64,000 nucleotides of DNA. Origin: a bacterium (lineage in GTDB: Bacteria > Zhuqueibacterota > Zhuqueibacteria > Residuimicrobiales > Krinioviventaceae). The DNA lies in the NCBI GenBank assembly GCA_963674595.2, contig CAXXFV010000003.1, positions 256,001-320,000 on the forward strand, in the 5' to 3' direction. Position numbers and translations under genes: made by a program. The notes under the pieces were generated by a model. The model was not told the origin of the DNA, made no database searches, and saw only the letters and a program-made list of their open reading frames with translations. Below are positions 1 through 64,000 of the stretch, in pieces (position 1 is the stretch's first letter; each line of letters begins with the position of its first letter).

Positions 1-690
1 CAGGAAATTCGTAAAGCTATTGAAAACAACTTCGAGTGGGAAGATGACGACCCTGCTGACCAGGTCGTTCAACATACACTCGCTTTGGAAGAATTTCACG
101 ATTTTGAGCATTTATATCTGGATATATTTGATGAATTGTTGAATAATCAACAAAATCCGCAAAACCGTTGGCTTTCAATCAATATTCCGATTTATGAATT
201 TTATACGGAAAAAAATCCTGAAAAACAACTGTTAAAAGCCTATTCGATCGCACAAATGTTTTCCAGTGAGTTTGACATGGCTTTTTTAAAAAACGGCAAA
301 CAACAGTTGCAAAAAATTATAGATGATTTTGCCAAAAGTGAAACCGACGCTCACTTTGGTCTGGAAGCAAAAAAATTATTTCAGGAAGAAAAATACCAGG
401 AAATATCAAACCTGGTGTTAGCAATGGTGTTGGAACATTTAAAAGAGTTTTCACATATTTTTGCTTTAAAAAAGGAAATTTTTCAGGCGTCAGATTTGCA
501 GGGACTCGTGCGAATTCTACCGTTACAAATAGCACGTTCATTAATGTTTTTATACGCATCCAGCGCGCCGGAAGACCAATTAAAGCAATTTATCCAACAG
601 GATATAAACATAGAATATATAGCTGGTCTAACAGCAGCCGGTTTTATAACATTTTACAATCAAATTGACAAATATAAAAAAATAACATAA
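1..690 (+). CDS. Hypothetical protein, 5'-truncated by the window edge
   Basis: Frame 1 is open from base 1 (QEIRKAIENNFEWEDDD...) into ORF 85..690; helical, no recognisable motif. Confidence 0.7.
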   Translation, partial: QEIRKAIENNFEWEDDDPADQVVQHTLALEEFHDFEHLYLDIFDELLNNQQNPQNRWLSINIPIYEFYTEKNPEKQLLKAYSIAQMFSSEFDMAFLKNGKQQLQKIIDDFAKSETDAHFGLEAKKLFQEEKYQEISNLVLAMVLEHLKEFSHIFALKKEIFQASDLQGLVRILPLQIARSLMFLYASSAPEDQLKQFIQQDINIEYIAGLTAAGFITFYNQIDKYKKIT

Positions 691-755
691 AACGTTTCAT
701 AATTGGGAAAGAGAATAAATTTTAAATTTTTCCCAAACTAAAGGAGGGCCCATCT

Positions 756-2306
756 ATGTTAGCTGAATTTTACAATGAACCTTACAGTAACTTTGCAGAT
801 ATTCAAATCAAAACAGCGCAGGAAAAGGCATTAGAAAGCGTCAGGGCAAAATTTAATAATGAATACAAACTTTTCATTGATGGCAAACATGTAAAAAGCG
901 ATCGTCTGCACAAAAGTTATAATCCGGCAAACAGCGATCAGGTTGTCGGTACGTTCCATAAAGCCGGTAAACATGAAGTTGACCTGGCAATGGACGCTGC
1001 GTTAAGGGCCTTTGAAAAATGGCGCTGGGTGGCCCCCAAAGAACGAGCCATTGTGCTTTTAAAAGCTGCTCAAATTATGCGCAAAAGAAAATATGAAATT
1101 AATGCCTGGATGATTTATGAAACGGGTAAAAGCTGGATTGAAGCCGAGGCTGACACGTCCGAAGCGATTGATTTCCTCGATTTTTATGCACGTGAAATGA
1201 TTAGATGGAGTGAAATTAAAGGCGTCACACCATTTCCCAATGAATATCCGGAACTTTCTTATATCCCGCTGGGTGTCGGCGCTGTTATTCCGCCCTGGAA
1301 TTTTCCCATGGCGATTTTGACAGGGATGACAGCAGCAGCAATTGTCACCGGCAACACTGTTTTGCTAAAACCAGCCAGTGATTCACCAACAATCGGTTAC
1401 CAACTTGTAGAAATTATGCAGGAAGCAGGGCTGCCGGAGGGAGTATTAAATTATATACCCGGAAGCGGCAGTGAAATCGGAGATTATCTCGTTCAACACC
1501 CAAAAACTCGATTTATTTCCTTTACCGGCTCAAAAGAAGTCGGATTACGGATTATTGAACTGGCAGCACGCCCCTCCCCTGGTCAAATTTGGGTTAAACG
1601 TGTTATTGCTGAAATGGGCGGTAAAGACACAATTATCGTAGACAGCGATGCAAATCTGGATGATGCGGCAACAAACATTGTGGCTTCTGCCTATGGATTT
1701 CAGGGCCAAAAATGCTCGGCATGTTCGCGTGCTATTATTTTGGAAGATGTGTATGAAGAGATTACCGAACTGATTGTAGAAAAAACAAAAAAACTCACAG
1801 TAGGGGCAACTGAAAATCCCAATAATTATATGGGACCGGTTATAAATAAGAGCTCTGAAGAAAAAATCCTTTCATATATCGACATCGGAAAAAAAGAAGG
1901 AAAGCTTGCTGTGGGTGGAGAAAAAATATCGGATGAGGGTTATTTTATTACACCGACTGTTTTTAAAGATATTCAACCCGGAGCAAGGCTGGATCAGGAA
2001 GAAATTTTTGGACCGGTGCTGGCGCTGATTAAAGCCAAAACTTTTGACGAAGCTATCAATATTGCCAATAGTACGGAATACGGACTCACCGGGGCCGTAT
2101 ACTCTAAAAACCGTTTTAAAATTGAAATGGCTAAAAAGAAATTTCATGTTGGTAATTTATATATTAACCGAAAATGTACGGGAGCAATGGTAGGGGCACA
2201 TCCGTTCGGCGGATTTAATATGAGTGGTACAGATTCCAAAGCAGGAGGACAGGACTATCTCGGATTATTTATGCAGGCAAAATCTATTTCAGAAAAACTT
2301 TTATAA
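756..2306 (+). CDS. pruA: L-glutamate gamma-semialdehyde (P5C) dehydrogenase, RocA/PruA type
   Basis: Aldehyde dehydrogenase motifs [49 protein letters not shown]; RBS AGGAGG. Confidence 0.93.
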
Positions 2307-2310
2307 CATA

Positions 2311-2341
2311 AAAAAAGCGGCGCTAACAAATGCGCCGCTTT
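2311..2341. terminator. Bidirectional intrinsic terminator
   Basis: AAAGCGGCGC-8nt-GCGCCGCTTT between convergent genes. Confidence 0.8.
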
Positions 2342-2347
2342 AATATA

Positions 2348-2866
2348 TTAAAACCAGTATCTATGTAATGGAGGGCACCCACCTGGGCCACAACCATCTT
2401 TACCTTGCGGATCAAAACATCTTTTTCCCATCTTTCCGGGTCCGCGAAATCCCATATCAAATTTGTGTTCATCCCAAATCTTTTTTTGATCATCCGAAAG
2501 GATGCTTCGCATTTTAAAACGATGGGCAACATTTTTCTTTTCAAGTTCAGCTTTTACTTTACTCTTTTCATCTATGATATTTGAAATTTTATTCATATCC
2601 GGATTTTCATCCAGACAAACTTCTTCCATATCAAGTCTAAGAATTTCCAGTTTATTCTTTAACGGTAAAATCTCTTTCTGATGGGCAATTCTCAGTTCAG
2701 CAAAAGCTTCCTTTTGATCTTCTGTTAATTGTAATTTTTCTTGCAGCATCTCTCTTTTTCCCGGGAAATCTGCTTTACCTCTGTCTCTTGGAGGCATCTG
2801 AGCAAATAACGAACCCGTAAAAATGAGCGCCAGCACTAAACAACTAAAAAATGTTTTATTTTTCAT
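2348..2866 (-). CDS. Spy/CpxP family periplasmic chaperone-like protein
   Basis: Signal peptide; LTEDQK and LSDDQK (LTxxQ-like) motifs; Gly/Pro/Cys-rich tail. Confidence 0.8.
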   Translation of the reverse strand: MKNKTFFSCLVLALIFTGSLFAQMPPRDRGKADFPGKREMLQEKLQLTEDQKEAFAELRIAHQKEILPLKNKLEILRLDMEEVCLDENPDMNKISNIIDEKSKVKAELEKKNVAHRFKMRSILSDDQKKIWDEHKFDMGFRGPGKMGKRCFDPQGKDGCGPGGCPPLHRYWF

Positions 2867-2868
2867 AT

Positions 2869-3381
2869 CTATTCTCCTTGTTCTCTTTTGTTCATTGATT
2901 TTTTATGCCCGAAATCTCGAGGACCTTTTTTAAACGCTCTTTCTCGAAATAAAAAGTTTTCAATAACAGGTTTCCAAAAATCATCAGGCATTTTCTCTTT
3001 TAAACCTAAAAAATGAGTTACAGTTAAAAATTCAATTTTAGCTTTTATATGTTCAATTGCTTCAACAGATACTTTAATCGAATCCATGTCAGGTTCATCT
3101 CCCAACAGTTCCTGAAACAATTTTTCTCTTTCAACATTAATCTGGGCAAACAACGGTTCAATTTTACTAAAATGTTCTTTTCTGGCATCGCGCAAAAAGT
3201 TACTTTCCTCAGGAGGAAATTTCATCTCTGCACCCTGTGGGCCACCTGGGCCTTCATGCATTGGGAAAGGCGGCTCCGGTGGCGGCATTTTTTTCATTTT
3301 CCACAGGTAAAACAATGTGCCCAAAACTGAAATATTTATAGCTAAAGAAAACAATAAAACAGCTAATGTCCACTTTTTCAT
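2869..3381 (-). CDS. Periplasmic heavy-metal sensor / ZraP-CpxP-like protein with N-terminal membrane anchor
   Basis: SLAIN...G transmembrane segment, Pro-rich linker, helical body; typical third gene of ECF/anti-sigma operons. Confidence 0.65.
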   Translation of the reverse strand: MKKWTLAVLLFSLAINISVLGTLFYLWKMKKMPPPEPPFPMHEGPGGPQGAEMKFPPEESNFLRDARKEHFSKIEPLFAQINVEREKLFQELLGDEPDMDSIKVSVEAIEHIKAKIEFLTVTHFLGLKEKMPDDFWKPVIENFLFRERAFKKGPRDFGHKKSMNKREQGE

Positions 3382-3393
3382 AACGTCCTCAAA

Positions 3394-3852
3394 TTACTTT
3401 TCACTAACTTCAAATACCAATTCAGAATATTGCTGAACCAGCGATGTTTCTGAAATTTTTGTAATAACCGAATTATAGTCTGCCAGACTTTTATAATTTG
3501 TTGAATCATTATCAAACCGGGTGTATAATTGTGAGCCTAATAAAAATCCTACAAATAATCCTGCTGCCACGGTTGCCGGGAGTAAAACCTTTTCACTAAA
3601 ATGAAAAACCTTTTCCCACCAGTGTTCAGAAACAGGCTTTCTTAACTCGGCCCGGACACGCGTCAGCAAGAATGGCGCTTTTTCAGCTCCAGGGATAGAA
3701 CCCAAGAGGGAATCCACCCTTTTCAATTGTTCAAGTTCAGTTCGGCACTTTTCACAACTTGCCAGGTGCTTTTCAACAAGTTCCAATACACTTCCTTGAA
3801 CTTCTCCATCCAGGTAAGCAGAGAATTTTTTACTTATTTTTGTACACTTCAT
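3394..3852 (-). CDS. zf-HC2 (ZAS) anti-sigma factor
   Basis: MKC...LSAYLDGE-like start, HLASCEKC (HxxxCxxC), single TM helix. Confidence 0.88.
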   Translation of the reverse strand: MKCTKISKKFSAYLDGEVQGSVLELVEKHLASCEKCRTELEQLKRVDSLLGSIPGAEKAPFLLTRVRAELRKPVSEHWWEKVFHFSEKVLLPATVAAGLFVGFLLGSQLYTRFDNDSTNYKSLADYNSVITKISETSLVQQYSELVFEVSEK

Positions 3853-3878
3853 AATAAACTCTTTAGTTATACAATTAA

Positions 3879-4448
3879 TTAGTTTATATAATTCGATAAA
3901 TTTTTCGCCAACGCCAATTTTGCCCTATGCAACCGCGATTCAACAGAAGAAACAGTGGTATTCATAACATCAGCAATTTCCTTATAAGACAGTCCTTCAA
4001 ACCGGTGCAAAATAACGGCTGTTCGCTGATTTTTAGGAAGTTGATTGACAGCATAAATTACCATTTCTTTTAATTCTTTTTTTTCCATATCCTGCATCGG
4101 ATTGTTAGTGTCTTCAATTTTTTCTAACAGGCTATTTTCATTTTGATCGTTTTTTGAAAAAATACTGGTTAGTTTTTTTCTTTTCCTGGCACGCAAAACA
4201 TTATAACAATGATTTATACAAATTCGATACAACCAGGTTGTAAATTGTGCATCCGGTTTAAACTTGGGCAACGCACGATATACTTTAATAAATATCTCCT
4301 GGGCGGCATCTTGAGAATCCGTATCATCTTGTAAAAGGCGATAACAAGTATTTAAAACAATCATTTGATACTTTTTAAAAAGAGTATCAAATGCCTGCTC
4401 ATCTCCGGCTTTGAATTTTTCTATTAATTGTTGATCCTGCATTTCCAT
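3879..4448 (-). CDS. ECF RNA polymerase sigma factor (SigW/RpoE-like)
   Basis: DAAQEIFIKVY, FTTWLYRI, LSYKEIADVM...VESRLHRAK. Confidence 0.93.
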   Translation of the reverse strand: MEMQDQQLIEKFKAGDEQAFDTLFKKYQMIVLNTCYRLLQDDTDSQDAAQEIFIKVYRALPKFKPDAQFTTWLYRICINHCYNVLRARKRKKLTSIFSKNDQNENSLLEKIEDTNNPMQDMEKKELKEMVIYAVNQLPKNQRTAVILHRFEGLSYKEIADVMNTTVSSVESRLHRAKLALAKNLSNYIN

Positions 4449-4500
4449 TCCGTTTTATAAATTAAACACCACAATGAATAAAAACTTGCATCAACATAAA

Positions 4501-4537
4501 AAAAAACTCCTAAAGAAACCATATTCTTTAGGAGTTT
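4501..4537 (-). terminator. Intrinsic terminator after the GWxTD gene
   Basis: AAACTCCTAAAGAA-6nt-TTCTTTAGGAGTTT with a U-tract on the minus strand. Confidence 0.75.
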
Positions 4538-4568
4538 AATGATTTTTTGAAAAAAATAAAATAAAAAT

Positions 4569-5981
4569 TTAACGAAGTGCGGGTTTTATCCAGCGTTCCC
4601 AATCAGAATCATGCATTTCTTTCCTGGCAGTTGAATGGACCAATTCAAATTCGCCCATATTATTTTTATCAACAAAATAAAATTTAACACCACCTTGAAC
4701 ATCGTTATAAACCCAAATTTCATAACCACGGACTTCAAGCGTTGAAGGAAACCGTTGTACCTCACTCGGAGTACCATAAACCATTAAAACACGACCTTTA
4801 TCAGATTTCCATCCGCCTCTTAGAGTTCCTTTAAAATTAGCGTCAGCATACTTTGCCCCGCCTAAATAGTTTAAACGATATTCATTTTGCGGAGTTTCCG
4901 GACTTTTGTCCCGTTCTTTCCAGAAATCATATAAAAACTGTGGTTTTTCTTTAAAAGCTAATTTTTCATACTCTGATCTTTCTGATCTTTTGGAAATGTA
5001 TTTTGTATACTCAAATTCCGCGTCCAATTGTTCTTCGGATAATGTATTATAATAACTTAACAGTTTATCTTCCTGTTCTTTGCTGGATTGTTCTGCTATT
5101 TTTTCTTTAGTAAAATCACCGGCACGATAGACAAAAAATCTTGAATTTGCCATAACAACATCCTTACTGTCCCAATCTTCAACACGAACAACCATTTGAT
5201 AGGTCCCGGAATGTAATGTCACAACATTAATTCCTTTAACAGCAACTGCCGACAACCCAGGTTTTTGTCTTTCAACTGCCGAAACATCCTTTACAACGTT
5301 ACCCTTTTCATCTAATATTTGGTAACTAATACGATAAGTACCTGTGCCATTATTTTCAACCGGAGACAAATTATATATTTCCAAATAACTGTAAGCAATA
5401 GGAGCATGTAATCCGAAAATTCGGTCAGCACTCGGAAAAACTTTATACCCATTTTTTACATAAACACTTGGAGAATTATCAGGTTGTATAGAGCAAGCCA
5501 ATTGCAAATCACTGATTTGAAGGTTTGTTTTTGAAAACTCTCGAATATTGATCTTTGTAGAATCTTCAAAACCAATCTCGGAATTTAAATCGCGAATAGT
5601 AAATAAAATTTTATACTCACCAGGTATCAGACTAAACGTACTTAGGTTAAATAGCTGTTTGCCTTCAGATATCTGAGACAAACTATCAACATCGGTTTTA
5701 TTCTGTACTATTTTAAAATCAATAACAGAATCTTGCTTTACAATAGTTGTTACGGTTTCATATCCGGCTTCATAGGCACCTTCTTTTTCAACAAAGGTGA
5801 GCGACTTTTGGTTAACAGTTGAATAAACTTCAAGATAAGTTTTATTCTCAGCATAAAAAAATTGTGCTAAATGAACAGAATATTCCAAAGCAGGGGGCTC
5901 TGCCTGCTGAGCGTATACGGCAAAGCATGTTAAAAACGGCAAGCCAAAAATAAAATACAACATTCGTTTCAATGATCTCAT
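4569..5981 (-). CDS. GWxTD domain-containing exported protein
   Basis: Signal peptide; FWKERD..PETPQNE, GWKSDKGRVLMVYGTP, EIWVY, FYFVD motifs. Confidence 0.88.
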   Translation of the reverse strand: MRSLKRMLYFIFGLPFLTCFAVYAQQAEPPALEYSVHLAQFFYAENKTYLEVYSTVNQKSLTFVEKEGAYEAGYETVTTIVKQDSVIDFKIVQNKTDVDSLSQISEGKQLFNLSTFSLIPGEYKILFTIRDLNSEIGFEDSTKINIREFSKTNLQISDLQLACSIQPDNSPSVYVKNGYKVFPSADRIFGLHAPIAYSYLEIYNLSPVENNGTGTYRISYQILDEKGNVVKDVSAVERQKPGLSAVAVKGINVVTLHSGTYQMVVRVEDWDSKDVVMANSRFFVYRAGDFTKEKIAEQSSKEQEDKLLSYYNTLSEEQLDAEFEYTKYISKRSERSEYEKLAFKEKPQFLYDFWKERDKSPETPQNEYRLNYLGGAKYADANFKGTLRGGWKSDKGRVLMVYGTPSEVQRFPSTLEVRGYEIWVYNDVQGGVKFYFVDKNNMGEFELVHSTARKEMHDSDWERWIKPALR

Positions 5982-6036
5982 AATATTCCCTTTCTTAAAA
6001 GTAAATCGATCCTGATAATTTTAAAAACTCTATTAA

Positions 6037-7047
6037 TTACATTTTTGAATTCGCAAACAAACCAGACTTTCCAAGATCACTTTGATTTATGAAATTATAG
6101 TACTTTTTGTAGCTTGAAAGAGCCCTTTCTGCTTCAGATGAGTTTGGGAAACGTTCGTAAAAATCTAAAAATACTAAAAAATAAAGCGGAATTGTGTTCC
6201 AATTAATTTTCCATTTGTTATAAAGAGCAGGTTTAATAATGTCATTTAAATAGTCATTATCATAAAGGTTATCTTTTTTTTCAATTAATTTTACATGTTT
6301 CAAGTGACATAAATAAATATTATGGCTTATTTGATCGTGTACAAGTGAATTATTAGTAGCTTTTAATAGTGTATAAAATCTTTTTATTTCGTTAACATAA
6401 TTATTTTGTATTGAATCTGTTGAAAACGTTTTATAAGTAATGGTTGAAACAATCCAGACTCCTACAGGTTTGTTCAACTCCTGCGCAGGTTTGTAACGAT
6501 AAGTTTGACAGTATTCAAGTGCAGCGCTATCAAGTAATGTGAAACCAGATGATTGCTGAATATTTGGCTGGCTAACGTATCCATCTTTATCCACAAAAAA
6601 CTTTAAAATTACACTTCCCTCTTCACCTTTTTCTTTTGCAGAGTTTGGATAATTTAAAACCGGCCTGTCAATTAATTCAGGAGAACGTATTTCATGTTCT
6701 ATTCTTTCCGAGCTGTTAATTTGTTTCCTTGTAGAATGTCCCTTATATAGCACTAATGTGCAATTATCTAGTATTTTATATTCTATATTTGATCTAGTTT
6801 TCAGTTGATCAAATACGTTATAGAGCTTAATGGGGCCGTTACTAAAAGTAAATGATACATTATCCACAATTTCATCAAAATAAATAAAATTTATATCAGT
6901 TTGGTTCGAAATTTGTTTTAAAACACTTTTTAATGAACTATTGTTAATAATCGAAATCGTCTCATTTGTCAATTTGGATGCGGTCATGCCAAACCGGCTT
7001 GAAACAAACAAACTCAAAAATAAAAATGTGTATATATATTTTTTCAT
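6037..7047 (-). CDS. STN-domain + TonB C-terminal-domain protein (barrel-less, VreA-like)
   Basis: Signal peptide; STN-like SLKSVLKQISNQTDINFIY; TonB_C YPNSAKEKGEEGSVILKFFVDKDG...SSGFTLLDSAAL; helical C-terminus; ATGA overlap with fecR. Confidence 0.8.
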   Translation of the reverse strand: MKKYIYTFLFLSLFVSSRFGMTASKLTNETISIINNSSLKSVLKQISNQTDINFIYFDEIVDNVSFTFSNGPIKLYNVFDQLKTRSNIEYKILDNCTLVLYKGHSTRKQINSSERIEHEIRSPELIDRPVLNYPNSAKEKGEEGSVILKFFVDKDGYVSQPNIQQSSGFTLLDSAALEYCQTYRYKPAQELNKPVGVWIVSTITYKTFSTDSIQNNYVNEIKRFYTLLKATNNSLVHDQISHNIYLCHLKHVKLIEKKDNLYDNDYLNDIIKPALYNKWKINWNTIPLYFLVFLDFYERFPNSSEAERALSSYKKYYNFINQSDLGKSGLFANSKM

Positions 7048-8051
7048 TTATTTTTTCTTAAAAGATATTGGGTATCATTTTTATCAAACGAATAACCATC
7101 ATTGGTTGCCAGGCAAATGGATTGCAAAACTTTTTCCACTGTTGCCTCTTTAAAAAGAGCTGTTATTGTTGTTTTGAGCAAGCCCTCATCATCAACATCA
7201 ATATTTACATTAAATCTTCTTTCCAGTTCAGAAACAACCTCAGCCACAGGTGTTTTTTCAAAAACCAACACTCCGTTTTGCCATTGTAACAAATATTCAG
7301 CATCAATATTTTCTGCAGGGCTCGATGTTCCTTTTGCGTCTATCTGGGCCATTTGATCAGTATAAAGGTCAAGACCTTTGGCATAAGAGCTGTCGGATAA
7401 GAGCTGGACATGTCCTTCCTTGACAATAACACGCGTTTTATTGTCCCGACACCACACATTAAAGGTCGTCCCTTTAACCAGTGTTTGTGCATTATCTGTA
7501 ATTACAGCAAAAGGGCGTCTGTCTTTTGTAACATGGAATAACGCTTCACCCTGTAAATGGACTTGCCTCTTATCACTTGAAAATTTATTCTTAAAAGTTA
7601 TAGAACTTGCCGAATTTAAAACAACTGTGCTATTGTCTGAAAATGTGTATTCGGTTATTTGTCCGTTTGCTGTTGTTAGAAAAATAGTTTGATTTTTTAC
7701 AAATCCCTCCCACAAAAACAAACTTGTGCAGAAAATTAACAAAACCGCCATAGCATAACCGATAACCACTCTTTTTTCAAAATGTAATCTGATAACATCC
7801 ATCAGGGACAAATGCACTTTTGTTTCCGGTTTTATGTTAAATCGTTTTTCAAAATTGTCCCAGGATCGCTGCACATTAATATCAATTGCGAGTTCGGGCT
7901 GTTTTTGCGAATTCCATGTTTCCGTGATTTGGTTATAAAATTGGTTATTACTTTTATTTTGTAATTCATTCTCAAATTGCTTTTGTTCTTTATCTGAAAG
8001 ATGGTCTGTAATTTTTTTAACACACAATTTTTCAAAACGGGCTTTATTCAT
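7044..8051 (-). CDS. fecR: FecR family anti-sigma / transmembrane sensor
   Basis: TM helix, DNSTVVLNSAS, RQVHLQGEALFHV, VKGTTFNV, WQNGVLVFEKTP. Confidence 0.92.
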   Translation of the reverse strand: MNKARFEKLCVKKITDHLSDKEQKQFENELQNKSNNQFYNQITETWNSQKQPELAIDINVQRSWDNFEKRFNIKPETKVHLSLMDVIRLHFEKRVVIGYAMAVLLIFCTSLFLWEGFVKNQTIFLTTANGQITEYTFSDNSTVVLNSASSITFKNKFSSDKRQVHLQGEALFHVTKDRRPFAVITDNAQTLVKGTTFNVWCRDNKTRVIVKEGHVQLLSDSSYAKGLDLYTDQMAQIDAKGTSSPAENIDAEYLLQWQNGVLVFEKTPVAEVVSELERRFNVNIDVDDEGLLKTTITALFKEATVEKVLQSICLATNDGYSFDKNDTQYLLRKNK

Positions 8052-8104
8052 TATAAATCCTGATTAATGGTTCATATACATAGACGTATAAACTTTTAAA
8101 ACAC

Positions 8105-8650
8105 CTACATTTTATTTTTATCTTTACATAAAAATTGCAGTTTTTTTATGGCTGTATATAAGCGTTTTTCAACTGTTTTGGGAGAAACTTGCAAAACATT
8201 GGCAATTTCTTTGATTTTAAGTCCCTGATAACGGCTCAGTAAAAAAGGAGTTTTTAATTTTTCAGGTAACTGATTAACAGCATTTTCCACATCAATCATA
8301 GTGGTTAGAGCATTACTGTTTTCAAAAACAGGTTCATAGTCAGTATTTTTAGTAAAAGTCATTTTGTATCTGGATTTTTTTCGATATCGGTCAATAACGA
8401 GTCGATTTGCGATTTGAAAAAGGTAGGCTTTGAATGAAGTATTTATTATAATTTTGGAATGATTTTGCCACAATTTAAAAAAAACATCCTGTACAATGTC
8501 TTCTAATTCATCAGGCTCATTATAATGATAGGCGGTAAACTGTATTAACTTTTTAAAATATCTAAAATATAGTGCCTTAAATGCAGAATAATTCCCCTTC
8601 TGAAGCTCAAGGGCAAGTTGTTCATCGCTGCTATCTTTAAAATCTTCCAT
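8105..8650 (-). CDS. ECF sigma-70 factor (FecI / Bacteroides-expansion type)
   Basis: EDIVQDVFFKLW, SFKAYLF, EIANVLQVSPKTVEKR; ATG at 8650 with AAGGGA RBS preferred over the 8701 start. Confidence 0.9.
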   Translation of the reverse strand: MEDFKDSSDEQLALELQKGNYSAFKALYFRYFKKLIQFTAYHYNEPDELEDIVQDVFFKLWQNHSKIIINTSFKAYLFQIANRLVIDRYRKKSRYKMTFTKNTDYEPVFENSNALTTMIDVENAVNQLPEKLKTPFLLSRYQGLKIKEIANVLQVSPKTVEKRLYTAIKKLQFLCKDKNKM

Positions 8651-8716
8651 ATTTTCCCTTTTAATGAAAAATAAGGTATCAAATTTTAAAAAGATAGTCA
8701 AATAATTTTTGGCAAA

Positions 8717-9304
8717 TTATTTTAATGCTTCAACCCAGTAGAGATTGGGTTTTTCAATAATCTGAAGAGGTGTAAACATTGATGAATATTGTTTCATGAA
8801 CAAATCTGCCTGCTGCATCATGTCATGACAAACCACGCCGTTTAAACCGGAATGAAGTTTATTTAATTTCCGGCTGCAACTGGTATGTAAAATAAGTACT
8901 TTGCCGCCCGGTTTCAGAATGGAATAAATTTGTTCCATTACCTTTTGTGGATTTAAAATATGTGGGAAAACAGAATAACAAATCACTTTGTCAAAATAAT
9001 TTTTTGTAAACGACAAAGCGCTCATATCTGCGCACACAAAATCCACATTAGGGCTTTTATACCGCTTTTTGCCGATAAAAAGCATTTTTTCAGCAAAATC
9101 TGAAGAGACCACTCTTCCCGACTGACCGACCATAGGAATTAAGTAACGCACCAGTTTACCAGTCCCTGATCCCAGGTCCAACACCCGGTCACCGGGTTTC
9201 ACACCAAAATCTGCAAGCAAATCAGGTAGACATTTTTTATCCTCTGCTATATTGTCCCATTTTTCTGAAATACTGTTAAAATAGTCACGATGTTCAAGAG
9301 ACAT
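8717..9304 (-). CDS. Class I SAM-dependent methyltransferase
   Basis: VLDLGSGTG motif I, FDKVICYSVFPH, LKPGG. Confidence 0.9.
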   Translation of the reverse strand: MSLEHRDYFNSISEKWDNIAEDKKCLPDLLADFGVKPGDRVLDLGSGTGKLVRYLIPMVGQSGRVVSSDFAEKMLFIGKKRYKSPNVDFVCADMSALSFTKNYFDKVICYSVFPHILNPQKVMEQIYSILKPGGKVLILHTSCSRKLNKLHSGLNGVVCHDMMQQADLFMKQYSSMFTPLQIIEKPNLYWVEALK

Positions 9305-9306
9305 TT

Positions 9307-9795
9307 TTATATCCTTTTTTTAATAAATGGAATGATTATCAGCATGACAAGAATGCCGGGGATTCCTTTAACAACGGATGCAATGGAAAAAAGTTTTGGT
9401 GGTAAACCTAATAACGGAGCCAGTAGAAAAACACCTACTAATAGAGTAAACCGTGAAAACAACAAACCCATAAAAAGAGCCCAGAAAACAGACCAGTTTT
9501 TTTTGTTATAAAAAAAAGATGAAATGCCGGCCAAAACAGTCAGTTCTGCCATCATAATCTGTAATATCGGTGGTGAAATCGGCGGCATGCCGGAAATAAC
9601 AAACGACAAAAGGGGCGTTATCGCCCCTACAAAAATAGCATAGGAAATTGGTAAAAAGAAAGCAGCCGCCGCAACAGGCCAAAACATGGGTAAAAAAACA
9701 CTCCCCATTCCGATGGAATGAAATAAAATCGGAATGACCAATCCAAGAGAGATAAACATAGCGCTTAACGTAAGTTTTTTGGCTGACAACTGCAT
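9307..9795 (-). CDS. ECF transporter S component (substrate unknown)
   Basis: 162 aa, hydrophobic; AMFISLG, FLPMFWPV, TPLLSFVISGMPP, GIPG motifs. Confidence 0.8.
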   Translation of the reverse strand: MQLSAKKLTLSAMFISLGLVIPILFHSIGMGSVFLPMFWPVAAAAFFLPISYAIFVGAITPLLSFVISGMPPISPPILQIMMAELTVLAGISSFFYNKKNWSVFWALFMGLLFSRFTLLVGVFLLAPLLGLPPKLFSIASVVKGIPGILVMLIIIPFIKKRI

Positions 9796-9808
9796 CTAGT
9801 TTTTCCTG

Positions 9809-11641
9809 TTAAAAATTATAGATTAATTCCATTGTTGAATATCTGCCCGGCATGGGACAGTCCCACATTGTCTGGTACTCTTTATCCAGGGCGTTTTTAA
9901 CGCTGAATTTTAAACCCACGCCATGTGTTAAATTAAATGATGTAAAAATATTCAACAAAGAATAATTTGACATTGGATTTTGATGATTGTTATCACCATA
10001 CAGATCACGCACATAAATAAAATTAAAACCTGATCTGGCAAATAACCAATCGTAAGCAACGTATGTTGTTAATTTTTTACCGGGACTGTTTAGTGTTTCA
10101 TCCTGCAAATCAAGTTTTGACCAGGACGCGGAAAGGATCAGCTTTTCCACAGGATAACAATTTACACTGACTTCATAACCTGTATGATCAAATTCACCGG
10201 TGTTTACAAATTGCATTGGCGGTCCTTGCATTTGGATGAGGTTTGAACCTTTTGAGCGAAACAGGGCTGTTTCAATATTCAACCAATGATAAAGTTGTTT
10301 ACTCAAGCCGATCTCATAATTCCACATTCGTTCCGGTTCCAGTTCTTCATTTCTTGGAGGCATGACGTACAGTTCCCGAATAGAAGGGCTTCGAAATCCT
10401 TTAGCAGCAGATAAACGAACAGATGTACTATTGTTTATATGGTAAACCAACCCGGCTTTCGGTAATATTTCCGATCCATACAGTTCATGTTTTTCAAAAC
10501 GAACTCCTCCGGACAAAATAAACCGCTCATAAAAAAGCTGCTGCGTATGGATGTAAGGTGCGTATTCAACTACATTTTTCTCTGTATAATCAAGATAGGG
10601 ACTTTTGGTTACGGAATCTTCAGCATCACCCCCGTATTGTTTTATATCAAACCCGATTGTAGTACCGTTCCCTTTAAATAGTTTCATATTCTGGTAAAAC
10701 ATAACGCCGATGGTATGGTCCTTTGAACGCCAGCCGTCGTAAATTTTATGATCACCAAAATTACCATGCATTTTTAAATAAGAGTCACCCAATTTGCCGC
10801 TATGAGAGATCGTTACATCAGCGCCGGACCGTTGTAAATCATACCAATGATCTACATAAGGTGTTGTCTCTGTGCCTGGGTCCAAAAGATATAAATCTGT
10901 TAGATTGGCATTAAACTCAATCTGGGTAGCCGGATTAAGGTTGAGTCCGAAATGCGCCGTATAAAAATCACCTTCATAGTCTGATTCTTCACGATGCCCG
11001 TCGGTTTCATTACGTCCTGCCGTAACATGGTATTCAAAAATGCCACTTTTTCCACCATGGGCAACTCTGTAATTCCTGGTGTCAAAACTTCCCATACCGG
11101 CGGAAACCTGGGTGTTAAAGCCGTCTTCAGTTGATCTTTTAGAGACAATGTTAATAACGCCGCCCATGGCATTGGTGCCGTATAAAAATGAAGCCGGGCC
11201 ACGAACAACTTCAATACGTTCCACTCCATCCAGGGAATAGGCATCAGGAATCGGATGTCCCATCATTCCCATAATATCCGGGCGTCCGTCGCGCAATACC
11301 AGCACACCTGTAACCGGTGAACCACCAATACCACGAATGGAAATACCTCCCGCAGCACCTGACGAAACACCATATCCCATAACAGCACGCTCAGAGATAA
11401 AAACACCCGGAACGTTTTGAGTGACAAGATCAAATACAGAATTTGCTACCGAATTTTCTATTAGTTTTTCATCGATTACAGAAACACTCGCCGCAATGTC
11501 TTTTTGTACACCGGCAATTTTTGTTGCCGTAACAACGACCGGATTAAAACGATATTTTACGGAATCCTGGCTTTCAGTGCGGGCATAAAGCAAACCAACA
11601 CTAAAAACCAAAATAAAAGCACACAAACTCAATTTTTTCAT
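9809..11641 (-). CDS. TonB-dependent receptor (BtuB/CirA-like, probably nickel-related), no STN extension
   Basis: Signal peptide, PVVVTAT TonB box, ERIEVVRGPASFLYGTNAMGGVINI plug, C-terminal YNF. Confidence 0.93.
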   Translation of the reverse strand: MKKLSLCAFILVFSVGLLYARTESQDSVKYRFNPVVVTATKIAGVQKDIAASVSVIDEKLIENSVANSVFDLVTQNVPGVFISERAVMGYGVSSGAAGGISIRGIGGSPVTGVLVLRDGRPDIMGMMGHPIPDAYSLDGVERIEVVRGPASFLYGTNAMGGVINIVSKRSTEDGFNTQVSAGMGSFDTRNYRVAHGGKSGIFEYHVTAGRNETDGHREESDYEGDFYTAHFGLNLNPATQIEFNANLTDLYLLDPGTETTPYVDHWYDLQRSGADVTISHSGKLGDSYLKMHGNFGDHKIYDGWRSKDHTIGVMFYQNMKLFKGNGTTIGFDIKQYGGDAEDSVTKSPYLDYTEKNVVEYAPYIHTQQLFYERFILSGGVRFEKHELYGSEILPKAGLVYHINNSTSVRLSAAKGFRSPSIRELYVMPPRNEELEPERMWNYEIGLSKQLYHWLNIETALFRSKGSNLIQMQGPPMQFVNTGEFDHTGYEVSVNCYPVEKLILSASWSKLDLQDETLNSPGKKLTTYVAYDWLFARSGFNFIYVRDLYGDNNHQNPMSNYSLLNIFTSFNLTHGVGLKFSVKNALDKEYQTMWDCPMPGRYSTMELIYNF

Positions 11642-11661
11642 TCTAAAACTCCCACACGTAA

Positions 11662-12081
11662 CTATTTTAAATTTTTACCTGATAATGTTGTAACCAGTTT
11701 TCCATGCCGAACACCTTTCTGACCAATAAGTTCATCAGCAATATGACGAACATCCTTGGCTTTGCCGCGGACCGCTAAAACTTCCAGACAATTATCATGG
11801 TCCAAATGAATATGCATGGTCGACAAAATTTGGTGATGGTGTACGTGCTGCAAACTGGTCAATTTTTCTGAAGACTCGTGTTCATGGTGATTATAAATCA
11901 GCGTAACTGTACCAACAATTTCAGCTTCATCTTTTTCACACTCACTTTGTATCAAAGCCGCCCTTATTAAATCACGAATGGCCTCAGAACGATTTTGATA
12001 CTTTTTATCACGAATTAAATTATCAAATTCTTTTAACAAATTATCGTCAAGAGACATTCCAAATCGGGTTAAATTTCCCAT
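11662..12081 (-). CDS. nikR: Nickel-responsive transcriptional regulator NikR
   Basis: Ribbon-helix-helix RFGMSLD...[11 protein letters not shown]; [15 protein letters not shown] nickel site. Confidence 0.96.
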
Positions 12082-12090
12082 TTGTCCTCC

Positions 12091-12138
12091 TGGTGTTACC
12101 TTTTTTAAAAAAGTAACACCAAAAAACTAGAAAATCAA
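12091..12138 (-). promoter_or_regulatory. NikR operator overlapping the nikR sigma70 promoter
   Basis: Perfect inverted repeat TGGTGTTAC-N13-GTAACACCA (12091-12121); minus-strand TTGATT-17-TACTTT promoter whose -10 (12110-12115) overlaps one half-site. Confidence 0.88.
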
Positions 12139-12166
12139 GTCCTTTTTATATTTTTATGAAAAAAAT

Positions 12167-13453
12167 TCAGATAAAAAGAAGGCTGGCAAAAGTTACAGTA
12201 GAATTTTGTTGGTCCATAACAGCAGACCCATAATCGAGAAAATATCCCCGGTTTGCCTGGATGAGTTCCAGTAAAACGGTTAATGCCGAATAGCCGCAAA
12301 CACGAAAAGTATTATTGTTTTGGTGAAATAATTTTTGCATTCCGTTCTGGTCCAGTCGACACAAATGCCGGATTATTTCCTGGTCGTTTTTTTCCACCCT
12401 GGCCAAAAAATCAGCATCAGGTGCTTCGGAATCACCATAGCTCGGGCCGATGTGTGAAAAATCAACACTGGCAACAAAACATATCGAGCCATTAAAAGAG
12501 GCCAGAGTTTTTTTCAAAATTTTGAGAAAATTTTGAAAATTTAATCCGGCGTCGTTTGCATGACCATTAAAAATTCCATGAGAAAAAGAGGTTAAAATTG
12601 GCAGAATTGAAAATTCTTTAGAAATATGGTGTTTTAAAAATATGGTTTGAAATTCAATACTGTGTTCATCCCGATGCGCAAGTTCATCTTCAAGATAACA
12701 TTCGCCGCCGTTTTTGACAAACTCGCTGATCAGGTTTTTATTAACAGGCACTGTTCCCAACGGTGTGTAAAAATCATGCCGGGTTATGGAAAACATATTT
12801 TGTAATCCCTGGTGCCCTATTCCCAAAATCACATACAAATCTGCCTGTTGAATATGGGGAAAAACTTTATAGGCGGAAGCATAGGTCTTTGCGCCTAACC
12901 GGAGATCAATATGCGGCACCACAAGTCCGGACACATGCTTTTTCCTGATCTTATCCAGTATTTCAGAATCGATTGAAGCTGCTTTGTGCCATGACTGTAT
13001 ATCACGGTCTAAATCTTTCTGATCACTGGAATAACTGCTCCCGGCACAAACCGGGTATCGAAAGGGTTGATTTCGGTATTTGGTAATTATCGATTTCAGC
13101 TTGTTTTGAAACCTGGTATTATCAATATAAAATTCTTCATCAAGCTTGCTTATCATATCCATTAAACGGTCTCTGGTCAGCGCAGCACCAAACTTTGTTT
13201 CATATTCCGATTGTATGGAAGCAAAAGAAGTTGAACCATTGAAAAATCGCAACAGGTAAAACAGGTCCTGTGGAAGATAAATATTTCTCTCAGAAACACT
13301 TTGCGTGTCACGCAGGGCAATATATAAATTACCATTATCATCCTGCACAGGATAAGGTTCTATTGTGGTTCTTATTTTGGGTGCAAAGTTTTTCGAAACC
13401 GTGTTAAGGTTTTCATGATATGAATTGTGTTCTTTATCCAAAAAATCATCCAT
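12167..13453 (-). CDS. amrB: AmmeMemoRadiSam system protein B (MEMO1 family) with N-terminal extension
   Basis: AGSSY, VVPHID, GIGH, TPLG, EHSIEFQ, ASVDFSHIGP, VCG motifs. Confidence 0.87.
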   Translation of the reverse strand: MDDFLDKEHNSYHENLNTVSKNFAPKIRTTIEPYPVQDDNGNLYIALRDTQSVSERNIYLPQDLFYLLRFFNGSTSFASIQSEYETKFGAALTRDRLMDMISKLDEEFYIDNTRFQNKLKSIITKYRNQPFRYPVCAGSSYSSDQKDLDRDIQSWHKAASIDSEILDKIRKKHVSGLVVPHIDLRLGAKTYASAYKVFPHIQQADLYVILGIGHQGLQNMFSITRHDFYTPLGTVPVNKNLISEFVKNGGECYLEDELAHRDEHSIEFQTIFLKHHISKEFSILPILTSFSHGIFNGHANDAGLNFQNFLKILKKTLASFNGSICFVASVDFSHIGPSYGDSEAPDADFLARVEKNDQEIIRHLCRLDQNGMQKLFHQNNNTFRVCGYSALTVLLELIQANRGYFLDYGSAVMDQQNSTVTFASLLFI

Positions 13454-14673
13454 TAGTAAAGTAAATATTTCTGTCGCATTTGTTTAAATTTTTCCACATC
13501 GCGGTCACTTGTTTCCAATACAGTTGATATAGACTTGCCATCTTTTATCGCTTTTACCAAATCATCATTTCCGGCCAGGAGATTAAACCACCGTTCATCA
13601 AACCTGAATTCGTCAGGAAACAAGGAATATAACACATATATTAATGAAATGCCAAACCGAACAGATAAAAATTGTTCCGCATTTGTTACTTGCAGCATTA
13701 ATCCATAACAGCGTTGATCTAAATATTTTGGATTCGAACTCATCCCGGGAATGGATTTTGGTACGAATGAGGTTGTATCAAACGCTATTCCTTTATTTTT
13801 GATCTTTAGCATCTCATTTTTTAAAATGGAGGCATCTATCCACGGTGCACCGATTTTAACAAACGGCTGTCTTGTTCCCCTCCCCTCAGAGACATTAGTC
13901 CCTTCCAGAAAAGCCATTCCGGGATATACCAGCGCTGAAGAAAACTGTGGAATATTTGGAGAAGGCGCTGTCCACTCTGTTTGCCAATCGGGCCAAAAAT
14001 GCTTTCGCTGCCAACCGTTTATTTTAATAACCTGCAAATCGACTTGGCCAGTTTTCAGCCATCCTTCGTTATTAAACATGGTTGCCAGTTCTCCAACCGT
14101 CATACCATGACGGACAGGAATGGCGTGCATCCCGACAAAGGATTTAAATTGCGGTATCAACATCGGACCTTCAACAATAATACCGCCCAAAGGATTTGGA
14201 CGGTCCAGAACCACAAAAGGAATATTCTGTTCAGCAGCAGCCTCCATCGCAAGCGACATGGTGCTGATATAGGTATAAAATCTGGCTCCAATGTCCTGAA
14301 TATCAAAAACCAGGACGTCAATATTTCGCAACATATCAGGCAATGGCTTTTTAGTACTACCATACAAACTAAAGATTGGTATACCTTTTTCGGTCAAATC
14401 GGAATTGAAAATAGTATCACCATTTTCTTTTGTCCCCTCTAGTCCATGTTCCGGTGAAAATAATGCGGCAAGATTTATTGTTGTTGATTCCAGGAAAACG
14501 TCAATTATATGGCGCGAGTCTGTAGTGATTGCCGTATGATTTGTAATTAAACCAACATTTTTACCTTTTAAAGCTGAAAAATCTTGTTTCACAAGTTTAT
14601 CCAATCCTGTTTCCAGCGGATAAACGATTCGGCAAAAAAGCAGTAGATAAAAAAGAATAAAAAAACGACTCAT
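13453..14673 (-). CDS. namZ: Exo-beta-N-acetylmuramidase NamZ (DUF1343)
   Basis: GLITNHT, FSPEHG, FDIQDIGARFYTY, LDRPNP, RHGMTVGELA, PSPNIP, SEGRGT. Confidence 0.9.
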   Translation of the reverse strand: MSRFFILFYLLLFCRIVYPLETGLDKLVKQDFSALKGKNVGLITNHTAITTDSRHIIDVFLESTTINLAALFSPEHGLEGTKENGDTIFNSDLTEKGIPIFSLYGSTKKPLPDMLRNIDVLVFDIQDIGARFYTYISTMSLAMEAAAEQNIPFVVLDRPNPLGGIIVEGPMLIPQFKSFVGMHAIPVRHGMTVGELATMFNNEGWLKTGQVDLQVIKINGWQRKHFWPDWQTEWTAPSPNIPQFSSALVYPGMAFLEGTNVSEGRGTRQPFVKIGAPWIDASILKNEMLKIKNKGIAFDTTSFVPKSIPGMSSNPKYLDQRCYGLMLQVTNAEQFLSVRFGISLIYVLYSLFPDEFRFDERWFNLLAGNDDLVKAIKDGKSISTVLETSDRDVEKFKQMRQKYLLY

Positions 14674-14685
14674 TATTATGACAAT

Positions 14686-16683
14686 CTAATCGGCTTCCAG
14701 ATTTTGCCGGCGTGGTTCTAGCGATGCAATTTTGGGAATGGAAATGATTTCGCCAGGCTGTAACTTGTCGAGGTCTTTATCTTTATTAGTATGATATAAT
14801 AACCAACAGGGAATATTAAATTTTTGATAACATAATTTCCAAACATTGTCCCCGTTTTTAATATTATATTTTTGATAGCCTAAAAACTTGTAACTATTAA
14901 AAAACCTCGTTTGAATTGTTTTGTGATATTCAATCCGGCGCTCATGGAACTTTTGACTCTCCACGTTATCAAATGTCAGCTTTAACCGTTGTCCGACACG
15001 AATATTTTGATTCAGATGCAAATGATTTAACTGACGAAGTGTTTGTGCAGAAACATCCAGCCACTCGGCAAAATGCCCCAATGTTTCATCAGGTTCTACG
15101 ATAATCCTGTCATTATCAGGAGGCGCAAAATCCAAATTAAAATTCCATACCAGGGAATCAACAGCGTTTCTTAGATAACTGGTATCTGTAATAGCAACAA
15201 CAGGCAGTGTTTGTTTGGACCTTCCTGCCTCCGATGGCAAAATATTGCGCTGGGCTACTTGTACATCAGGCTGGTTTGCCTCTTCATTTTGTGATTTTTG
15301 TTGCTTATTATCAGCAAGGTTTGATTTTTGGGGATTATTGTGTTGATTTGGGATTTCCAAAACCTGGCCGATTTTAATCAAATCAGGATCAGTAATATCA
15401 TTATACACCAAAAGTTCATCTATTGTCGTCCCGCTTCGCTTTGCGATTGATGCCAAATTATCACCGGGTTGAATGCTGTATACATCACCAGCAATCTGTT
15501 TCTTACTTTTTGTGGTTTTACCGAGTTGAGCATACAAGGCAGCCGGGTCAAACTGGTCTACGATTGGGAGATTCATCGTATATCCCTTGGGTATACAACG
15601 TCTGGAGGCTCTGATGCGAGAGCGAAAACCGGGGTTATACTCTATTAAAACATTTTTGTCGATACCGAAACAATTGGCCAACGTGCTCAAATAAACATAA
15701 TCCGGTATAACAAAACGCTGAATTTCAATGGGAGGATCAAACGTTAATTCCCCGAAAAGTTCTTTATAATTTTGGGCAACCTGTGTAGCAGCGATAAATT
15801 CAGCATAAAAATTCCGTGATGCAAAACCAAAAGAACGGCTTTTATACTCGTCGTAAATCACACCAAAATCGCTTGTGTTCAATTGCGCCTGGGCACGTTT
15901 CATTCCAGCCAATCCATGATTATAGGCTGTAATCGCCAAGGGCCAGGAGCCTAATTCTTCATAGTTTTTTTTCAATAATCTGGCAGCAGCATCTGTAGAA
16001 TGAAACGGATCACTTCGTTCGTCAATAATGCTGTTAACCTTCATAAAAAGGCGGCCGGTCCCTCTGGTAAATTGCCATAATCCGGAAGCCCCCATTTTGG
16101 AATAAGCTGTGTGGTTAAAAGAAGACTCTACATGTGGCAAATAACCTAATTCAACAGGTAAATTATATTTCTCAAAAATCTTTTCAATTTCGTGCATATA
16201 ACGACCTGAACGAATAATACCTTCCTTGAAACGATTTTTTAGTCCTTTCTGGCCCCTGATATTTTCCATGGCGATGTTATATTTTTTAGGTTTGTCAATT
16301 CCCTGCCATAGATAAAAAACAAATCGTTCTTTATCAGTTAAACTCTTGGGATCCACCAAACTATTATATTTTGAGAGTTTTTTAAGGATATCACAATACT
16401 CTTTTTTTACATCTTCAACTTTTTCCCATTTTTTATGAAAGCTGATATTATTATCAGAGTAATTGTCCAAAGTGATGACATCATATATTATATCCAGGTT
16501 TTCACTATCATGAATAACAACCTGACTGTCTGCATAAAAACTGAATATTTTTACCCAAAAATCGATATTTTTTTCAATTCGCCGGGGAATTTCAAAAACA
16601 TTCTCTTGTGTAAAACCAGCTTGAATCATAAAAAGAATGAATAATGCAGAAAAAATATAAATTCGTCGTAATCCCTTTGTCAT
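14686..16683 (-). CDS. Lytic murein transglycosylase with LysM repeats (MltD-like)
   Basis: LPHVESSF, GASGLWQF, AITAYNHG SLT motifs; several LysM domains. Confidence 0.9.
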   Translation of the reverse strand: MTKGLRRIYIFSALFILFMIQAGFTQENVFEIPRRIEKNIDFWVKIFSFYADSQVVIHDSENLDIIYDVITLDNYSDNNISFHKKWEKVEDVKKEYCDILKKLSKYNSLVDPKSLTDKERFVFYLWQGIDKPKKYNIAMENIRGQKGLKNRFKEGIIRSGRYMHEIEKIFEKYNLPVELGYLPHVESSFNHTAYSKMGASGLWQFTRGTGRLFMKVNSIIDERSDPFHSTDAAARLLKKNYEELGSWPLAITAYNHGLAGMKRAQAQLNTSDFGVIYDEYKSRSFGFASRNFYAEFIAATQVAQNYKELFGELTFDPPIEIQRFVIPDYVYLSTLANCFGIDKNVLIEYNPGFRSRIRASRRCIPKGYTMNLPIVDQFDPAALYAQLGKTTKSKKQIAGDVYSIQPGDNLASIAKRSGTTIDELLVYNDITDPDLIKIGQVLEIPNQHNNPQKSNLADNKQQKSQNEEANQPDVQVAQRNILPSEAGRSKQTLPVVAITDTSYLRNAVDSLVWNFNLDFAPPDNDRIIVEPDETLGHFAEWLDVSAQTLRQLNHLHLNQNIRVGQRLKLTFDNVESQKFHERRIEYHKTIQTRFFNSYKFLGYQKYNIKNGDNVWKLCYQKFNIPCWLLYHTNKDKDLDKLQPGEIISIPKIASLEPRRQNLEAD

Positions 16684-16860
16684 TCCTTAGGCTCTCCCAA
16701 CTCCGCCACAAAATATATGGTTAAAATGTTTACTTTTATTATGGCTCAAATGAAACATACTATGTCCCAAAAGATACATAATCTACCGGTTCATCAACAC
16801 AATAAAGCCAATAATAACAACACCATAAGATTTTCTATAGAGAAATCTTTTCCCCCTTAA

Positions 16861-16877
16861 TGCAAAAATTTTGCCAA
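16861..16877 (-). promoter_or_regulatory. Putative sigma54 (-24/-12) promoter for the mltD-namZ-amrB operon
   Basis: Minus strand TTGGCAAAATTTTTGCA = GG-N10-GC. Confidence 0.55.
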
Positions 16878-16898
16878 TTTATAGGTCGTATCTAGGCG

Positions 16899-17372
16899 TT
16901 ATTTATCAGGTCCATCAATATCCAGTTCATCCCAATCTTCAGTGTTCTTCATCAGGAACAACTCGATCAGATTAGGATTTATTCGGACAATATTTAACAC
17001 AACTTTAAGCAATTCATCTTTGGTCATTTTTTCTATTTCACGCAATTTGTTCCCAACATCTACAAAATCGTCTCCGTCATTAACCCATGCATACAATAAG
17101 GAAATACCATGAACGCATAATTTACGGGAGTGACCACAGGAACAATTGCTCATCAACTCTTTATCCTGCAAGGTTACGTCAACATCATAGGATTCAAAAT
17201 AGTTTCCTACCCTTCCGGAAAGCTTGTTGCGAAAAACGGCTGCCCGGCTTACCTGGATGGAATCATAATATGGTAAAGCCTCACCATCTGTAACCTGGGC
17301 ATCAAACGCTTTGACTTGCTCAAAATCAAGTTCTTTTAATTCCGAATAAATATCGTCGTTAAATGTTTTCAT
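16899..17372 (-). CDS. SWIM zinc-finger protein
   Basis: GRVGN...YDVDV...CSCGHSRKLCVH (CxC-x5-CxH). Confidence 0.78.
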   Translation of the reverse strand: MKTFNDDIYSELKELDFEQVKAFDAQVTDGEALPYYDSIQVSRAAVFRNKLSGRVGNYFESYDVDVTLQDKELMSNCSCGHSRKLCVHGISLLYAWVNDGDDFVDVGNKLREIEKMTKDELLKVVLNIVRINPNLIELFLMKNTEDWDELDIDGPDK

Positions 17373-17400
17373 AATATTTTATATCTTTTTCTATAAAAAA

Positions 17401-18336
17401 CTAGTTTGAATAAAATTTTTCCATTTTAATTTTTCGTTTTTTTATTTCATCCAGCTCTTTTTTTGCCAGTTTTCCAAATTGGCTGTCCGGTTCTTTTTCT
17501 ACGGCCAGTTCCATTTCTTCAATGGCATTTGTATATTCGTTTTTATCTTTTTTATTATAGGTTAATCCCATATAGTAATGAGGTTCGGCACGTTCTGGGA
17601 ACAGAGAGGCTGCATAACCAAATTCTACAATAGCGTCCCACAATGTTTTATTTCTTTTACCGCTTTTATAAAAATTTCTTCCATTAGCAATATGTAACAG
17701 ATATTTCGCCTGTTTATGGTCCGGTTTTTCTTCAAGGGCTTTGGTAAAAATGTCAATCGCTTTTTTAAACTGTTTTTTATCCAGGGCCTTTTGCCCGGCT
17801 ATTATTTCATTTTCGGCCAACTCCTGACGCTTAACAATATTGTCTAATTTTTTCATTAGATTGGTTGAATCAGGTGACAATTCCAGGGCTCTGTTATACT
17901 TAATAACAGCCAAGTCATGCTTTCCCCGATTAAATAAAGCATCACCTGTTTTTTCGATAATTTTATAATTCAGACTATCATAGGCCAGGGCTTCTTGGTA
18001 TTGCTTTTGTGCCTCAACATATTGTTTATTCTTTTGTAATTGATCACCCAACTGGCTCAAAAGATTTGTGATGTTGTTTAAAACATACTTTTCCTGAGGT
18101 TTTAAGACATTTGCTTTTTTAAAGGCAAAAACAGCACTATCCGTTTTTTCGATTTTTTTATAAGCTTTTCCCAAAAGCACAAAAGCCTCAAAGTCAGTAG
18201 AATCTTTTTCTACGGCAGCCCGGCAAAGCGATATAGTACTATTGAAATTATTTTCATCAAATTGTTTCTGTGCGTTATTCAAATGTCCACAACTAAATAT
18301 AAACAGTATAAAAAGTATTGTTATAAACCGATTCAT
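17401..18336 (-). CDS. Tetratricopeptide-repeat lipoprotein
   Basis: Lipobox IFSC; multiple TPR-like helical repeats. Confidence 0.85.
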   Translation of the reverse strand: MNRFITILFILFIFSCGHLNNAQKQFDENNFNSTISLCRAAVEKDSTDFEAFVLLGKAYKKIEKTDSAVFAFKKANVLKPQEKYVLNNITNLLSQLGDQLQKNKQYVEAQKQYQEALAYDSLNYKIIEKTGDALFNRGKHDLAVIKYNRALELSPDSTNLMKKLDNIVKRQELAENEIIAGQKALDKKQFKKAIDIFTKALEEKPDHKQAKYLLHIANGRNFYKSGKRNKTLWDAIVEFGYAASLFPERAEPHYYMGLTYNKKDKNEYTNAIEEMELAVEKEPDSQFGKLAKKELDEIKKRKIKMEKFYSN

Positions 18337-18539
18337 TATTTTCCTTCATTTTAATTCAGATTTACGCGAAAATTAATATAAAACAAAAACAAGTAAGAAG
18401 CAATTACTAATCAGTCATCAAATGAATCCACAATCATTTTTCGATGGTAATACCAGACAAGGAATGGATGATATGTTTCAATATTTGAAGCCTATTTCTC
18501 TTTTAAACCCGAAATTTTTAATATTAATAATTCTCCCGG

Positions 18540-19493
18540 CTATTTCAGAGAATATTTTAAAATGATTATATCTTCAAGCGCCTCATAATGACGAATTCCA
18601 AGATCATTCCAATTCACGTTGCCCATTTGACTGTTAGCCAGGCAATATAGATCATTCTTATGGATAACCAAAGTCGTTGGTATGTTGAAATGAGGATTGT
18701 TTTGATCAATAATCTCCATTTTGCTAATTTTGGTGCCGGTTTCATCAAGGAAATACCTGGCTATTTTCCATTCGCTCTTGTCTTTTACTTCGTTTTGTAT
18801 ACCTATTATGCTATTTTTATAATACTTGATCCCGTCCAGACCGGTCGAATTTATTAAACCGGCAGGCTCATTAACTATTTGGCGATTTTCAATGTCAATC
18901 ACCCGAATTCCATACTCAGTGGAGGCAATGTAAAGATATTTAAAATCCATGGAAATCGTTATACCATTGGGATGTAAAATTTGGTCACCGTCAAAAAATA
19001 TTGTAACCGAATCGGTTTCCTGACTAATTTTATAAACGGTTTGTTTATTAGTGTTTGTAAAATAAACATCTCCCCTTTCATCCTGAACAAGGTCATTATA
19101 AATATTTTGCAATGAATCACTCATTGAATAAGATTTTAATAATTTCCCGGATAAAAGGTCAAATTTTAAAACAGCCGATATATAGGTAGAATCATTGGTC
19201 AAATTTCCGCAAGCCCACAGATGTTTTCGATTATCATCTACAATCATACCTAAAAATCGCATACCAGACATATCTGAAGACGTAAAATCTTGAAATTTCC
19301 CGGTTTTAGCATCAATTTTAATAATTTTTGCTTTTACAAGACTACCAAGATAAAATGAATTTGTTGTTTTAGAAAATGTAATTCCTTCGGGAATTAAATC
19401 CTTTTCGGAAATTTTATAGGCAATTGTTCCCTTTTCGGGACTACAAAAGAGCAAAAAAACAGTACAAATAATTGTTCCTAATATATTTTTCAT
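18540..19493 (-). CDS. SMP-30/gluconolactonase/LRE-like beta-propeller, probable lipoprotein
   Basis: LIPEGI, YNDLVQD..GDVYFT, PNGI, GLDGI, PTT repeats; LLFC lipobox. Confidence 0.8.
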   Translation of the reverse strand: MKNILGTIICTVFLLFCSPEKGTIAYKISEKDLIPEGITFSKTTNSFYLGSLVKAKIIKIDAKTGKFQDFTSSDMSGMRFLGMIVDDNRKHLWACGNLTNDSTYISAVLKFDLLSGKLLKSYSMSDSLQNIYNDLVQDERGDVYFTNTNKQTVYKISQETDSVTIFFDGDQILHPNGITISMDFKYLYIASTEYGIRVIDIENRQIVNEPAGLINSTGLDGIKYYKNSIIGIQNEVKDKSEWKIARYFLDETGTKISKMEIIDQNNPHFNIPTTLVIHKNDLYCLANSQMGNVNWNDLGIRHYEALEDIIILKYSLK

Positions 19494-19760
19494 ATCTTAT
19501 CCTTTTTAAAGATGCATAAACGTTTTAACAAAACATAGACGTTTAAATATCCATTATAAATCAATTTTTAAAATGAAAAGGATTATTTTAATACTTGTAT
19601 ATTGATTTTTATGCAATCTTGAACATATAATTCTATTTGACAAAATGTAGAAAATCCCTTAAAAAAACGATATATACTACCCATATATTTTTAAAATATA
19701 GACATTTAAATAGAAGAGCCTGAATTGTATGAAAATGAAAGGATTTTAATAAAATAATAC

Positions 19761-19940
19761 AAAAAAATGCCGAGCCATCCATAATGGCGCCGGGTTTAGG
19801 GGGGTTACCGGAAACCGAGGATGCTCGGCGTGATATTATTAAGCCGTCCTGGTAGCTGGCTAGGGGGGTCACCAGATACCGGGGAGGGACGCTCAATAAT
19901 ATTTCATCTTTTAAATTTGGTCGGCATTATTTAAAAGACG
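19761..19940 (-). ncRNA. Candidate structured sRNA with two CCCCCCUA-loop hairpins (6C-like)
   Basis: GC-rich island; TAGGGGGGT at 19797-19805 and 19861-19869, each in a stem loop; last stem followed by U7; upstream TTGTAA-17-TATTTT. Confidence 0.6.
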
Positions 19941-34426: not shown

Positions 34427-34894
34427 CTATATTCGAAATTTATCTTTTAATTCTCGCTGAGCATCCCTGTTGGCGTCACGTTTGGCAATATCCCTGCGTT
34501 TATCATGTAGTTGTTTTCCACGCGCTAACGCCAGTTCAATTTTAACCAAATTTTTACTAAAATATAATTTTAGCGGTACCAGGGTCATCCCCTTTTCTTC
34601 AATTTTACCAATCAGTCTTTTAATTTCTCTTTTATGTAAAAGCAATTTGCGGTTTCGTAACGGATCATGGTTATAAATCGTGCCATGCTGGTAAGGGCTG
34701 ATATGCATATTAACAACCCACAATTCTCCCCGGTCAGCTTTTACATAACTGTCCTTAAAATTTGCACGTCCGTCACGCAACGCCTTGACTTCCGTACCGG
34801 CAAGAACAATTCCCGCTTCCAGTCTTTCCACAATCTCATAATCGTGAAACGCTTTACGATTTATAATTATGGATTTTTCACTTTTATTTTTCAA
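34427..34894 (-). CDS. smpB: SsrA-binding protein
   Basis: NRKAFHDY, EAGIVLAGTEVKALR, RKLLLHKREI, GKQLHDKR; TTG start. Confidence 0.97.
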   Translation of the reverse strand: MKNKSEKSIIINRKAFHDYEIVERLEAGIVLAGTEVKALRDGRANFKDSYVKADRGELWVVNMHISPYQHGTIYNHDPLRNRKLLLHKREIKRLIGKIEEKGMTLVPLKLYFSKNLVKIELALARGKQLHDKRRDIAKRDANRDAQRELKDKFRI

Positions 34895-35102
34895 AATGAC
34901 CTTATCTTTTTTTTATTAGCAGATAATCCTTGGATTGTCTAAATTATAATAGCTTAATTTATAATAGACAAAAAATTTAGTCAAGATATAAAAGTAAAAT
35001 TTTCAAAACATAAATGCAAGTAAAAGCTTTTTATTAAACTATTTGTAGATAAAGAGCTTGCATTTTAGAATCTTTTTTAATACATTTCCTACCGTTTAAA
35101 AT

Positions 35103-35186
35103 GCCGAAGTGGTGAAATTGGTAGACGCGCACGGTTCAGGGCCGTGTGGGCGCAAGCCCATGTGGGTTCGAGTCCCACCTTCGGCA
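35103..35186 (+). tRNA. tRNA-Leu (CAG), CCA not encoded
   Basis: GCCGAAG acceptor stem, CACGG-TTCAGGG-CCGTG anticodon arm, long variable arm, GGTTCGAGTCC. Confidence 0.96.
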
Positions 35187-35193
35187 CTTTTGG

Positions 35194-35227
35194 AAAAGGT
35201 TTGAATAATAATTCAGACCTTTTGTTT
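35194..35227 (+). terminator. Terminator after tRNA-Leu
   Basis: AAAAGGTTTGAAT-4nt-ATTCAGACCTTTT. Confidence 0.7.
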
Positions 35228-35283
35228 TGTAATTATTTCCAGATTTAATTCCCCTATTACCATTCTAAAAGATAAAAACCATT

Positions 35284-36394
35284 ATGACAGAAACCATTAC
35301 AACAGGCATATTTAACAAAACAGAAAACGGGGCAGGATACCTTCGTAAACCGGAAAACTCTTTCATGCCGGACGAAACCGATGTTTTTGTTCCTAAAGAG
35401 ATTGTTGATAAATGCCAACTCGTTGACGGCGCAACAGTGACCGGTCCTTTTAAAGAGGATGAAAAAAAACCGACATTAATTTCCGTTTCCAAAATATGCA
35501 ATCTTTCTATTGAAAAATTTATTAAGAGGAAACCCTACAACAGATTACCTGCAATTTCGCCCAATAAAAGATGTTTGCTATCAACATCTGGTGACAAAAG
35601 CATGCGTGTTCTTGACCTTATTACACCAATAGGTAAAGGGACTCGCGGATTGATTGTTTCTCCACCCAAATCAGGAAAAACAACAATATTACAAAAAATT
35701 GCACAATCCATTTGTAAAAAAGACCCTTCGGTAAAAATTATTATACTGTTAATAGACGAACGTCCTGAAGAAGTTACATGGTTTAGAAGGTCCGTCAACG
35801 CAACTGTTTTAGCATCATCCAGTGATCAAAGCGTTAAAGACCATACCTATTTAGTTGAATTGACAATGGGTTATATTCAAACCGAGCTTGAATGCGGGCA
35901 TGATGTTGTGGTATTGGTGGATAGTTTAACACGAATGGGAAGAGCTTTTAATCTAACCAGTAAAGACAGGGGGACGAACTCTTTCAGGTGGTGTTGGTAT
36001 TCGAGCGCTTGAAATTCCAAGACGCTTTTTTGGAATGGCACGTCAAATTGAAGGCGGCGGTTCGGTTACAATTCTTGCAACAGCATTGATTGAAACCGGC
36101 TCACGAATGGACCAATATATTTTTGAAGAATTTAAAGGTACCGGAAACAGTGAAATAGTTTTGGACCGTTCTCTTTCAGAACATAGAATTTTTCCCGCTA
36201 TTGATATTTTGTCCAGCAGCAGCAGACGCGAGGAAAGGTTGTATACTCAAAATGAATATGAAAAAATCATAAAATTACGGCGAGCTCTTTCCTCTCTTAC
36301 ACCTTCAGAAGCAATGAACACCGTATTAAATATGATTAAAAAAACAAAAAATAATACACAATTGATAAATTCGATTGAAAAATATTTGCAATAG
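35284..36394 (+). pseudogene. rho: Transcription termination factor Rho, short form, split by a +1 frameshift in G5 (35969-35973); may be an assembly error
   Basis: GYLR...DVFV RNA-binding domain, PIGKGTRGLIVSPPKSGKT, LIDERPEEVT, DSLTR; removing one G gives GRTLSGGVGIRALEIPRRFFGMAR, joining ORF 36035..36394 (ATALIETGSRMD, EEFKGTGN). Confidence 0.9.
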
Positions 36395-36429
36395 AAATAT
36401 TACATTTTATTACAAAAATCCCGGTTCCT

Positions 36430-38284
36430 TTGAACACTTATAAACACCTTTACATATTCTTAGTATCAGGTTTGTTATTAAACTGGAATACTCTTGTTTC
36501 TGCTCAATCTCAATTCAAATCCCAAATTAAACCTGCATCTATTTTAGGATATTCGATACCGATCGTTTATCCGCATCCTCAAAAGTTAATTTTTTCAGAC
36601 TCACTTTTTTGTTTTGAAAAACCAACGGAAAAATCCGGACTCGATATTTTTGCTCCTGCCCAGCTACAATCATCTTTAAAATTTGTTGTAAACGAATCAT
36701 CACAGGGAAACACAGACCTGGTGTTTCGCTATCATTTGTTATCAGATTCCACTGTTAAAATCAATTCACCAAAAGTTCTGTTCAAAGTAACAAACAAACC
36801 ATCGGATGAACAATCTTACCAAATCTCTGTAAAAATTACGGAAAACACTGTCTTAATAGATATATCCGGAGATGAAACCGGTTGTATTTATGGCGCCATC
36901 ACTCTGGTCCGGCTAATTAAAAAAATCAACGGGAACTGGTATTTACCCATTGTCCGTATACAGGATTCACCGACATTTAAACAACGCATTTTTTGCGGTT
37001 CACCGAATTCAGAAAACGTAGAACAGATGCTTTCCTGGATGCTTTTTCAAAAGATGGATTGCCTGGCATTAGCGTCACGTAACATGACAAACTGGTGGGA
37101 AGCGGATTCCAATTTTACAGAATTATTGGACAGAATTCATCATTGGAAAACCAATATCCCCGCTTTTCATATTATGACCATGCATAATATATATGAAGGG
37201 AAAAAGATTGAAATCAGTAATCCGTCGCACAGACTTTTATTGAAAAAAAAGCTGGAACATGAATTAATACATGGTATTGACCGTATTATGATTTGTGCGG
37301 ATGATCTGGCCCCTTTTGACGTTACAAAAGGATATTTCCTTGAATCAGAAAATGACCAAAAAATGTTTTCCTCCATGGCAGAGGCGCATTGTTTTTTAAT
37401 GAAAGATATTGCCGACTGGTTGGTTGCGTCAGGATATAACTGTGAACTATATTTCTGCCCGGCGTTTTATACCTTTGAAGACATGCATTATGGGCTGTTG
37501 AGCTTGTATAAAAATACACCCTGGGGTGAAGAAATATTTAGAATACTGGAACAACATTTAGGTTATATCGGACAAAATATGCCGGAAAATGTCAAAATTA
37601 TTTGGACCGGCCCGAATGTGCGTTCGAGAAAAATTTCGCAAACAGACATTGACGAGTGGAAAAGTTTATTAAACGGAAGGCTTCCGTTTTTATGGGATAA
37701 TACACTATACAGCCATCACCCTTTTACAGCAACGCCTCTTTTTACCGCCTATAGCAATGATTTCCCGGATGAATTTAATTACCAAACAGATTCCAAAGGG
37801 ATGTATCTGAACGGTGATATTACGAACGAATTATATAAAATTCCCTGTATGACGGCAAATGATTATCTTTGGAATCCCGCAGACTTTAGTCCGAAAAAAT
37901 CACTGGAAAAGGCCCTGTCTCTTACCTATGGAGATAAAGCCGTAGAACCGATTTTAAATTTCAAAAAAGCTGAATTATCATTGAGGCGCCTAAACGGCGA
38001 AAAATCATTAAAACCGGCAATTGATTCGTTGTGGGCTAGAATTGTTGATGTAAAAAAAATTACACAAAAAAAATCCCGATTATTATCATTACATCTATTC
38101 AACTCTCAAAACAGCACGTTTTCAGCTAATAGCGTCCTTGGAAGATTCAACCCAACACACAACATTGAAAGAATCATCCACAGTTTATATTCACCAAAGA
38201 AATGAGGCACTGAACAAGTTAAAGGAACTGGGCCTTGTTAATTTGGCTAAAACACTGGAAAAAGATATGCTGACGACACCTTAA
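36430..38284 (+). CDS. GH84-like beta-N-acetylglucosaminidase/hyaluronidase with GH20-domain-2 N-terminus; probable +1 frameshift in A8 (38066-38073)
   Basis: EQSYQI, IQDSPTFKQR, CADD, FCPAFY, IWTGPNV, PFLWDN, DYLWNP; ORF as read ends at 38205, alternative frame continues KNPDYYHY...KDMLTTP* to 38284. Confidence 0.75.
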
Positions 38285-38344
38285 AACAGTGTATTTTTCA
38301 GCACGATCCACCTTATAACATGTAATATTAGCCAAAGGTATATT

Positions 38345-39817
38345 ATGAGAAAATATATTTCAATATCGCTCATACTAATATGTCTACCATATCTAGTTTA
38401 CAGTCAAAATCATCAAACAACACCAACACAATTAATTCAATTGCATTTAACAGCAAATGACTATAAACCGTTGAGGGAAGCCAAAATAAAATTAATTCCC
38501 GGATTTGATGACAGTCTTTGTTATGCTGCCGTTACTGAAATAGAAGCAGCATTGTTAAAAGAAAGAGGTTACAAATTCGAATTAATCATGGCTTCGGCCC
38601 AAAAAACTGATTTGTATAAACGGGCTCTTTATGGTGAATCCATGAAGCTGGATCCTGTTTACCATACCTATGAAGAAATTATTAGCGAAATAAATTCTTA
38701 TGAAAAAAAATACCCAAACCTTATTTCAAAAAAAATAATCGGCCGGACATCTCAGGAAAAACGGGATATTTATGCCTTAAAAATTTCCGACAATGTTCAA
38801 AGAAAAGAAGATGAACCATCGATTCTGTTTACAGCAGCCATTCACTCCGATGAGCTCCCCGGTGTTGAAATTTGTATGACATTAATAAACAACCTGCTTG
38901 AGAATTATAACAAAGACCCAAAAATAACGGACTGGGTCAATAATTATGAAATATGGTTTGTTCCGGTTTTAAATGTAGACGGTCATCACGTTGTCACGTC
39001 CAACATAAACCCACGGTGGCGTAAAAACACACGTGATAACAATAATAATGGTATTCTATATGAAAAAAGCGACGGCATTGATCTGAACAGAAATTTTGAC
39101 TATAACTGGGCCCATGGCGGCAGTTCAGATAGTACAAGCGCCCGGTATCGCGGCGAAATGCCATTTTCAGAATCAGAGTGTACGGCATTTGCAAAATTTG
39201 CAGCCGAACAAAAATTTGTACTATCCATAACCTATCACAGCCAGGGGGAGGTCATTTTTTACCCATGGGATTGGGAAGGCATAAAAGCCCCGGACAATGC
39301 TGTTTTGACAAAAATTGCAAATGGACTCGGTAAAAACATTCGTACAATTAAAGGAGATACAACCTATGTCCCGCATTATGGCGCTGCCAAAGTAGGACAA
39401 ACCTATAGCTGGTTGTATGGTAAAATCGGCACATTTGACTTTGTTATTGAAACCGGAAAAAACAGACACATCTTTCCCCCCGATATATTACAAAACATTG
39501 TAAACAACAATCTTCAAGGTGCATTTTATATTCTTGATTGTTTAAAAGGGCCCGGATTGACAGGTCTAGTTACGGATGCCAAAACAGGAAAACCTCTTGA
39601 GGCTGAAATAAGGCTTCCGGATATTGATACGCAAGTGTTAACCAATAGAACGTCTTCAAAAACATTCGGCCGCTTTTACCGTCTGTTGACACCTGGCTCC
39701 TATCGAATGATTATCTCCAAACAAGGGTATAAACCGGTCATATTAGATAATGTCTCGGTAAATGATAAAAATTGGACAACGTTGAATATTCAACTTGAAT
39801 CCGTTAAAAACAAATAA
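38345..39817 (+). CDS. M14 zinc carboxypeptidase with C-terminal carboxypeptidase-regulatory domain
   Basis: YHTYEE, HSDE, WRKN, GIDLNRNF, TYHS, ETG; signal peptide. Confidence 0.92.
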   Translation: MRKYISISLILICLPYLVYSQNHQTTPTQLIQLHLTANDYKPLREAKIKLIPGFDDSLCYAAVTEIEAALLKERGYKFELIMASAQKTDLYKRALYGESMKLDPVYHTYEEIISEINSYEKKYPNLISKKIIGRTSQEKRDIYALKISDNVQRKEDEPSILFTAAIHSDELPGVEICMTLINNLLENYNKDPKITDWVNNYEIWFVPVLNVDGHHVVTSNINPRWRKNTRDNNNNGILYEKSDGIDLNRNFDYNWAHGGSSDSTSARYRGEMPFSESECTAFAKFAAEQKFVLSITYHSQGEVIFYPWDWEGIKAPDNAVLTKIANGLGKNIRTIKGDTTYVPHYGAAKVGQTYSWLYGKIGTFDFVIETGKNRHIFPPDILQNIVNNNLQGAFYILDCLKGPGLTGLVTDAKTGKPLEAEIRLPDIDTQVLTNRTSSKTFGRFYRLLTPGSYRMIISKQGYKPVILDNVSVNDKNWTTLNIQLESVKNK

Positions 39818-39863
39818 TATATTAAGTTTTGCAAAAACCTGATATTTAAAATGGTGAGGAAAA

Positions 39864-41727
39864 ATGAAACGTACAAAAGTATTGTTCAGATTTATATTGT
39901 TTGGACTTTTTTGTGCAGGCTTGTTAGCAGGTTGCGGAAGTTCAAAACAAACACCGGATGACATTTTTGAATATACAAAAACCAGGCAAAACGACCTTCA
40001 GCTTGGTATTTATCTCACGGCAGATGCCATTACAGAACAACTAAATACCGAATACGGTCGCCGCGAAGCTATCTCAATCTTTCGTCTTAATGGTATAACA
40101 ACAGCCTATATTGAAGTATACCGTGGCGGCATCACGGTTGATACGGATTTGTTAAAAACAGTCCGTGATTTTTTTATAAAAAATGGTGTTAAAGTTGTCG
40201 GCGGTATAGCCACCGTACCAGGAGAAAATTTTGGAGTTCACCAGGAGGGTAAACTCAGCTGGTTCAACTGGCAAAATAACAAAACACAACAAGACCTGGA
40301 AAAAATAATTCGATCCTCAGCCAAAATATTTGATACATTTATAATAGATGATTTTTTATGCACGGCAGATACAAGCTCTGAATCTGTAAAAGCAAAAGGT
40401 GAAAAAAGCTGGTCACAATACAGAATGGACCTGCTTTCCGGTCTTTCCAAAACACTTTTTATTGACCCGGCCAAAGAGGAAAATCCTGAAATTTCCATGA
40501 TCATAAAATTTCCACAATGGTATGACCGTTTTCAATTATTCGGCTATGATGTTGTCAGAGAACCACAGGTTTTTGATCAGGTCTTTGTCGGTACGGAAAC
40601 ACGAGGTCAGTTTACTCAACGCTACGGATTCGTTCAACCTTACGAAGGATTCATCAGTTTTCGCTGGATGAAATCATTGACCGGGGAAAAATTAAAAGGA
40701 GCCTGGTTCGACCATGGAGATTGTGAAGAATATTACGATTTTGTCGAACAGGCCTATCAAACAGTCCTTGCCGGTGCACAAAACATTGTATTATTTAATT
40801 ATTTCGATTTTATTCTCGGAAACCAGGGAGACTATTATCTGAGAAAAGACTTTCCGATATTGGCAGACCTGGCAAAATTTGTTCAACAAAACCCGGTAAA
40901 AGGAACTGTCGGGTACAAGCCCCCACAGAGTGATGCCGGAGGGAATTTATATATTATGGATTATATTGGCATGTTGGGCGCACCATTGGTCCCTTCTGCA
41001 ACATATCCCCGGGAAGCTGACGTTGTATTTTTGGGTACACAAGCCGCAGCAGATGCTGATATTTACCAAAAAGTCAAACAATCCGTTGCCGATAAAAAAA
41101 CTATTATCATGACACCCGGATTTATTGCCAATGCGAACAACAGCAAGGAACTTGCAGAAATGGCCGGTCTAAAATATCCGGTTACGTTAGAGCCGTTTAA
41201 AGCCAACTTTATAATGCAAAAAATTCAGGTACAACGTATCCGTCTCGGTCTTGATATGGAAGCCAAGCTGGAAACGACTGATGCTAAAGCATTGCTGAAT
41301 GCCAGAGAAGCCGGTGCAAAGGTCCCATTTCTTACACACCGCGTGATTGACGGAGCAAATATTTACGTTTTAAATGCACATACATTTTCTCAAATTGACT
41401 TTGATCGTGTAAATGAAGTGCTGCTGGCCCCAAAACCACTAGGTTTAATAGAGATGCCGAAAAATTGGGCAAATTTCGTACGGTCAGTGTTTAATGATCC
41501 TCTTAATATAAGTATGGATGCAGAAACACGAATCTGTATACAGCCCCTTGGAGATAAAGGATTATTTGTACATAATTATAATATGCGGGATAAAACAGCT
41601 AGAATAAAAACATCCCATAAAAAAATCATGGAAAAACAAACTCACAGGCGCCGAAATAAAAACAAACGATGGTGAATTTGAAATAACCATTCCGGCACGC
41701 TCCAGAATGTGGTTGATCAAAAATTAG
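39864..41727 (+). CDS. Uncharacterised lipoprotein, putative glycoside-hydrolase-like fold; probable +1 frameshift in A7 (41619-41625)
   Basis: Lipobox LAGC; IIDDF, IIKFPQWY, VGTETR, GAWFD; ORF as read ends at 41675, alternative frame gives SWKNKLTGAEI...ITIPARSRMWLIKN* at 41727. Confidence 0.65.
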
Positions 41728-41728
41728 T

Positions 41729-42952
41729 CTATAAAAACAGTAAACGACAAATAAATATTGCTGCCAAAATGCCGGCAGCATCAGCAATAAGGCCCGCCGG
41801 AATAGCAAAGCGGGTCTTTTTTATTTGTACCGCGCCAAAATAAACAGCTATAACATAAAAAGTAGTTTCAGTACAGCCGTAAATCGTTGATGCCAGTTGT
41901 CCAATAAAAGAATCAGGTCCATGGGTTTCTAAAAGTTCTGTAATAATGCCCAGGGTTCCACTGCCGGATAAAGGCCGCATCAGTGCTGCCGGTAAAATTT
42001 CTGCCGGCATACCCAAAAGATTTGTTAAGGGCGTGAGAGCCTTGACAAAAACGGCCATAGCCCCGGAAGCCCGGAACATCCCAATTGCCACCAGAATAGC
42101 AACCAGAAAAGGAATAATTCTTACGGCAACCTGAAATCCTTCTTTGGCACCTTCAACAAAAACCTCATAAACCTTGACCTTTTTAATAAACGCTAGTAAG
42201 GGGATTAAAAGCAGAATAACCGGAATCATCCATTTTGAAATAAACATAATAACGGATTTGAAAGGAATGAACGAACGAAAAGCGGCAAAAAAATCAAATT
42301 TTACAGCGAGAACAATGAATATTAAAAATGCTGAAAGGATTAACAAATTTTTTATCAGTTTATTACCGGTTTTTTCTTTACGGCTGAAAAATACAAATGT
42401 TTTTACAGCGATTACAGCCGTAATCGTCGCTATAAGTGAAGCAAAAATAGTTGTTCCGATAATTTGCTCAGGAGCTTGCGATTTTAATCCGGCCCGAACG
42501 GCAATAATTGTCATTGGAATGAGGGTAATACTCGCTGTGTTTAATGCCAGAAACATAATCATGGAATCTGTGGCAGTATCCTTGTCCTCATTTAAGGTTT
42601 GCAATTCTTCCATCGCTTTTATACCAAAAGGAGTTGCCGCGTTTCCAAGGCCCAGCCAGTTAGCTGAAATATTTAAAAATATGGCGCCCAAAGCCGGATG
42701 CTCATCCGGTACATCCGGAAACAGTTTCCTGGCGACAGGTTTTAGCACTCTCGCCAGCATTTTGATAAAACCGGCCTCTTCTGCTATTTTCATAACTCCA
42801 AGCCATAATGTCATAATGCCGATAAGACTAATGGCAATGTTAACGGCTGTAGAAGCAGATTCGAATGCGCTCTTGGTAACAGATTCAATATTTCCGGTAA
42901 AAACAGCCGTAACAATAGCAATGACTAAAAGGGCCAACCATACGTAATTCAT
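41729..42952 (-). CDS. SpmA-SpmB fusion (nucleoside-recognition/Gate domain membrane protein)
   Basis: MNYVW, LWLGVMKIAE, ANWLGLGNAATPFGIKAM, FVEGAKEG, MRPLSGSG, TETTFYVIAVYFG. Confidence 0.9.
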   Translation of the reverse strand: MNYVWLALLVIAIVTAVFTGNIESVTKSAFESASTAVNIAISLIGIMTLWLGVMKIAEEAGFIKMLARVLKPVARKLFPDVPDEHPALGAIFLNISANWLGLGNAATPFGIKAMEELQTLNEDKDTATDSMIMFLALNTASITLIPMTIIAVRAGLKSQAPEQIIGTTIFASLIATITAVIAVKTFVFFSRKEKTGNKLIKNLLILSAFLIFIVLAVKFDFFAAFRSFIPFKSVIMFISKWMIPVILLLIPLLAFIKKVKVYEVFVEGAKEGFQVAVRIIPFLVAILVAIGMFRASGAMAVFVKALTPLTNLLGMPAEILPAALMRPLSGSGTLGIITELLETHGPDSFIGQLASTIYGCTETTFYVIAVYFGAVQIKKTRFAIPAGLIADAAGILAAIFICRLLFL

Positions 42953-43114
42953 AGTACTCTATAGTTTTAGTGAGGTTTATAATTTTGTCAAGATAGTAAA
43001 TATAAATCAAAGATCAAACAGATTGTGAAATAAAAATCCTTGTTTCATTCATTTCTAGTTTGTAAATTTGCCCCATAAACAATTTTGATTTTAACATTCT
43101 AAAGGAGGAATAAA

Positions 43115-43300
43115 ATGAAAGCTGTTGTTGATGCCGATCTTTGTACCGGTTGTGAATTATGCGTTGATACATGTCCGGAAGTTTTTGAAATGGAAGACGA
43201 TGTTGCAGTTGCAATATCCGGCGCTATCCCTGCTGATGCAGAAGATGCGGCACAAGAAGCTGCAGATACCTGTCCGGCAGAAGCTATTACAATTGAATAA
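43115..43300 (+). CDS. Single-cluster [4Fe-4S] ferredoxin
   Basis: CTGCELCVDTCP...CPAEAI; RBS AAGGAGG. Confidence 0.93.
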   Translation: MKAVVDADLCTGCELCVDTCPEVFEMEDDVAVAISGAIPADAEDAAQEAADTCPAEAITIE

Positions 43301-43321
43301 GTTTTAGACCTTAGATGATAT

Positions 43322-43356
43322 AAAAGGGTTGTTTTTTATAAAACCACCCTTTTTCA
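43322..43356 (+). terminator. Terminator after the ferredoxin gene
   Basis: AAAAGGGT...ACCCTTTT imperfect hairpin. Confidence 0.55.
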
Positions 43357-43419
43357 TTTTCCATTATCCCATTCCTTACCTGATTACTCTTAAAATTTAT
43401 CCCGTTTTTTCAGAAAACA

Positions 43420-43475
43420 TTGACAATTTAACATTGAATTAGTATATTTGTTCTAAGAATTTGAACCGGTTTAAA
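43420..43475 (+). promoter_or_regulatory. Promoter and LacI-family operator of the hexuronate operon
   Basis: TTGACA(43420)-17-TATATT(43443); near-palindrome TTTGAACCGGTTTAAA at 43460-43475. Confidence 0.8.
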
Positions 43476-43493
43476 AACTCACTGGAGGGCATA

Positions 43494-44483
43494 ATGCAGC
43501 CTATCAAATTATATCTTAAATTGTTTTCGATCTTATTGTTAGCCGTTTTTATTTTGTCAGGTTGCGGCACTAAAAGCAACGTTGTTTCATTAAAAATGGC
43601 TCATGGCCTGGATGTCAGTCATCCGGTTCACAAAGCTATGGTTTTTATGGCAGAGAAAGCCTGGGAAAAATCGGATTCAACATTAAAAGTTGATATCTAT
43701 CCAAGTGAACAATTGGGAAATGAAAAAGAGTGTATTGAACAACTGCAACTGGGAAGCCTGGCAATGACCAAAGTCTCCAGCAGCCCCCTGGAGAGTTTTA
43801 TTCCGAAATTAAAAGTATTGGCCCTCCCCTATTTGTTCCGAGATGCCGAACATAAATGGAACGTATTTAACGGACCGATTGGTAAAGAACTTTTATCTGC
43901 CGGTGAACCCGAAGGTTTAAAAGGATTATGTTTTTATGATGCAGGCGCCAGAAGTTTTTACACAACTTCTAAACCAATCCTGCACCCGGATGATCTGAAA
44001 GGTCTTAAAATAAGAACACAGCAAAGCCCGATGGCTATTAAAATGATCTCCACACTGGGCGGTTCAGCTACACCCATTTCATGGGGCGAACTTTATACCT
44101 CATTACAGCAGGGCGTTGTTGACGGTGCAGAAAACAATCAACCGAGTTTATACACCTCAAATCACTATGAAGTTTGTAAACATTATAGTCTGGATGAACA
44201 CACAATGGTTCCGGATATTGTTATGATCAGTACCATCGTGTGGAATCGTTTATCAGAGGCACATAAAAAAGCATTACAGGAAGCTATTGATGAATCCGTT
44301 CCCTATCAAATCAATCTTTGGAATGAGTTTGTTCGGGATGCAACAGATAAAATGGTGGCAAAAGGATTAAAAATATATAACCCGGATAAAGCCGCTTTTA
44401 TGGAACGAGCAAAAGAGATGTATAAAGAATTTGAAGGAACAGAAATCGGCGAACTGGCAAAACGTATTCAAAAAGTTGAGTAA
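43494..44483 (+). CDS. dctP: TRAP transporter substrate-binding lipoprotein (uronate-type)
   Basis: LSGC lipobox, YPSEQLGNEKE, FYDAGARSFY, KIRTQ, LQQGVVDGAENN; ATG 43494 with GGAGG RBS. Confidence 0.92.
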   Translation: MQPIKLYLKLFSILLLAVFILSGCGTKSNVVSLKMAHGLDVSHPVHKAMVFMAEKAWEKSDSTLKVDIYPSEQLGNEKECIEQLQLGSLAMTKVSSSPLESFIPKLKVLALPYLFRDAEHKWNVFNGPIGKELLSAGEPEGLKGLCFYDAGARSFYTTSKPILHPDDLKGLKIRTQQSPMAIKMISTLGGSATPISWGELYTSLQQGVVDGAENNQPSLYTSNHYEVCKHYSLDEHTMVPDIVMISTIVWNRLSEAHKKALQEAIDESVPYQINLWNEFVRDATDKMVAKGLKIYNPDKAAFMERAKEMYKEFEGTEIGELAKRIQKVE

Positions 44484-44486
44484 ATT

Positions 44487-45002
44487 ATGTGGATAAAAAT
44501 AAAATCTGCATTGGATAAATCACTGGAATGGTTAACGGCCATCCTCATGGCAGCATTAACCATTGATGTCACATGGCAGGTTATCACCAGATTTATTTTA
44601 AAAAACCCCAGTGACTGGACAGAAGAACTGGCCACGTTTCTTATGATTTGGGTTGGCTTATTGGGTGCAGCAGTTGCATTAAACAGAGGCGCCCACCTTG
44701 GCATAGATTATTTTGTGTCAAAATTCAAACCGGCTAACCGCCTGTTTACAGAGTTGTTTGTTCATCTGTCTGTAGGATTCTTTTCTGTTGGTGTTATGTT
44801 ATTAGGTGGTCTCAAGCTTGTTACTATAACCATGGCACGCGGACAGATTTCTCCGGCATTAAAAATCCCCATGGGATATGTTTATTTAGCAATACCCATT
44901 GCCGGATTTTTCTTAACATACTATAGTCTTGAATTTTTAATAGAAACAATAATAAAATTAAAGGCTAAAAATAAAAATGATGTTCCTTATGTAAAAATAT
45001 AA
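44487..45002 (+). CDS. dctQ: TRAP transporter small permease
   Basis: QVITRF...WTEELA...HLGID; 4 TM. Confidence 0.92.
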   Translation: MWIKIKSALDKSLEWLTAILMAALTIDVTWQVITRFILKNPSDWTEELATFLMIWVGLLGAAVALNRGAHLGIDYFVSKFKPANRLFTELFVHLSVGFFSVGVMLLGGLKLVTITMARGQISPALKIPMGYVYLAIPIAGFFLTYYSLEFLIETIIKLKAKNKNDVPYVKI

Positions 45003-45037
45003 TGTAATAACATTGACTCTTTAATAAAGGTTCTTCT

Positions 45038-46333
45038 ATGGATTGGCCTGTTATTGTTTTAATTACAAGTTTTCTTATATTTTTAGTATTAAATGTACCC
45101 ATAGCTGTTTCAATCGGTCTGTCATCGCTGTTGACCATTTTTACAATCGGAGGCATACCGGCATTTTTAACTATTGCACACAAAATTGCAACAGGAATAG
45201 ACAGTTTTGCATTGTTAGCTATACCATTTTTTATCCTGGCAGGACAACTAATGGGCCAGGGCGGAATTGCCAAACGTTTAATCGATTTTGCCAACGTGCT
45301 TGTCGGTAGATTTCCAGGCGGACTGTCCTTTGTCAACATTCTGACCTGCATGCTCTTTGGTGCAATATCCGGCTCTGCTGTTGCGGCCGTTTCGAGTGTT
45401 GGTGGTTTTATGATTCCGCTGATGAATAAAGAAGGTTATCACCGTGACTTTAATGCCTCTGTCACTATTACGGCGGCAACAACCGGTCTTCTTATTCCTC
45501 CGAGCAATGTAATGATTGTTTACTCCCTGGCTACAGGTGGTGCAGTTTCCATTGCCGCCATATTCCTGGCCGGATTTCTGCCGGGAATTTTAATGGGGCT
45601 TGGTTTAATGGTTGTCAGTGGATTCATATCCGTTAAAAATGGCTATGGTAAAGGTGTAACCTTTGGTTTTCAGGAAAGTATTAAAAGATTTCTAATCGCT
45701 ATCCCGGCACTGTTTTTAGTTGTACTGGTCCTTGGCGGTATTCTGGCCGGATATTTCACAGCCACGGAAGCCTCTGCTATTGCCGTTGTTTATGCGCTTA
45801 TTTTATCCGTCTTTGTTTATCGTGAAGTTAAAATAAAAGATTTACCCAAAATTTTCCTTCAGGCAGGAATCACTACCTCTGTTGTATTTCTATTAATTGG
45901 CACATCTATGGCCATGTCCTATGTTCTTGCTTATGAAAATATCCCCCAAAATATTAGCGCTGCGCTGCTGAGTATCACGCAAAACAAAATTATAATTTTA
46001 TTAATTATTAATTTATTATTATTGTTTGTCGGAACTTTTATGGATATGACGCCCGCAGTCCTTATTTTTACCCCTATTTTCCTCCCAATCGTTACAGGGC
46101 TGGGTGTGCATCCTATCCATTTTGGCATTCTGATGATTATGAATTTATGTATAGGCATTTGTACTCCACCTGTAGGTTCATGCCTTTTTGTAGGGTGTGG
46201 TATTGCCGAAACAACAATTACCAAAGTCATTCGCCATATTCTTCCATTTTTTATGGCAATGATAATCGTACTGTTTATAGTTACCTATATCCCTGCTATT
46301 TCTCTGATCGTACCAAAACTTTTTGGATTTTAA
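45038..46333 (+). CDS. dctM: TRAP transporter large permease
   Basis: LAIPFFILAG, FGAISGSAVA, LIPPS, FTATEA, GICTPPVG. Confidence 0.95.
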   Translation: MDWPVIVLITSFLIFLVLNVPIAVSIGLSSLLTIFTIGGIPAFLTIAHKIATGIDSFALLAIPFFILAGQLMGQGGIAKRLIDFANVLVGRFPGGLSFVNILTCMLFGAISGSAVAAVSSVGGFMIPLMNKEGYHRDFNASVTITAATTGLLIPPSNVMIVYSLATGGAVSIAAIFLAGFLPGILMGLGLMVVSGFISVKNGYGKGVTFGFQESIKRFLIAIPALFLVVLVLGGILAGYFTATEASAIAVVYALILSVFVYREVKIKDLPKIFLQAGITTSVVFLLIGTSMAMSYVLAYENIPQNISAALLSITQNKIIILLIINLLLLFVGTFMDMTPAVLIFTPIFLPIVTGLGVHPIHFGILMIMNLCIGICTPPVGSCLFVGCGIAETTITKVIRHILPFFMAMIIVLFIVTYIPAISLIVPKLFGF

Positions 46334-46336
46334 AAC

Positions 46337-46368
46337 AAAACGCCGGAATATAAAAACCGGCGTTTTTT
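46337..46368 (+). terminator. Hairpin/terminator after dctM
   Basis: AAAACGCCGG-10nt-CCGGCGTTTT(TT). Confidence 0.65.
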
Positions 46369-46379
46369 AACTACAAAAA

Positions 46380-46396
46380 TTAAAGCGGTTCAAATT
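46380..46396. promoter_or_regulatory. Second copy of the LacI-family operator, abutting the regulator ATG
   Basis: TTAAAGCGGTTCAAATT matches the reverse complement of 43458-43474 (TTAAACCGGTTCAAATT) at 16/17. Confidence 0.78.
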
Positions 46397-47434
46397 ATGG
46401 CAATTACAATTTCCGACATTGCACGGATTGCAGGTGTCTCTCGTGCAACTGTTTCCGGTGTTCTTAATAACAATCCATCTGTTAGTGAAAAAACCAGGCA
46501 ACGAATACTAACAATTATCAAAGAGCATGATTACAGACCAAATGAAATCGCTCGGGCATTAGCCTTAAATCAAACAGATATTATCGGACTTATTGTTAAA
46601 GATATTTCAAATCCCCTATATAGTAAAATTGCATTGGGTGTTGAAGAGACCTGTGCAAAAATGGGGTATTCAGTCATTATTGGTAACACTCAAAAAGATA
46701 TTCAACGCGAAATTTCACACATAAATCTGCTGAAAAGACGACGTGTAGACGGGCTCATTATTTTTCCATTGCAGCGAGGTGCAGATCTGGGTCATCTTTT
46801 TGAACTCAAAGAAGAAAATTATCCTTTTGTTCTTCTTGCTGAAGTTCCCGGTATAAAAGCAGACCTTGTCCGTTCGGATGATCAACCCGGCGCCTATCAG
46901 GCCACTAAACACCTGATAAATCTGGGTAGAAAACATATCGCTTACATAACAGGGCCGCAAAACGCCCTGGCAAATGACAGAAGACTTGGCTCCTATAAGC
47001 AGGCGCTCAATGATCACAATTTATCTTTAAATGAAGAACTGATACGTCCTGGCGGCTGGAGACGGAGTGACGGCTATAAAGCCGGTAAATTAATGCTAAA
47101 CGAGCTAAAAGAATATCCGGATGGTGCATTTTGTTACAACGATGCGGTTGCAATTGGTTTCATAAGAGCATTAGTTGAACATGGATTACGAATTCCCCAG
47201 GATGTGGCTATCGTCGGGTTTGATGATGCCGGTTCTGCCGCATATTTGGAGACAGCATTAACTACAGTAGAACAGCCCGCCAAAGAAATTGGAAACAAGG
47301 CCGCTCAATTGCTTGTAGAGCGGATTAAAAATAAAAAAGAACAACAGAGAACTAAAAAGATACTTTTACCCACATCATTAGTTATTCGTGAATCATGCGG
47401 TGCCAATGAAAAAGGTTCGGTTAAAGTATTCTAA
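46397..47434 (+). CDS. LacI family transcriptional regulator (hexuronate cluster)
   Basis: ITISDIARIAGVSRATVS, YRPNEIARAL, IVGFDD, LTTV, LVIRESC. Confidence 0.95.
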   Translation: MAITISDIARIAGVSRATVSGVLNNNPSVSEKTRQRILTIIKEHDYRPNEIARALALNQTDIIGLIVKDISNPLYSKIALGVEETCAKMGYSVIIGNTQKDIQREISHINLLKRRRVDGLIIFPLQRGADLGHLFELKEENYPFVLLAEVPGIKADLVRSDDQPGAYQATKHLINLGRKHIAYITGPQNALANDRRLGSYKQALNDHNLSLNEELIRPGGWRRSDGYKAGKLMLNELKEYPDGAFCYNDAVAIGFIRALVEHGLRIPQDVAIVGFDDAGSAAYLETALTTVEQPAKEIGNKAAQLLVERIKNKKEQQRTKKILLPTSLVIRESCGANEKGSVKVF

Positions 47435-47455
47435 GACAACAAAAAGGGTCTATCT

Positions 47456-48997
47456 ATGAAAAGCGATCAACAACTACAAGAATTGATGAATCAAATAAAA
47501 ACTCAATTTGACATCAAAATTGAAAAATATTATGAAACATCTTTGGTCGATAAAGATCAACAGAATTATGTGCTTTTAAAAACTGAAACCAGTAAAAAAT
47601 TGTTGGTATGGGGTCAGGAAGCGGATGCTCAGTTTAAGGGCGAGTCTGTTCAGTTAAAAATAGGTGATGTTGATTATGATGTAAAACTGTGCCCGCTTAC
47701 CCATGAAAATAGTTTAATAATGAGAAAAGTCTTTCCCTGGACAGGTCCAAAAACGGTTGGGTTACAAACGAGTTTCGGTGCCGGAGACAGAATTGGTGTT
47801 GCAACCCCCGGTCATATCAGAGCGCTGAAACAATACAACATCGTTCCGGTAATTGCCCAACAATCCATTCGCGAAATGAACCGAACGGTCCGTACATCAG
47901 AAGAGGTTATGGATGATGTTACCTGGGCTGTTTTTCAGGAAGGATATAAAGATGGATTCGGTTCTGACGCTGATCACCTTAAAACAGAACAGGATATTCA
48001 AAATACATTTGCAGCCGGATTTACAGGCTTTACCGTTGATCCATCCGACCATATAAATAATGAGGCAGACACATTAACTTCGGATGATCTTGAAAAAGCA
48101 TATCTTGGCGTATTTGATTCACCTGAATCAGCACAGGAGTTTTTAAAAAAATATGCTAATAACGAGGTCACGGTAAAAGGTAATGACAGATCATTAACTC
48201 TTTTTATCCCGGAAGAAGAAGTCAAAAGACTGGCCGTAAAATATATGACGGCAATCAAACATACCATCAACTGTTATAACCTTTTAAAGTCTCTTCATGG
48301 TGATAAGGAATTTGATTTTGAAATGTCGGTAGACGAAACAGAAACACCAACAACAGTAGCTGCCCATTATATCGTAGCAAACGAATTAGCCAAAGCTGAG
48401 GTACAGTGCACTTCGTTGGCGCCGAGGTTTATTGGTGAATTTCAAAAAGCAATCGATTATATCGGTGATGTCGATACGTTCCGCCAGCAGCTTATCGATC
48501 ATGTAACAATTTCTCAACATTTTGGCGGCTACAAAATCAGCATCCATTCCGGAAGTGATAAATACTCTATCTTTCCGATTGTTGGTGAAGAAACAAAAGG
48601 CGTATTTCATGAAAAAACAGCCGGCACAAGTTATCTTGAAGCATTACGAATTGTCAGCCGACATGATACAAAGTTGTTCCGTGAGATCGCCGTATTTGCA
48701 CGCGAAAAATTTGAAAAAGAACGTTTTTCCTATCATGTAACAACAGATATGAAAAAAGTTCCGACTGTAGATCAACTGACCGATGCTCAACTGGAATCCA
48801 TGCTGAACGAAGACGATGCAAGACAGGTACTGCATATCACTTTTGGTGGTACGTTGACGGAAAAGGATGCAAACGGTAATTATATTTTCAGAAATCGTAT
48901 TCTGGATGTTTTACACAAACAGGAAGAAGAACATTATAACGTTCTGGAAACTCTTTTTATAAAACATATTGAAGCATTTGGCGTTACAAAAAAATAA
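47456..48997 (+). CDS. uxaE: Tagaturonate/fructuronate epimerase
   Basis: SFGAGDRIG.ATPGH, AQQSIREM.RT, FGSDADHLK, FEMSVDET, APRFIGEFQKAIDY, KISIHSGSDK, KTAGTSYLEALR, RQVLHIT. Confidence 0.92.
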   Translation: MKSDQQLQELMNQIKTQFDIKIEKYYETSLVDKDQQNYVLLKTETSKKLLVWGQEADAQFKGESVQLKIGDVDYDVKLCPLTHENSLIMRKVFPWTGPKTVGLQTSFGAGDRIGVATPGHIRALKQYNIVPVIAQQSIREMNRTVRTSEEVMDDVTWAVFQEGYKDGFGSDADHLKTEQDIQNTFAAGFTGFTVDPSDHINNEADTLTSDDLEKAYLGVFDSPESAQEFLKKYANNEVTVKGNDRSLTLFIPEEEVKRLAVKYMTAIKHTINCYNLLKSLHGDKEFDFEMSVDETETPTTVAAHYIVANELAKAEVQCTSLAPRFIGEFQKAIDYIGDVDTFRQQLIDHVTISQHFGGYKISIHSGSDKYSIFPIVGEETKGVFHEKTAGTSYLEALRIVSRHDTKLFREIAVFAREKFEKERFSYHVTTDMKKVPTVDQLTDAQLESMLNEDDARQVLHITFGGTLTEKDANGNYIFRNRILDVLHKQEEEHYNVLETLFIKHIEAFGVTKK

Positions 48998-49009
48998 CCG
49001 GAGGAAATT

Positions 49010-49789
49010 TTGAGTTATATTGAAAACATTTTTAGTTTAAAAGGTAAAGTTGCAGCGGTTATCGGCGGCGGTGGTGTCTTGGCCGGCGCTATGGCAGAAG
49101 GTTTGGCAAAAGCCGGAGCTGACATAGCCATTCTGGACTTGAACCCGGAAAATGCAAAAAACACAGCGGATAAAATGAGTGCGCATGGTGTAAAATCACT
49201 GCCCATTGCTGTTAATGCAACATCCAAAGAAGAATTGACTAAAGCAGAAGAACAGATCAGAAAAGAGCTGGGTGCCACATCCATTCTTATTAATGCACCC
49301 GGAATCAACTCGTCCACACCGTTTTTCGAAATTGCAGAAGAAGAATGGGACAAAATTATACAGGTAAACCTGAAAAGCATTTTTATGGCCAGTCAAATTT
49401 TCGGTAAAAAAATGATTGAGAATAATTTAAAAGGAAGCATTATAAATATTTCATCAGCTTCCTCAGGACCGCCTCTGTCTAAAGTTTTTACCTATAGCAT
49501 TAGTAAAGCCGGTATAAATAACATGACACAGTTTTTAGCTAAAGAATGGGCAACGCAGGGTATACGCGTTAATGCAATTGCACCCGGATTTTTTCCGGCA
49601 GAACAAAACAGAAAAATCCTGACAAAAGAACGTGTAGCATCCATTATGGGGCATACCCCAATGGACCGTTTCGGTGAAGCTGAAGAGCTTGTCGGCGCAA
49701 CCATTTGGTTGGCCTCTGAAAAGGCCTCCTCATTTGTTACAGGTGCTATTGTCAGAGTCGATGGTGGATTTACAGCAATGACGATATAA
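49010..49789 (+). CDS. uxuB: SDR oxidoreductase, probable fructuronate reductase / D-mannonate oxidoreductase
   Basis: GGGGVLAG, PLSKVFTYSISK, RVNAIAPGFFPAEQNR, HTPMDRFG motifs of the SDR-type UxuB group; context. Confidence 0.72.
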   Translation: MSYIENIFSLKGKVAAVIGGGGVLAGAMAEGLAKAGADIAILDLNPENAKNTADKMSAHGVKSLPIAVNATSKEELTKAEEQIRKELGATSILINAPGINSSTPFFEIAEEEWDKIIQVNLKSIFMASQIFGKKMIENNLKGSIINISSASSGPPLSKVFTYSISKAGINNMTQFLAKEWATQGIRVNAIAPGFFPAEQNRKILTKERVASIMGHTPMDRFGEAEELVGATIWLASEKASSFVTGAIVRVDGGFTAMTI

Positions 49790-49863
49790 TTATTTTAGGA
49801 ATGTCAATAATAATTTATAAAAATAAACAACTAAACTTGAAACAAGAATTTGGAGTCATTTAA

Positions 49864-51318
49864 ATGAGTACTTTTGACATTGGACTTGTCGGGCTCGCCG
49901 TTATGGGTGAGAATTTGGTTTTAAATATGGAAAATCACGGTTTTTCAGTTGCCGTATTCAACAGAACAACAAGCAAGGTTGACAATTTTGTAAACGGCCG
50001 TGCAAAAGGCAAAAACATTAAAGGCTGTTATTCTATTGAAGAGTTGATTGCCAATTTAAAACGACCACGCAAAATCATGTTAATGGTTAAAGCCGGTGCA
50101 GCAGTAGACAGTTTTATAGAAATGCTGCTTCCGCATTTGGAAAAAGGCGACATTATCATTGACGGCGGTAACAGCCATTTTCCGGATACCATGCGACGAA
50201 CAAATTATCTTGAAGAAAAAGGTGTTCTTTTTATCGGTACCGGTGTTTCCGGCGGCGAAGAAGGCGCATTAACCGGTCCTTCAATTATGCCGGGCGGTTC
50301 AACTGAAGCATGGCCGCATGTAAAACCGATTTTTCAGGCAATTGCAGCCAAAGTTTCCGATGGTTCACCCTGCTGCGAATGGGTAGGACGTGATGGTGCA
50401 GGCCATTTTGTTAAAACAGTCCACAATGGCATCGAATACGGTGATATGCAGATGATTTGTGAAGCTTATAATTTGATGAAAAATGTTTTAGGCATGTCTA
50501 CTGAAGAAATGCACAACGTTTTTGGTGAATGGAATAAAGGCGAACTGGACAGTTATTTAATCGAAATTACCCGAGATATTCTGGCTAAAAAAGATGAAGA
50601 AACAAACGAACCGATTGTAGAATTAATTCTTGATACGGCTGGTCAAAAAGGCACCGGTAAATGGACCAGTCAGGCTGCATTGGACCTCGGCATCCCGGCA
50701 CAAACAGTTGCCGAAGCGGTGTTTGCCCGCGCTATGAGTGCTATTAAAGAAGAACGTGTTGCTGCATCCAAAGAGTTAAAAGGACCGGATGCAAAATTTA
50801 CCGGAGATAAAGAAGAATTTGTTGAAATGATCCGTAAAGCATTATACGCTTCAAAAATTTGTTCCTATGCTCAGGGTTACCAGCTCATGCGCGCAGCCGC
50901 AGCAGAATATAACTGGGACCTGAAATATGGTGAAATCGCACTGATGTGGCGCGGCGGATGTATTATTCGCGCTCACTTTTTGGAAAAAATTAAAGCAGCT
51001 TTTGATAAAAAACCGGACCTGGCAAATCTGCTGCTCGATCCGTACTTTAACAATATTATCGAACAAAATCAAAAGGCATGGCGGGCCGTTATTTCCAAAG
51101 CTGTTGAAATTGGTATTCCGGTTCCTGCATTTAACAGCGCCCTGGCTTATTATGACAGTTACCGAAACGAACGTTTACCGGCGAATCTGCTTCAAGCCCA
51201 AAGAGATTACTTTGGCGCACACACTTATGAAAGAATCGACAAACCTAGAGGTGAGTTCTTCCATACAAATTGGACAGGACGCGGTGGCACTACTTCAGCA
51301 ACAACCTATAACGCTTAG
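49864..51318 (+). CDS. gndA: 6-phosphogluconate dehydrogenase, decarboxylating (NADP)
   Basis: [51 protein letters not shown]. Confidence 0.97.
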
Positions 51319-51335
51319 TGTCTGTTCACTGAATG

Positions 51336-51363
51336 ATTCGGCCCGTTCGATTACGGGCCGAAT
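51336..51363 (+). terminator. Internal hairpin after gnd (terminator or stabiliser)
   Basis: ATTCGGCCCGT-6nt-ACGGGCCGAAT. Confidence 0.6.
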
Positions 51364-51389
51364 ATTATTTTATATATTATGTGAGAAAA

Positions 51390-52157
51390 ATGAATACCAA
51401 TTTTAATTTAGAAAATAAAACAGCTCTGATAACAGGAGCCAGCCGTGGTTTGGGTAAAGCTGTTTCACTGGCTTTTGCCGACGCAGGTGCAGACATTGTT
51501 CTGGTTTCGCGAGGTGAAAAAGCTTTGCTCAAAGTGAAAGCAGAAATTGAATTAAAAAACAAAAAAGCCTGGATATTTACGCACGATTTTTCAGATACGC
51601 AGGCCATCCCTGAACTTTATGACAGAATTTTAGAACAAACAAAATCCATTGACATTATTGTCAATGCAGCCGGAATGATCTTCAGGACCGATGCAGCCGA
51701 TTTTCCGTTGGAAGAATGGAATAAAATTCTGGCCGTTAACCTGACGGCCCCTTTTGTCCTGAGCCAGTGTTTTGCAAAATCCTGTATGAAACAACAAAAA
51801 CCAGGAAAAATCATCAACTTTGCTTCTCTGCTCAGCAGAGCGGCGCGACCGTCTCTTCCGGCATATACGGCGAGCAAGGGCGGTATTGTTCAGTTAACAG
51901 CAGCGCTGGCTGTTGAATGGGCGGAGCATCGTATTAATGTCAATGCCATCGGCCCCGGATATTTTGAAACAGAAATGACACGGCCGTTGTCTGAAGATAA
52001 AGAATTTTCAGAATGGGTCAAACAACGTACGCCCATGAATCGTTGGGGACAGCCGTCCGAGCTGACAGGTACGGCCGTCTTTTTAGCATCCGAAGCATCA
52101 AATTTTATTACCGGACAGACGATTTATGTAGACGGCGGCTGGCTGGCCAATTTATAA
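51390..52157 (+). CDS. SDR, KduD / gluconate 5-dehydrogenase family
   Basis: TGASRGLG, YTASKGG, NVNAIGPGYFETE, RTPMNRWG, VDGGWL; likely ATG 51390. Confidence 0.8.
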   Translation: MNTNFNLENKTALITGASRGLGKAVSLAFADAGADIVLVSRGEKALLKVKAEIELKNKKAWIFTHDFSDTQAIPELYDRILEQTKSIDIIVNAAGMIFRTDAADFPLEEWNKILAVNLTAPFVLSQCFAKSCMKQQKPGKIINFASLLSRAARPSLPAYTASKGGIVQLTAALAVEWAEHRINVNAIGPGYFETEMTRPLSEDKEFSEWVKQRTPMNRWGQPSELTGTAVFLASEASNFITGQTIYVDGGWLANL

Positions 52158-52181
52158 ACATATATTTCAGGAAAAAATATA

Positions 52182-53450
52182 ATGATCGGACAAGGATTCA
52201 CAGATAAAAATTTAAATGAACAGCAGGTTCAGGAACTTTGCCGACAGGCTTTTGAAGAGAATAAAAACCTGCTTGAAGGGAAAAAAGTATTGGCCATTAT
52301 TCCGGACCATTCCCGAACCGCGCCAATTGATATAATGTTTCGCACTTTTTATAACCTGTTGGCAGATAAAGTTAAAAATCTTGATTTTATCATTGCCTTA
52401 GGGACCCATCCGCCTATGACGGAAGAAATGATTTATCAGCGTGTGGGTATAACCGCAGAACAGCATCAAAACGTGTACTCAAAAGCACGTTTTTTCAATC
52501 ATCACTGGGACGACCCCGCGCAACTGGCGAATATCGGGACAATTTCAGCAAAACAAGTTGCCGAAATATCCAACGGACTTTTGAATGAAAAAGTTGATGT
52601 AACAATCAATAAAATGGTGCTGGATTATGATGTTCTCTTCATCATTGGCCCGACGTTCCCGCACGAAGTTGTGGGATTTTCAGGCGGAAATAAATATTTA
52701 TTTCCGGGTATCGGCGGAAAAGAAATTATCGACATGTTTCACTGGCTGGGCGCTTTAATAACCAATCCGGCAATTATAGGGACAAAATACACACCCGTCC
52801 GTAAAGTTGTGGACATCGCCGCTGCATTTTTACCGGTTCCTCGCTTATGTGCAAGTCTGGTTGTGAAGGGAACCGACCTTGCCGGTTTATATATCGGTAC
52901 CCCGGAAGAGGCCTGGGCTTCCGCATCAAATTTATCAGATAAATTACATATTGTATATAAGGACCATCCTTTTAAAAGTGTTTTATCATGTGCACCTGCC
53001 ATGTACGATGAAATATGGACAGGCGGTAAATGCATGTACAAGCTGGAACCCGTTGTAGCAGATGGCGGGGAACTGATTATTTATGCTCCTCATATCAGCG
53101 AGGTTTCCATCACACATGGAAAAATTATCGAACAAATCGGTTACCATGTTCGAGATTATTTTACAAAACAGCCTGAAAAATTTGCCGATATTCCGGGCGG
53201 TGTTAAAGCACATTCAACACATGTCAGGGGTGTCGGTACATTTGAAAATGGCATAGAAAAACCCAGGGTGCAGGTGACGCTGGCCACAAAAATACCGGAA
53301 GAAACTTGTAAAAAGATTAATCTGGGTTATCGTGATCCGGATTCGATTGACGTTTCCGAGTGGCAGGACCGGGAAGATGAAGGTTATTTATATGTTAAAA
53401 AAGCAGGTGAAATGCTGTATCGGTTAAAAAATGATCCGTTTAAATTATAA
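52182..53450 (+). CDS. LarA-family nickel-pincer hydroxyacid racemase/epimerase (GntE-like candidate)
   Basis: PDHSR, ALGTH, PHEVVGFSGGNK, FHW: positions equivalent to LarA D72/R75, H108, H174, K184, H200. Confidence 0.85.
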   Translation: MIGQGFTDKNLNEQQVQELCRQAFEENKNLLEGKKVLAIIPDHSRTAPIDIMFRTFYNLLADKVKNLDFIIALGTHPPMTEEMIYQRVGITAEQHQNVYSKARFFNHHWDDPAQLANIGTISAKQVAEISNGLLNEKVDVTINKMVLDYDVLFIIGPTFPHEVVGFSGGNKYLFPGIGGKEIIDMFHWLGALITNPAIIGTKYTPVRKVVDIAAAFLPVPRLCASLVVKGTDLAGLYIGTPEEAWASASNLSDKLHIVYKDHPFKSVLSCAPAMYDEIWTGGKCMYKLEPVVADGGELIIYAPHISEVSITHGKIIEQIGYHVRDYFTKQPEKFADIPGGVKAHSTHVRGVGTFENGIEKPRVQVTLATKIPEETCKKINLGYRDPDSIDVSEWQDREDEGYLYVKKAGEMLYRLKNDPFKL

Positions 53451-53483
53451 TTATATATAGATACGATTATTTCGGAGGATAAA

Positions 53484-54776
53484 ATGGCGTTAAATAAAAA
53501 TGTTGTGGTTGCACAATCCGGTGGTCCATCGCCGGTCATTAATAATACCCTTCGCGGTATTATTGAAACGTGCAAAATGTTTCCAGATAAATTTGACAAA
53601 ATCTATGGCGGATGGCATGGTATTGAAGGCGTTCTGAAAGAAGAACTACTGGATATTACCGCACAAACAGAAGAAGAAATCAGTTTATTAAGAACAACAC
53701 CCGCCGCCGGTTCCATCGGTACATGTCGTTACAAACTGAAAGCAAACCAACAGGAAGATTTTGAACGGGTTGTAGAGGTTTTAAAGGCCCATAATATCGG
53801 CTACTTTTTCTACATCGGTGGTAATGATTCCATGGACACGGCAAACAAAATTGCACAAATAGCCCATGAAAAAGGATTGGACCTGATTGCTGTCGGTGGT
53901 TCCAAAACAATCGATAACGACGTAGGTGATTCCGAATTTAAGCTTGTCGATCACACACCCGGTTATGGTTCTGTCGCCAAATACTGGGCCATGAATGTGC
54001 AAAATGCCAATGAAGAAAACATGGGATCCTGCCCGGCTGATCCTGTGCTTGTTATGCAGGTGATGGGACGAAAAATAGGATTTATTCCCGCCGCAGCTCG
54101 TTTGGCAGATGTAAAACGTGAATTACCATTGCAAATTTATATGCCGGAATCAAACCTTACCCTGGATGAACTGACCGACAATGTAAATGACGAATTAGCC
54201 AAAAGCGGCCGTTGTATTGTTGTTGTTAGTGAAGGATTTGACGTTGGTGATCTTGGTGAAATGAAAGACGGATTCGGTCATACCGAATTCAGCGCCAGCA
54301 TGTTTACCGCGCAGCAGATTATCGTTAACCACCTTAATAAAGTGGGTATCAAAGCAAAAGGCGCTGCCAGAGGTCAGGTTGTTGGAACAGACCAGCGTGA
54401 TACAATGATTTACGCTTCAACGGTTGATTTGGATGAAGCCTACAAAGTCGGACAAAATGCCGTTGTTATCGCTGTTGAACACGGATCCGGTTACATGTCA
54501 ACAATCTTGCGCCGACCTGGATTGATTTACAATGTTGATTTTGACAAGGTCCCGCTTGATGAAGTTGCCAATTCTGAACGGGAATTCCCGAAAAACTGGA
54601 TTACGGAAAATAAAATTGACGTAACAGATGATTTTGTAAAATATGCCCGTCCCTTAATCGGAGAAGAATGGGTCAGCGTACCTGTGATAAACGGTATTCA
54701 ACGTTTTGCACGATTTGCACCCATATTTGCAGACAAAAAACTGCCGGCCTATGTGCCGCAAACAGAACGAAAATAA
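53484..54776 (+). CDS. PFK-A family phosphotransferase with PPi-type signature
   Basis: QSGGPSPVIN, GTCRYKL, GGNDS, KTIDND, TPGYGS, MGR, VSEG. Confidence 0.88.
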   Translation: MALNKNVVVAQSGGPSPVINNTLRGIIETCKMFPDKFDKIYGGWHGIEGVLKEELLDITAQTEEEISLLRTTPAAGSIGTCRYKLKANQQEDFERVVEVLKAHNIGYFFYIGGNDSMDTANKIAQIAHEKGLDLIAVGGSKTIDNDVGDSEFKLVDHTPGYGSVAKYWAMNVQNANEENMGSCPADPVLVMQVMGRKIGFIPAAARLADVKRELPLQIYMPESNLTLDELTDNVNDELAKSGRCIVVVSEGFDVGDLGEMKDGFGHTEFSASMFTAQQIIVNHLNKVGIKAKGAARGQVVGTDQRDTMIYASTVDLDEAYKVGQNAVVIAVEHGSGYMSTILRRPGLIYNVDFDKVPLDEVANSEREFPKNWITENKIDVTDDFVKYARPLIGEEWVSVPVINGIQRFARFAPIFADKKLPAYVPQTERK

Positions 54777-54817
54777 AATAACATTTAATATAAGAATTTA
54801 TAAAAAAGGAAAAATAT

Positions 54818-55702
54818 ATGTCAGATCCCCAAGCACCCTTGAAAGATTTGCAGCCAAAACATGAATATTTGGTAGCGATCGACTCGGATGGTTGTGCCTT
54901 TGATACAATGGAAATCAAACACAAAGAATGTTTTATCCCCAATATTATTAAATATTGGGATCTTCAAAGCGTATCCAAATACGCCAGAATGGCGGCCGAA
55001 TTTGTTAACCTGTATTCAAAATGGCGCGGTATTAACCGTTTTCCGGCGTTGACCATGGTTTTTGATCTGCTGCAGGAATGGCCGGATGTTCAAAAACGAC
55101 ATGTTAAAATACCACAGGCACAAGCCGTGCGTGACTGGATAGAACGGGAAACAAAACTGGGAAACCCGGCATTAAAGGCACTTGTTGAAAAAACCAGTGA
55201 TCCGGTACTAACACAAGCCCTTGACTGGAGTGAAGCTGTAAATGCAACCGTAACCGATATGGTGCACGGAGTCCCTCCTTTTCCGTTCGTTAAAGAAAGC
55301 CTGGAAAAAATTTCAGAATGGGCGGACATTATCGTTTGTTCGGCAACCCCAAATGAAGCTTTACAGCGTGAATGGGAAGAACACGACATTGCCAAATACA
55401 CGCGTGTTATTGCAGGCCAGGAAATGGGTAGTAAAAAAGAACATTTAGCTTTTATGACCCAAAATAAATATAAAAGTGATCATGTTCTTATGATTGGCGA
55501 TGCACCGGGAGACCGGAAAGCAGCGGAAGCCAACAATACCCTCTTTTTTCCAATCAAACCCGGTCACGAAGATGAAAGCTGGGAATTCTTTTTAAACAAT
55601 GCCTCGGACAAGTTTAAAAACGGAGCATATACGGCCGAGTATCAGGCAGGGTTAATCAAGGAATTTGAAGCCCTGTTGCCGACGACACCTCCCTGGAAAT
55701 AA
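54818..55702 (+). CDS. HAD family hydrolase (probable sugar-acid phosphatase)
   Basis: IDSDGC motif I, CSAT, K, MIGDAPGD. Confidence 0.85.
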   Translation: MSDPQAPLKDLQPKHEYLVAIDSDGCAFDTMEIKHKECFIPNIIKYWDLQSVSKYARMAAEFVNLYSKWRGINRFPALTMVFDLLQEWPDVQKRHVKIPQAQAVRDWIERETKLGNPALKALVEKTSDPVLTQALDWSEAVNATVTDMVHGVPPFPFVKESLEKISEWADIIVCSATPNEALQREWEEHDIAKYTRVIAGQEMGSKKEHLAFMTQNKYKSDHVLMIGDAPGDRKAAEANNTLFFPIKPGHEDESWEFFLNNASDKFKNGAYTAEYQAGLIKEFEALLPTTPPWK

Positions 55703-55711
55703 TGTTTTATT

Positions 55712-55745
55712 AAAAGCCTTTTCATAATTAATGAAAAGGCTTTTT
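55712..55745 (+). terminator. Terminator of the hexuronate operon
   Basis: AAAAGCCTTTTTCAT / ATGAAAAGGCTTTT inverted repeat with U-tract. Confidence 0.8.
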
Positions 55746-55827
55746 CATTTTAATAATCTTTGTAACTAGAGAAAATTTTGTTATATTTTCCATATATCAC
55801 AAAAATATAACTTTTTTAGGACTCATT

Positions 55828-56553
55828 ATGCAAGATACAATTCTTCCGATTACAGTAAAATCCTACGACTGTTCCCAGGACAAATACCTGACGTTCTATA
55901 ATCTTTTGCAGTACATGCAGGAAGCAGCCTATATCAATGCAAATATATTGGGACTTGGTTTTAAAGAACTCTTACAACAAAATAAATATTGGGTTTTGTC
56001 AAATATAAAACTCGAAATAAAAAAAATGCCGAAATGGGACGACGACATCAAGCTTCAAACCTGGTCCTGTGGCGCCAATAAACTTGTGGCTTTTAGGGAT
56101 TTTTTCATTAAAGACAACAATGACGATATTTTGATCAAAGCTGCCAGTGAATGGCTGACAATAGATGCAACAACACGCAGGCCTCGCCGTTTACAGGAAT
56201 TAAATCTTCCTATTATAACAAGCGACAAACGAGCCATTGATGAAAAACTGCAACGTATAAATCCTTCAACGCTGGAGAATTTGCAAAAAATTTATGAAAT
56301 ATCCGTTCCTTACAGTTCAATCGATGAAAACGGACATGTGAATAATGCGGAATATATTAAATGGGCATTTGACGCATTATATAACAAGCAGATAAAAACC
56401 GAAAACATCGAATCGATTCAAATATCCTATTTAAACGAATTATTAATCAATCAGACAATGGATATCTATTACACTCAGCAGGAAACCTCTGTTGTTCTGG
56501 TCGGGAAAAATGCTGATGACCAAGCCAATATTTTTGCTTTAAAAGTAAATTAA
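55828..56553 (+). CDS. Acyl-ACP thioesterase (double hot-dog fold)
   Basis: YMQEAA, WVLS, RDF, SEW..ID..TRRP, IDENGHVNNAEY. Confidence 0.88.
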   Translation: MQDTILPITVKSYDCSQDKYLTFYNLLQYMQEAAYINANILGLGFKELLQQNKYWVLSNIKLEIKKMPKWDDDIKLQTWSCGANKLVAFRDFFIKDNNDDILIKAASEWLTIDATTRRPRRLQELNLPIITSDKRAIDEKLQRINPSTLENLQKIYEISVPYSSIDENGHVNNAEYIKWAFDALYNKQIKTENIESIQISYLNELLINQTMDIYYTQQETSVVLVGKNADDQANIFALKVN

Positions 56554-56565
56554 AATAAACAGGGT

Positions 56566-58185
56566 ATGCTTCAAAACAGCTTTTTAAAAACTGTCTTTCT
56601 AATGCTCGTTTTTTCGGCCGGGATAATGCTGAGAATGTTGAATATTCAGGCAGATCCACCGGCCGGTGACATCTCTCGGTCCGGTTCCTTTCTTGGTGAT
56701 GAAGGTATTTATACACACAATGCACAGAACTTTTATCTAACGGGACACTGGTATCTTGAGGACAGTTTTAATGCGGCTGTAAACACGCCGTTTTATTTTC
56801 TGTATAACAGCTTTCTTTTTAAAAACTTTGGACAGAGTTTAAAAACTGCACGTATGGGCAGTATTATTACCAGCATTATTTTTATTCTTTGCCTGTTTCT
56901 GTTTGTCAAAAAAATTGAAAATTCTTTTTCATATCTCATACTTTTACTTTTTCTGTTAAATTTTCCACTTTATATCTATAGCAGACTCGCTTTAATGGAA
57001 AATATGCTGCTTCTCTTTAGCTGCATTGCAATACTGGTATTATTTTATTTACACCGGTCTGTTTGGTTCACCATTCTATTTTGGGTAGTGGTTATTACAG
57101 GATATTTGACAAAATCCCTGATTATTTTTCTCGTTCCTGTTTATTTTATCTATCTCTGGTTCGGCTCCATACCCAAAAAACGAAAACATCTATTCATGAC
57201 ATTTTTTGTAATATTGTTATTTATTCCATTGTATTATTTATTTTGGATTCATCCTTATGCAGCGGATTGGCATTATTTCGAACAACTCAATATCGCTTCT
57301 CGGATGTCGTTTTCCATTGTGGAGATTATAAAGAATGTCGCGAGATCAATTATACATTTAAAATTCTATGAATTTATGCCGGTCCTATATACAATCGGTT
57401 TGTATACATTATTTGCACCCGTTACTTTGAAATCCCCAAACATGAAAAAATTTATACTAATCAACCGGATTTGGTTTTTCACAGCATTTGTTTTTCTTGC
57501 CCTGTTCCCCTATTCTCCACCGAGATACTGGCTTGTTGCGATTCCACCTGTAATTATACTTGCTGTGTTGTTTTTACATCAATTCGCAGATCTTTATAGT
57601 AATAATTCAAAAAAAACAGTCTTTATTGTTGCGATGATCGCCCTTTTACAAATATTTTTTGGATTGTACAGGTTTTTCTTTTTAAACCAGCATTATATTA
57701 GTTGTTTTTTGCCGGTGTTAGCATTTTTGCCCCTCTATATCCTTTTTCAAAAAGATTTTTTGAAAAAGCCGGCTTTAAAAAAATTCATTCTAATCAGCGC
57801 TGTCATTCTAATTGCAGGTTTTCAAATTATCTATTATCAATCAACCGTAAAATATTCATTGTTTAATGCGATGAAATCGGTTGAAAATATTATTAAAAAC
57901 GATCCCCAATACCCCAATATTGTCATCGCAGGAGATAATGCATCTTTATTTTCACTTGAATTAAAAACGAAAGCAGTAGATACATTTTACAGACCCAATC
58001 TGTTATCAAAACGTTTTTTGAAAAACAAGCCCGATTATTTAATACTTGAAGATCCGTCGTCACTACCAGATATAAAAAATCGCCTGGGCAGTGATTCCTG
58101 CAAATTTCAAAAGCTGGCTTTATTCACAATTATGAAAAATTATAAACACGGCAAGAACACCCTGTTTTTTAAAATTGTCAATTAA
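56566..58185 (+). CDS. GT-C fold membrane glycosyltransferase (ArnT/PMT-like)
   Basis: DEGIY first-loop motif, YSRLALME, LTK, PPRY; many TM helices. Confidence 0.78.
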   Translation: MLQNSFLKTVFLMLVFSAGIMLRMLNIQADPPAGDISRSGSFLGDEGIYTHNAQNFYLTGHWYLEDSFNAAVNTPFYFLYNSFLFKNFGQSLKTARMGSIITSIIFILCLFLFVKKIENSFSYLILLLFLLNFPLYIYSRLALMENMLLLFSCIAILVLFYLHRSVWFTILFWVVVITGYLTKSLIIFLVPVYFIYLWFGSIPKKRKHLFMTFFVILLFIPLYYLFWIHPYAADWHYFEQLNIASRMSFSIVEIIKNVARSIIHLKFYEFMPVLYTIGLYTLFAPVTLKSPNMKKFILINRIWFFTAFVFLALFPYSPPRYWLVAIPPVIILAVLFLHQFADLYSNNSKKTVFIVAMIALLQIFFGLYRFFFLNQHYISCFLPVLAFLPLYILFQKDFLKKPALKKFILISAVILIAGFQIIYYQSTVKYSLFNAMKSVENIIKNDPQYPNIVIAGDNASLFSLELKTKAVDTFYRPNLLSKRFLKNKPDYLILEDPSSLPDIKNRLGSDSCKFQKLALFTIMKNYKHGKNTLFFKIVN

Positions 58186-58216
58186 AAAAAATGGCAACTC
58201 TTGAGAGTTGCCATTT
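58184..58216. terminator. Bidirectional terminator
   Basis: AAATGGCAACTC-TTGA-GAGTTGCCATTT; long U-tract on the minus strand. Confidence 0.85.
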
Positions 58217-58425
58217 CCTTACCCTTGAAAATTTTGGGATTAGTGAAGGCTTGAAATAATCGGTATTTATTTATAAAACACCTAAAGGAGGAGAGCTTTT
58301 CATTTTAAGAACGAATTTTGTGCAAATATCAAATTACATGCTTGTAAATATCAAAAAAAATATGGAAAGGAGCCGCCATATCAACGGCTCCTACCTTGAC
58401 TCAGGTAACGATAATAATTTTGCGC

Positions 58426-58515
58426 TCAATTAAAATACGAACCTGAAATCCTTCTGCAAAATCTCTTCTCAAACAATATGCACAGCTTTTTAAATTGTTC
58501 AAGGTGATTTTGCAT
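58426..58515 (-). CDS. Candidate small protein, 29 aa (MQNHLEQFKKLCILFEKRFCRRISGSYFN)
   Basis: ATG preceded by GGGAGGCCATAAGGAGAA; lies downstream of a promoter-like sequence and an operator-like palindrome. Confidence 0.35.
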   Translation of the reverse strand: MQNHLEQFKKLCILFEKRFCRRISGSYFN

Positions 58516-58552
58516 TTCTCCTTATGGCCTCCCGCCTAGAATTCTATTTTTA

Positions 58553-58621
58553 ATATCGTTTGCATTAACGATATACCTAAACCGTTTTAGTAAATTAACA
58601 AAAAATTTTTCTCAAGGTCAA
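58553..58621 (-). promoter_or_regulatory. Promoter with LacI-type operator downstream of the orphan lacI gene
   Basis: TTGACC-18-TAATTT with TGn; CTAAACCGTTTTAG at 58577-58590; ATATCGTT-6-AACGATAT at 58553-58574. Confidence 0.5.
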
Positions 58622-58666
58622 GTAAAAAATGAAAAAAATTTTATTTATTTTTAAATAGTAACAAAC

Positions 58667-59746
58667 TTAGGGGGCTTGACAGGAATTTCTCATAACCAAT
58701 TCCGGTTTCAGGTAGATTTTATCAGATAAATCAGACAAATCCTTTTTTTCAATCTTGTCAATAAGTAACTGAGCCGCCTGAGATCCAATCCGGTCAAGCG
58801 GTTCCCGAACGGTTGTTAATGAAGGTCTGGAATATTCAGCTAAAACGACATCCCCAAATCCGATAACAGACATATCATTTGGGACTTTAATTTTGTTTGC
58901 AGAAAGTATATTAATAACATTTATAGCCATTGGATCATCGAGAACAAACAAAGCCGTGGGACGCTCCTGCAAGGCCAAAATTCGTTTAACCAAATCTTGA
59001 TCAATGTTTGGATGTATATCATTGAATAATATTGCTTCCTCCGGTAATTCAATTCCATGGGATTTTAACGCCTTTAGAGCGCCTTGCAATCGTTCTCGAC
59101 TACTGAACGATTTCAATCCCCGTGCGATAATTGCAATTTTACGATGCCCAAGAGACACTAAATAGTCAATAGCTAATTTAGCGCCGGAAATGTTATCCGT
59201 ACCGACAATCGGTCCTTCCACATTCATGGCTTGACGCCAAATATTAACAAATTCCATTTTTCGTTCTTTAAGTTCCCGGACTTTTTGTGCTAATTTTTCA
59301 TCAAGATAATCGGCAGTAAATATCACAACACCATCAACATGGCGCTCGGAAATTAAATGCGCATACGAATCGGATAAACGCGGATCTGTGATAATTTCCT
59401 CATTAAATATCATCAGGTTGTATGATTTTTTTTGTGCCATTTCAACAATCCCCTTCATGACGCCAAAGGAATAGGCACTGTCGAACAAATCAACGGCACT
59501 GGGTGTAATTATTCCGATGGCAAAGGCACGGTTCAGGGAAAAAGCTCTTGCCAGCCTGTTCGGCACATAATTTAATTCTTTGGCAGCAGCAATGACCCGT
59601 TCACGAGTGGCTTCACTTATCCGTATAGGACTTTTTCGCTGGTTAAGAATGATAGAGACGGTTGCTTTACTGACGTTCGCTTTTTCAGCAATATCAGCCA
59701 GGGTTGGCAGAATACCATGGCCTTCATTTTTTCTGTTATTTCTCAT
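58667..59746 (-). CDS. LacI family transcriptional regulator (orphan)
   Basis: TLADIAEKANVSKATVS, YVPNRLAR, SVIGFGD, PSLTTV, LVMRNSC. Confidence 0.95.
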   Translation of the reverse strand: MRNNRKNEGHGILPTLADIAEKANVSKATVSIILNQRKSPIRISEATRERVIAAAKELNYVPNRLARAFSLNRAFAIGIITPSAVDLFDSAYSFGVMKGIVEMAQKKSYNLMIFNEEIITDPRLSDSYAHLISERHVDGVVIFTADYLDEKLAQKVRELKERKMEFVNIWRQAMNVEGPIVGTDNISGAKLAIDYLVSLGHRKIAIIARGLKSFSSRERLQGALKALKSHGIELPEEAILFNDIHPNIDQDLVKRILALQERPTALFVLDDPMAINVINILSANKIKVPNDMSVIGFGDVVLAEYSRPSLTTVREPLDRIGSQAAQLLIDKIEKKDLSDLSDKIYLKPELVMRNSCQAP

Positions 59747-60049
59747 TTCCCTCCTGCTACTTAAGAATTCATATACCTCCTATATTGGTGATACTTTTTT
59801 TTCACAATACAGGTCATATCTATTTATTCTCAGCATGAATTAAAATAACGTTAATTAAAGCACAAAAACAAGAGTTTCTGTTTTGCCGTACTATGTAAAA
59901 CGTCAAGTAACTAAATTTAATTAAAAAAATTAAATTGAATAATTCAATCTTTTTTTAAAATAGTTACTGAAAATATCATTCATGACGAAACGTGCATCCG
60001 CGGACGCGAAATAGTTATTAATTATAGTATTTTTTTTATAAATTATCGA

Positions 60050-61879
60050 ATGGACAATGATAAACAAAAAATAGAACTTTTGGCGCCTGCCAAAGATCTG
60101 GATACCGGCATAGCAGCCATTAATTGCGGAGCAGATGCTGTTTATGTCGGTGCACCACAATTTAGTGCACGTGAGAAGGCCGGTAATTCCATTGAAAATA
60201 TCGAAAAACTGGTAAACTATGCGCATCAATATTACGCCAGGGTATACATAACACTTAATACGATCCTTAATGACAGCGAGTTACTACAGGCGGTTCAGCT
60301 TGTACATAATTTGTATAATATTGGGGTTGATGCGATAATTATTCAAGATATGGGATTTTTGGAGCATAATTTACCACCAATTCCCTTATTTGCCAGCACT
60401 CAAACACACAATATATCAGCAGAAAAAATTTCCTTTCTGCACAAAGTCGGTTTTCAGCGTGTCATTCTGGGCCGTGAGTTAAGCCTTGAGGAAATTAAAA
60501 ACATCCATTCCATAACAGACATTGAGCTGGAGTGTTTTGTCCACGGTGCAGTGTGCGTCTCCTACAGCGGTCAATGTTACATGAGTTACGCAATCGGCGG
60601 TCGCAGCGGCAATCGCGGACAATGCGCTCAACCCTGCCGTAAAAAATACAGTTTACGCGACAGCACCGGTCAAATACTCGTAAATAACAGTCATCTGTTA
60701 TCGCTGAAAGATATGAACCGGTCCAATCACCTGCGAGAGCTTGTTGACTCCGGTATCACTTCGTTTAAAATTGAAGGGCGCCTGAAAGATAAACAATATG
60801 TGATGAATATCGTCAGTTTTTACCGCAACGAGTTGGATAAAATATTACACCAAATCGGAAAAGAAAAAAGTTCTTCAGGCATATCACATCCTGATTTCAG
60901 GGCACACCCGGATAAAACATTTAACCGTCAGTATTCGGACTATTTTCTAAACGGCCGGACAAAATCACTTGCCAATTTCAGTACACCAAAATCCATGGGA
61001 GAAAAAATAGGTACGGTAAAAGGCATCACTAAAGAATATTTTACCTTAAAAGAAAAGCACGATCTGGACAAGGGAGATGGCATTTGTTTTATTGATTCCA
61101 GTGGAGACCTCTGCGGCACGACCATCAATAAAATCGACGGTGAAAAGGTGTTTCCGCAAAAAATATCAGAACTGGCACAAAATCTGACAATTTACCGAAA
61201 CTATAACCATGAGTTCGCCACACAACTTGGAAAAAGTCGTACCATCAGAAAAATTTCTACCACTTTATACTGTGAAATAAATGAAAAAAATATAATTTTT
61301 AAAGCCCGGGATGAGGATAATAATCAGGTATCGCTGACTTTTAAGAACAATTTCGAAACCGCCAAAAATCAACAGGGCGTTTTGGATACAATTAGAAAAC
61401 AATTTTTAAAATCCGGAAATACAATTTTTGAAACAACAATAGAAATAACAGCAACTCCCCCCTATCCGTTCATCCCTGTTAAAATTTTAAACGATATGAG
61501 ACGTTCACTGTTGGAGGAGCTGTTAAAAACAAGGATGGAAAGCTATTCGCAGCAAATCCGAATTAAAAAAACGATGCCTGTTGATTATCCGGAGAAAAAT
61601 TTATCCTACCGTGCAAATATTTTTAATGAAAAAGCCAAAGCTTTTTATAAAAATCATGGTGTGCAAAATATTGAACCGGCAGCAGAAACAGGCTTGTTAT
61701 TAAATGGCAAAAAGGTCATGACCACAAAATATTGCTTACGTTATGAACTGGGACTATGTGGTCAAAAACTAAATGAACCGTTATATCTGGTTGATGAAAA
61801 AGGACAACCTTTTGAGTTGTCCTTTGACTGTAAAAAATGCGAAATGAATATTTACTTTGGCGATAAAAACGACTCATGA
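60050..61879 (+). CDS. Peptidase U32 family protein, RlhA-like (23S rRNA hydroxylation)
   Basis: ELLAPA, GADAVYVG, FASTQ, VHGAVCVSYSGQC, RSGNRGQCAQPCR, FKIEGRLK; C-terminal MTTKYCL...C...C. Confidence 0.88.
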   Translation: MDNDKQKIELLAPAKDLDTGIAAINCGADAVYVGAPQFSAREKAGNSIENIEKLVNYAHQYYARVYITLNTILNDSELLQAVQLVHNLYNIGVDAIIIQDMGFLEHNLPPIPLFASTQTHNISAEKISFLHKVGFQRVILGRELSLEEIKNIHSITDIELECFVHGAVCVSYSGQCYMSYAIGGRSGNRGQCAQPCRKKYSLRDSTGQILVNNSHLLSLKDMNRSNHLRELVDSGITSFKIEGRLKDKQYVMNIVSFYRNELDKILHQIGKEKSSSGISHPDFRAHPDKTFNRQYSDYFLNGRTKSLANFSTPKSMGEKIGTVKGITKEYFTLKEKHDLDKGDGICFIDSSGDLCGTTINKIDGEKVFPQKISELAQNLTIYRNYNHEFATQLGKSRTIRKISTTLYCEINEKNIIFKARDEDNNQVSLTFKNNFETAKNQQGVLDTIRKQFLKSGNTIFETTIEITATPPYPFIPVKILNDMRRSLLEELLKTRMESYSQQIRIKKTMPVDYPEKNLSYRANIFNEKAKAFYKNHGVQNIEPAAETGLLLNGKKVMTTKYCLRYELGLCGQKLNEPLYLVDEKGQPFELSFDCKKCEMNIYFGDKNDS

Positions 61880-61889
61880 CATAAAACAA

Positions 61890-63338
61890 TCATGACCAGG
61901 TTATAATCGCGCCTGCTTTTTCCAATTCATTTTTCAACTCAGTAATATTGACCTGAGAAAATCCAATATTTTTAGAAATAACCTGCGCAGCCGCTTTGCC
62001 GGCCGCCTCGCCCATGGCCATACAAGGCGCCATGACACGAAGAGGTCCCATGACCGGACGTTCAACACTGACAGCCCGCCCCGGACAGATTAAATTTTTT
62101 ACAGGCTGGGGGACCAGAATTCGATAAGGAATCGACGTCACCTCTTTTCTTTGCCCATGTTCCGGATTCACGCTGGGCTTTTTGGGGTCCGGCAGGTCCC
62201 AGCAGTAAGCAGAAAAACCGATGGTATCTTTAAACTCTTTACCCGTGTTTAAATCTTTTACTGTCAATATATAATTTCCAATAATACGCCGGGTTTCACG
62301 AACACCCAGCACAGGGGCTACAGCTCTGATTTTAGCGTTTTTGAATCCGGGAAAATGTTTTTTCATTTTTTCCAAAAGCAGAAATGTTTCTTCCCGCCCC
62401 TTAACCAGGGCTTCCGAAACAGACCGGCCGTCAGTACCATCCACACCGACAAGCCTGGACGTATTGATCATCATCGTACCTTTTTCATGCAGTTGGACAC
62501 TGATAAAAATGTCATAAGGAAAAGGCCATTCACCCATTTTACGCAACTGTTTAATTTTTTCCCGAAATCGCCGGGAATTATTTTCATGGATATAATCGGA
62601 TAGCGCATCCTGATCAACATTGTATACGTGAAATTGCAACGTAGCCGCCGCCATTAAATGGTCCTCATCACGTCCCTTGACGTATTGACAATTGCTTTTG
62701 GCTGCAATATCGCCATCGCCGGTCGCATCGATAAAAGCATCAGCCGGTACAGCGGCAAAACCGCTTTTGTTATAAATTATAACATATTTAATAAGGTCAT
62801 TTTCCAAAACGACATCAACAACATTTGTGGATAATAGAAAGTCAATTTTTTCGTTATTAATTTTTTCATCTAAAAACCTGGCCATTGCAAAAGGATCGAA
62901 CGGCACCCCGGCTGTCAGTTGACCGGCATGGCTCCATCCATGGGCTGAAAGTCTGCCGTTTTTTAAAGGTTTTGGTAATAATGCAATTTTAGCGTCCGCT
63001 GCTTCGGTGGCCATTTCTTTAAAAATTCCGCCTACCACCCATCGTTGACAGTCATCCGTCCTGCCGCCCAGCCAATGGGAAACAAGTGCAGAAACACCCA
63101 CACCGCCAAATTGCCCCTGAGCCTCAACCAGCAAAACGTTTAAACCGCTTCTCTTTGCCGAAATGGCAGCCGCAACCCCGGATGGTCCGGCGCCGCAAAC
63201 AACGACATCATATTTTTCGGAAACAGGAACATTCCTTTGAAAATTCAATCCATTGGATGATTTTGAACGGGAACATGAATTAAAAGTGAGTAAACTTCCA
63301 ACTCCGGCAGATGCATATAAAAACTGTCTTCGATTCAT
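61890..63338 (-). CDS. Tat-exported FAD-dependent oxidoreductase (probable lipoprotein)
   Basis: MNRRQFL twin-arginine signal at 63338; YDVVVCGAGPSG, FIDATGDGD, GVRETRRI, IPYRIL, RVMAPCMAMGEAAG. Confidence 0.85.
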   Translation of the reverse strand: MNRRQFLYASAGVGSLLTFNSCSRSKSSNGLNFQRNVPVSEKYDVVVCGAGPSGVAAAISAKRSGLNVLLVEAQGQFGGVGVSALVSHWLGGRTDDCQRWVVGGIFKEMATEAADAKIALLPKPLKNGRLSAHGWSHAGQLTAGVPFDPFAMARFLDEKINNEKIDFLLSTNVVDVVLENDLIKYVIIYNKSGFAAVPADAFIDATGDGDIAAKSNCQYVKGRDEDHLMAAATLQFHVYNVDQDALSDYIHENNSRRFREKIKQLRKMGEWPFPYDIFISVQLHEKGTMMINTSRLVGVDGTDGRSVSEALVKGREETFLLLEKMKKHFPGFKNAKIRAVAPVLGVRETRRIIGNYILTVKDLNTGKEFKDTIGFSAYCWDLPDPKKPSVNPEHGQRKEVTSIPYRILVPQPVKNLICPGRAVSVERPVMGPLRVMAPCMAMGEAAGKAAAQVISKNIGFSQVNITELKNELEKAGAIITWS

Positions 63339-63499
63339 TTCACACTTTCCGTTATTTTTTTCTTTTATTACATTAATTTTTATATCTTTTAAGTTAAAAA
63401 AAATATCAAACAATACCAGCAAAATTTGAAACACTTTTACAACTCATACGTACTCATACAATTCGGTGAATAAATAAAAATATTATATAGAGGAGTTTT

Positions 63500-64000
63500 A
63501 TGAAAAATTTTATCAGGATTGTGCTGTTATTTCTTCCGCTATTTACCTTTACAAATGCCATGACAGCACCATTCGGCTCAATTAACGGATATGTTTATGA
63601 TAAAAGTGATGGCGAATGTTTAATCGGTGCTAATGTTTTCCTTCAGGGAACTAATATAGGTTCAGGCACAAATCTTAACGGTTACTTTTCAATACCGAAA
63701 ATCCCGGCCGGACAATATACGCTCGTTTGCCATTATATCGGATATAAAAAATATACATATGATCTGAAAATCACACCCAATTCAACATTAAAACTTGATA
63801 TTTTTTTAGATATGGAAGCAGTACAGGCCCAGGAAATTGTTGTAACAGCAGACTCTGTGCGAACAAGTAAAAAATTATTTAACAAATCTATTTCACAAAT
63901 CGACATTGGACCGAGACAAATCAAACAGGCGCCCCAGGTTGTTGAATCTGATCTTTTACGCTCTTTACAAACGCTGCCGGGGATTTTACCTATCTCAGAT
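63500..64000 (+). CDS. TonB-dependent receptor with N-terminal carboxypeptidase-regulatory-like domain, 3'-truncated
   Basis: RBS GAGGAG; MKNFIRIVLL..., GYVYDKSDGECLIGANV, TNLNGYFSI, HYIGY, EIVVTA, ESDLLRSLQTLPG; open to the window end (absent from the ORF track). Confidence 0.88.
   Translation, partial: MKNFIRIVLLFLPLFTFTNAMTAPFGSINGYVYDKSDGECLIGANVFLQGTNIGSGTNLNGYFSIPKIPAGQYTLVCHYIGYKKYTYDLKITPNSTLKLDIFLDMEAVQAQEIVVTADSVRTSKKLFNKSISQIDIGPRQIKQAPQVVESDLLRSLQTLPGILPISD

What the first reader, a model, noticed from the sequence alone, without database searches (positions are those of the whole stretch)
43420..55745. Hexuronate-to-pentose-phosphate pathway built around a nickel-pincer epimerase, without the usual dehydratase/KDG steps
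Seen: one co-directional cluster, dctPQM-lacI-uxaE-SDR-gnd-SDR-larA homologue-pfk homologue-HAD, with no uxuA, uxaA, kdgK, eda, uxaC or gntK in the window. Known: UxaE interconverts tagaturonate and fructuronate, UxuB reduces fructuronate to mannonate, and a LarA homologue (GntE) of Thermotoga maritima is a D-gluconate/D-mannonate 2-epimerase. Inference: carbon flows mannonate -> gluconate -> 6-phosphogluconate -> Gnd -> ribulose-5-P, bypassing Entner-Doudoroff. The second SDR could feed in 5-ketogluconate. The PFK homologue and HAD are additions I cannot place in a described version of this pathway.
Basis: partly seen in the sequence, partly recalled or inferred. Interest (0 to 1): 0.82.

Follow-up and report, generated by a model that had tools for sequence, protein, structure and literature searches.

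The report
Hexuronate operon with an odd kinase
This is a sugar-acid (pectin-derived uronate) utilisation operon of a kind already proposed for Thermotoga, but its usual gluconate kinase is replaced by a phosphofructokinase-like enzyme plus a phosphatase-like partner, and the genome lacks the genes that make the nickel cofactor its epimerase should need.

Summary
The cluster is real: 13 co-directional genes (43420-55745) lie between a strong promoter-like site with a conserved LacI-type operator and a terminator-like hairpin. They are TRAP dctPQM, lacI, uxaE, SDR, gnd, SDR, a GntE-type LarA homologue, a PFK-family gene ("pfkX") and a HAD.

The pathway idea is not new. Hexuronate -> fructuronate -> mannonate -> gluconate -> 6-phosphogluconate -> ribulose-5-P was proposed for the Thermotoga maritima gnd-uxaRED-gntEK operon, and GntE activity has been shown in vitro.

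Two things are new.

1. **The kinase slot.** No recognisable gluconokinase exists in this genome, or in 46 of 50 other genomes with the cluster. pfkX and the HAD are conserved together in 53 of 55 related loci across many phyla. Related GntE loci carry GntK, an FGGY kinase or pfkX instead. I infer that pfkX is the sugar-acid kinase; this is untested. The HAD's role is open.

2. **The cofactor.** larB, larC and larE are absent here and in 28 of 31 genomes of the order, one of them closed. All 31 carry LarA homologues, and the homologues checked keep every cofactor-binding and catalytic residue.

This is a new variant of a known kind.

The parts
43420..43448 (+). promoter-like site, TTGACA-17-TATATT
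   Evidence: It is the best-scoring site of the region, 11 of 12. The total number of such sites in the region is not above shuffles, so position and score are the only argument.
43460..43475 (.). candidate LacI-type operator, TTTGAACCGGTTTAAA
   Evidence: It is the only exact copy in the 6.6 Mb genome. The same palindrome lies just upstream of dctP in L018, L020 and L022. It sits 12 nt downstream of the -10 box. Binding by the cluster's LacI is inferred.
43495..44483 (+). dctP, TRAP solute-binding protein (probable uronate receptor)
   Evidence: PF03480, 283 bits. The best solved relatives are 4X8R (E 1.1e-77) and 4N8Y (E 6.7e-75), bound to glucuronate and galacturonate according to PMC11668362. 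ATG 43495 follows GGAGGG and precedes a lipobox-like LSGC. The listed TTG start at 43461 lies inside the operator.
44487..45002 (+). dctQ, TRAP small permease
   Evidence: PF04290, 114 bits
45038..46333 (+). dctM, TRAP large permease
   Evidence: PF06808, 398 bits; TIGR00786, 434 bits
46397..47434 (+). LacI-family repressor
   Evidence: LacI HTH plus Peripla_BP_3/1 domains. It is below every equivalog cut-off in NCBIfam.
47456..48997 (+). uxaE, tagaturonate/fructuronate epimerase homologue
   Evidence: PF16257, 579 bits over the full profile
49010..49789 (+). SDR1, probable fructuronate reductase (mannonate oxidoreductase-like SDR)
   Evidence: Best NCBIfam hit is NF006132 D-mannonate oxidoreductase, 273 bits against a cut-off of 281. 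An SDR1 homologue is found in 38 of 55 related loci.
49864..51318 (+). gnd, decarboxylating 6-phosphogluconate dehydrogenase (dedicated paralogue)
   Evidence: TIGR00873, 787 bits against a cut-off of 427. A second gnd, 50% identical, lies at C23:10074-11462.
51336..51363 (+). G+C-rich hairpin with a weak T tract between gnd and SDR2 (possible partial terminator or RNA stabiliser)
   Evidence: 11-pair stem with 7 GC pairs; sequence read
51390..52157 (+). SDR2, hexonate/keto-hexonate dehydrogenase-like SDR
   Evidence: KduD and gluconate-5-dehydrogenase models match, all below cut-off. The best PDB match is 4G81, 'putative hexonate dehydrogenase' (E 4e-67). The likely start is ATG 51390. A homologue is present in only 15 of 55 related loci.
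52182..53450 (+). GntE-type LarA homologue (hexonate 2-epimerase candidate)
   Evidence: Lar_N, 83 bits. Matches PDB 4NAR, T. maritima GntE2, at E 3.8e-69. Equivalents of D72, R75, H108, H174, K184, H200 and K298 are all present, as are the H-E-V loop and W signature.
53484..54776 (+). pfkX, PFK-family phosphotransferase of the PRK14072 (PPi-PFK-like) subfamily; candidate sugar-acid 6-kinase
   Evidence: NF010675, 375 bits against a cut-off of 273. Matches PDB 3K2Q and 3HNO at E-72 and E-69. Residue map. Context. The function is inferred, not shown.
54818..55702 (+). HAD-superfamily phosphatase/phosphotransferase-type protein with a large C1 cap; role open
   Evidence: Motifs IDSDGC, CSAT, K206 and GDAPGD are invariant in 42 sequences. 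Model pLDDT is 94.8. Only a generic HAD fold is matched, at 9-17% identity. It lies in the locus in 53 of 55 pfkX loci.
55712..55744 (+). terminator-like hairpin closing the operon
   Evidence: 14-pair stem followed by TCATTTTAAT

Best explanation
This is a LacI-repressed operon for catabolism of D-glucuronate and D-galacturonate by the 'isomerase to pentose-phosphate' route. That route was first proposed for Thermotoga maritima.

**Proposed steps**
1. The TRAP transporter imports the uronate (inferred from the binding protein's relatives).
2. The unlinked UxaC (C6:7780-9225) makes fructuronate or tagaturonate (inferred).
3. UxaE converts tagaturonate to fructuronate (family assignment).
4. 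An SDR, SDR1 and perhaps SDR2, reduces fructuronate to D-mannonate (family assignment).
5. The GntE-type LarA homologue inverts C2 to give the gluconate configuration. This activity is shown for the T. maritima homologue, not for this protein.
6. pfkX puts a phosphate on C6. Its PPi-type residues suggest pyrophosphate as donor. It fills the slot held by GntK in Thermotoga (inferred from the missing gene and from displacement).
7. The dedicated Gnd paralogue makes ribulose-5-P, CO2 and NADPH (family assignment).

**Open points**
- Whether phosphorylation comes before or after the epimerase or the reductase is open. The substrate could be fructuronate, mannonate or gluconate.
- The HAD is a catalytically competent phosphatase or phosphotransferase. 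My best guess is a proofreading phosphatase that removes mis-phosphorylated or Gnd-inhibiting phospho-aldonates. That is a guess.
- The epimerase step needs a nickel-pincer cofactor that this genome cannot make with known genes.
For: **Gene content and limits:**

**Uronate context**
- The best solved relatives of the TRAP binding protein are 4X8R and 4N8Y, which bind glucuronate and galacturonate (PMC11668362, passage read).
- uxaC, GH88, pectinesterase and KduI lie in related loci.

**Epimerase:** it matches GntE2 (4NAR) at E 3.8e-69. All catalytic and cofactor residues are kept in 44 of 45 cluster-linked LarA homologues; the 45th is an N-terminally short ORF.

**Published precedent**
- T. 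maritima operon gnd-uxaRED-gntEK (PMC3750489, passages).
- GntE2 mannonate/gluconate 2-epimerase activity (PMC7583248, passages).
- The L. suebicus route through 6-phosphomannonate (PMC6978723, passages).

**No alternative route:** no UxuA in this genome. No UxaA in 11 of 11 genomes, this one included.

**Missing kinase**
- No SKI-type gluconokinase in this genome, and its FGGY hits reach at most 145 bits against a cut-off of 649.
- SKI-type gntK passes its cut-off in 1 of 50 cluster genomes.
- FGGY gntK passes its cut-off in 0 of 50. It reaches E<=1e-80 in 3 of 50, the level at which the T. maritima control rings.

**Conservation:** pfkX orthologues of 68-87% identity sit in 55 loci of KSB1, Calditrichota, Ignavibacteria, Bacteroidota, Elusimicrobia, Planctomycetota and other MAGs. 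Homologues found in those 55 loci:
- HAD in 53
- a LarA homologue in 44
- gnd in 41
- SDR1 in 38

**Displacement:** among 80 metagenome loci of GntE-like genes, three kinds of kinase appear (Pfam check of three of the loci):
- SKI gntK in 4
- an FGGY kinase in 3
- pfkX with HAD in 3

**pfkX is not the housekeeping PFK:** this genome has 4 other PFK genes, one of them a bona fide PPi-PFK equivalog. Five other cluster genomes have 3-9 PFK matches each.

**pfkX looks active:** R72, TIDND, MGR and E222 equivalents are invariant in 53 orthologues.

**Dedicated gnd paralogue:**

**Operator:** conserved with relatives and unique in the genome.
Against: - **No assay exists for pfkX.** It scores above the cut-off of a PPi-PFK subfamily model. 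Its nearest solved relatives are PPi-PFKs.
- **The residue argument is weak.** N114, D115, K141 and loss of the R162 equivalent are common across the whole subfamily. They are not special to pfkX.
- **The rival kinase role fits this genome.** It gave no transaldolase match, which would suit a sedoheptulose-7-P kinase role for some PFK.
- **FGGY paralogues cannot be excluded.** This genome has 4 hits. Any of them could be a gluconate kinase.
- **larB, larC and larE are absent**. The epimerase may have no cofactor.
- **The HAD has no assigned step.** It occurs with gntE and gnd but without pfkX in 3 metagenome loci with full flanks: L082, L093 and L158.
- **uxaC is unlinked.** No operator-like site lies upstream of it, even allowing 5 substitutions.
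- **Possible break in the operon.** A hairpin between gnd and SDR2 may split the transcript.
Confidence: 0.6

Rival explanations
1. pfkX is an ordinary reversible PPi-dependent phosphofructokinase or sedoheptulose-7-phosphate kinase. It sits next to gnd because it handles the pentose-phosphate flux leaving the pathway (S7P -> SBP -> DHAP + E4P). Gluconate is phosphorylated by an unlinked FGGY kinase.
For: - It scores above the PPi-PFK subfamily cut-off, and its nearest structures are PPi-PFKs.
- The catalytic residues are intact.
- This genome gave no transaldolase match.
- A paper on Thermogutta reads homologous PPi-PFKs as S7P kinases (10.1101/179903, passages).
- This genome has FGGY paralogues.
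Against: - 4 of 4 other cluster genomes tested do have transaldolase.
- This genome already has a bona fide PPi-PFK and three more PFKs.
- pfkX falls in an insertion-bearing clade of 10 tips (support 0.974) apart from the bulk of the subfamily; within it, the pfkX subclade of 6 tips has support 0.656.
- GntE loci carry pfkX, GntK or FGGY as alternatives.
- 46 of 50 cluster genomes have no gluconokinase-like gene at calibrated thresholds.
- This reading gives the HAD no role either.
Confidence: 0.2
2. The pathway is the same but the order is as in Lactobacillus suebicus. The kinase acts first, on mannonate or already on fructuronate, whose carboxylate would mimic the 6-phosphate of F6P. The SDR and/or the LarA homologue then work on 6-phospho intermediates, with 6-phosphomannonate 2-epimerised to 6-phosphogluconate. 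This is a sub-variant of the best explanation and not exclusive of it.
For: [quoted passage not shown] No mannonate -> gluconate conversion occurs without ATP, and the genes are not identified (PMC6978723, passages).
- T. maritima GntE2 has a high Km for mannonate, 17 mM (PMC7583248).
- PFK enzymes phosphorylate the CH2OH next to a keto carbon, which fructuronate offers (chemistry, my reasoning).
- PdxB-like dehydrogenases lie in three related loci: L042, L060 and L059. In E. coli that family acts on a phosphorylated aldonate (recalled).
Against: - GntE2 is active on unphosphorylated mannonate.
- Clusters with only gnd, pfkX, HAD and a TRAP transporter (L039, L070) suggest a substrate that needs neither reductase nor epimerase, that is gluconate itself.
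- No residue evidence separates the options.
Confidence: 0.3
3. The LarA homologue is inert in this organism because no nickel-pincer cofactor is made. The operon then serves only substrates that already have the gluconate configuration: gluconate, or 5-ketogluconate through SDR2.
For: - larB, larC and larE are absent from this genome, from a closed relative with the same cluster (G008 = L018 record), and from 29 of 43 genomes with a LarA homologue in the cluster.
- SDR2 resembles gluconate 5-dehydrogenases.
Against: - Every catalytic and cofactor-binding residue is kept in 44 of 45 cluster-linked homologues, whether or not LarC is present. The 45th is an N-terminally short ORF lacking three of the aligned positions.
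- 31 of 31 genomes of the order keep 1-5 LarA homologues. This argues for selection on function.
- uxaE and a mannonate-type SDR would have no outlet without the epimerase, since UxuA and UxaA are absent.
- The TRAP receptor looks like a uronate binder, not a gluconate binder.
Confidence: 0.12

Closest known systems
Thermotoga maritima UxaR-regulon operon aldH-pelB-gnd-uxaRED-gntEK (Rodionova et al. 2012, not held here; described in PMC3750489 and PMC7583248)
   Same: It has UxaE, an SDR fructuronate reductase, a GntE-type LarA homologue and Gnd in one regulated cluster. The logic is the same: uronate -> mannonate -> gluconate -> 6-phosphogluconate -> ribulose-5-P.
   Different: - Thermotoga has an FGGY-type GntK; here there is none, and a PFK-family gene plus a HAD stand in the cluster.
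- The regulator is GntR-type in Thermotoga and LacI-type here.
- Uptake is by an ABC transporter in T. maritima and by a TRAP transporter here. PMC3750489 names a uxaPQM transport system in other Thermotoga species.
- T. maritima has larBCE (controls); this genome does not.
Lactobacillus suebicus galacturonate route (PMC6978723)
   Same: It uses UxaC, UxaE and a fructuronate reductase, then a kinase and a 2-epimerase lead to 6-phosphogluconate and Gnd. It gives a redox-neutral entry into pentose phosphates.
   Different: There the kinase activity acts on mannonate and is ascribed to GntK homologues, and the epimerase gene is unidentified. Here the kinase candidate is a PFK-family protein, and the order of steps is unknown.
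PPi-dependent phosphofructokinases of the PRK14072 subfamily (PDB 3K2Q, 3HNO)
   Same: The fold and catalytic motifs are shared (TIDND, MGR, E222, R72 equivalents), as are Asp at position 104 and Lys at 124. I recall those two as the PPi-type signature. Identity to representatives of that group is about 40%.
   Different: - pfkX lies in a clade marked by an insertion after TIDND and a T-D-Q-R motif in place of H-I-Q-R.
- It is never alone: it is always found with the HAD and mostly with gnd and a LarA homologue.
- It is not the housekeeping PFK of its genomes.
Phosphoglycolate-phosphatase-type HAD repair enzymes, such as PGP/Pho13, which destroy 4-phosphoerythronate, an inhibitor of 6-phosphogluconate dehydrogenase (recalled, not read here)
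   Same: The HAD core has a DxD motif and a C1 cap. The best fold matches are phosphoglycolate phosphatases. The gene is linked to gnd.
   Different: Identity to any solved HAD is only 9-17%. The cap is about twice the usual size. No substrate is known, so the analogy is a hypothesis.

Membership tests
LarA superfamily, GntE (hexonate 2-epimerase) group | Lar_N domain and overall homology to a characterised GntE | tested here: met
   PF09861, 83 bits. PDB 4NAR (T. maritima GntE2) matches at E 3.8e-69 over residues 16-417. The NCBIfam model for putative hexonate epimerases scores only 186 bits against a cut-off of 500.
LarA superfamily, GntE (hexonate 2-epimerase) group | Catalytic D72, H108, H174 and K298, and cofactor-binding R75, K184 and H200 (L. 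plantarum numbering, from PMC7583248), plus the H-E-V/S loop and W of groups 18-20 | tested here: met
   The equivalents here are D42, R45, H76, H161, E162, V163, K171, H187, W279 and K283. The same residues are found in 44 of 45 cluster-linked homologues; one N-terminally short ORF lacks three aligned positions.
LarA superfamily, GntE (hexonate 2-epimerase) group | Nickel-pincer cofactor supplied by LarB, LarC and LarE in the same organism | tested here: not met
   - No LarC.
- LarB and LarE models hit only below cut-off.
- tblastn with a relative's lar cluster proteins finds nothing.
- The same result holds in 28 of 31 genomes of the order.

This genome is 97.56% complete.
LarA superfamily, GntE (hexonate 2-epimerase) group | Mannonate/gluconate 2-epimerase activity | not testable with these tools
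   Needs purified protein loaded with cofactor.
Phosphofructokinase family (PF00365), PPi-PFK subfamily PRK14072 | PFK domain and subfamily model above cut-off | tested here: met
   PF00365, 123 bits. NF010675, 375 bits against a cut-off of 273.
Phosphofructokinase family (PF00365), PPi-PFK subfamily PRK14072 | Catalytic and sugar-binding motifs (R72, T125-I-D127-N-D129, M169-G-R171, E222 of E. coli PfkA; residue roles recalled) | tested here: met
   R82, T142-D146, M194-R196 and E250 are invariant in 53 orthologues.
Phosphofructokinase family (PF00365), PPi-PFK subfamily PRK14072 | The four residues that hold the 6-phosphate of fructose-6-P in E. coli PfkA: R162, R243, H249 and R252 (roles recalled) | tested here: inconclusive
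   R243 and R252 equivalents are kept (R296, R305). R162 is replaced by P187, preceded by D186. H249 is replaced by T302, followed by D303. Many other members of the subfamily also lack R162 and H249, so this does not settle the substrate.
Phosphofructokinase family (PF00365), PPi-PFK subfamily PRK14072 | Fructose-6-P 1-phosphotransferase activity | not testable with these tools
Context argues against a glycolytic role.
Thermotoga-type hexuronate to pentose-phosphate pathway | UxaC, UxaE, fructuronate reductase, GntE and Gnd present | tested here: met
   UxaE, SDR, GntE-like and Gnd lie in the operon. UxaC lies elsewhere, at C6:7780-9225.
Thermotoga-type hexuronate to pentose-phosphate pathway | Gluconate kinase GntK | tested here: not met
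   TIGR01313 gives no match. TIGR01314 reaches at most 145 bits against a cut-off of 649.
HAD superfamily, phosphatase/phosphotransferase type | Motifs I-IV (DxD, S/T, K, GDxxxD) and a Rossmannoid core with a cap | tested here: met
   D22, D24, S175, T177, K206, D228 and D232 are invariant in 42 sequences. The model has pLDDT 94.8. Foldseek gives 173 matches at E <= 0.001; the listed matches are HAD-superfamily chains.
TRAP transporter | DctP, DctQ and DctM subunits | tested here: met
   PF03480, PF04290 and PF06808, all far above cut-off.

The most novel reading that the evidence does not exclude
pfkX founds a widespread, mis-annotated clade of PFK-family enzymes that use pyrophosphate to phosphorylate an unphosphorylated sugar acid (gluconate, mannonate or fructuronate). 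The carboxylate would take the place of the 6-phosphate of fructose-6-P, and the HAD would be a functional partner. In addition, whole lineages would run several nickel-pincer-type LarA epimerases without LarB, LarC or LarE. They would either scavenge the cofactor from neighbours or make it by an unknown route.
Probability: 0.3. Interest if true: 0.85.

Novelty: new variant of a known kind. Interest (0 to 1): 0.66.

Why it matters
- **Annotation.** If pfkX is a sugar-acid kinase, thousands of environmental genes now labelled 'diphosphate--fructose-6-phosphate 1-phosphotransferase' are mis-assigned (8000 candidates scored, named so by their sources). Metabolic models of KSB1, Calditrichota, Ignavibacteria, Bacteroidota and others would then miss a redox-neutral route from pectin and glucuronoxylan uronates to pentose phosphates.
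- **Enzymology.** It would be the first PFK-family enzyme acting on a non-phosphorylated substrate. It would also supply a gene for the 'mannonate/gluconate kinase' step that the L. suebicus work left unassigned.
- **Cofactor biology.** The LarA-without-LarBCE pattern is a directly testable question. 31 of 31 genomes carry LarA homologues, yet only 3 of 31 carry larB, larC and larE. Either the nickel-pincer nucleotide is exchanged between microbes, or another way to make it exists, or these enzymes work without it.

Tried and rejected
- **pfkX-HAD complex.** Complex prediction on pfkX and the HAD, with my alignments A5 and A2, gave 'no answer'. It is not evidence either way.
- **RNA evidence.** The look-up of sequencing runs listed no RNA holder.
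- **HAD substrate.**
  - A PDB sequence search found nothing at E<=10.
  - Foldseek gave only generic HAD matches.
  - The protein atlas gave only 'HAD family' clusters.
- **Residue reading of pfkX specificity.** I dropped this as an argument. The representative alignment showed that N114, D115, K141 and loss of R162 are general to the subfamily.
- **Apparent 551-aa HAD fusion in L093.** The HAD starts at an internal Met, and the upstream part is an unrelated in-frame stretch. I do not count it as a fusion.
- **Wider regulon.**
  - The only 1-mismatch operator copies lie at a GH92 gene and a TonB-receptor gene.
  - None lies at uxaC.
- **Transaldolase-replacement idea.** 4 of 4 other cluster genomes have transaldolase.
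- **Papers not held.** Rodionova et al. 2012 (PMC4505799) and Desguin et al. 2014 (PMC4066177) could not be read. What I say of them comes from papers that cite them or from recall.
- **Supplements not seen.** Table S1 of PMC7583248 gives the genomic contexts of the LarA groups and may already list PFK or HAD neighbours.
- **Literature searches.**
  - Searches for a PFK-family sugar-acid kinase and for cofactor salvage found no paper on either.
  - A further search for lar-gene papers up to 2019 returned none.
  - These cover only the held library.
- **** was an unintended repeat of part.

Full report
**Observation**

The region 43420-55745 holds thirteen genes on the + strand with short gaps. 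Pfam and NCBIfam assign them as follows:
- a TRAP transporter (dctP, dctQ, dctM);
- a LacI-family regulator;
- UxaE (PF16257, 579 bits);
- SDR1, whose best model is D-mannonate oxidoreductase (273 bits, cut-off 281);
- Gnd (TIGR00873, 787 bits);
- SDR2, of the KduD / gluconate-5-dehydrogenase type;
- a Lar_N protein;
- a PFK-family protein, above the cut-off of the PPi-PFK subfamily model NF010675 (375 against 273 bits);
- a HAD.

The best promoter-like site of the region lies at 43420-43448, and a long terminator-like hairpin at 55712-55744.

Reading the DNA corrects two starts.
- dctP begins at ATG 43495, after GGAGGG and before a lipobox-like signal.
- SDR2 begins at ATG 51390.

A G+C-rich hairpin (51336-51363) lies between gnd and SDR2.

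The rest of the window has no uxuA, uxaA, PfkB kinase, eda, uxaC or gntK.

**Regulation**

A 16-nt palindrome, TTTGAACCGGTTTAAA, sits at 43460-43475, just downstream of the -10 box. It is the only exact copy in the 6.6 Mb genome. The same sequence lies at the same place upstream of dctP in three related genomes. I read it as the operator of the cluster's LacI repressor; binding is inferred. No similar site lies upstream of uxaC. The two 1-mismatch copies are at unrelated-looking genes.

**What is already known**

The LarA homologue's best solved relative is PDB 4NAR (E 3.8e-69). PMC7583248 identifies 4NAR as GntE2 of Thermotoga maritima. That paper shows GntE2 to be a nickel-pincer-dependent D-mannonate/D-gluconate 2-epimerase, and says the role was predicted earlier from gene context.

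PMC3750489 gives the T. maritima operon as aldH-pelB-gnd-uxaRED-gntEK, 'required for galacturonate catabolism'. PMC6978723 shows in Lactobacillus suebicus extracts a route from mannonate through 6-phosphomannonate to 6-phosphogluconate, with the genes unassigned.

It is not a new pathway.

**Support for that flow in this genome**
- The two best solved relatives of the binding protein (4X8R, 4N8Y) are bound to glucuronate and galacturonate (PMC11668362).
- UxaC exists once, unlinked, at C6:7780-9225.
- UxuA is not found.
- UxaA is not found in this genome or in 10 relatives.
- A PfkB kinase and Eda pair exists on C8, but it has no dehydratase to feed it from mannonate or altronate.
- The operon's gnd is a second copy, 50% identical to one on C23.
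- Related loci carry uxaC, GH88, pectinesterase, KduI and Eda nearby.

**The kinase slot**

The Thermotoga scheme needs GntK. This genome gives no match to the SKI-type gluconokinase model. Its FGGY matches reach at most 145 bits against a cut-off of 649.

A search with the PFK-family protein (pfkX) found 55 loci at 68-87% identity. They come from MAGs labelled KSB1, Calditrichota, Ignavibacteria, Bacteroidetes, Elusimicrobia, Planctomycetes, Hydrogenedentota and others. Homologues of the window's genes in those 55 loci are:

| Gene | Loci with it (of 55) | Note |
|---|---|---|
| HAD | 53 | the two exceptions are contig ends |
| LarA homologue | 44 | 53-74% or 28-33% identical to ours |
| gnd | 41 | |
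| SDR1 | 38 | |
| uxaE | 24 | |
| SDR2 | 15 | |

Of 50 of these genomes searched whole:
- 1 has an SKI-type gluconokinase above cut-off;
- 0 have an FGGY gluconokinase above cut-off;
- 3 reach E<=1e-80, the level at which the T. maritima control rings.

Starting instead from the epimerase, I examined 80 metagenome loci of GntE-like genes. They carry three kinds of kinase (three of the loci confirmed by Pfam):
- an SKI-type gntK in 4;
- an FGGY kinase in 3;
- pfkX with the HAD in 3.

Most of the other contigs are too short to say. This is the pattern of one step filled by unrelated enzymes.

pfkX is not the housekeeping PFK. This genome has four others, one passing the equivalog cut-off for a PPi-PFK. 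Five other carriers have 3-9 PFK matches each.

**What the pfkX sequence says**

Aligned with E. coli PfkA, pfkX shows the following:
- It keeps the R72, TIDND, MGR, E222, R243 and R252 equivalents.
- It has Asp at 104 and Lys at 124. I recall these as the pyrophosphate-type signature.
- It has P187 for R162 and T302-D303 for H249-I250.
- All of these are invariant in 53 orthologues.

A library-wide search shows a gap. Four full-length representatives are at 50% identity or more, and the next are at 43% or less. In a quick tree, the sequences with an insertion after TIDND form a clade of 10 tips (support 0.974).

However, the N-D-S motif, Lys124 and loss of R162 are common across the whole subfamily. 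The residues show an active, probably PPi-using phosphotransferase of a distinct clade. They do not show its substrate. That pfkX is the sugar-acid kinase rests on context.

**The HAD**

It has all four HAD motifs, invariant in 42 sequences. The model is confident (pLDDT 94.8) and has a large helical cap. The only matches are generic, at 9-17% identity: phosphoglycolate phosphatases, a mannitol-1-phosphate phosphatase domain, CbbY, and a Bacteroides pyrophosphatase.

It also occurs with gntE and gnd but without pfkX in three metagenome loci with full flanks: L082, L093 and L158. It is absent from the seven loci with GntK or FGGY. PdxB-like dehydrogenases lie in three related clusters.

My best guess is a proofreading phosphatase for phospho-aldonates that would inhibit Gnd. 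This is by analogy with PGP/Pho13 and 4-phosphoerythronate (recalled). A phosphotransferase role is not excluded.

**The cofactor puzzle**

This genome is 97.56% complete.
- It has three Lar_N genes.
- It has no LarC.
- It has no LarB or LarE above cut-off.
- tblastn with the lar cluster proteins of a relative finds nothing.

Results for the 31 genomes of the order that were sampled:

| Gene | Genomes with it (of 31) |
|---|---|
| LarA homologues (1-5 each) | 31 |
| LarC | 3 |
| LarB | the same 3 |
| LarE | the same 3 |

One of the genomes without larBCE is a closed, 100% complete 6.5 Mb chromosome that carries the same cluster. It is G008, which coordinates show to be the record of L018.

Among 50 carriers of the pfkX cluster, 18 have LarC. 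Of the 43 with a LarA homologue in the cluster, I count 14 with LarC and 29 without.

Yet 44 of 45 cluster-linked homologues, and the two other paralogues of this genome, keep the equivalents of D72, R75, H108, H174, K184, H200 and K298. The remaining one is an N-terminally short ORF. I read it as unexplained: the proteins are under selection for cofactor binding in genomes that cannot make the cofactor by the known route. In the passages I read of the lar papers, only the opposite case is discussed: larBCE without larA.

**Verdict**

This is a real, regulated, widely conserved uronate operon of the Thermotoga type. Its gluconate-kinase slot is most likely filled by a PFK-family enzyme (about 0.6), and its HAD partner has no assigned role. 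It sits in a lineage that keeps LarA epimerases without known cofactor synthesis. It is a new variant of a known kind. The two open points are cheap to test at the bench.

Noticed in passing
G000 C1:49516-50790 and C4:53376-54635 (loci L015, L016): The genome's two other LarA homologues have full Lar_N and LarA_C domains. Both lie directly beside rubrerythrin and peroxiredoxin genes. The C1 copy also lies beside DUF4254, a class-V aminotransferase (cysteine-desulfurase-like) and NifU. Their substrates are unknown. This context may bear on the cofactor puzzle.
   Followed up: partly
window 27284-32452 (- strand): A complete rRNA operon (16S, two tRNAs in the spacer, 23S, 5S) explains the G+C peak at 28-32 kb. 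A further tRNA lies at 35103-35186.
   Followed up: no
window 35284-36012: This ORF of only 242 aa has a Rho RNA-binding domain and part of the ATPase domain. Rho is normally much longer (recalled), so the gene may be truncated, frameshifted or wrongly delimited.
   Followed up: no
window 43461 vs 43495; 51333 vs 51390: The longest-ORF starts of dctP (TTG inside the operator) and SDR2 (upstream of a hairpin) are probably wrong. ATG 43495 and ATG 51390 fit the ribosome-binding site and the family alignments.
   Followed up: yes
loci L042:12735-13898, L060:6108-7307, L059:13823-14976: PdxB-like dehydrogenases (2-Hacid_dh plus DUF3410) lie inside the pfkX-HAD-LarA-gnd cluster of an Elusimicrobia, a Hydrogenedentota and a Bacteroidales MAG. 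The Bacteroidales copy is split into two ORFs. AP_endonuc_2 (xylose-isomerase-like) genes lie in L042, L060, L053 and L093.
   Followed up: no
loci L039, L070, L063, L064: Minimal versions of the cluster have gnd, pfkX and the HAD, with a TRAP transporter or an SDR, but no LarA homologue within 10 kb. All four of these genomes do have LarC.
   Followed up: no
G000 C8:379240 and C16:621952: One-mismatch copies of the operator lie upstream of a GH92 gene, which appears split into two ORFs, and 277 bp upstream of a TonB-dependent receptor gene.
   Followed up: partly
window 58667-59746 (- strand): A second LacI-family regulator lies 3 kb downstream of the operon, after an acyl-ACP thioesterase and a PMT_2-like membrane protein. 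Its target is unknown.
   Followed up: no
G000 whole genome: No transaldolase (PF00923) match was found in this 97.56%-complete genome, although 4 of 4 other cluster carriers have one.
   Followed up: no

What the first reader, a model, noticed from the sequence alone, without database searches (positions are those of the whole stretch)
53484..55702. PPi-signature PFK homologue plus HAD may be the missing sugar-acid kinase/phosphatase pair
Seen: GGNDS and KTIDND, i.e. Asp and Lys at the positions of E. coli PFK G104/G124, which is the established PPi-type signature. The motifs also deviate: SKT instead of PKT, and GTDQR instead of GH/YxQR near the sugar-phosphate site. The gene directly follows the LarA epimerase in an operon that needs a gluconate or mannonate kinase but encodes none. 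Inference: a PPi-dependent aldonate/uronate kinase, with the HAD as a proofreading phosphatase. The alternative is a PPi-PFK/sedoheptulose-7-P kinase recycling pentose phosphates.
Basis: partly seen in the sequence, partly recalled or inferred. Interest (0 to 1): 0.75.

Follow-up and report, generated by a model that had tools for sequence, protein, structure and literature searches.

The report
PFK-like kinase in uronate operon
A specialised relative of phosphofructokinase and a phosphatase-like partner close a sugar-acid operon that has no ordinary sugar-acid kinase, so it probably supplies that missing step, which nobody has tested.

Summary
Window 53484-54776 encodes a 430-aa PFK-A family protein ("PFKh") with GGNDS, SKTIDND and GTDQR. 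Window 54818-55702 encodes a 294-aa HAD with an intact DxD motif. They are the last two genes of an 11-gene operon: TRAP transporter, LacI, UxaE, SDR, Gnd, SDR, LarA homologue, PFKh, HAD.

PFKh belongs to a tight clade (68-89% identity across many phyla) that is separate from characterised PPi-PFKs (34-43%). In 55 loci from other genomes it sits with HAD (54), LarA homologue (45) and Gnd (49), amid hexuronate genes. No locus has a canonical gluconate kinase. None was found in the own genome or in 41 relatives, and four other PFKs cover glycolysis.

Best reading (0.55): PFKh is the pathway's sugar-acid kinase, probably PPi-dependent, and feeds 6-phosphogluconate to Gnd.

- The Asp/Lys "PPi signature" and GGNDS are traits of the whole family.
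- SKT is not conserved across the clade.
- PFKh and HAD are separable modules, not an obligate pair.
- The HAD tracks LarA/Gnd even where PFKh is missing.

The acceptor, the phosphoryl donor and the HAD's role are all unproven. Five earlier notes of this scan flagged the same gene pair on other DNA.

The parts
43420..43448 (+). promoter-like site (TTGACA, 17 nt, TATATT) ahead of the first gene of the operon
   Evidence: 11 of 12 matches, the best in the region. This is a consensus match only.
43461..46333 (+). TRAP transporter DctP (43461-44483), DctQ (44487-45002), DctM (45038-46333)
   Evidence: PF03480 283 bits, PF04290 114 bits, PF06808 398 bits. TIGR00787 and TIGR00786 score above their cut-offs.
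46397..47434 (+). LacI-family regulator
   Evidence: LacI HTH domain plus Peripla_BP_3.
47456..48997 (+). UxaE, tagaturonate/fructuronate epimerase
   Evidence: PF16257 579 bits over 473 of 475 profile positions.
49010..49789 (+). SDR1, mannonate-oxidoreductase-like short-chain dehydrogenase (probable fructuronate reductase)
   Evidence: NF006132 scores 273.4 bits, just under the cut-off of 281. Found in 39 of 55 related loci.
49864..51318 (+). Gnd, decarboxylating 6-phosphogluconate dehydrogenase
   Evidence: TIGR00873 scores 787 bits against a cut-off of 427.
51333..52157 (+). SDR2, KduD / gluconate 5-dehydrogenase-like dehydrogenase
   Evidence: TIGR01832 264 bits and NF006070 254 bits, both below cut-off. 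Found in 15 of 55 loci.
52182..53450 (+). LarA homologue, putative hexonate 2-epimerase
   Evidence: Lar_N 83 bits; the best family is NF052594 'NPN_18_hexonate' at 186 bits against a cut-off of 500. Found in 45 of 55 loci.
53484..54776 (+). PFKh: PFK-A family protein of a distinct clade and candidate sugar-acid kinase. GGNDS at 53817-53831, SKTIDND at 53901-53921, GTDQR at 54384-54398.
54818..55702 (+). HAD-IA type phosphatase-like protein with a large C1 cap. Motif I is D22-S-D24. S175, T177, K206, D228 and D232 are invariant.
   Evidence: Found in 54 of 55 PFKh loci (with ORF-start overlaps corrected by eye).
55712..55744 (+). terminator-like hairpin (14-pair stem followed by a T run) 10 bases after the HAD stop codon

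Best explanation
The 11 genes from 43461 to 55702 form one hexuronate operon that sends uronic acids to ribulose-5-phosphate through 6-phosphogluconate. A TRAP transporter imports the substrate and UxaC is encoded elsewhere in the genome. UxaE makes fructuronate and SDR1 reduces it to mannonate. The LarA homologue inverts C2 to give the gluconate configuration, and Gnd decarboxylates 6-phosphogluconate. PFKh supplies the one phosphorylation this route needs. It is a PFK-A family enzyme re-tuned to put a phosphate on the terminal CH2OH of a six-carbon sugar acid. In this picture the acid's carboxylate sits where fructose-6-phosphate's phosphate normally binds. PPi is the likely donor. Gluconate is the acceptor best supported here, and mannonate (followed by epimerisation of 6-phosphomannonate) or fructuronate are alternatives. 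The HAD is an active phosphatase of the same pathway. Most plausibly it removes wrongly made or inhibitory phospho-aldonates that would block Gnd. Shown here: gene identities, operon structure, the separate PFKh clade, its conserved neighbourhood, and that no canonical GntK was found. Inferred: the acceptor, the donor, the order of kinase and epimerase, and the HAD's substrate.
For: (1) Clade. The listed homologues and the 55 loci are 68-89% identical and come from KSB1, Calditrichota, Ignavibacteria, Bacteroidales, Planctomycetes, Elusimicrobia, Hydrogenedentota and others. Identity then falls to 34-43% for PRK14072-type PFKs. In the tree the clade has SH-aLRT 94.
(2) Context in 55 loci. HAD occurs in 54, directly downstream in 52. 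Gnd occurs in 49 (40 whole, 9 cut by contig ends), the LarA homologue in 45, SDR1 in 39 and UxaE in 24. UxaC (13), KduI (11), Eda (7), UxuA (5) and GH28 (3) also occur. No GntK appears in any locus.
(3) No canonical gluconate kinase. TIGR01313 has no hit in the own genome, and TIGR01314 scores at most 145 bits against a cut-off of 648. Neither family scores above cut-off in any of 41 relatives. Of 30 PFKh-bearing genomes in a 167-genome phylum sample, none is among the 11 with P-loop GntK. Four of 5 distant PFKh genomes lack both families.
(4) Glycolytic PFK is covered elsewhere. The genome has four other PFK genes, including a PFK_mixed type (464 bits against 430) and a PPi-PFK equivalog (582 against 550).
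(5) Kinase slot. A divergent KdgK-like PfkB kinase sits directly upstream of the HAD in L149 (Gnd-SDR2-LarA-PfkB-HAD-UxaE), L142 and G023.
(6) Gluconate as acceptor. The complete chromosome G041 has Gnd-PFKh-HAD next to a TRAP transporter, and its only LarA homologue is a malate racemase (542 bits against 500). In G042, UxaE-SDR1-LarA lies 1.6 Mb from Gnd-PFKh-HAD. L029 has PFKh-HAD-Gnd-SDR-G6PD.
(7) Active site. The catalytic and anion-binding residues are kept: R82, D144, D146, M194-G195-R196, E250, R296, Q304-R305. Clade-specific changes cluster around them: Q192, K197, D253, T302-D303 and an inserted DSEFK at 149-153.
(8) HAD. All HAD catalytic motifs are invariant in 39 sequences. A HAD-Gnd fusion protein exists (P0395, 14 members). 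As precedent, phosphatases that remove 4-phosphoerythronate protect 6PGDH (PMC6449344, abstract seen in the listing).
(9) Pathway precedent. LarA-type mannonate/gluconate 2-epimerases are known (PMC7583248, passages). [quoted passage not shown]
Against: No assay exists and everything here is inference from context. To my knowledge (recalled, not searched exhaustively), no PFK-A family enzyme has been shown to phosphorylate a non-phosphorylated acceptor. All the basic residues that hold the 6-phosphate in PFKs are conserved, which fits a sugar phosphate as well as a carboxylate. D303 also adds negative charge near that site. The pathway can run with no kinase in the operon: G025 has LacI-SDR1-Gnd-LarA-HAD, and G030 and G033 have Gnd-LarA-HAD. 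By my reading, at least 27 metagenome loci hold 1.5 kb or more upstream of the HAD and show no PFKh there. So the missing kinase could lie elsewhere in this genome too. PFKh occurs without the HAD in G034. No transaldolase was found in the own genome. L040 has transketolase inside the cluster. Both points fit a pentose-phosphate role. LarC was not found in the own genome and occurs in only 4 of 41 relatives. LarE is below cut-off. The nickel-pincer epimerase step of the model is therefore itself uncertain. The P-loop GntK overlap test has no power (about 2 overlaps expected by chance), and related genomes are not independent.
Confidence: 0.55

Rival explanations
1. PFKh is an ordinary sugar-phosphate kinase, a PPi-dependent F6P/S7P/Ru5P 1-kinase. 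It works downstream of Gnd to move pentose phosphates back to glycolysis by the sedoheptulose-bisphosphate route used by cellulolytic clostridia. The hexonate kinase is then an unrecognised gene elsewhere.
For: PFKh is a member of PRK14072, named diphosphate-fructose-6-phosphate 1-phosphotransferase. Its closest structures are titled PPi-PFK. All phosphate-anchoring basic residues are kept. No transaldolase was found in the own genome. Transketolase lies inside cluster L040 and G6PD inside L029. Operons with Gnd-LarA-HAD but no kinase show that the hexonate kinase can be encoded elsewhere. The PPi-PFK/S7P route is published (PMC7029132, abstract seen in the listing).
Against: Transaldolase is present in 38 of 41 relatives, among them 20 of the 23 that carry a PFKh orthologue, and in 5 of 5 distant PFKh genomes. 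PFKh therefore does not track loss of transaldolase. The genome already has four other PFKs, including a PPi-type equivalog. PFKh is a separate clade with clade-specific changes at the sugar site (T302, D303, K197). Its tightest partners are sugar-acid genes, not transketolase or aldolase. A KdgK-like sugar-acid kinase replaces it in three loci. This reading leaves the route without any candidate kinase in genomes where no canonical GntK scored above cut-off.
Confidence: 0.2
2. PFKh and the HAD act in line as a kinase-phosphatase couple. One adds a phosphate and the other removes a different one, as HldE and GmhB do in heptose synthesis. Alternatively the HAD is a phosphomutase or phosphotransferase, so that 6-phosphogluconate is reached through a bisphosphate or a differently phosphorylated intermediate.
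For: The two genes are adjacent in 52 of 55 loci. The HAD has the DxD motif of phosphatases and phosphomutases. Its fold resembles beta-phosphoglucomutase, the HAD pyrophosphatase BT2127 and the bisphosphatase CbbY about as well as it resembles phosphoglycolate phosphatase. The HAD is fused to Gnd in P0395. The HAD is kept in Gnd-LarA operons that lack PFKh, which suggests a role more central than repair.
Against: PFKh occurs without the HAD (G034) and the HAD occurs without PFKh (G009, G025, G030, G033 and many metagenome loci). No first kinase exists in the operon to make a monophosphate for a PFK-type second phosphorylation, and the transporters are TRAP or MFS types, not PTS. Paralogues of this HAD are fused to a Cof-type sugar phosphatase beside an ABC importer and far from any PFK or Gnd, which looks like plain phosphatase work.
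Confidence: 0.12
3. The acceptor is the keto-uronate itself. D-fructuronate is fructose-6-phosphate with a carboxylate in place of CH2OPO3, so PFKh would make 1-phosphofructuronate. SDR1 would then reduce this and the LarA homologue would epimerise it to 6-phosphogluconate. This is a sub-variant of the best explanation with a different order of steps.
For: By chemical reasoning (no call), fructuronate is the closest possible mimic of the family's normal substrate. L054 has LacI-UxaC-UxaE-PFKh-HAD with no SDR, LarA or Gnd nearby. PdxB-like dehydrogenases (the family that oxidises 4-phosphoerythronate) sit beside the LarA homologue in 7 loci, which hints at phosphorylated aldonates upstream of Gnd. 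The reported Km values for free mannonate of LarAH19 and LarAH20 are 120 and 17 mM (PMC7583248, Table 2 passage).
Against: G041 and L029 have Gnd-PFKh-HAD with no UxaE, and G041 has no hexonate-type LarA homologue. There only gluconate gives 6-phosphogluconate directly. In G042, LarA travels with UxaE and SDR1 rather than with PFKh.
Confidence: 0.13

Closest known systems
Thermotoga maritima hexuronate branch UxaE-UxuB-GntE-GntK-Gnd (Rodionova 2012, as cited in PMC7583248 and PMC6978723; GntE2 = LarAH20 assayed in PMC7583248)
   Same: UxaE, a fructuronate reductase, a LarA-family C2 epimerase and Gnd share one operon that routes uronates to the pentose phosphate pathway.
   Different: No GntK is present. 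A PFK-A family protein and a HAD stand in its place. The LarA homologue scores only 186 bits against a cut-off of 500 for the nearest curated group. LarC was not found in the genome.
Lactobacillus suebicus route: mannonate kinase plus 6-phosphomannonate 2-epimerase (Valk 2020, PMC6978723)
   Same: It starts and ends at the same points, and phosphorylation of a hexonate at C6 is the key step. The genes for both new activities are still unidentified in that paper.
   Different: There the kinase activity was ATP-dependent in extracts, and FGGY-type GntK proteins were abundant. Here no canonical GntK was found and the candidate belongs to an unrelated fold.
PRK14072-type PPi-dependent phosphofructokinases (PDB 3hno, 3k2q)
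   Same: The fold is the same (TM 0.88/0.95). The catalytic TIDND, MGR, EG and QR motifs are shared, as are Asp and Lys at the positions linked to PPi use.
   Different: Identity is only 34-43%. PFKh is a separate clade with inserts at 149-153 and 284-294 and changed residues at Q192, K197, D253, T302, D303 and I309. It sits in a dedicated sugar-acid context and is a fifth PFK paralogue in the genome.
PPi-PFK as sedoheptulose-7-phosphate kinase in cellulolytic clostridia (PMC7029132)
   Same: A PFK-family enzyme serves the pentose phosphate pathway rather than glycolysis.
   Different: That role goes with absence of transaldolase. Most PFKh carriers have transaldolase.
Metabolite-proofreading phosphatases guarding 6PGDH (Pho13/PGP, CpgA; PMC6449344)
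   Same: A phosphatase removes a phospho-aldonate that inhibits Gnd. Here the HAD is linked to Gnd by position and, in P0395, by fusion.
   Different: This HAD has no sequence match in the PDB and only a generic HAD-IA fold match. Its substrate is unknown.

Membership tests
PFK-A family (Pfam PF00365) / NCBIfam PRK14072 subfamily | Profile score above the curated cut-offs | tested here: met
   PF00365 scores 123.4 bits against 30.9, although only profile positions 1-228 of 277 are matched. NF010675 scores 375.5 against 273.
PFK-A family (Pfam PF00365) / NCBIfam PRK14072 subfamily | PFK fold | tested here: met
   The AF2 model has pLDDT 95.2. Foldseek gives 3hno TM 0.88/0.95 and 3k2q TM 0.85/0.93.
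PFK-A family (Pfam PF00365) / NCBIfam PRK14072 subfamily | Catalytic motifs: TIDND with the catalytic Asp, MGR, EG | tested here: met
   T142, D144, N145, D146, G195 and E250 are invariant. M194, R196 and G251 are nearly invariant in 70 sequences. The functional roles of these residues are recalled from E. coli PfkA.
PPi-dependent 6-phosphofructokinase (EC 2.7.1.90) | Asp and Lys at the positions of E. coli G104 and G124 | tested here: met
   D115 and K141 are present in 57 of 57 clade members. The rule itself is recalled, and one search did not find it in the library.
PPi-dependent 6-phosphofructokinase (EC 2.7.1.90) | Fructose-6-phosphate site as in characterised enzymes (His/Tyr before xQR) | tested here: not met
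   The sequence is G-T302-D303-Q-R. 3k2q and 3hno have Y-L-Q-R at this place, and the outgroup is mostly hydrophobic there.
PPi-dependent 6-phosphofructokinase (EC 2.7.1.90) | Orthology with an assayed PPi-PFK | tested here: not met
   PFKh forms a separate clade with SH-aLRT 94. Identity to the nearest structures is 34-35%. Those structures come from structural genomics, and no assay was seen here.
PPi-dependent 6-phosphofructokinase (EC 2.7.1.90) | Activity on F6P with PPi | not testable with these tools
   This needs an enzyme assay.
Gluconate kinase families (P-loop GntK TIGR01313; FGGY GntK TIGR01314) | Sequence membership | tested here: not met
   PFKh matches only PFK models. Any gluconate or mannonate kinase role would be by analogy, not homology.
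HAD superfamily phosphatase, subfamily IA (C1 cap) | Motifs I-IV: DxD nucleophile and acid, Ser/Thr, Lys, acidic pair | tested here: met
   D22, D24, S175, T177, K206, D228 and D232 are invariant in 39 sequences.
HAD superfamily phosphatase, subfamily IA (C1 cap) | Rossmann-like core with an inserted helical cap | tested here: met
   The model has pLDDT 94.5 with helices from about residue 30 to 148 between motifs I and II. Foldseek hits are all HAD-IA enzymes with probability 1.00, but TM is only 0.35-0.51 normalised to the query.
HAD superfamily phosphatase, subfamily IA (C1 cap) | Substrate | not testable with these tools
   There is no PDB sequence match and no curated family above cut-off.
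Thermotoga-type GntE route | UxaE, reductase, LarA-type epimerase and Gnd in one operon | tested here: met
   The reductase scores 273 against 281 and the LarA homologue 186 against 500, so both are below their equivalog cut-offs.
Thermotoga-type GntE route | GntK in the operon or genome | tested here: not met
   in a genome that is 97.6% complete.
Thermotoga-type GntE route | Nickel-pincer cofactor synthesis (LarC, LarE) available | tested here: not met
   PF01969 has no match. TIGR00268 scores at best 46 bits against 150. LarC is found in 4 of 41 relatives. LarB was not tested.

The most novel reading that the evidence does not exclude
PFKh is the first PFK-A family enzyme whose acceptor is not a sugar phosphate. 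It would be a PPi-dependent hexonate (gluconate/mannonate) 6-kinase that reads a carboxylate where its relatives read a phosphate. With its HAD guard, it would give many anaerobic lineages (KSB1, Calditrichota, Ignavibacteria, Bacteroidales, Planctomycetes, Elusimicrobia) an ATP-free entry of pectin-derived uronic acids into the pentose phosphate pathway. It could also supply a candidate gene for the 'mannonate kinase' activity that Valk 2020 left unassigned.
Probability: 0.35. Interest if true: 0.8.

Novelty: new variant of a known kind. Interest (0 to 1): 0.6.

Why it matters
Routing uronic acids through 6-phosphogluconate instead of the classical KDG branch is redox-neutral. It has been proposed as a way to ferment pectin-rich waste (PMC6978723). 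The kinase step of that route has no assigned gene outside GntK carriers. A PFK-family sugar-acid kinase, possibly driven by PPi, would extend what this well-studied enzyme family is known to do. It would correct a widespread annotation, since the named hits are all called 6-phosphofructokinase or PPi-PFK. It would also change metabolic reconstructions of many uncultured sediment and gut anaerobes. The conserved HAD, and the apparent lack of nickel-pincer cofactor genes beside LarA homologues, are further open questions that can be tested directly.

Tried and rejected
- Binding of PFKh and HAD (complex prediction) gave no verdict, with scores of 0.00 in both runs. It counts neither for nor against binding.
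- RNA evidence: no RNA run holding the stretch was listed.
- PFK-HAD fusion proteins: P0427 and P0432 carry both domains. However, their alignments break into low-identity, Arg-rich stretches typical of frameshifted gene calls, so they were rejected as evidence.
- The other fused PFKs carry glycosyltransferase or adenylate kinase domains, not HAD.
- FGGY kinases as a displaced GntK:
  - Hits of 260 bits or more to TIGR01314 occur only in 12 genomes without a PFKh orthologue and in none of the 23 with one.
  - They are mostly from one family of genomes.
  - In the 7 of those 12 genomes whose FGGY region I fetched, they lie in no similar operon.
  - The one tested matches PDB gluconate kinase 3gbt (187 bits) barely better than xylulokinase (177 bits).
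  - This is kept as a lead only.
- Cof-HAD fusions (about 25 clusters) were followed into metagenome contigs. They sit by an ABC transporter and a LacI-SBP regulator with no PFKh or Gnd nearby. They say only that the wider HAD family handles organophosphates.
- The HAD fold search gave only generic HAD-IA matches.
- The paper search for the G104/G124 rule found nothing relevant.
- Literature searches for this enzyme pair:
  - 'tagaturonate epimerase' plus 'phosphofructokinase' gave 1 unrelated paper.
  - 'pyrophosphate-dependent' plus 'gluconate kinase' gave 4 unrelated papers.
  - 'mannonate kinase' and its variants gave only Valk 2020.
- Supplementary tables of PMC7583248 (LarA group contexts) were not opened and may bear on which LarA group this homologue belongs to.
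Full report
WHAT IS THERE. Window 53484-54776 (+) gives a 430-aa protein, here called PFKh. Window 54818-55702 (+) gives a 294-aa protein. Both are preceded by Shine-Dalgarno-like purine runs.

PFKh matches Pfam PFK (123 bits) and passes the NCBIfam PRK14072 subfamily cut-off (375.5 against 273). Its nearest solved structures are two structural-genomics entries titled pyrophosphate-dependent PFK, 3k2q and 3hno (E 2.5e-72 and 9.3e-69). An AlphaFold model (pLDDT 95.2) superposes on them with TM 0.85-0.95. The motifs GGNDS (112-116), SKTIDND (140-146) and GTDQR (301-305) are present as described.

The second protein is a HAD-superfamily member (HAD_2, 34 bits). It has no sequence match in the PDB. 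Its confident model (pLDDT 94.5) resembles HAD-IA enzymes only in a general way. Hits include phosphoglycolate phosphatase, the MtlD phosphatase domain, the BT2127 pyrophosphatase, CbbY and beta-phosphoglucomutase, at TM about 0.35-0.5 normalised to the query.

THE OPERON. Eleven genes lie head to tail on the + strand with gaps of 75 bases or less. In order they are DctP, DctQ, DctM, LacI, UxaE (579 bits), an SDR closest to mannonate oxidoreductase, Gnd (TIGR00873, 787 bits), a second SDR of the KduD/gluconate-5-dehydrogenase kind, a LarA homologue, PFKh and the HAD. For the LarA homologue the best family is 'putative hexonate epimerase', at 186 bits against a cut-off of 500.

The best promoter-like site of the region lies just upstream of DctP (43420-43448). 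A 14-pair hairpin with a T run follows the HAD stop codon (55712-55744). UxaC is encoded on another contig.

This is the gene set of the Thermotoga route that takes uronates through mannonate and gluconate to 6-phosphogluconate (passages of PMC7583248 and PMC6978723). The difference is that the gluconate kinase is missing.

PFKh IS A CLADE OF ITS OWN.
- The best 120 homologues listed are 78-89% identical. Their sources name them only as 6-phosphofructokinase or PPi-PFK.
- Among 41 related genomes, 23 (own included) carry an orthologue at 67-100% identity. The next best matches are 38-41% identical.
- In a library clustered at 50% identity, full-length representatives lie at 63, 60, 53 and 52%. 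Everything else is at 43% or less.
- A quick maximum-likelihood tree of 117 rows places the clade (27 rows plus one truncated member) on one branch with SH-aLRT 94. It is nested inside the PRK14072-like radiation. The four other PFK genes of this genome serve as outgroup.
- Those four include a PFK_mixed type and a PPi-PFK equivalog that pass their cut-offs. Ordinary PFK duty is therefore already covered.

WHAT THE MOTIFS SAY. I compared 57 clade members with 86 other PRK14072-like representatives.
- GGNDS, K141, TIDND, MGR, EG, R82, R296 and Q304-R305 are common to both groups. The Asp/Lys 'PPi signature' is thus a family trait and argues only that the clade kept its ancestors' donor.
- 'SKT' is not conserved in the clade. 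Residue 140 is Pro in 30, Ser in 21 and Ala in 5 of 57.
- The following are clade-specific: an inserted D-S-E-F-K (149-153) right after TIDND, Q192 (Glu outside), K197 (Asp/Asn/His outside), F252-D253 (Ile/Leu then Lys/Arg outside), T302-D303 (variable then Leu outside), an insert around 284-294, and I309 (His outside).
- These changes sit next to the residues that bind the sugar phosphate in E. coli PfkA (roles recalled). The basic residues that hold its distal anion are kept. This fits an acceptor with an anionic far end, whether phosphate or carboxylate. It cannot tell the two apart.

NEIGHBOURHOOD ACROSS PHYLA. A scan of species-representative genomes gave 55 loci. They come from KSB1, Calditrichota, Ignavibacteria, Bacteroidales, Planctomycetes, Elusimicrobia, Hydrogenedentota, Vulcanimicrobiota and one Clostridiales MAG. 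I compared all ORFs with the window's operon proteins and clustered the rest for Pfam.
- The HAD is present in 54 of 55 loci. It lies directly downstream of PFKh in 52. Five of these were first miscounted because ORF starts overlapped, and I corrected them by eye. It lies elsewhere in the locus in L023 and L048. L058 ends 2 bases after PFKh.
- Gnd is present in 49 loci (40 whole, 9 cut by contig ends), the LarA homologue in 45, SDR1 in 39 and UxaE in 24.
- Other recurring neighbours are UxaC (13), KduI (11), an MFS transporter (11), KDPG aldolase (7), a PdxB-like 2-hydroxyacid dehydrogenase (7), UxuA (5) and GH28 (3).
- No locus holds a GntK of either family.

NO CANONICAL GLUCONATE KINASE FOUND.
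- In the own genome (97.6% complete), TIGR01313 has no hit and TIGR01314 scores at most 145 bits against 648.
- None of 41 relatives passes either cut-off.
- In a 167-genome sample of the phylum, 30 genomes carry PFKh and 11 carry P-loop GntK, with no overlap. About two overlaps would be expected by chance, and related genomes are not independent, so this is weak.
- Of five distant PFKh carriers, one (G043) has a P-loop GntK.

WHICH ACCEPTOR.
- Gluconate is favoured by several loci. The complete chromosome G041 has Gnd-PFKh-HAD beside a TRAP transporter. Its only LarA homologue is a malate racemase next to succinyl-CoA ligase. There only gluconate gives 6-phosphogluconate directly.
- In G042, UxaE-SDR1-LarA forms one operon 1.6 Mb from Gnd-PFKh-HAD. 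That split is what one expects if epimerisation precedes phosphorylation.
- A Pirellulales locus has PFKh-HAD-Gnd-SDR-G6PD.
- Mannonate or a keto-uronate is favoured by other loci. L054 has UxaC-UxaE-PFKh-HAD alone. PdxB-like genes sit beside the LarA homologue. The reported Km values for free mannonate of LarAH19 and LarAH20 are 120 and 17 mM.
- L. suebicus extracts phosphorylate mannonate first.
- I rank gluconate first, but the enzyme may take both.

THE HAD IS NOT SIMPLY PFKh's PARTNER.
- Its catalytic residues are invariant, so it is an active phosphotransferase.
- Among the 41 relatives it is found in 29. These include genomes with no PFKh orthologue: G025 (LacI-SDR1-Gnd-LarA-HAD), G030 and G033 (Gnd-LarA-HAD), G027 (LarA-HAD) and G009 (beside GH3 and an alginate lyase).
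- Conversely, G034 has the whole operon ending in PFKh, followed by an aldo-keto reductase, with no HAD hit in the genome.
- A metagenome scan seeded with a fused relative returned 80 loci. Thirteen are Cof-HAD fusions. Of the other 67, 19 have PFKh in the held stretch. By my reading, at least 27 hold 1.5 kb or more upstream of the HAD with no PFKh there, often with UxaE, SDR1, LarA or Gnd instead.
- A protein of 803 aa (P0395, 14 member sequences) joins a full-length HAD to a full-length Gnd.
- The HAD therefore tracks LarA and Gnd more faithfully than it tracks PFKh.
- A reasonable reading is a guard for Gnd. Proofreading phosphatases that remove 4-phosphoerythronate are known to protect 6PGDH (PMC6449344, abstract seen in the listing). 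A loosely specific hexonate kinase would make such analogues, for example 6-phosphomannonate. This is inference only.

A SECOND KINASE FAMILY IN THE SAME SLOT. In L149 (Gnd-SDR2-LarA-PfkB-HAD-UxaE), L142 and G023, a PfkB-family kinase stands directly upstream of the HAD. Its best curated matches are KDG-kinase types, far below their cut-offs (245-257 bits against 700; 121-129 against 440; fructokinase only 36-42). A sugar-acid kinase relative in PFKh's position is the most direct comparative support for the kinase role. It rests on two or three lineages only.

THE RIVAL.
- It gains from the fact that no transaldolase was found in this genome. It also gains from transketolase in L040, and from operons that carry no kinase at all.
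- It loses because transaldolase is present in 38 of 41 relatives, among them 20 of the 23 that carry a PFKh orthologue, and in 5 of 5 distant carriers. It also loses because other PFKs are present, and because PFKh's fixed companions are sugar-acid genes.
- I put it at 0.2.

OPEN PUZZLE. LarC (the nickel-insertion enzyme) was not found in this genome, although it has three LarA-family genes. LarC occurs in only 4 of 41 relatives, and the closed genome G008, which has the operon, lacks it. LarE scores 46 bits against a cut-off of 150. Either cofactor synthesis is done by unrecognised genes or these LarA homologues work differently. The epimerase step of every model above depends on this.

STANDING. 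The scan's earlier notes had already flagged the same PFK-like plus HAD pair on other DNA five times, always untested.
- the clade analysis and residue statistics;
- the finding that the two genes are separable;
- the HAD-Gnd fusion;
- the PfkB replacement;
- the loci without a hexonate-type LarA homologue and the LarC gap.
Full-text searches found no paper on a PFK-family or PPi-dependent hexonate kinase. The pathway is known in outline. The kinase family, and possibly the donor, would be new.

Noticed in passing
whole genome; LarA-family genes at window 52182-53450, G000:C1:49534-50142 and G000:C4:53388-53972: The genome has three LarA-family genes. No LarC (PF01969) was found, and no LarE scores above cut-off (best 46 bits against 150). 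LarC occurs in only 4 of 41 relatives, and the closed genome G008, which carries the same operon, has none. The nickel-pincer cofactor pathway seems to be missing where its client enzymes are present. LarB was not tested.
   Followed up: partly
window 27284-32452 (-): A complete rRNA operon (5S, 23S, two tRNAs, 16S) explains the 51% GC block in an otherwise 32-43% GC window.
   Followed up: yes
own genome G000: No transaldolase (PF00923) was found in the 97.6% complete assembly, although 38 of 41 relatives have one. This is either an assembly gap or a real loss that would need the sedoheptulose-bisphosphate bypass.
   Followed up: partly
P0395 (803 aa): A natural fusion joins this HAD (residues 1-294, 52% identity) to a full Gnd (TIGR00873, 749 bits) through a linker of about 40 residues. 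It has 14 member sequences.
   Followed up: partly
L084-L095, L161 (metagenome loci): About 25 protein clusters of about 575 aa fuse a Cof-type HAD-IIB sugar phosphatase to a 44-50% identical copy of this HAD. In the five such loci (of 12 full-length ones) whose neighbours I annotated by Pfam, four have the gene next to a classical ABC importer (binding protein, TOBE-type ATPase, double-length permease) and one (L095) next to a tripartite tricarboxylate transporter; three also carry a LacI-SBP fusion regulator. None has a PFK or Gnd nearby.
   Followed up: partly
L040 12775-14685; L124 6084-8085; L138 1590-3486; L114: A GHMP-family kinase (with a galactokinase-like signature in L124) and a nucleotidyl transferase recur inside these uronate clusters. 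This hints at a uronate-1-phosphate / NDP-uronate side branch.
   Followed up: no
L048, L053, L056, L057, L059, L064, L066: A PdxB-like 2-hydroxyacid dehydrogenase with the DUF3410 domain sits beside the LarA homologue and Gnd in 7 loci. PdxB is the family that oxidises 4-phosphoerythronate (recalled). The gene may act on a phospho-hexonate at C2 or remove a Gnd inhibitor.
   Followed up: no
relatives G005, G019, G023, G025, G027, G029, G031, G033, G035, G037, G038, G040: A class of FGGY kinases scores 260-299 bits on the gntK_FGGY model, below the cut-off of 648. It occurs only in genomes with no PFKh orthologue. The best PDB match of one of them is gluconate kinase 3gbt, barely ahead of xylulokinase. 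It could be the alternative kinase, but phylogeny confounds the pattern.
   Followed up: partly
window 55828-58185: Downstream of the terminator lie an acyl-ACP thioesterase and a PMT_2-like membrane glycosyltransferase (24.8 bits, below the cut-off of 26.1). Both are unrelated to the operon.
   Followed up: no
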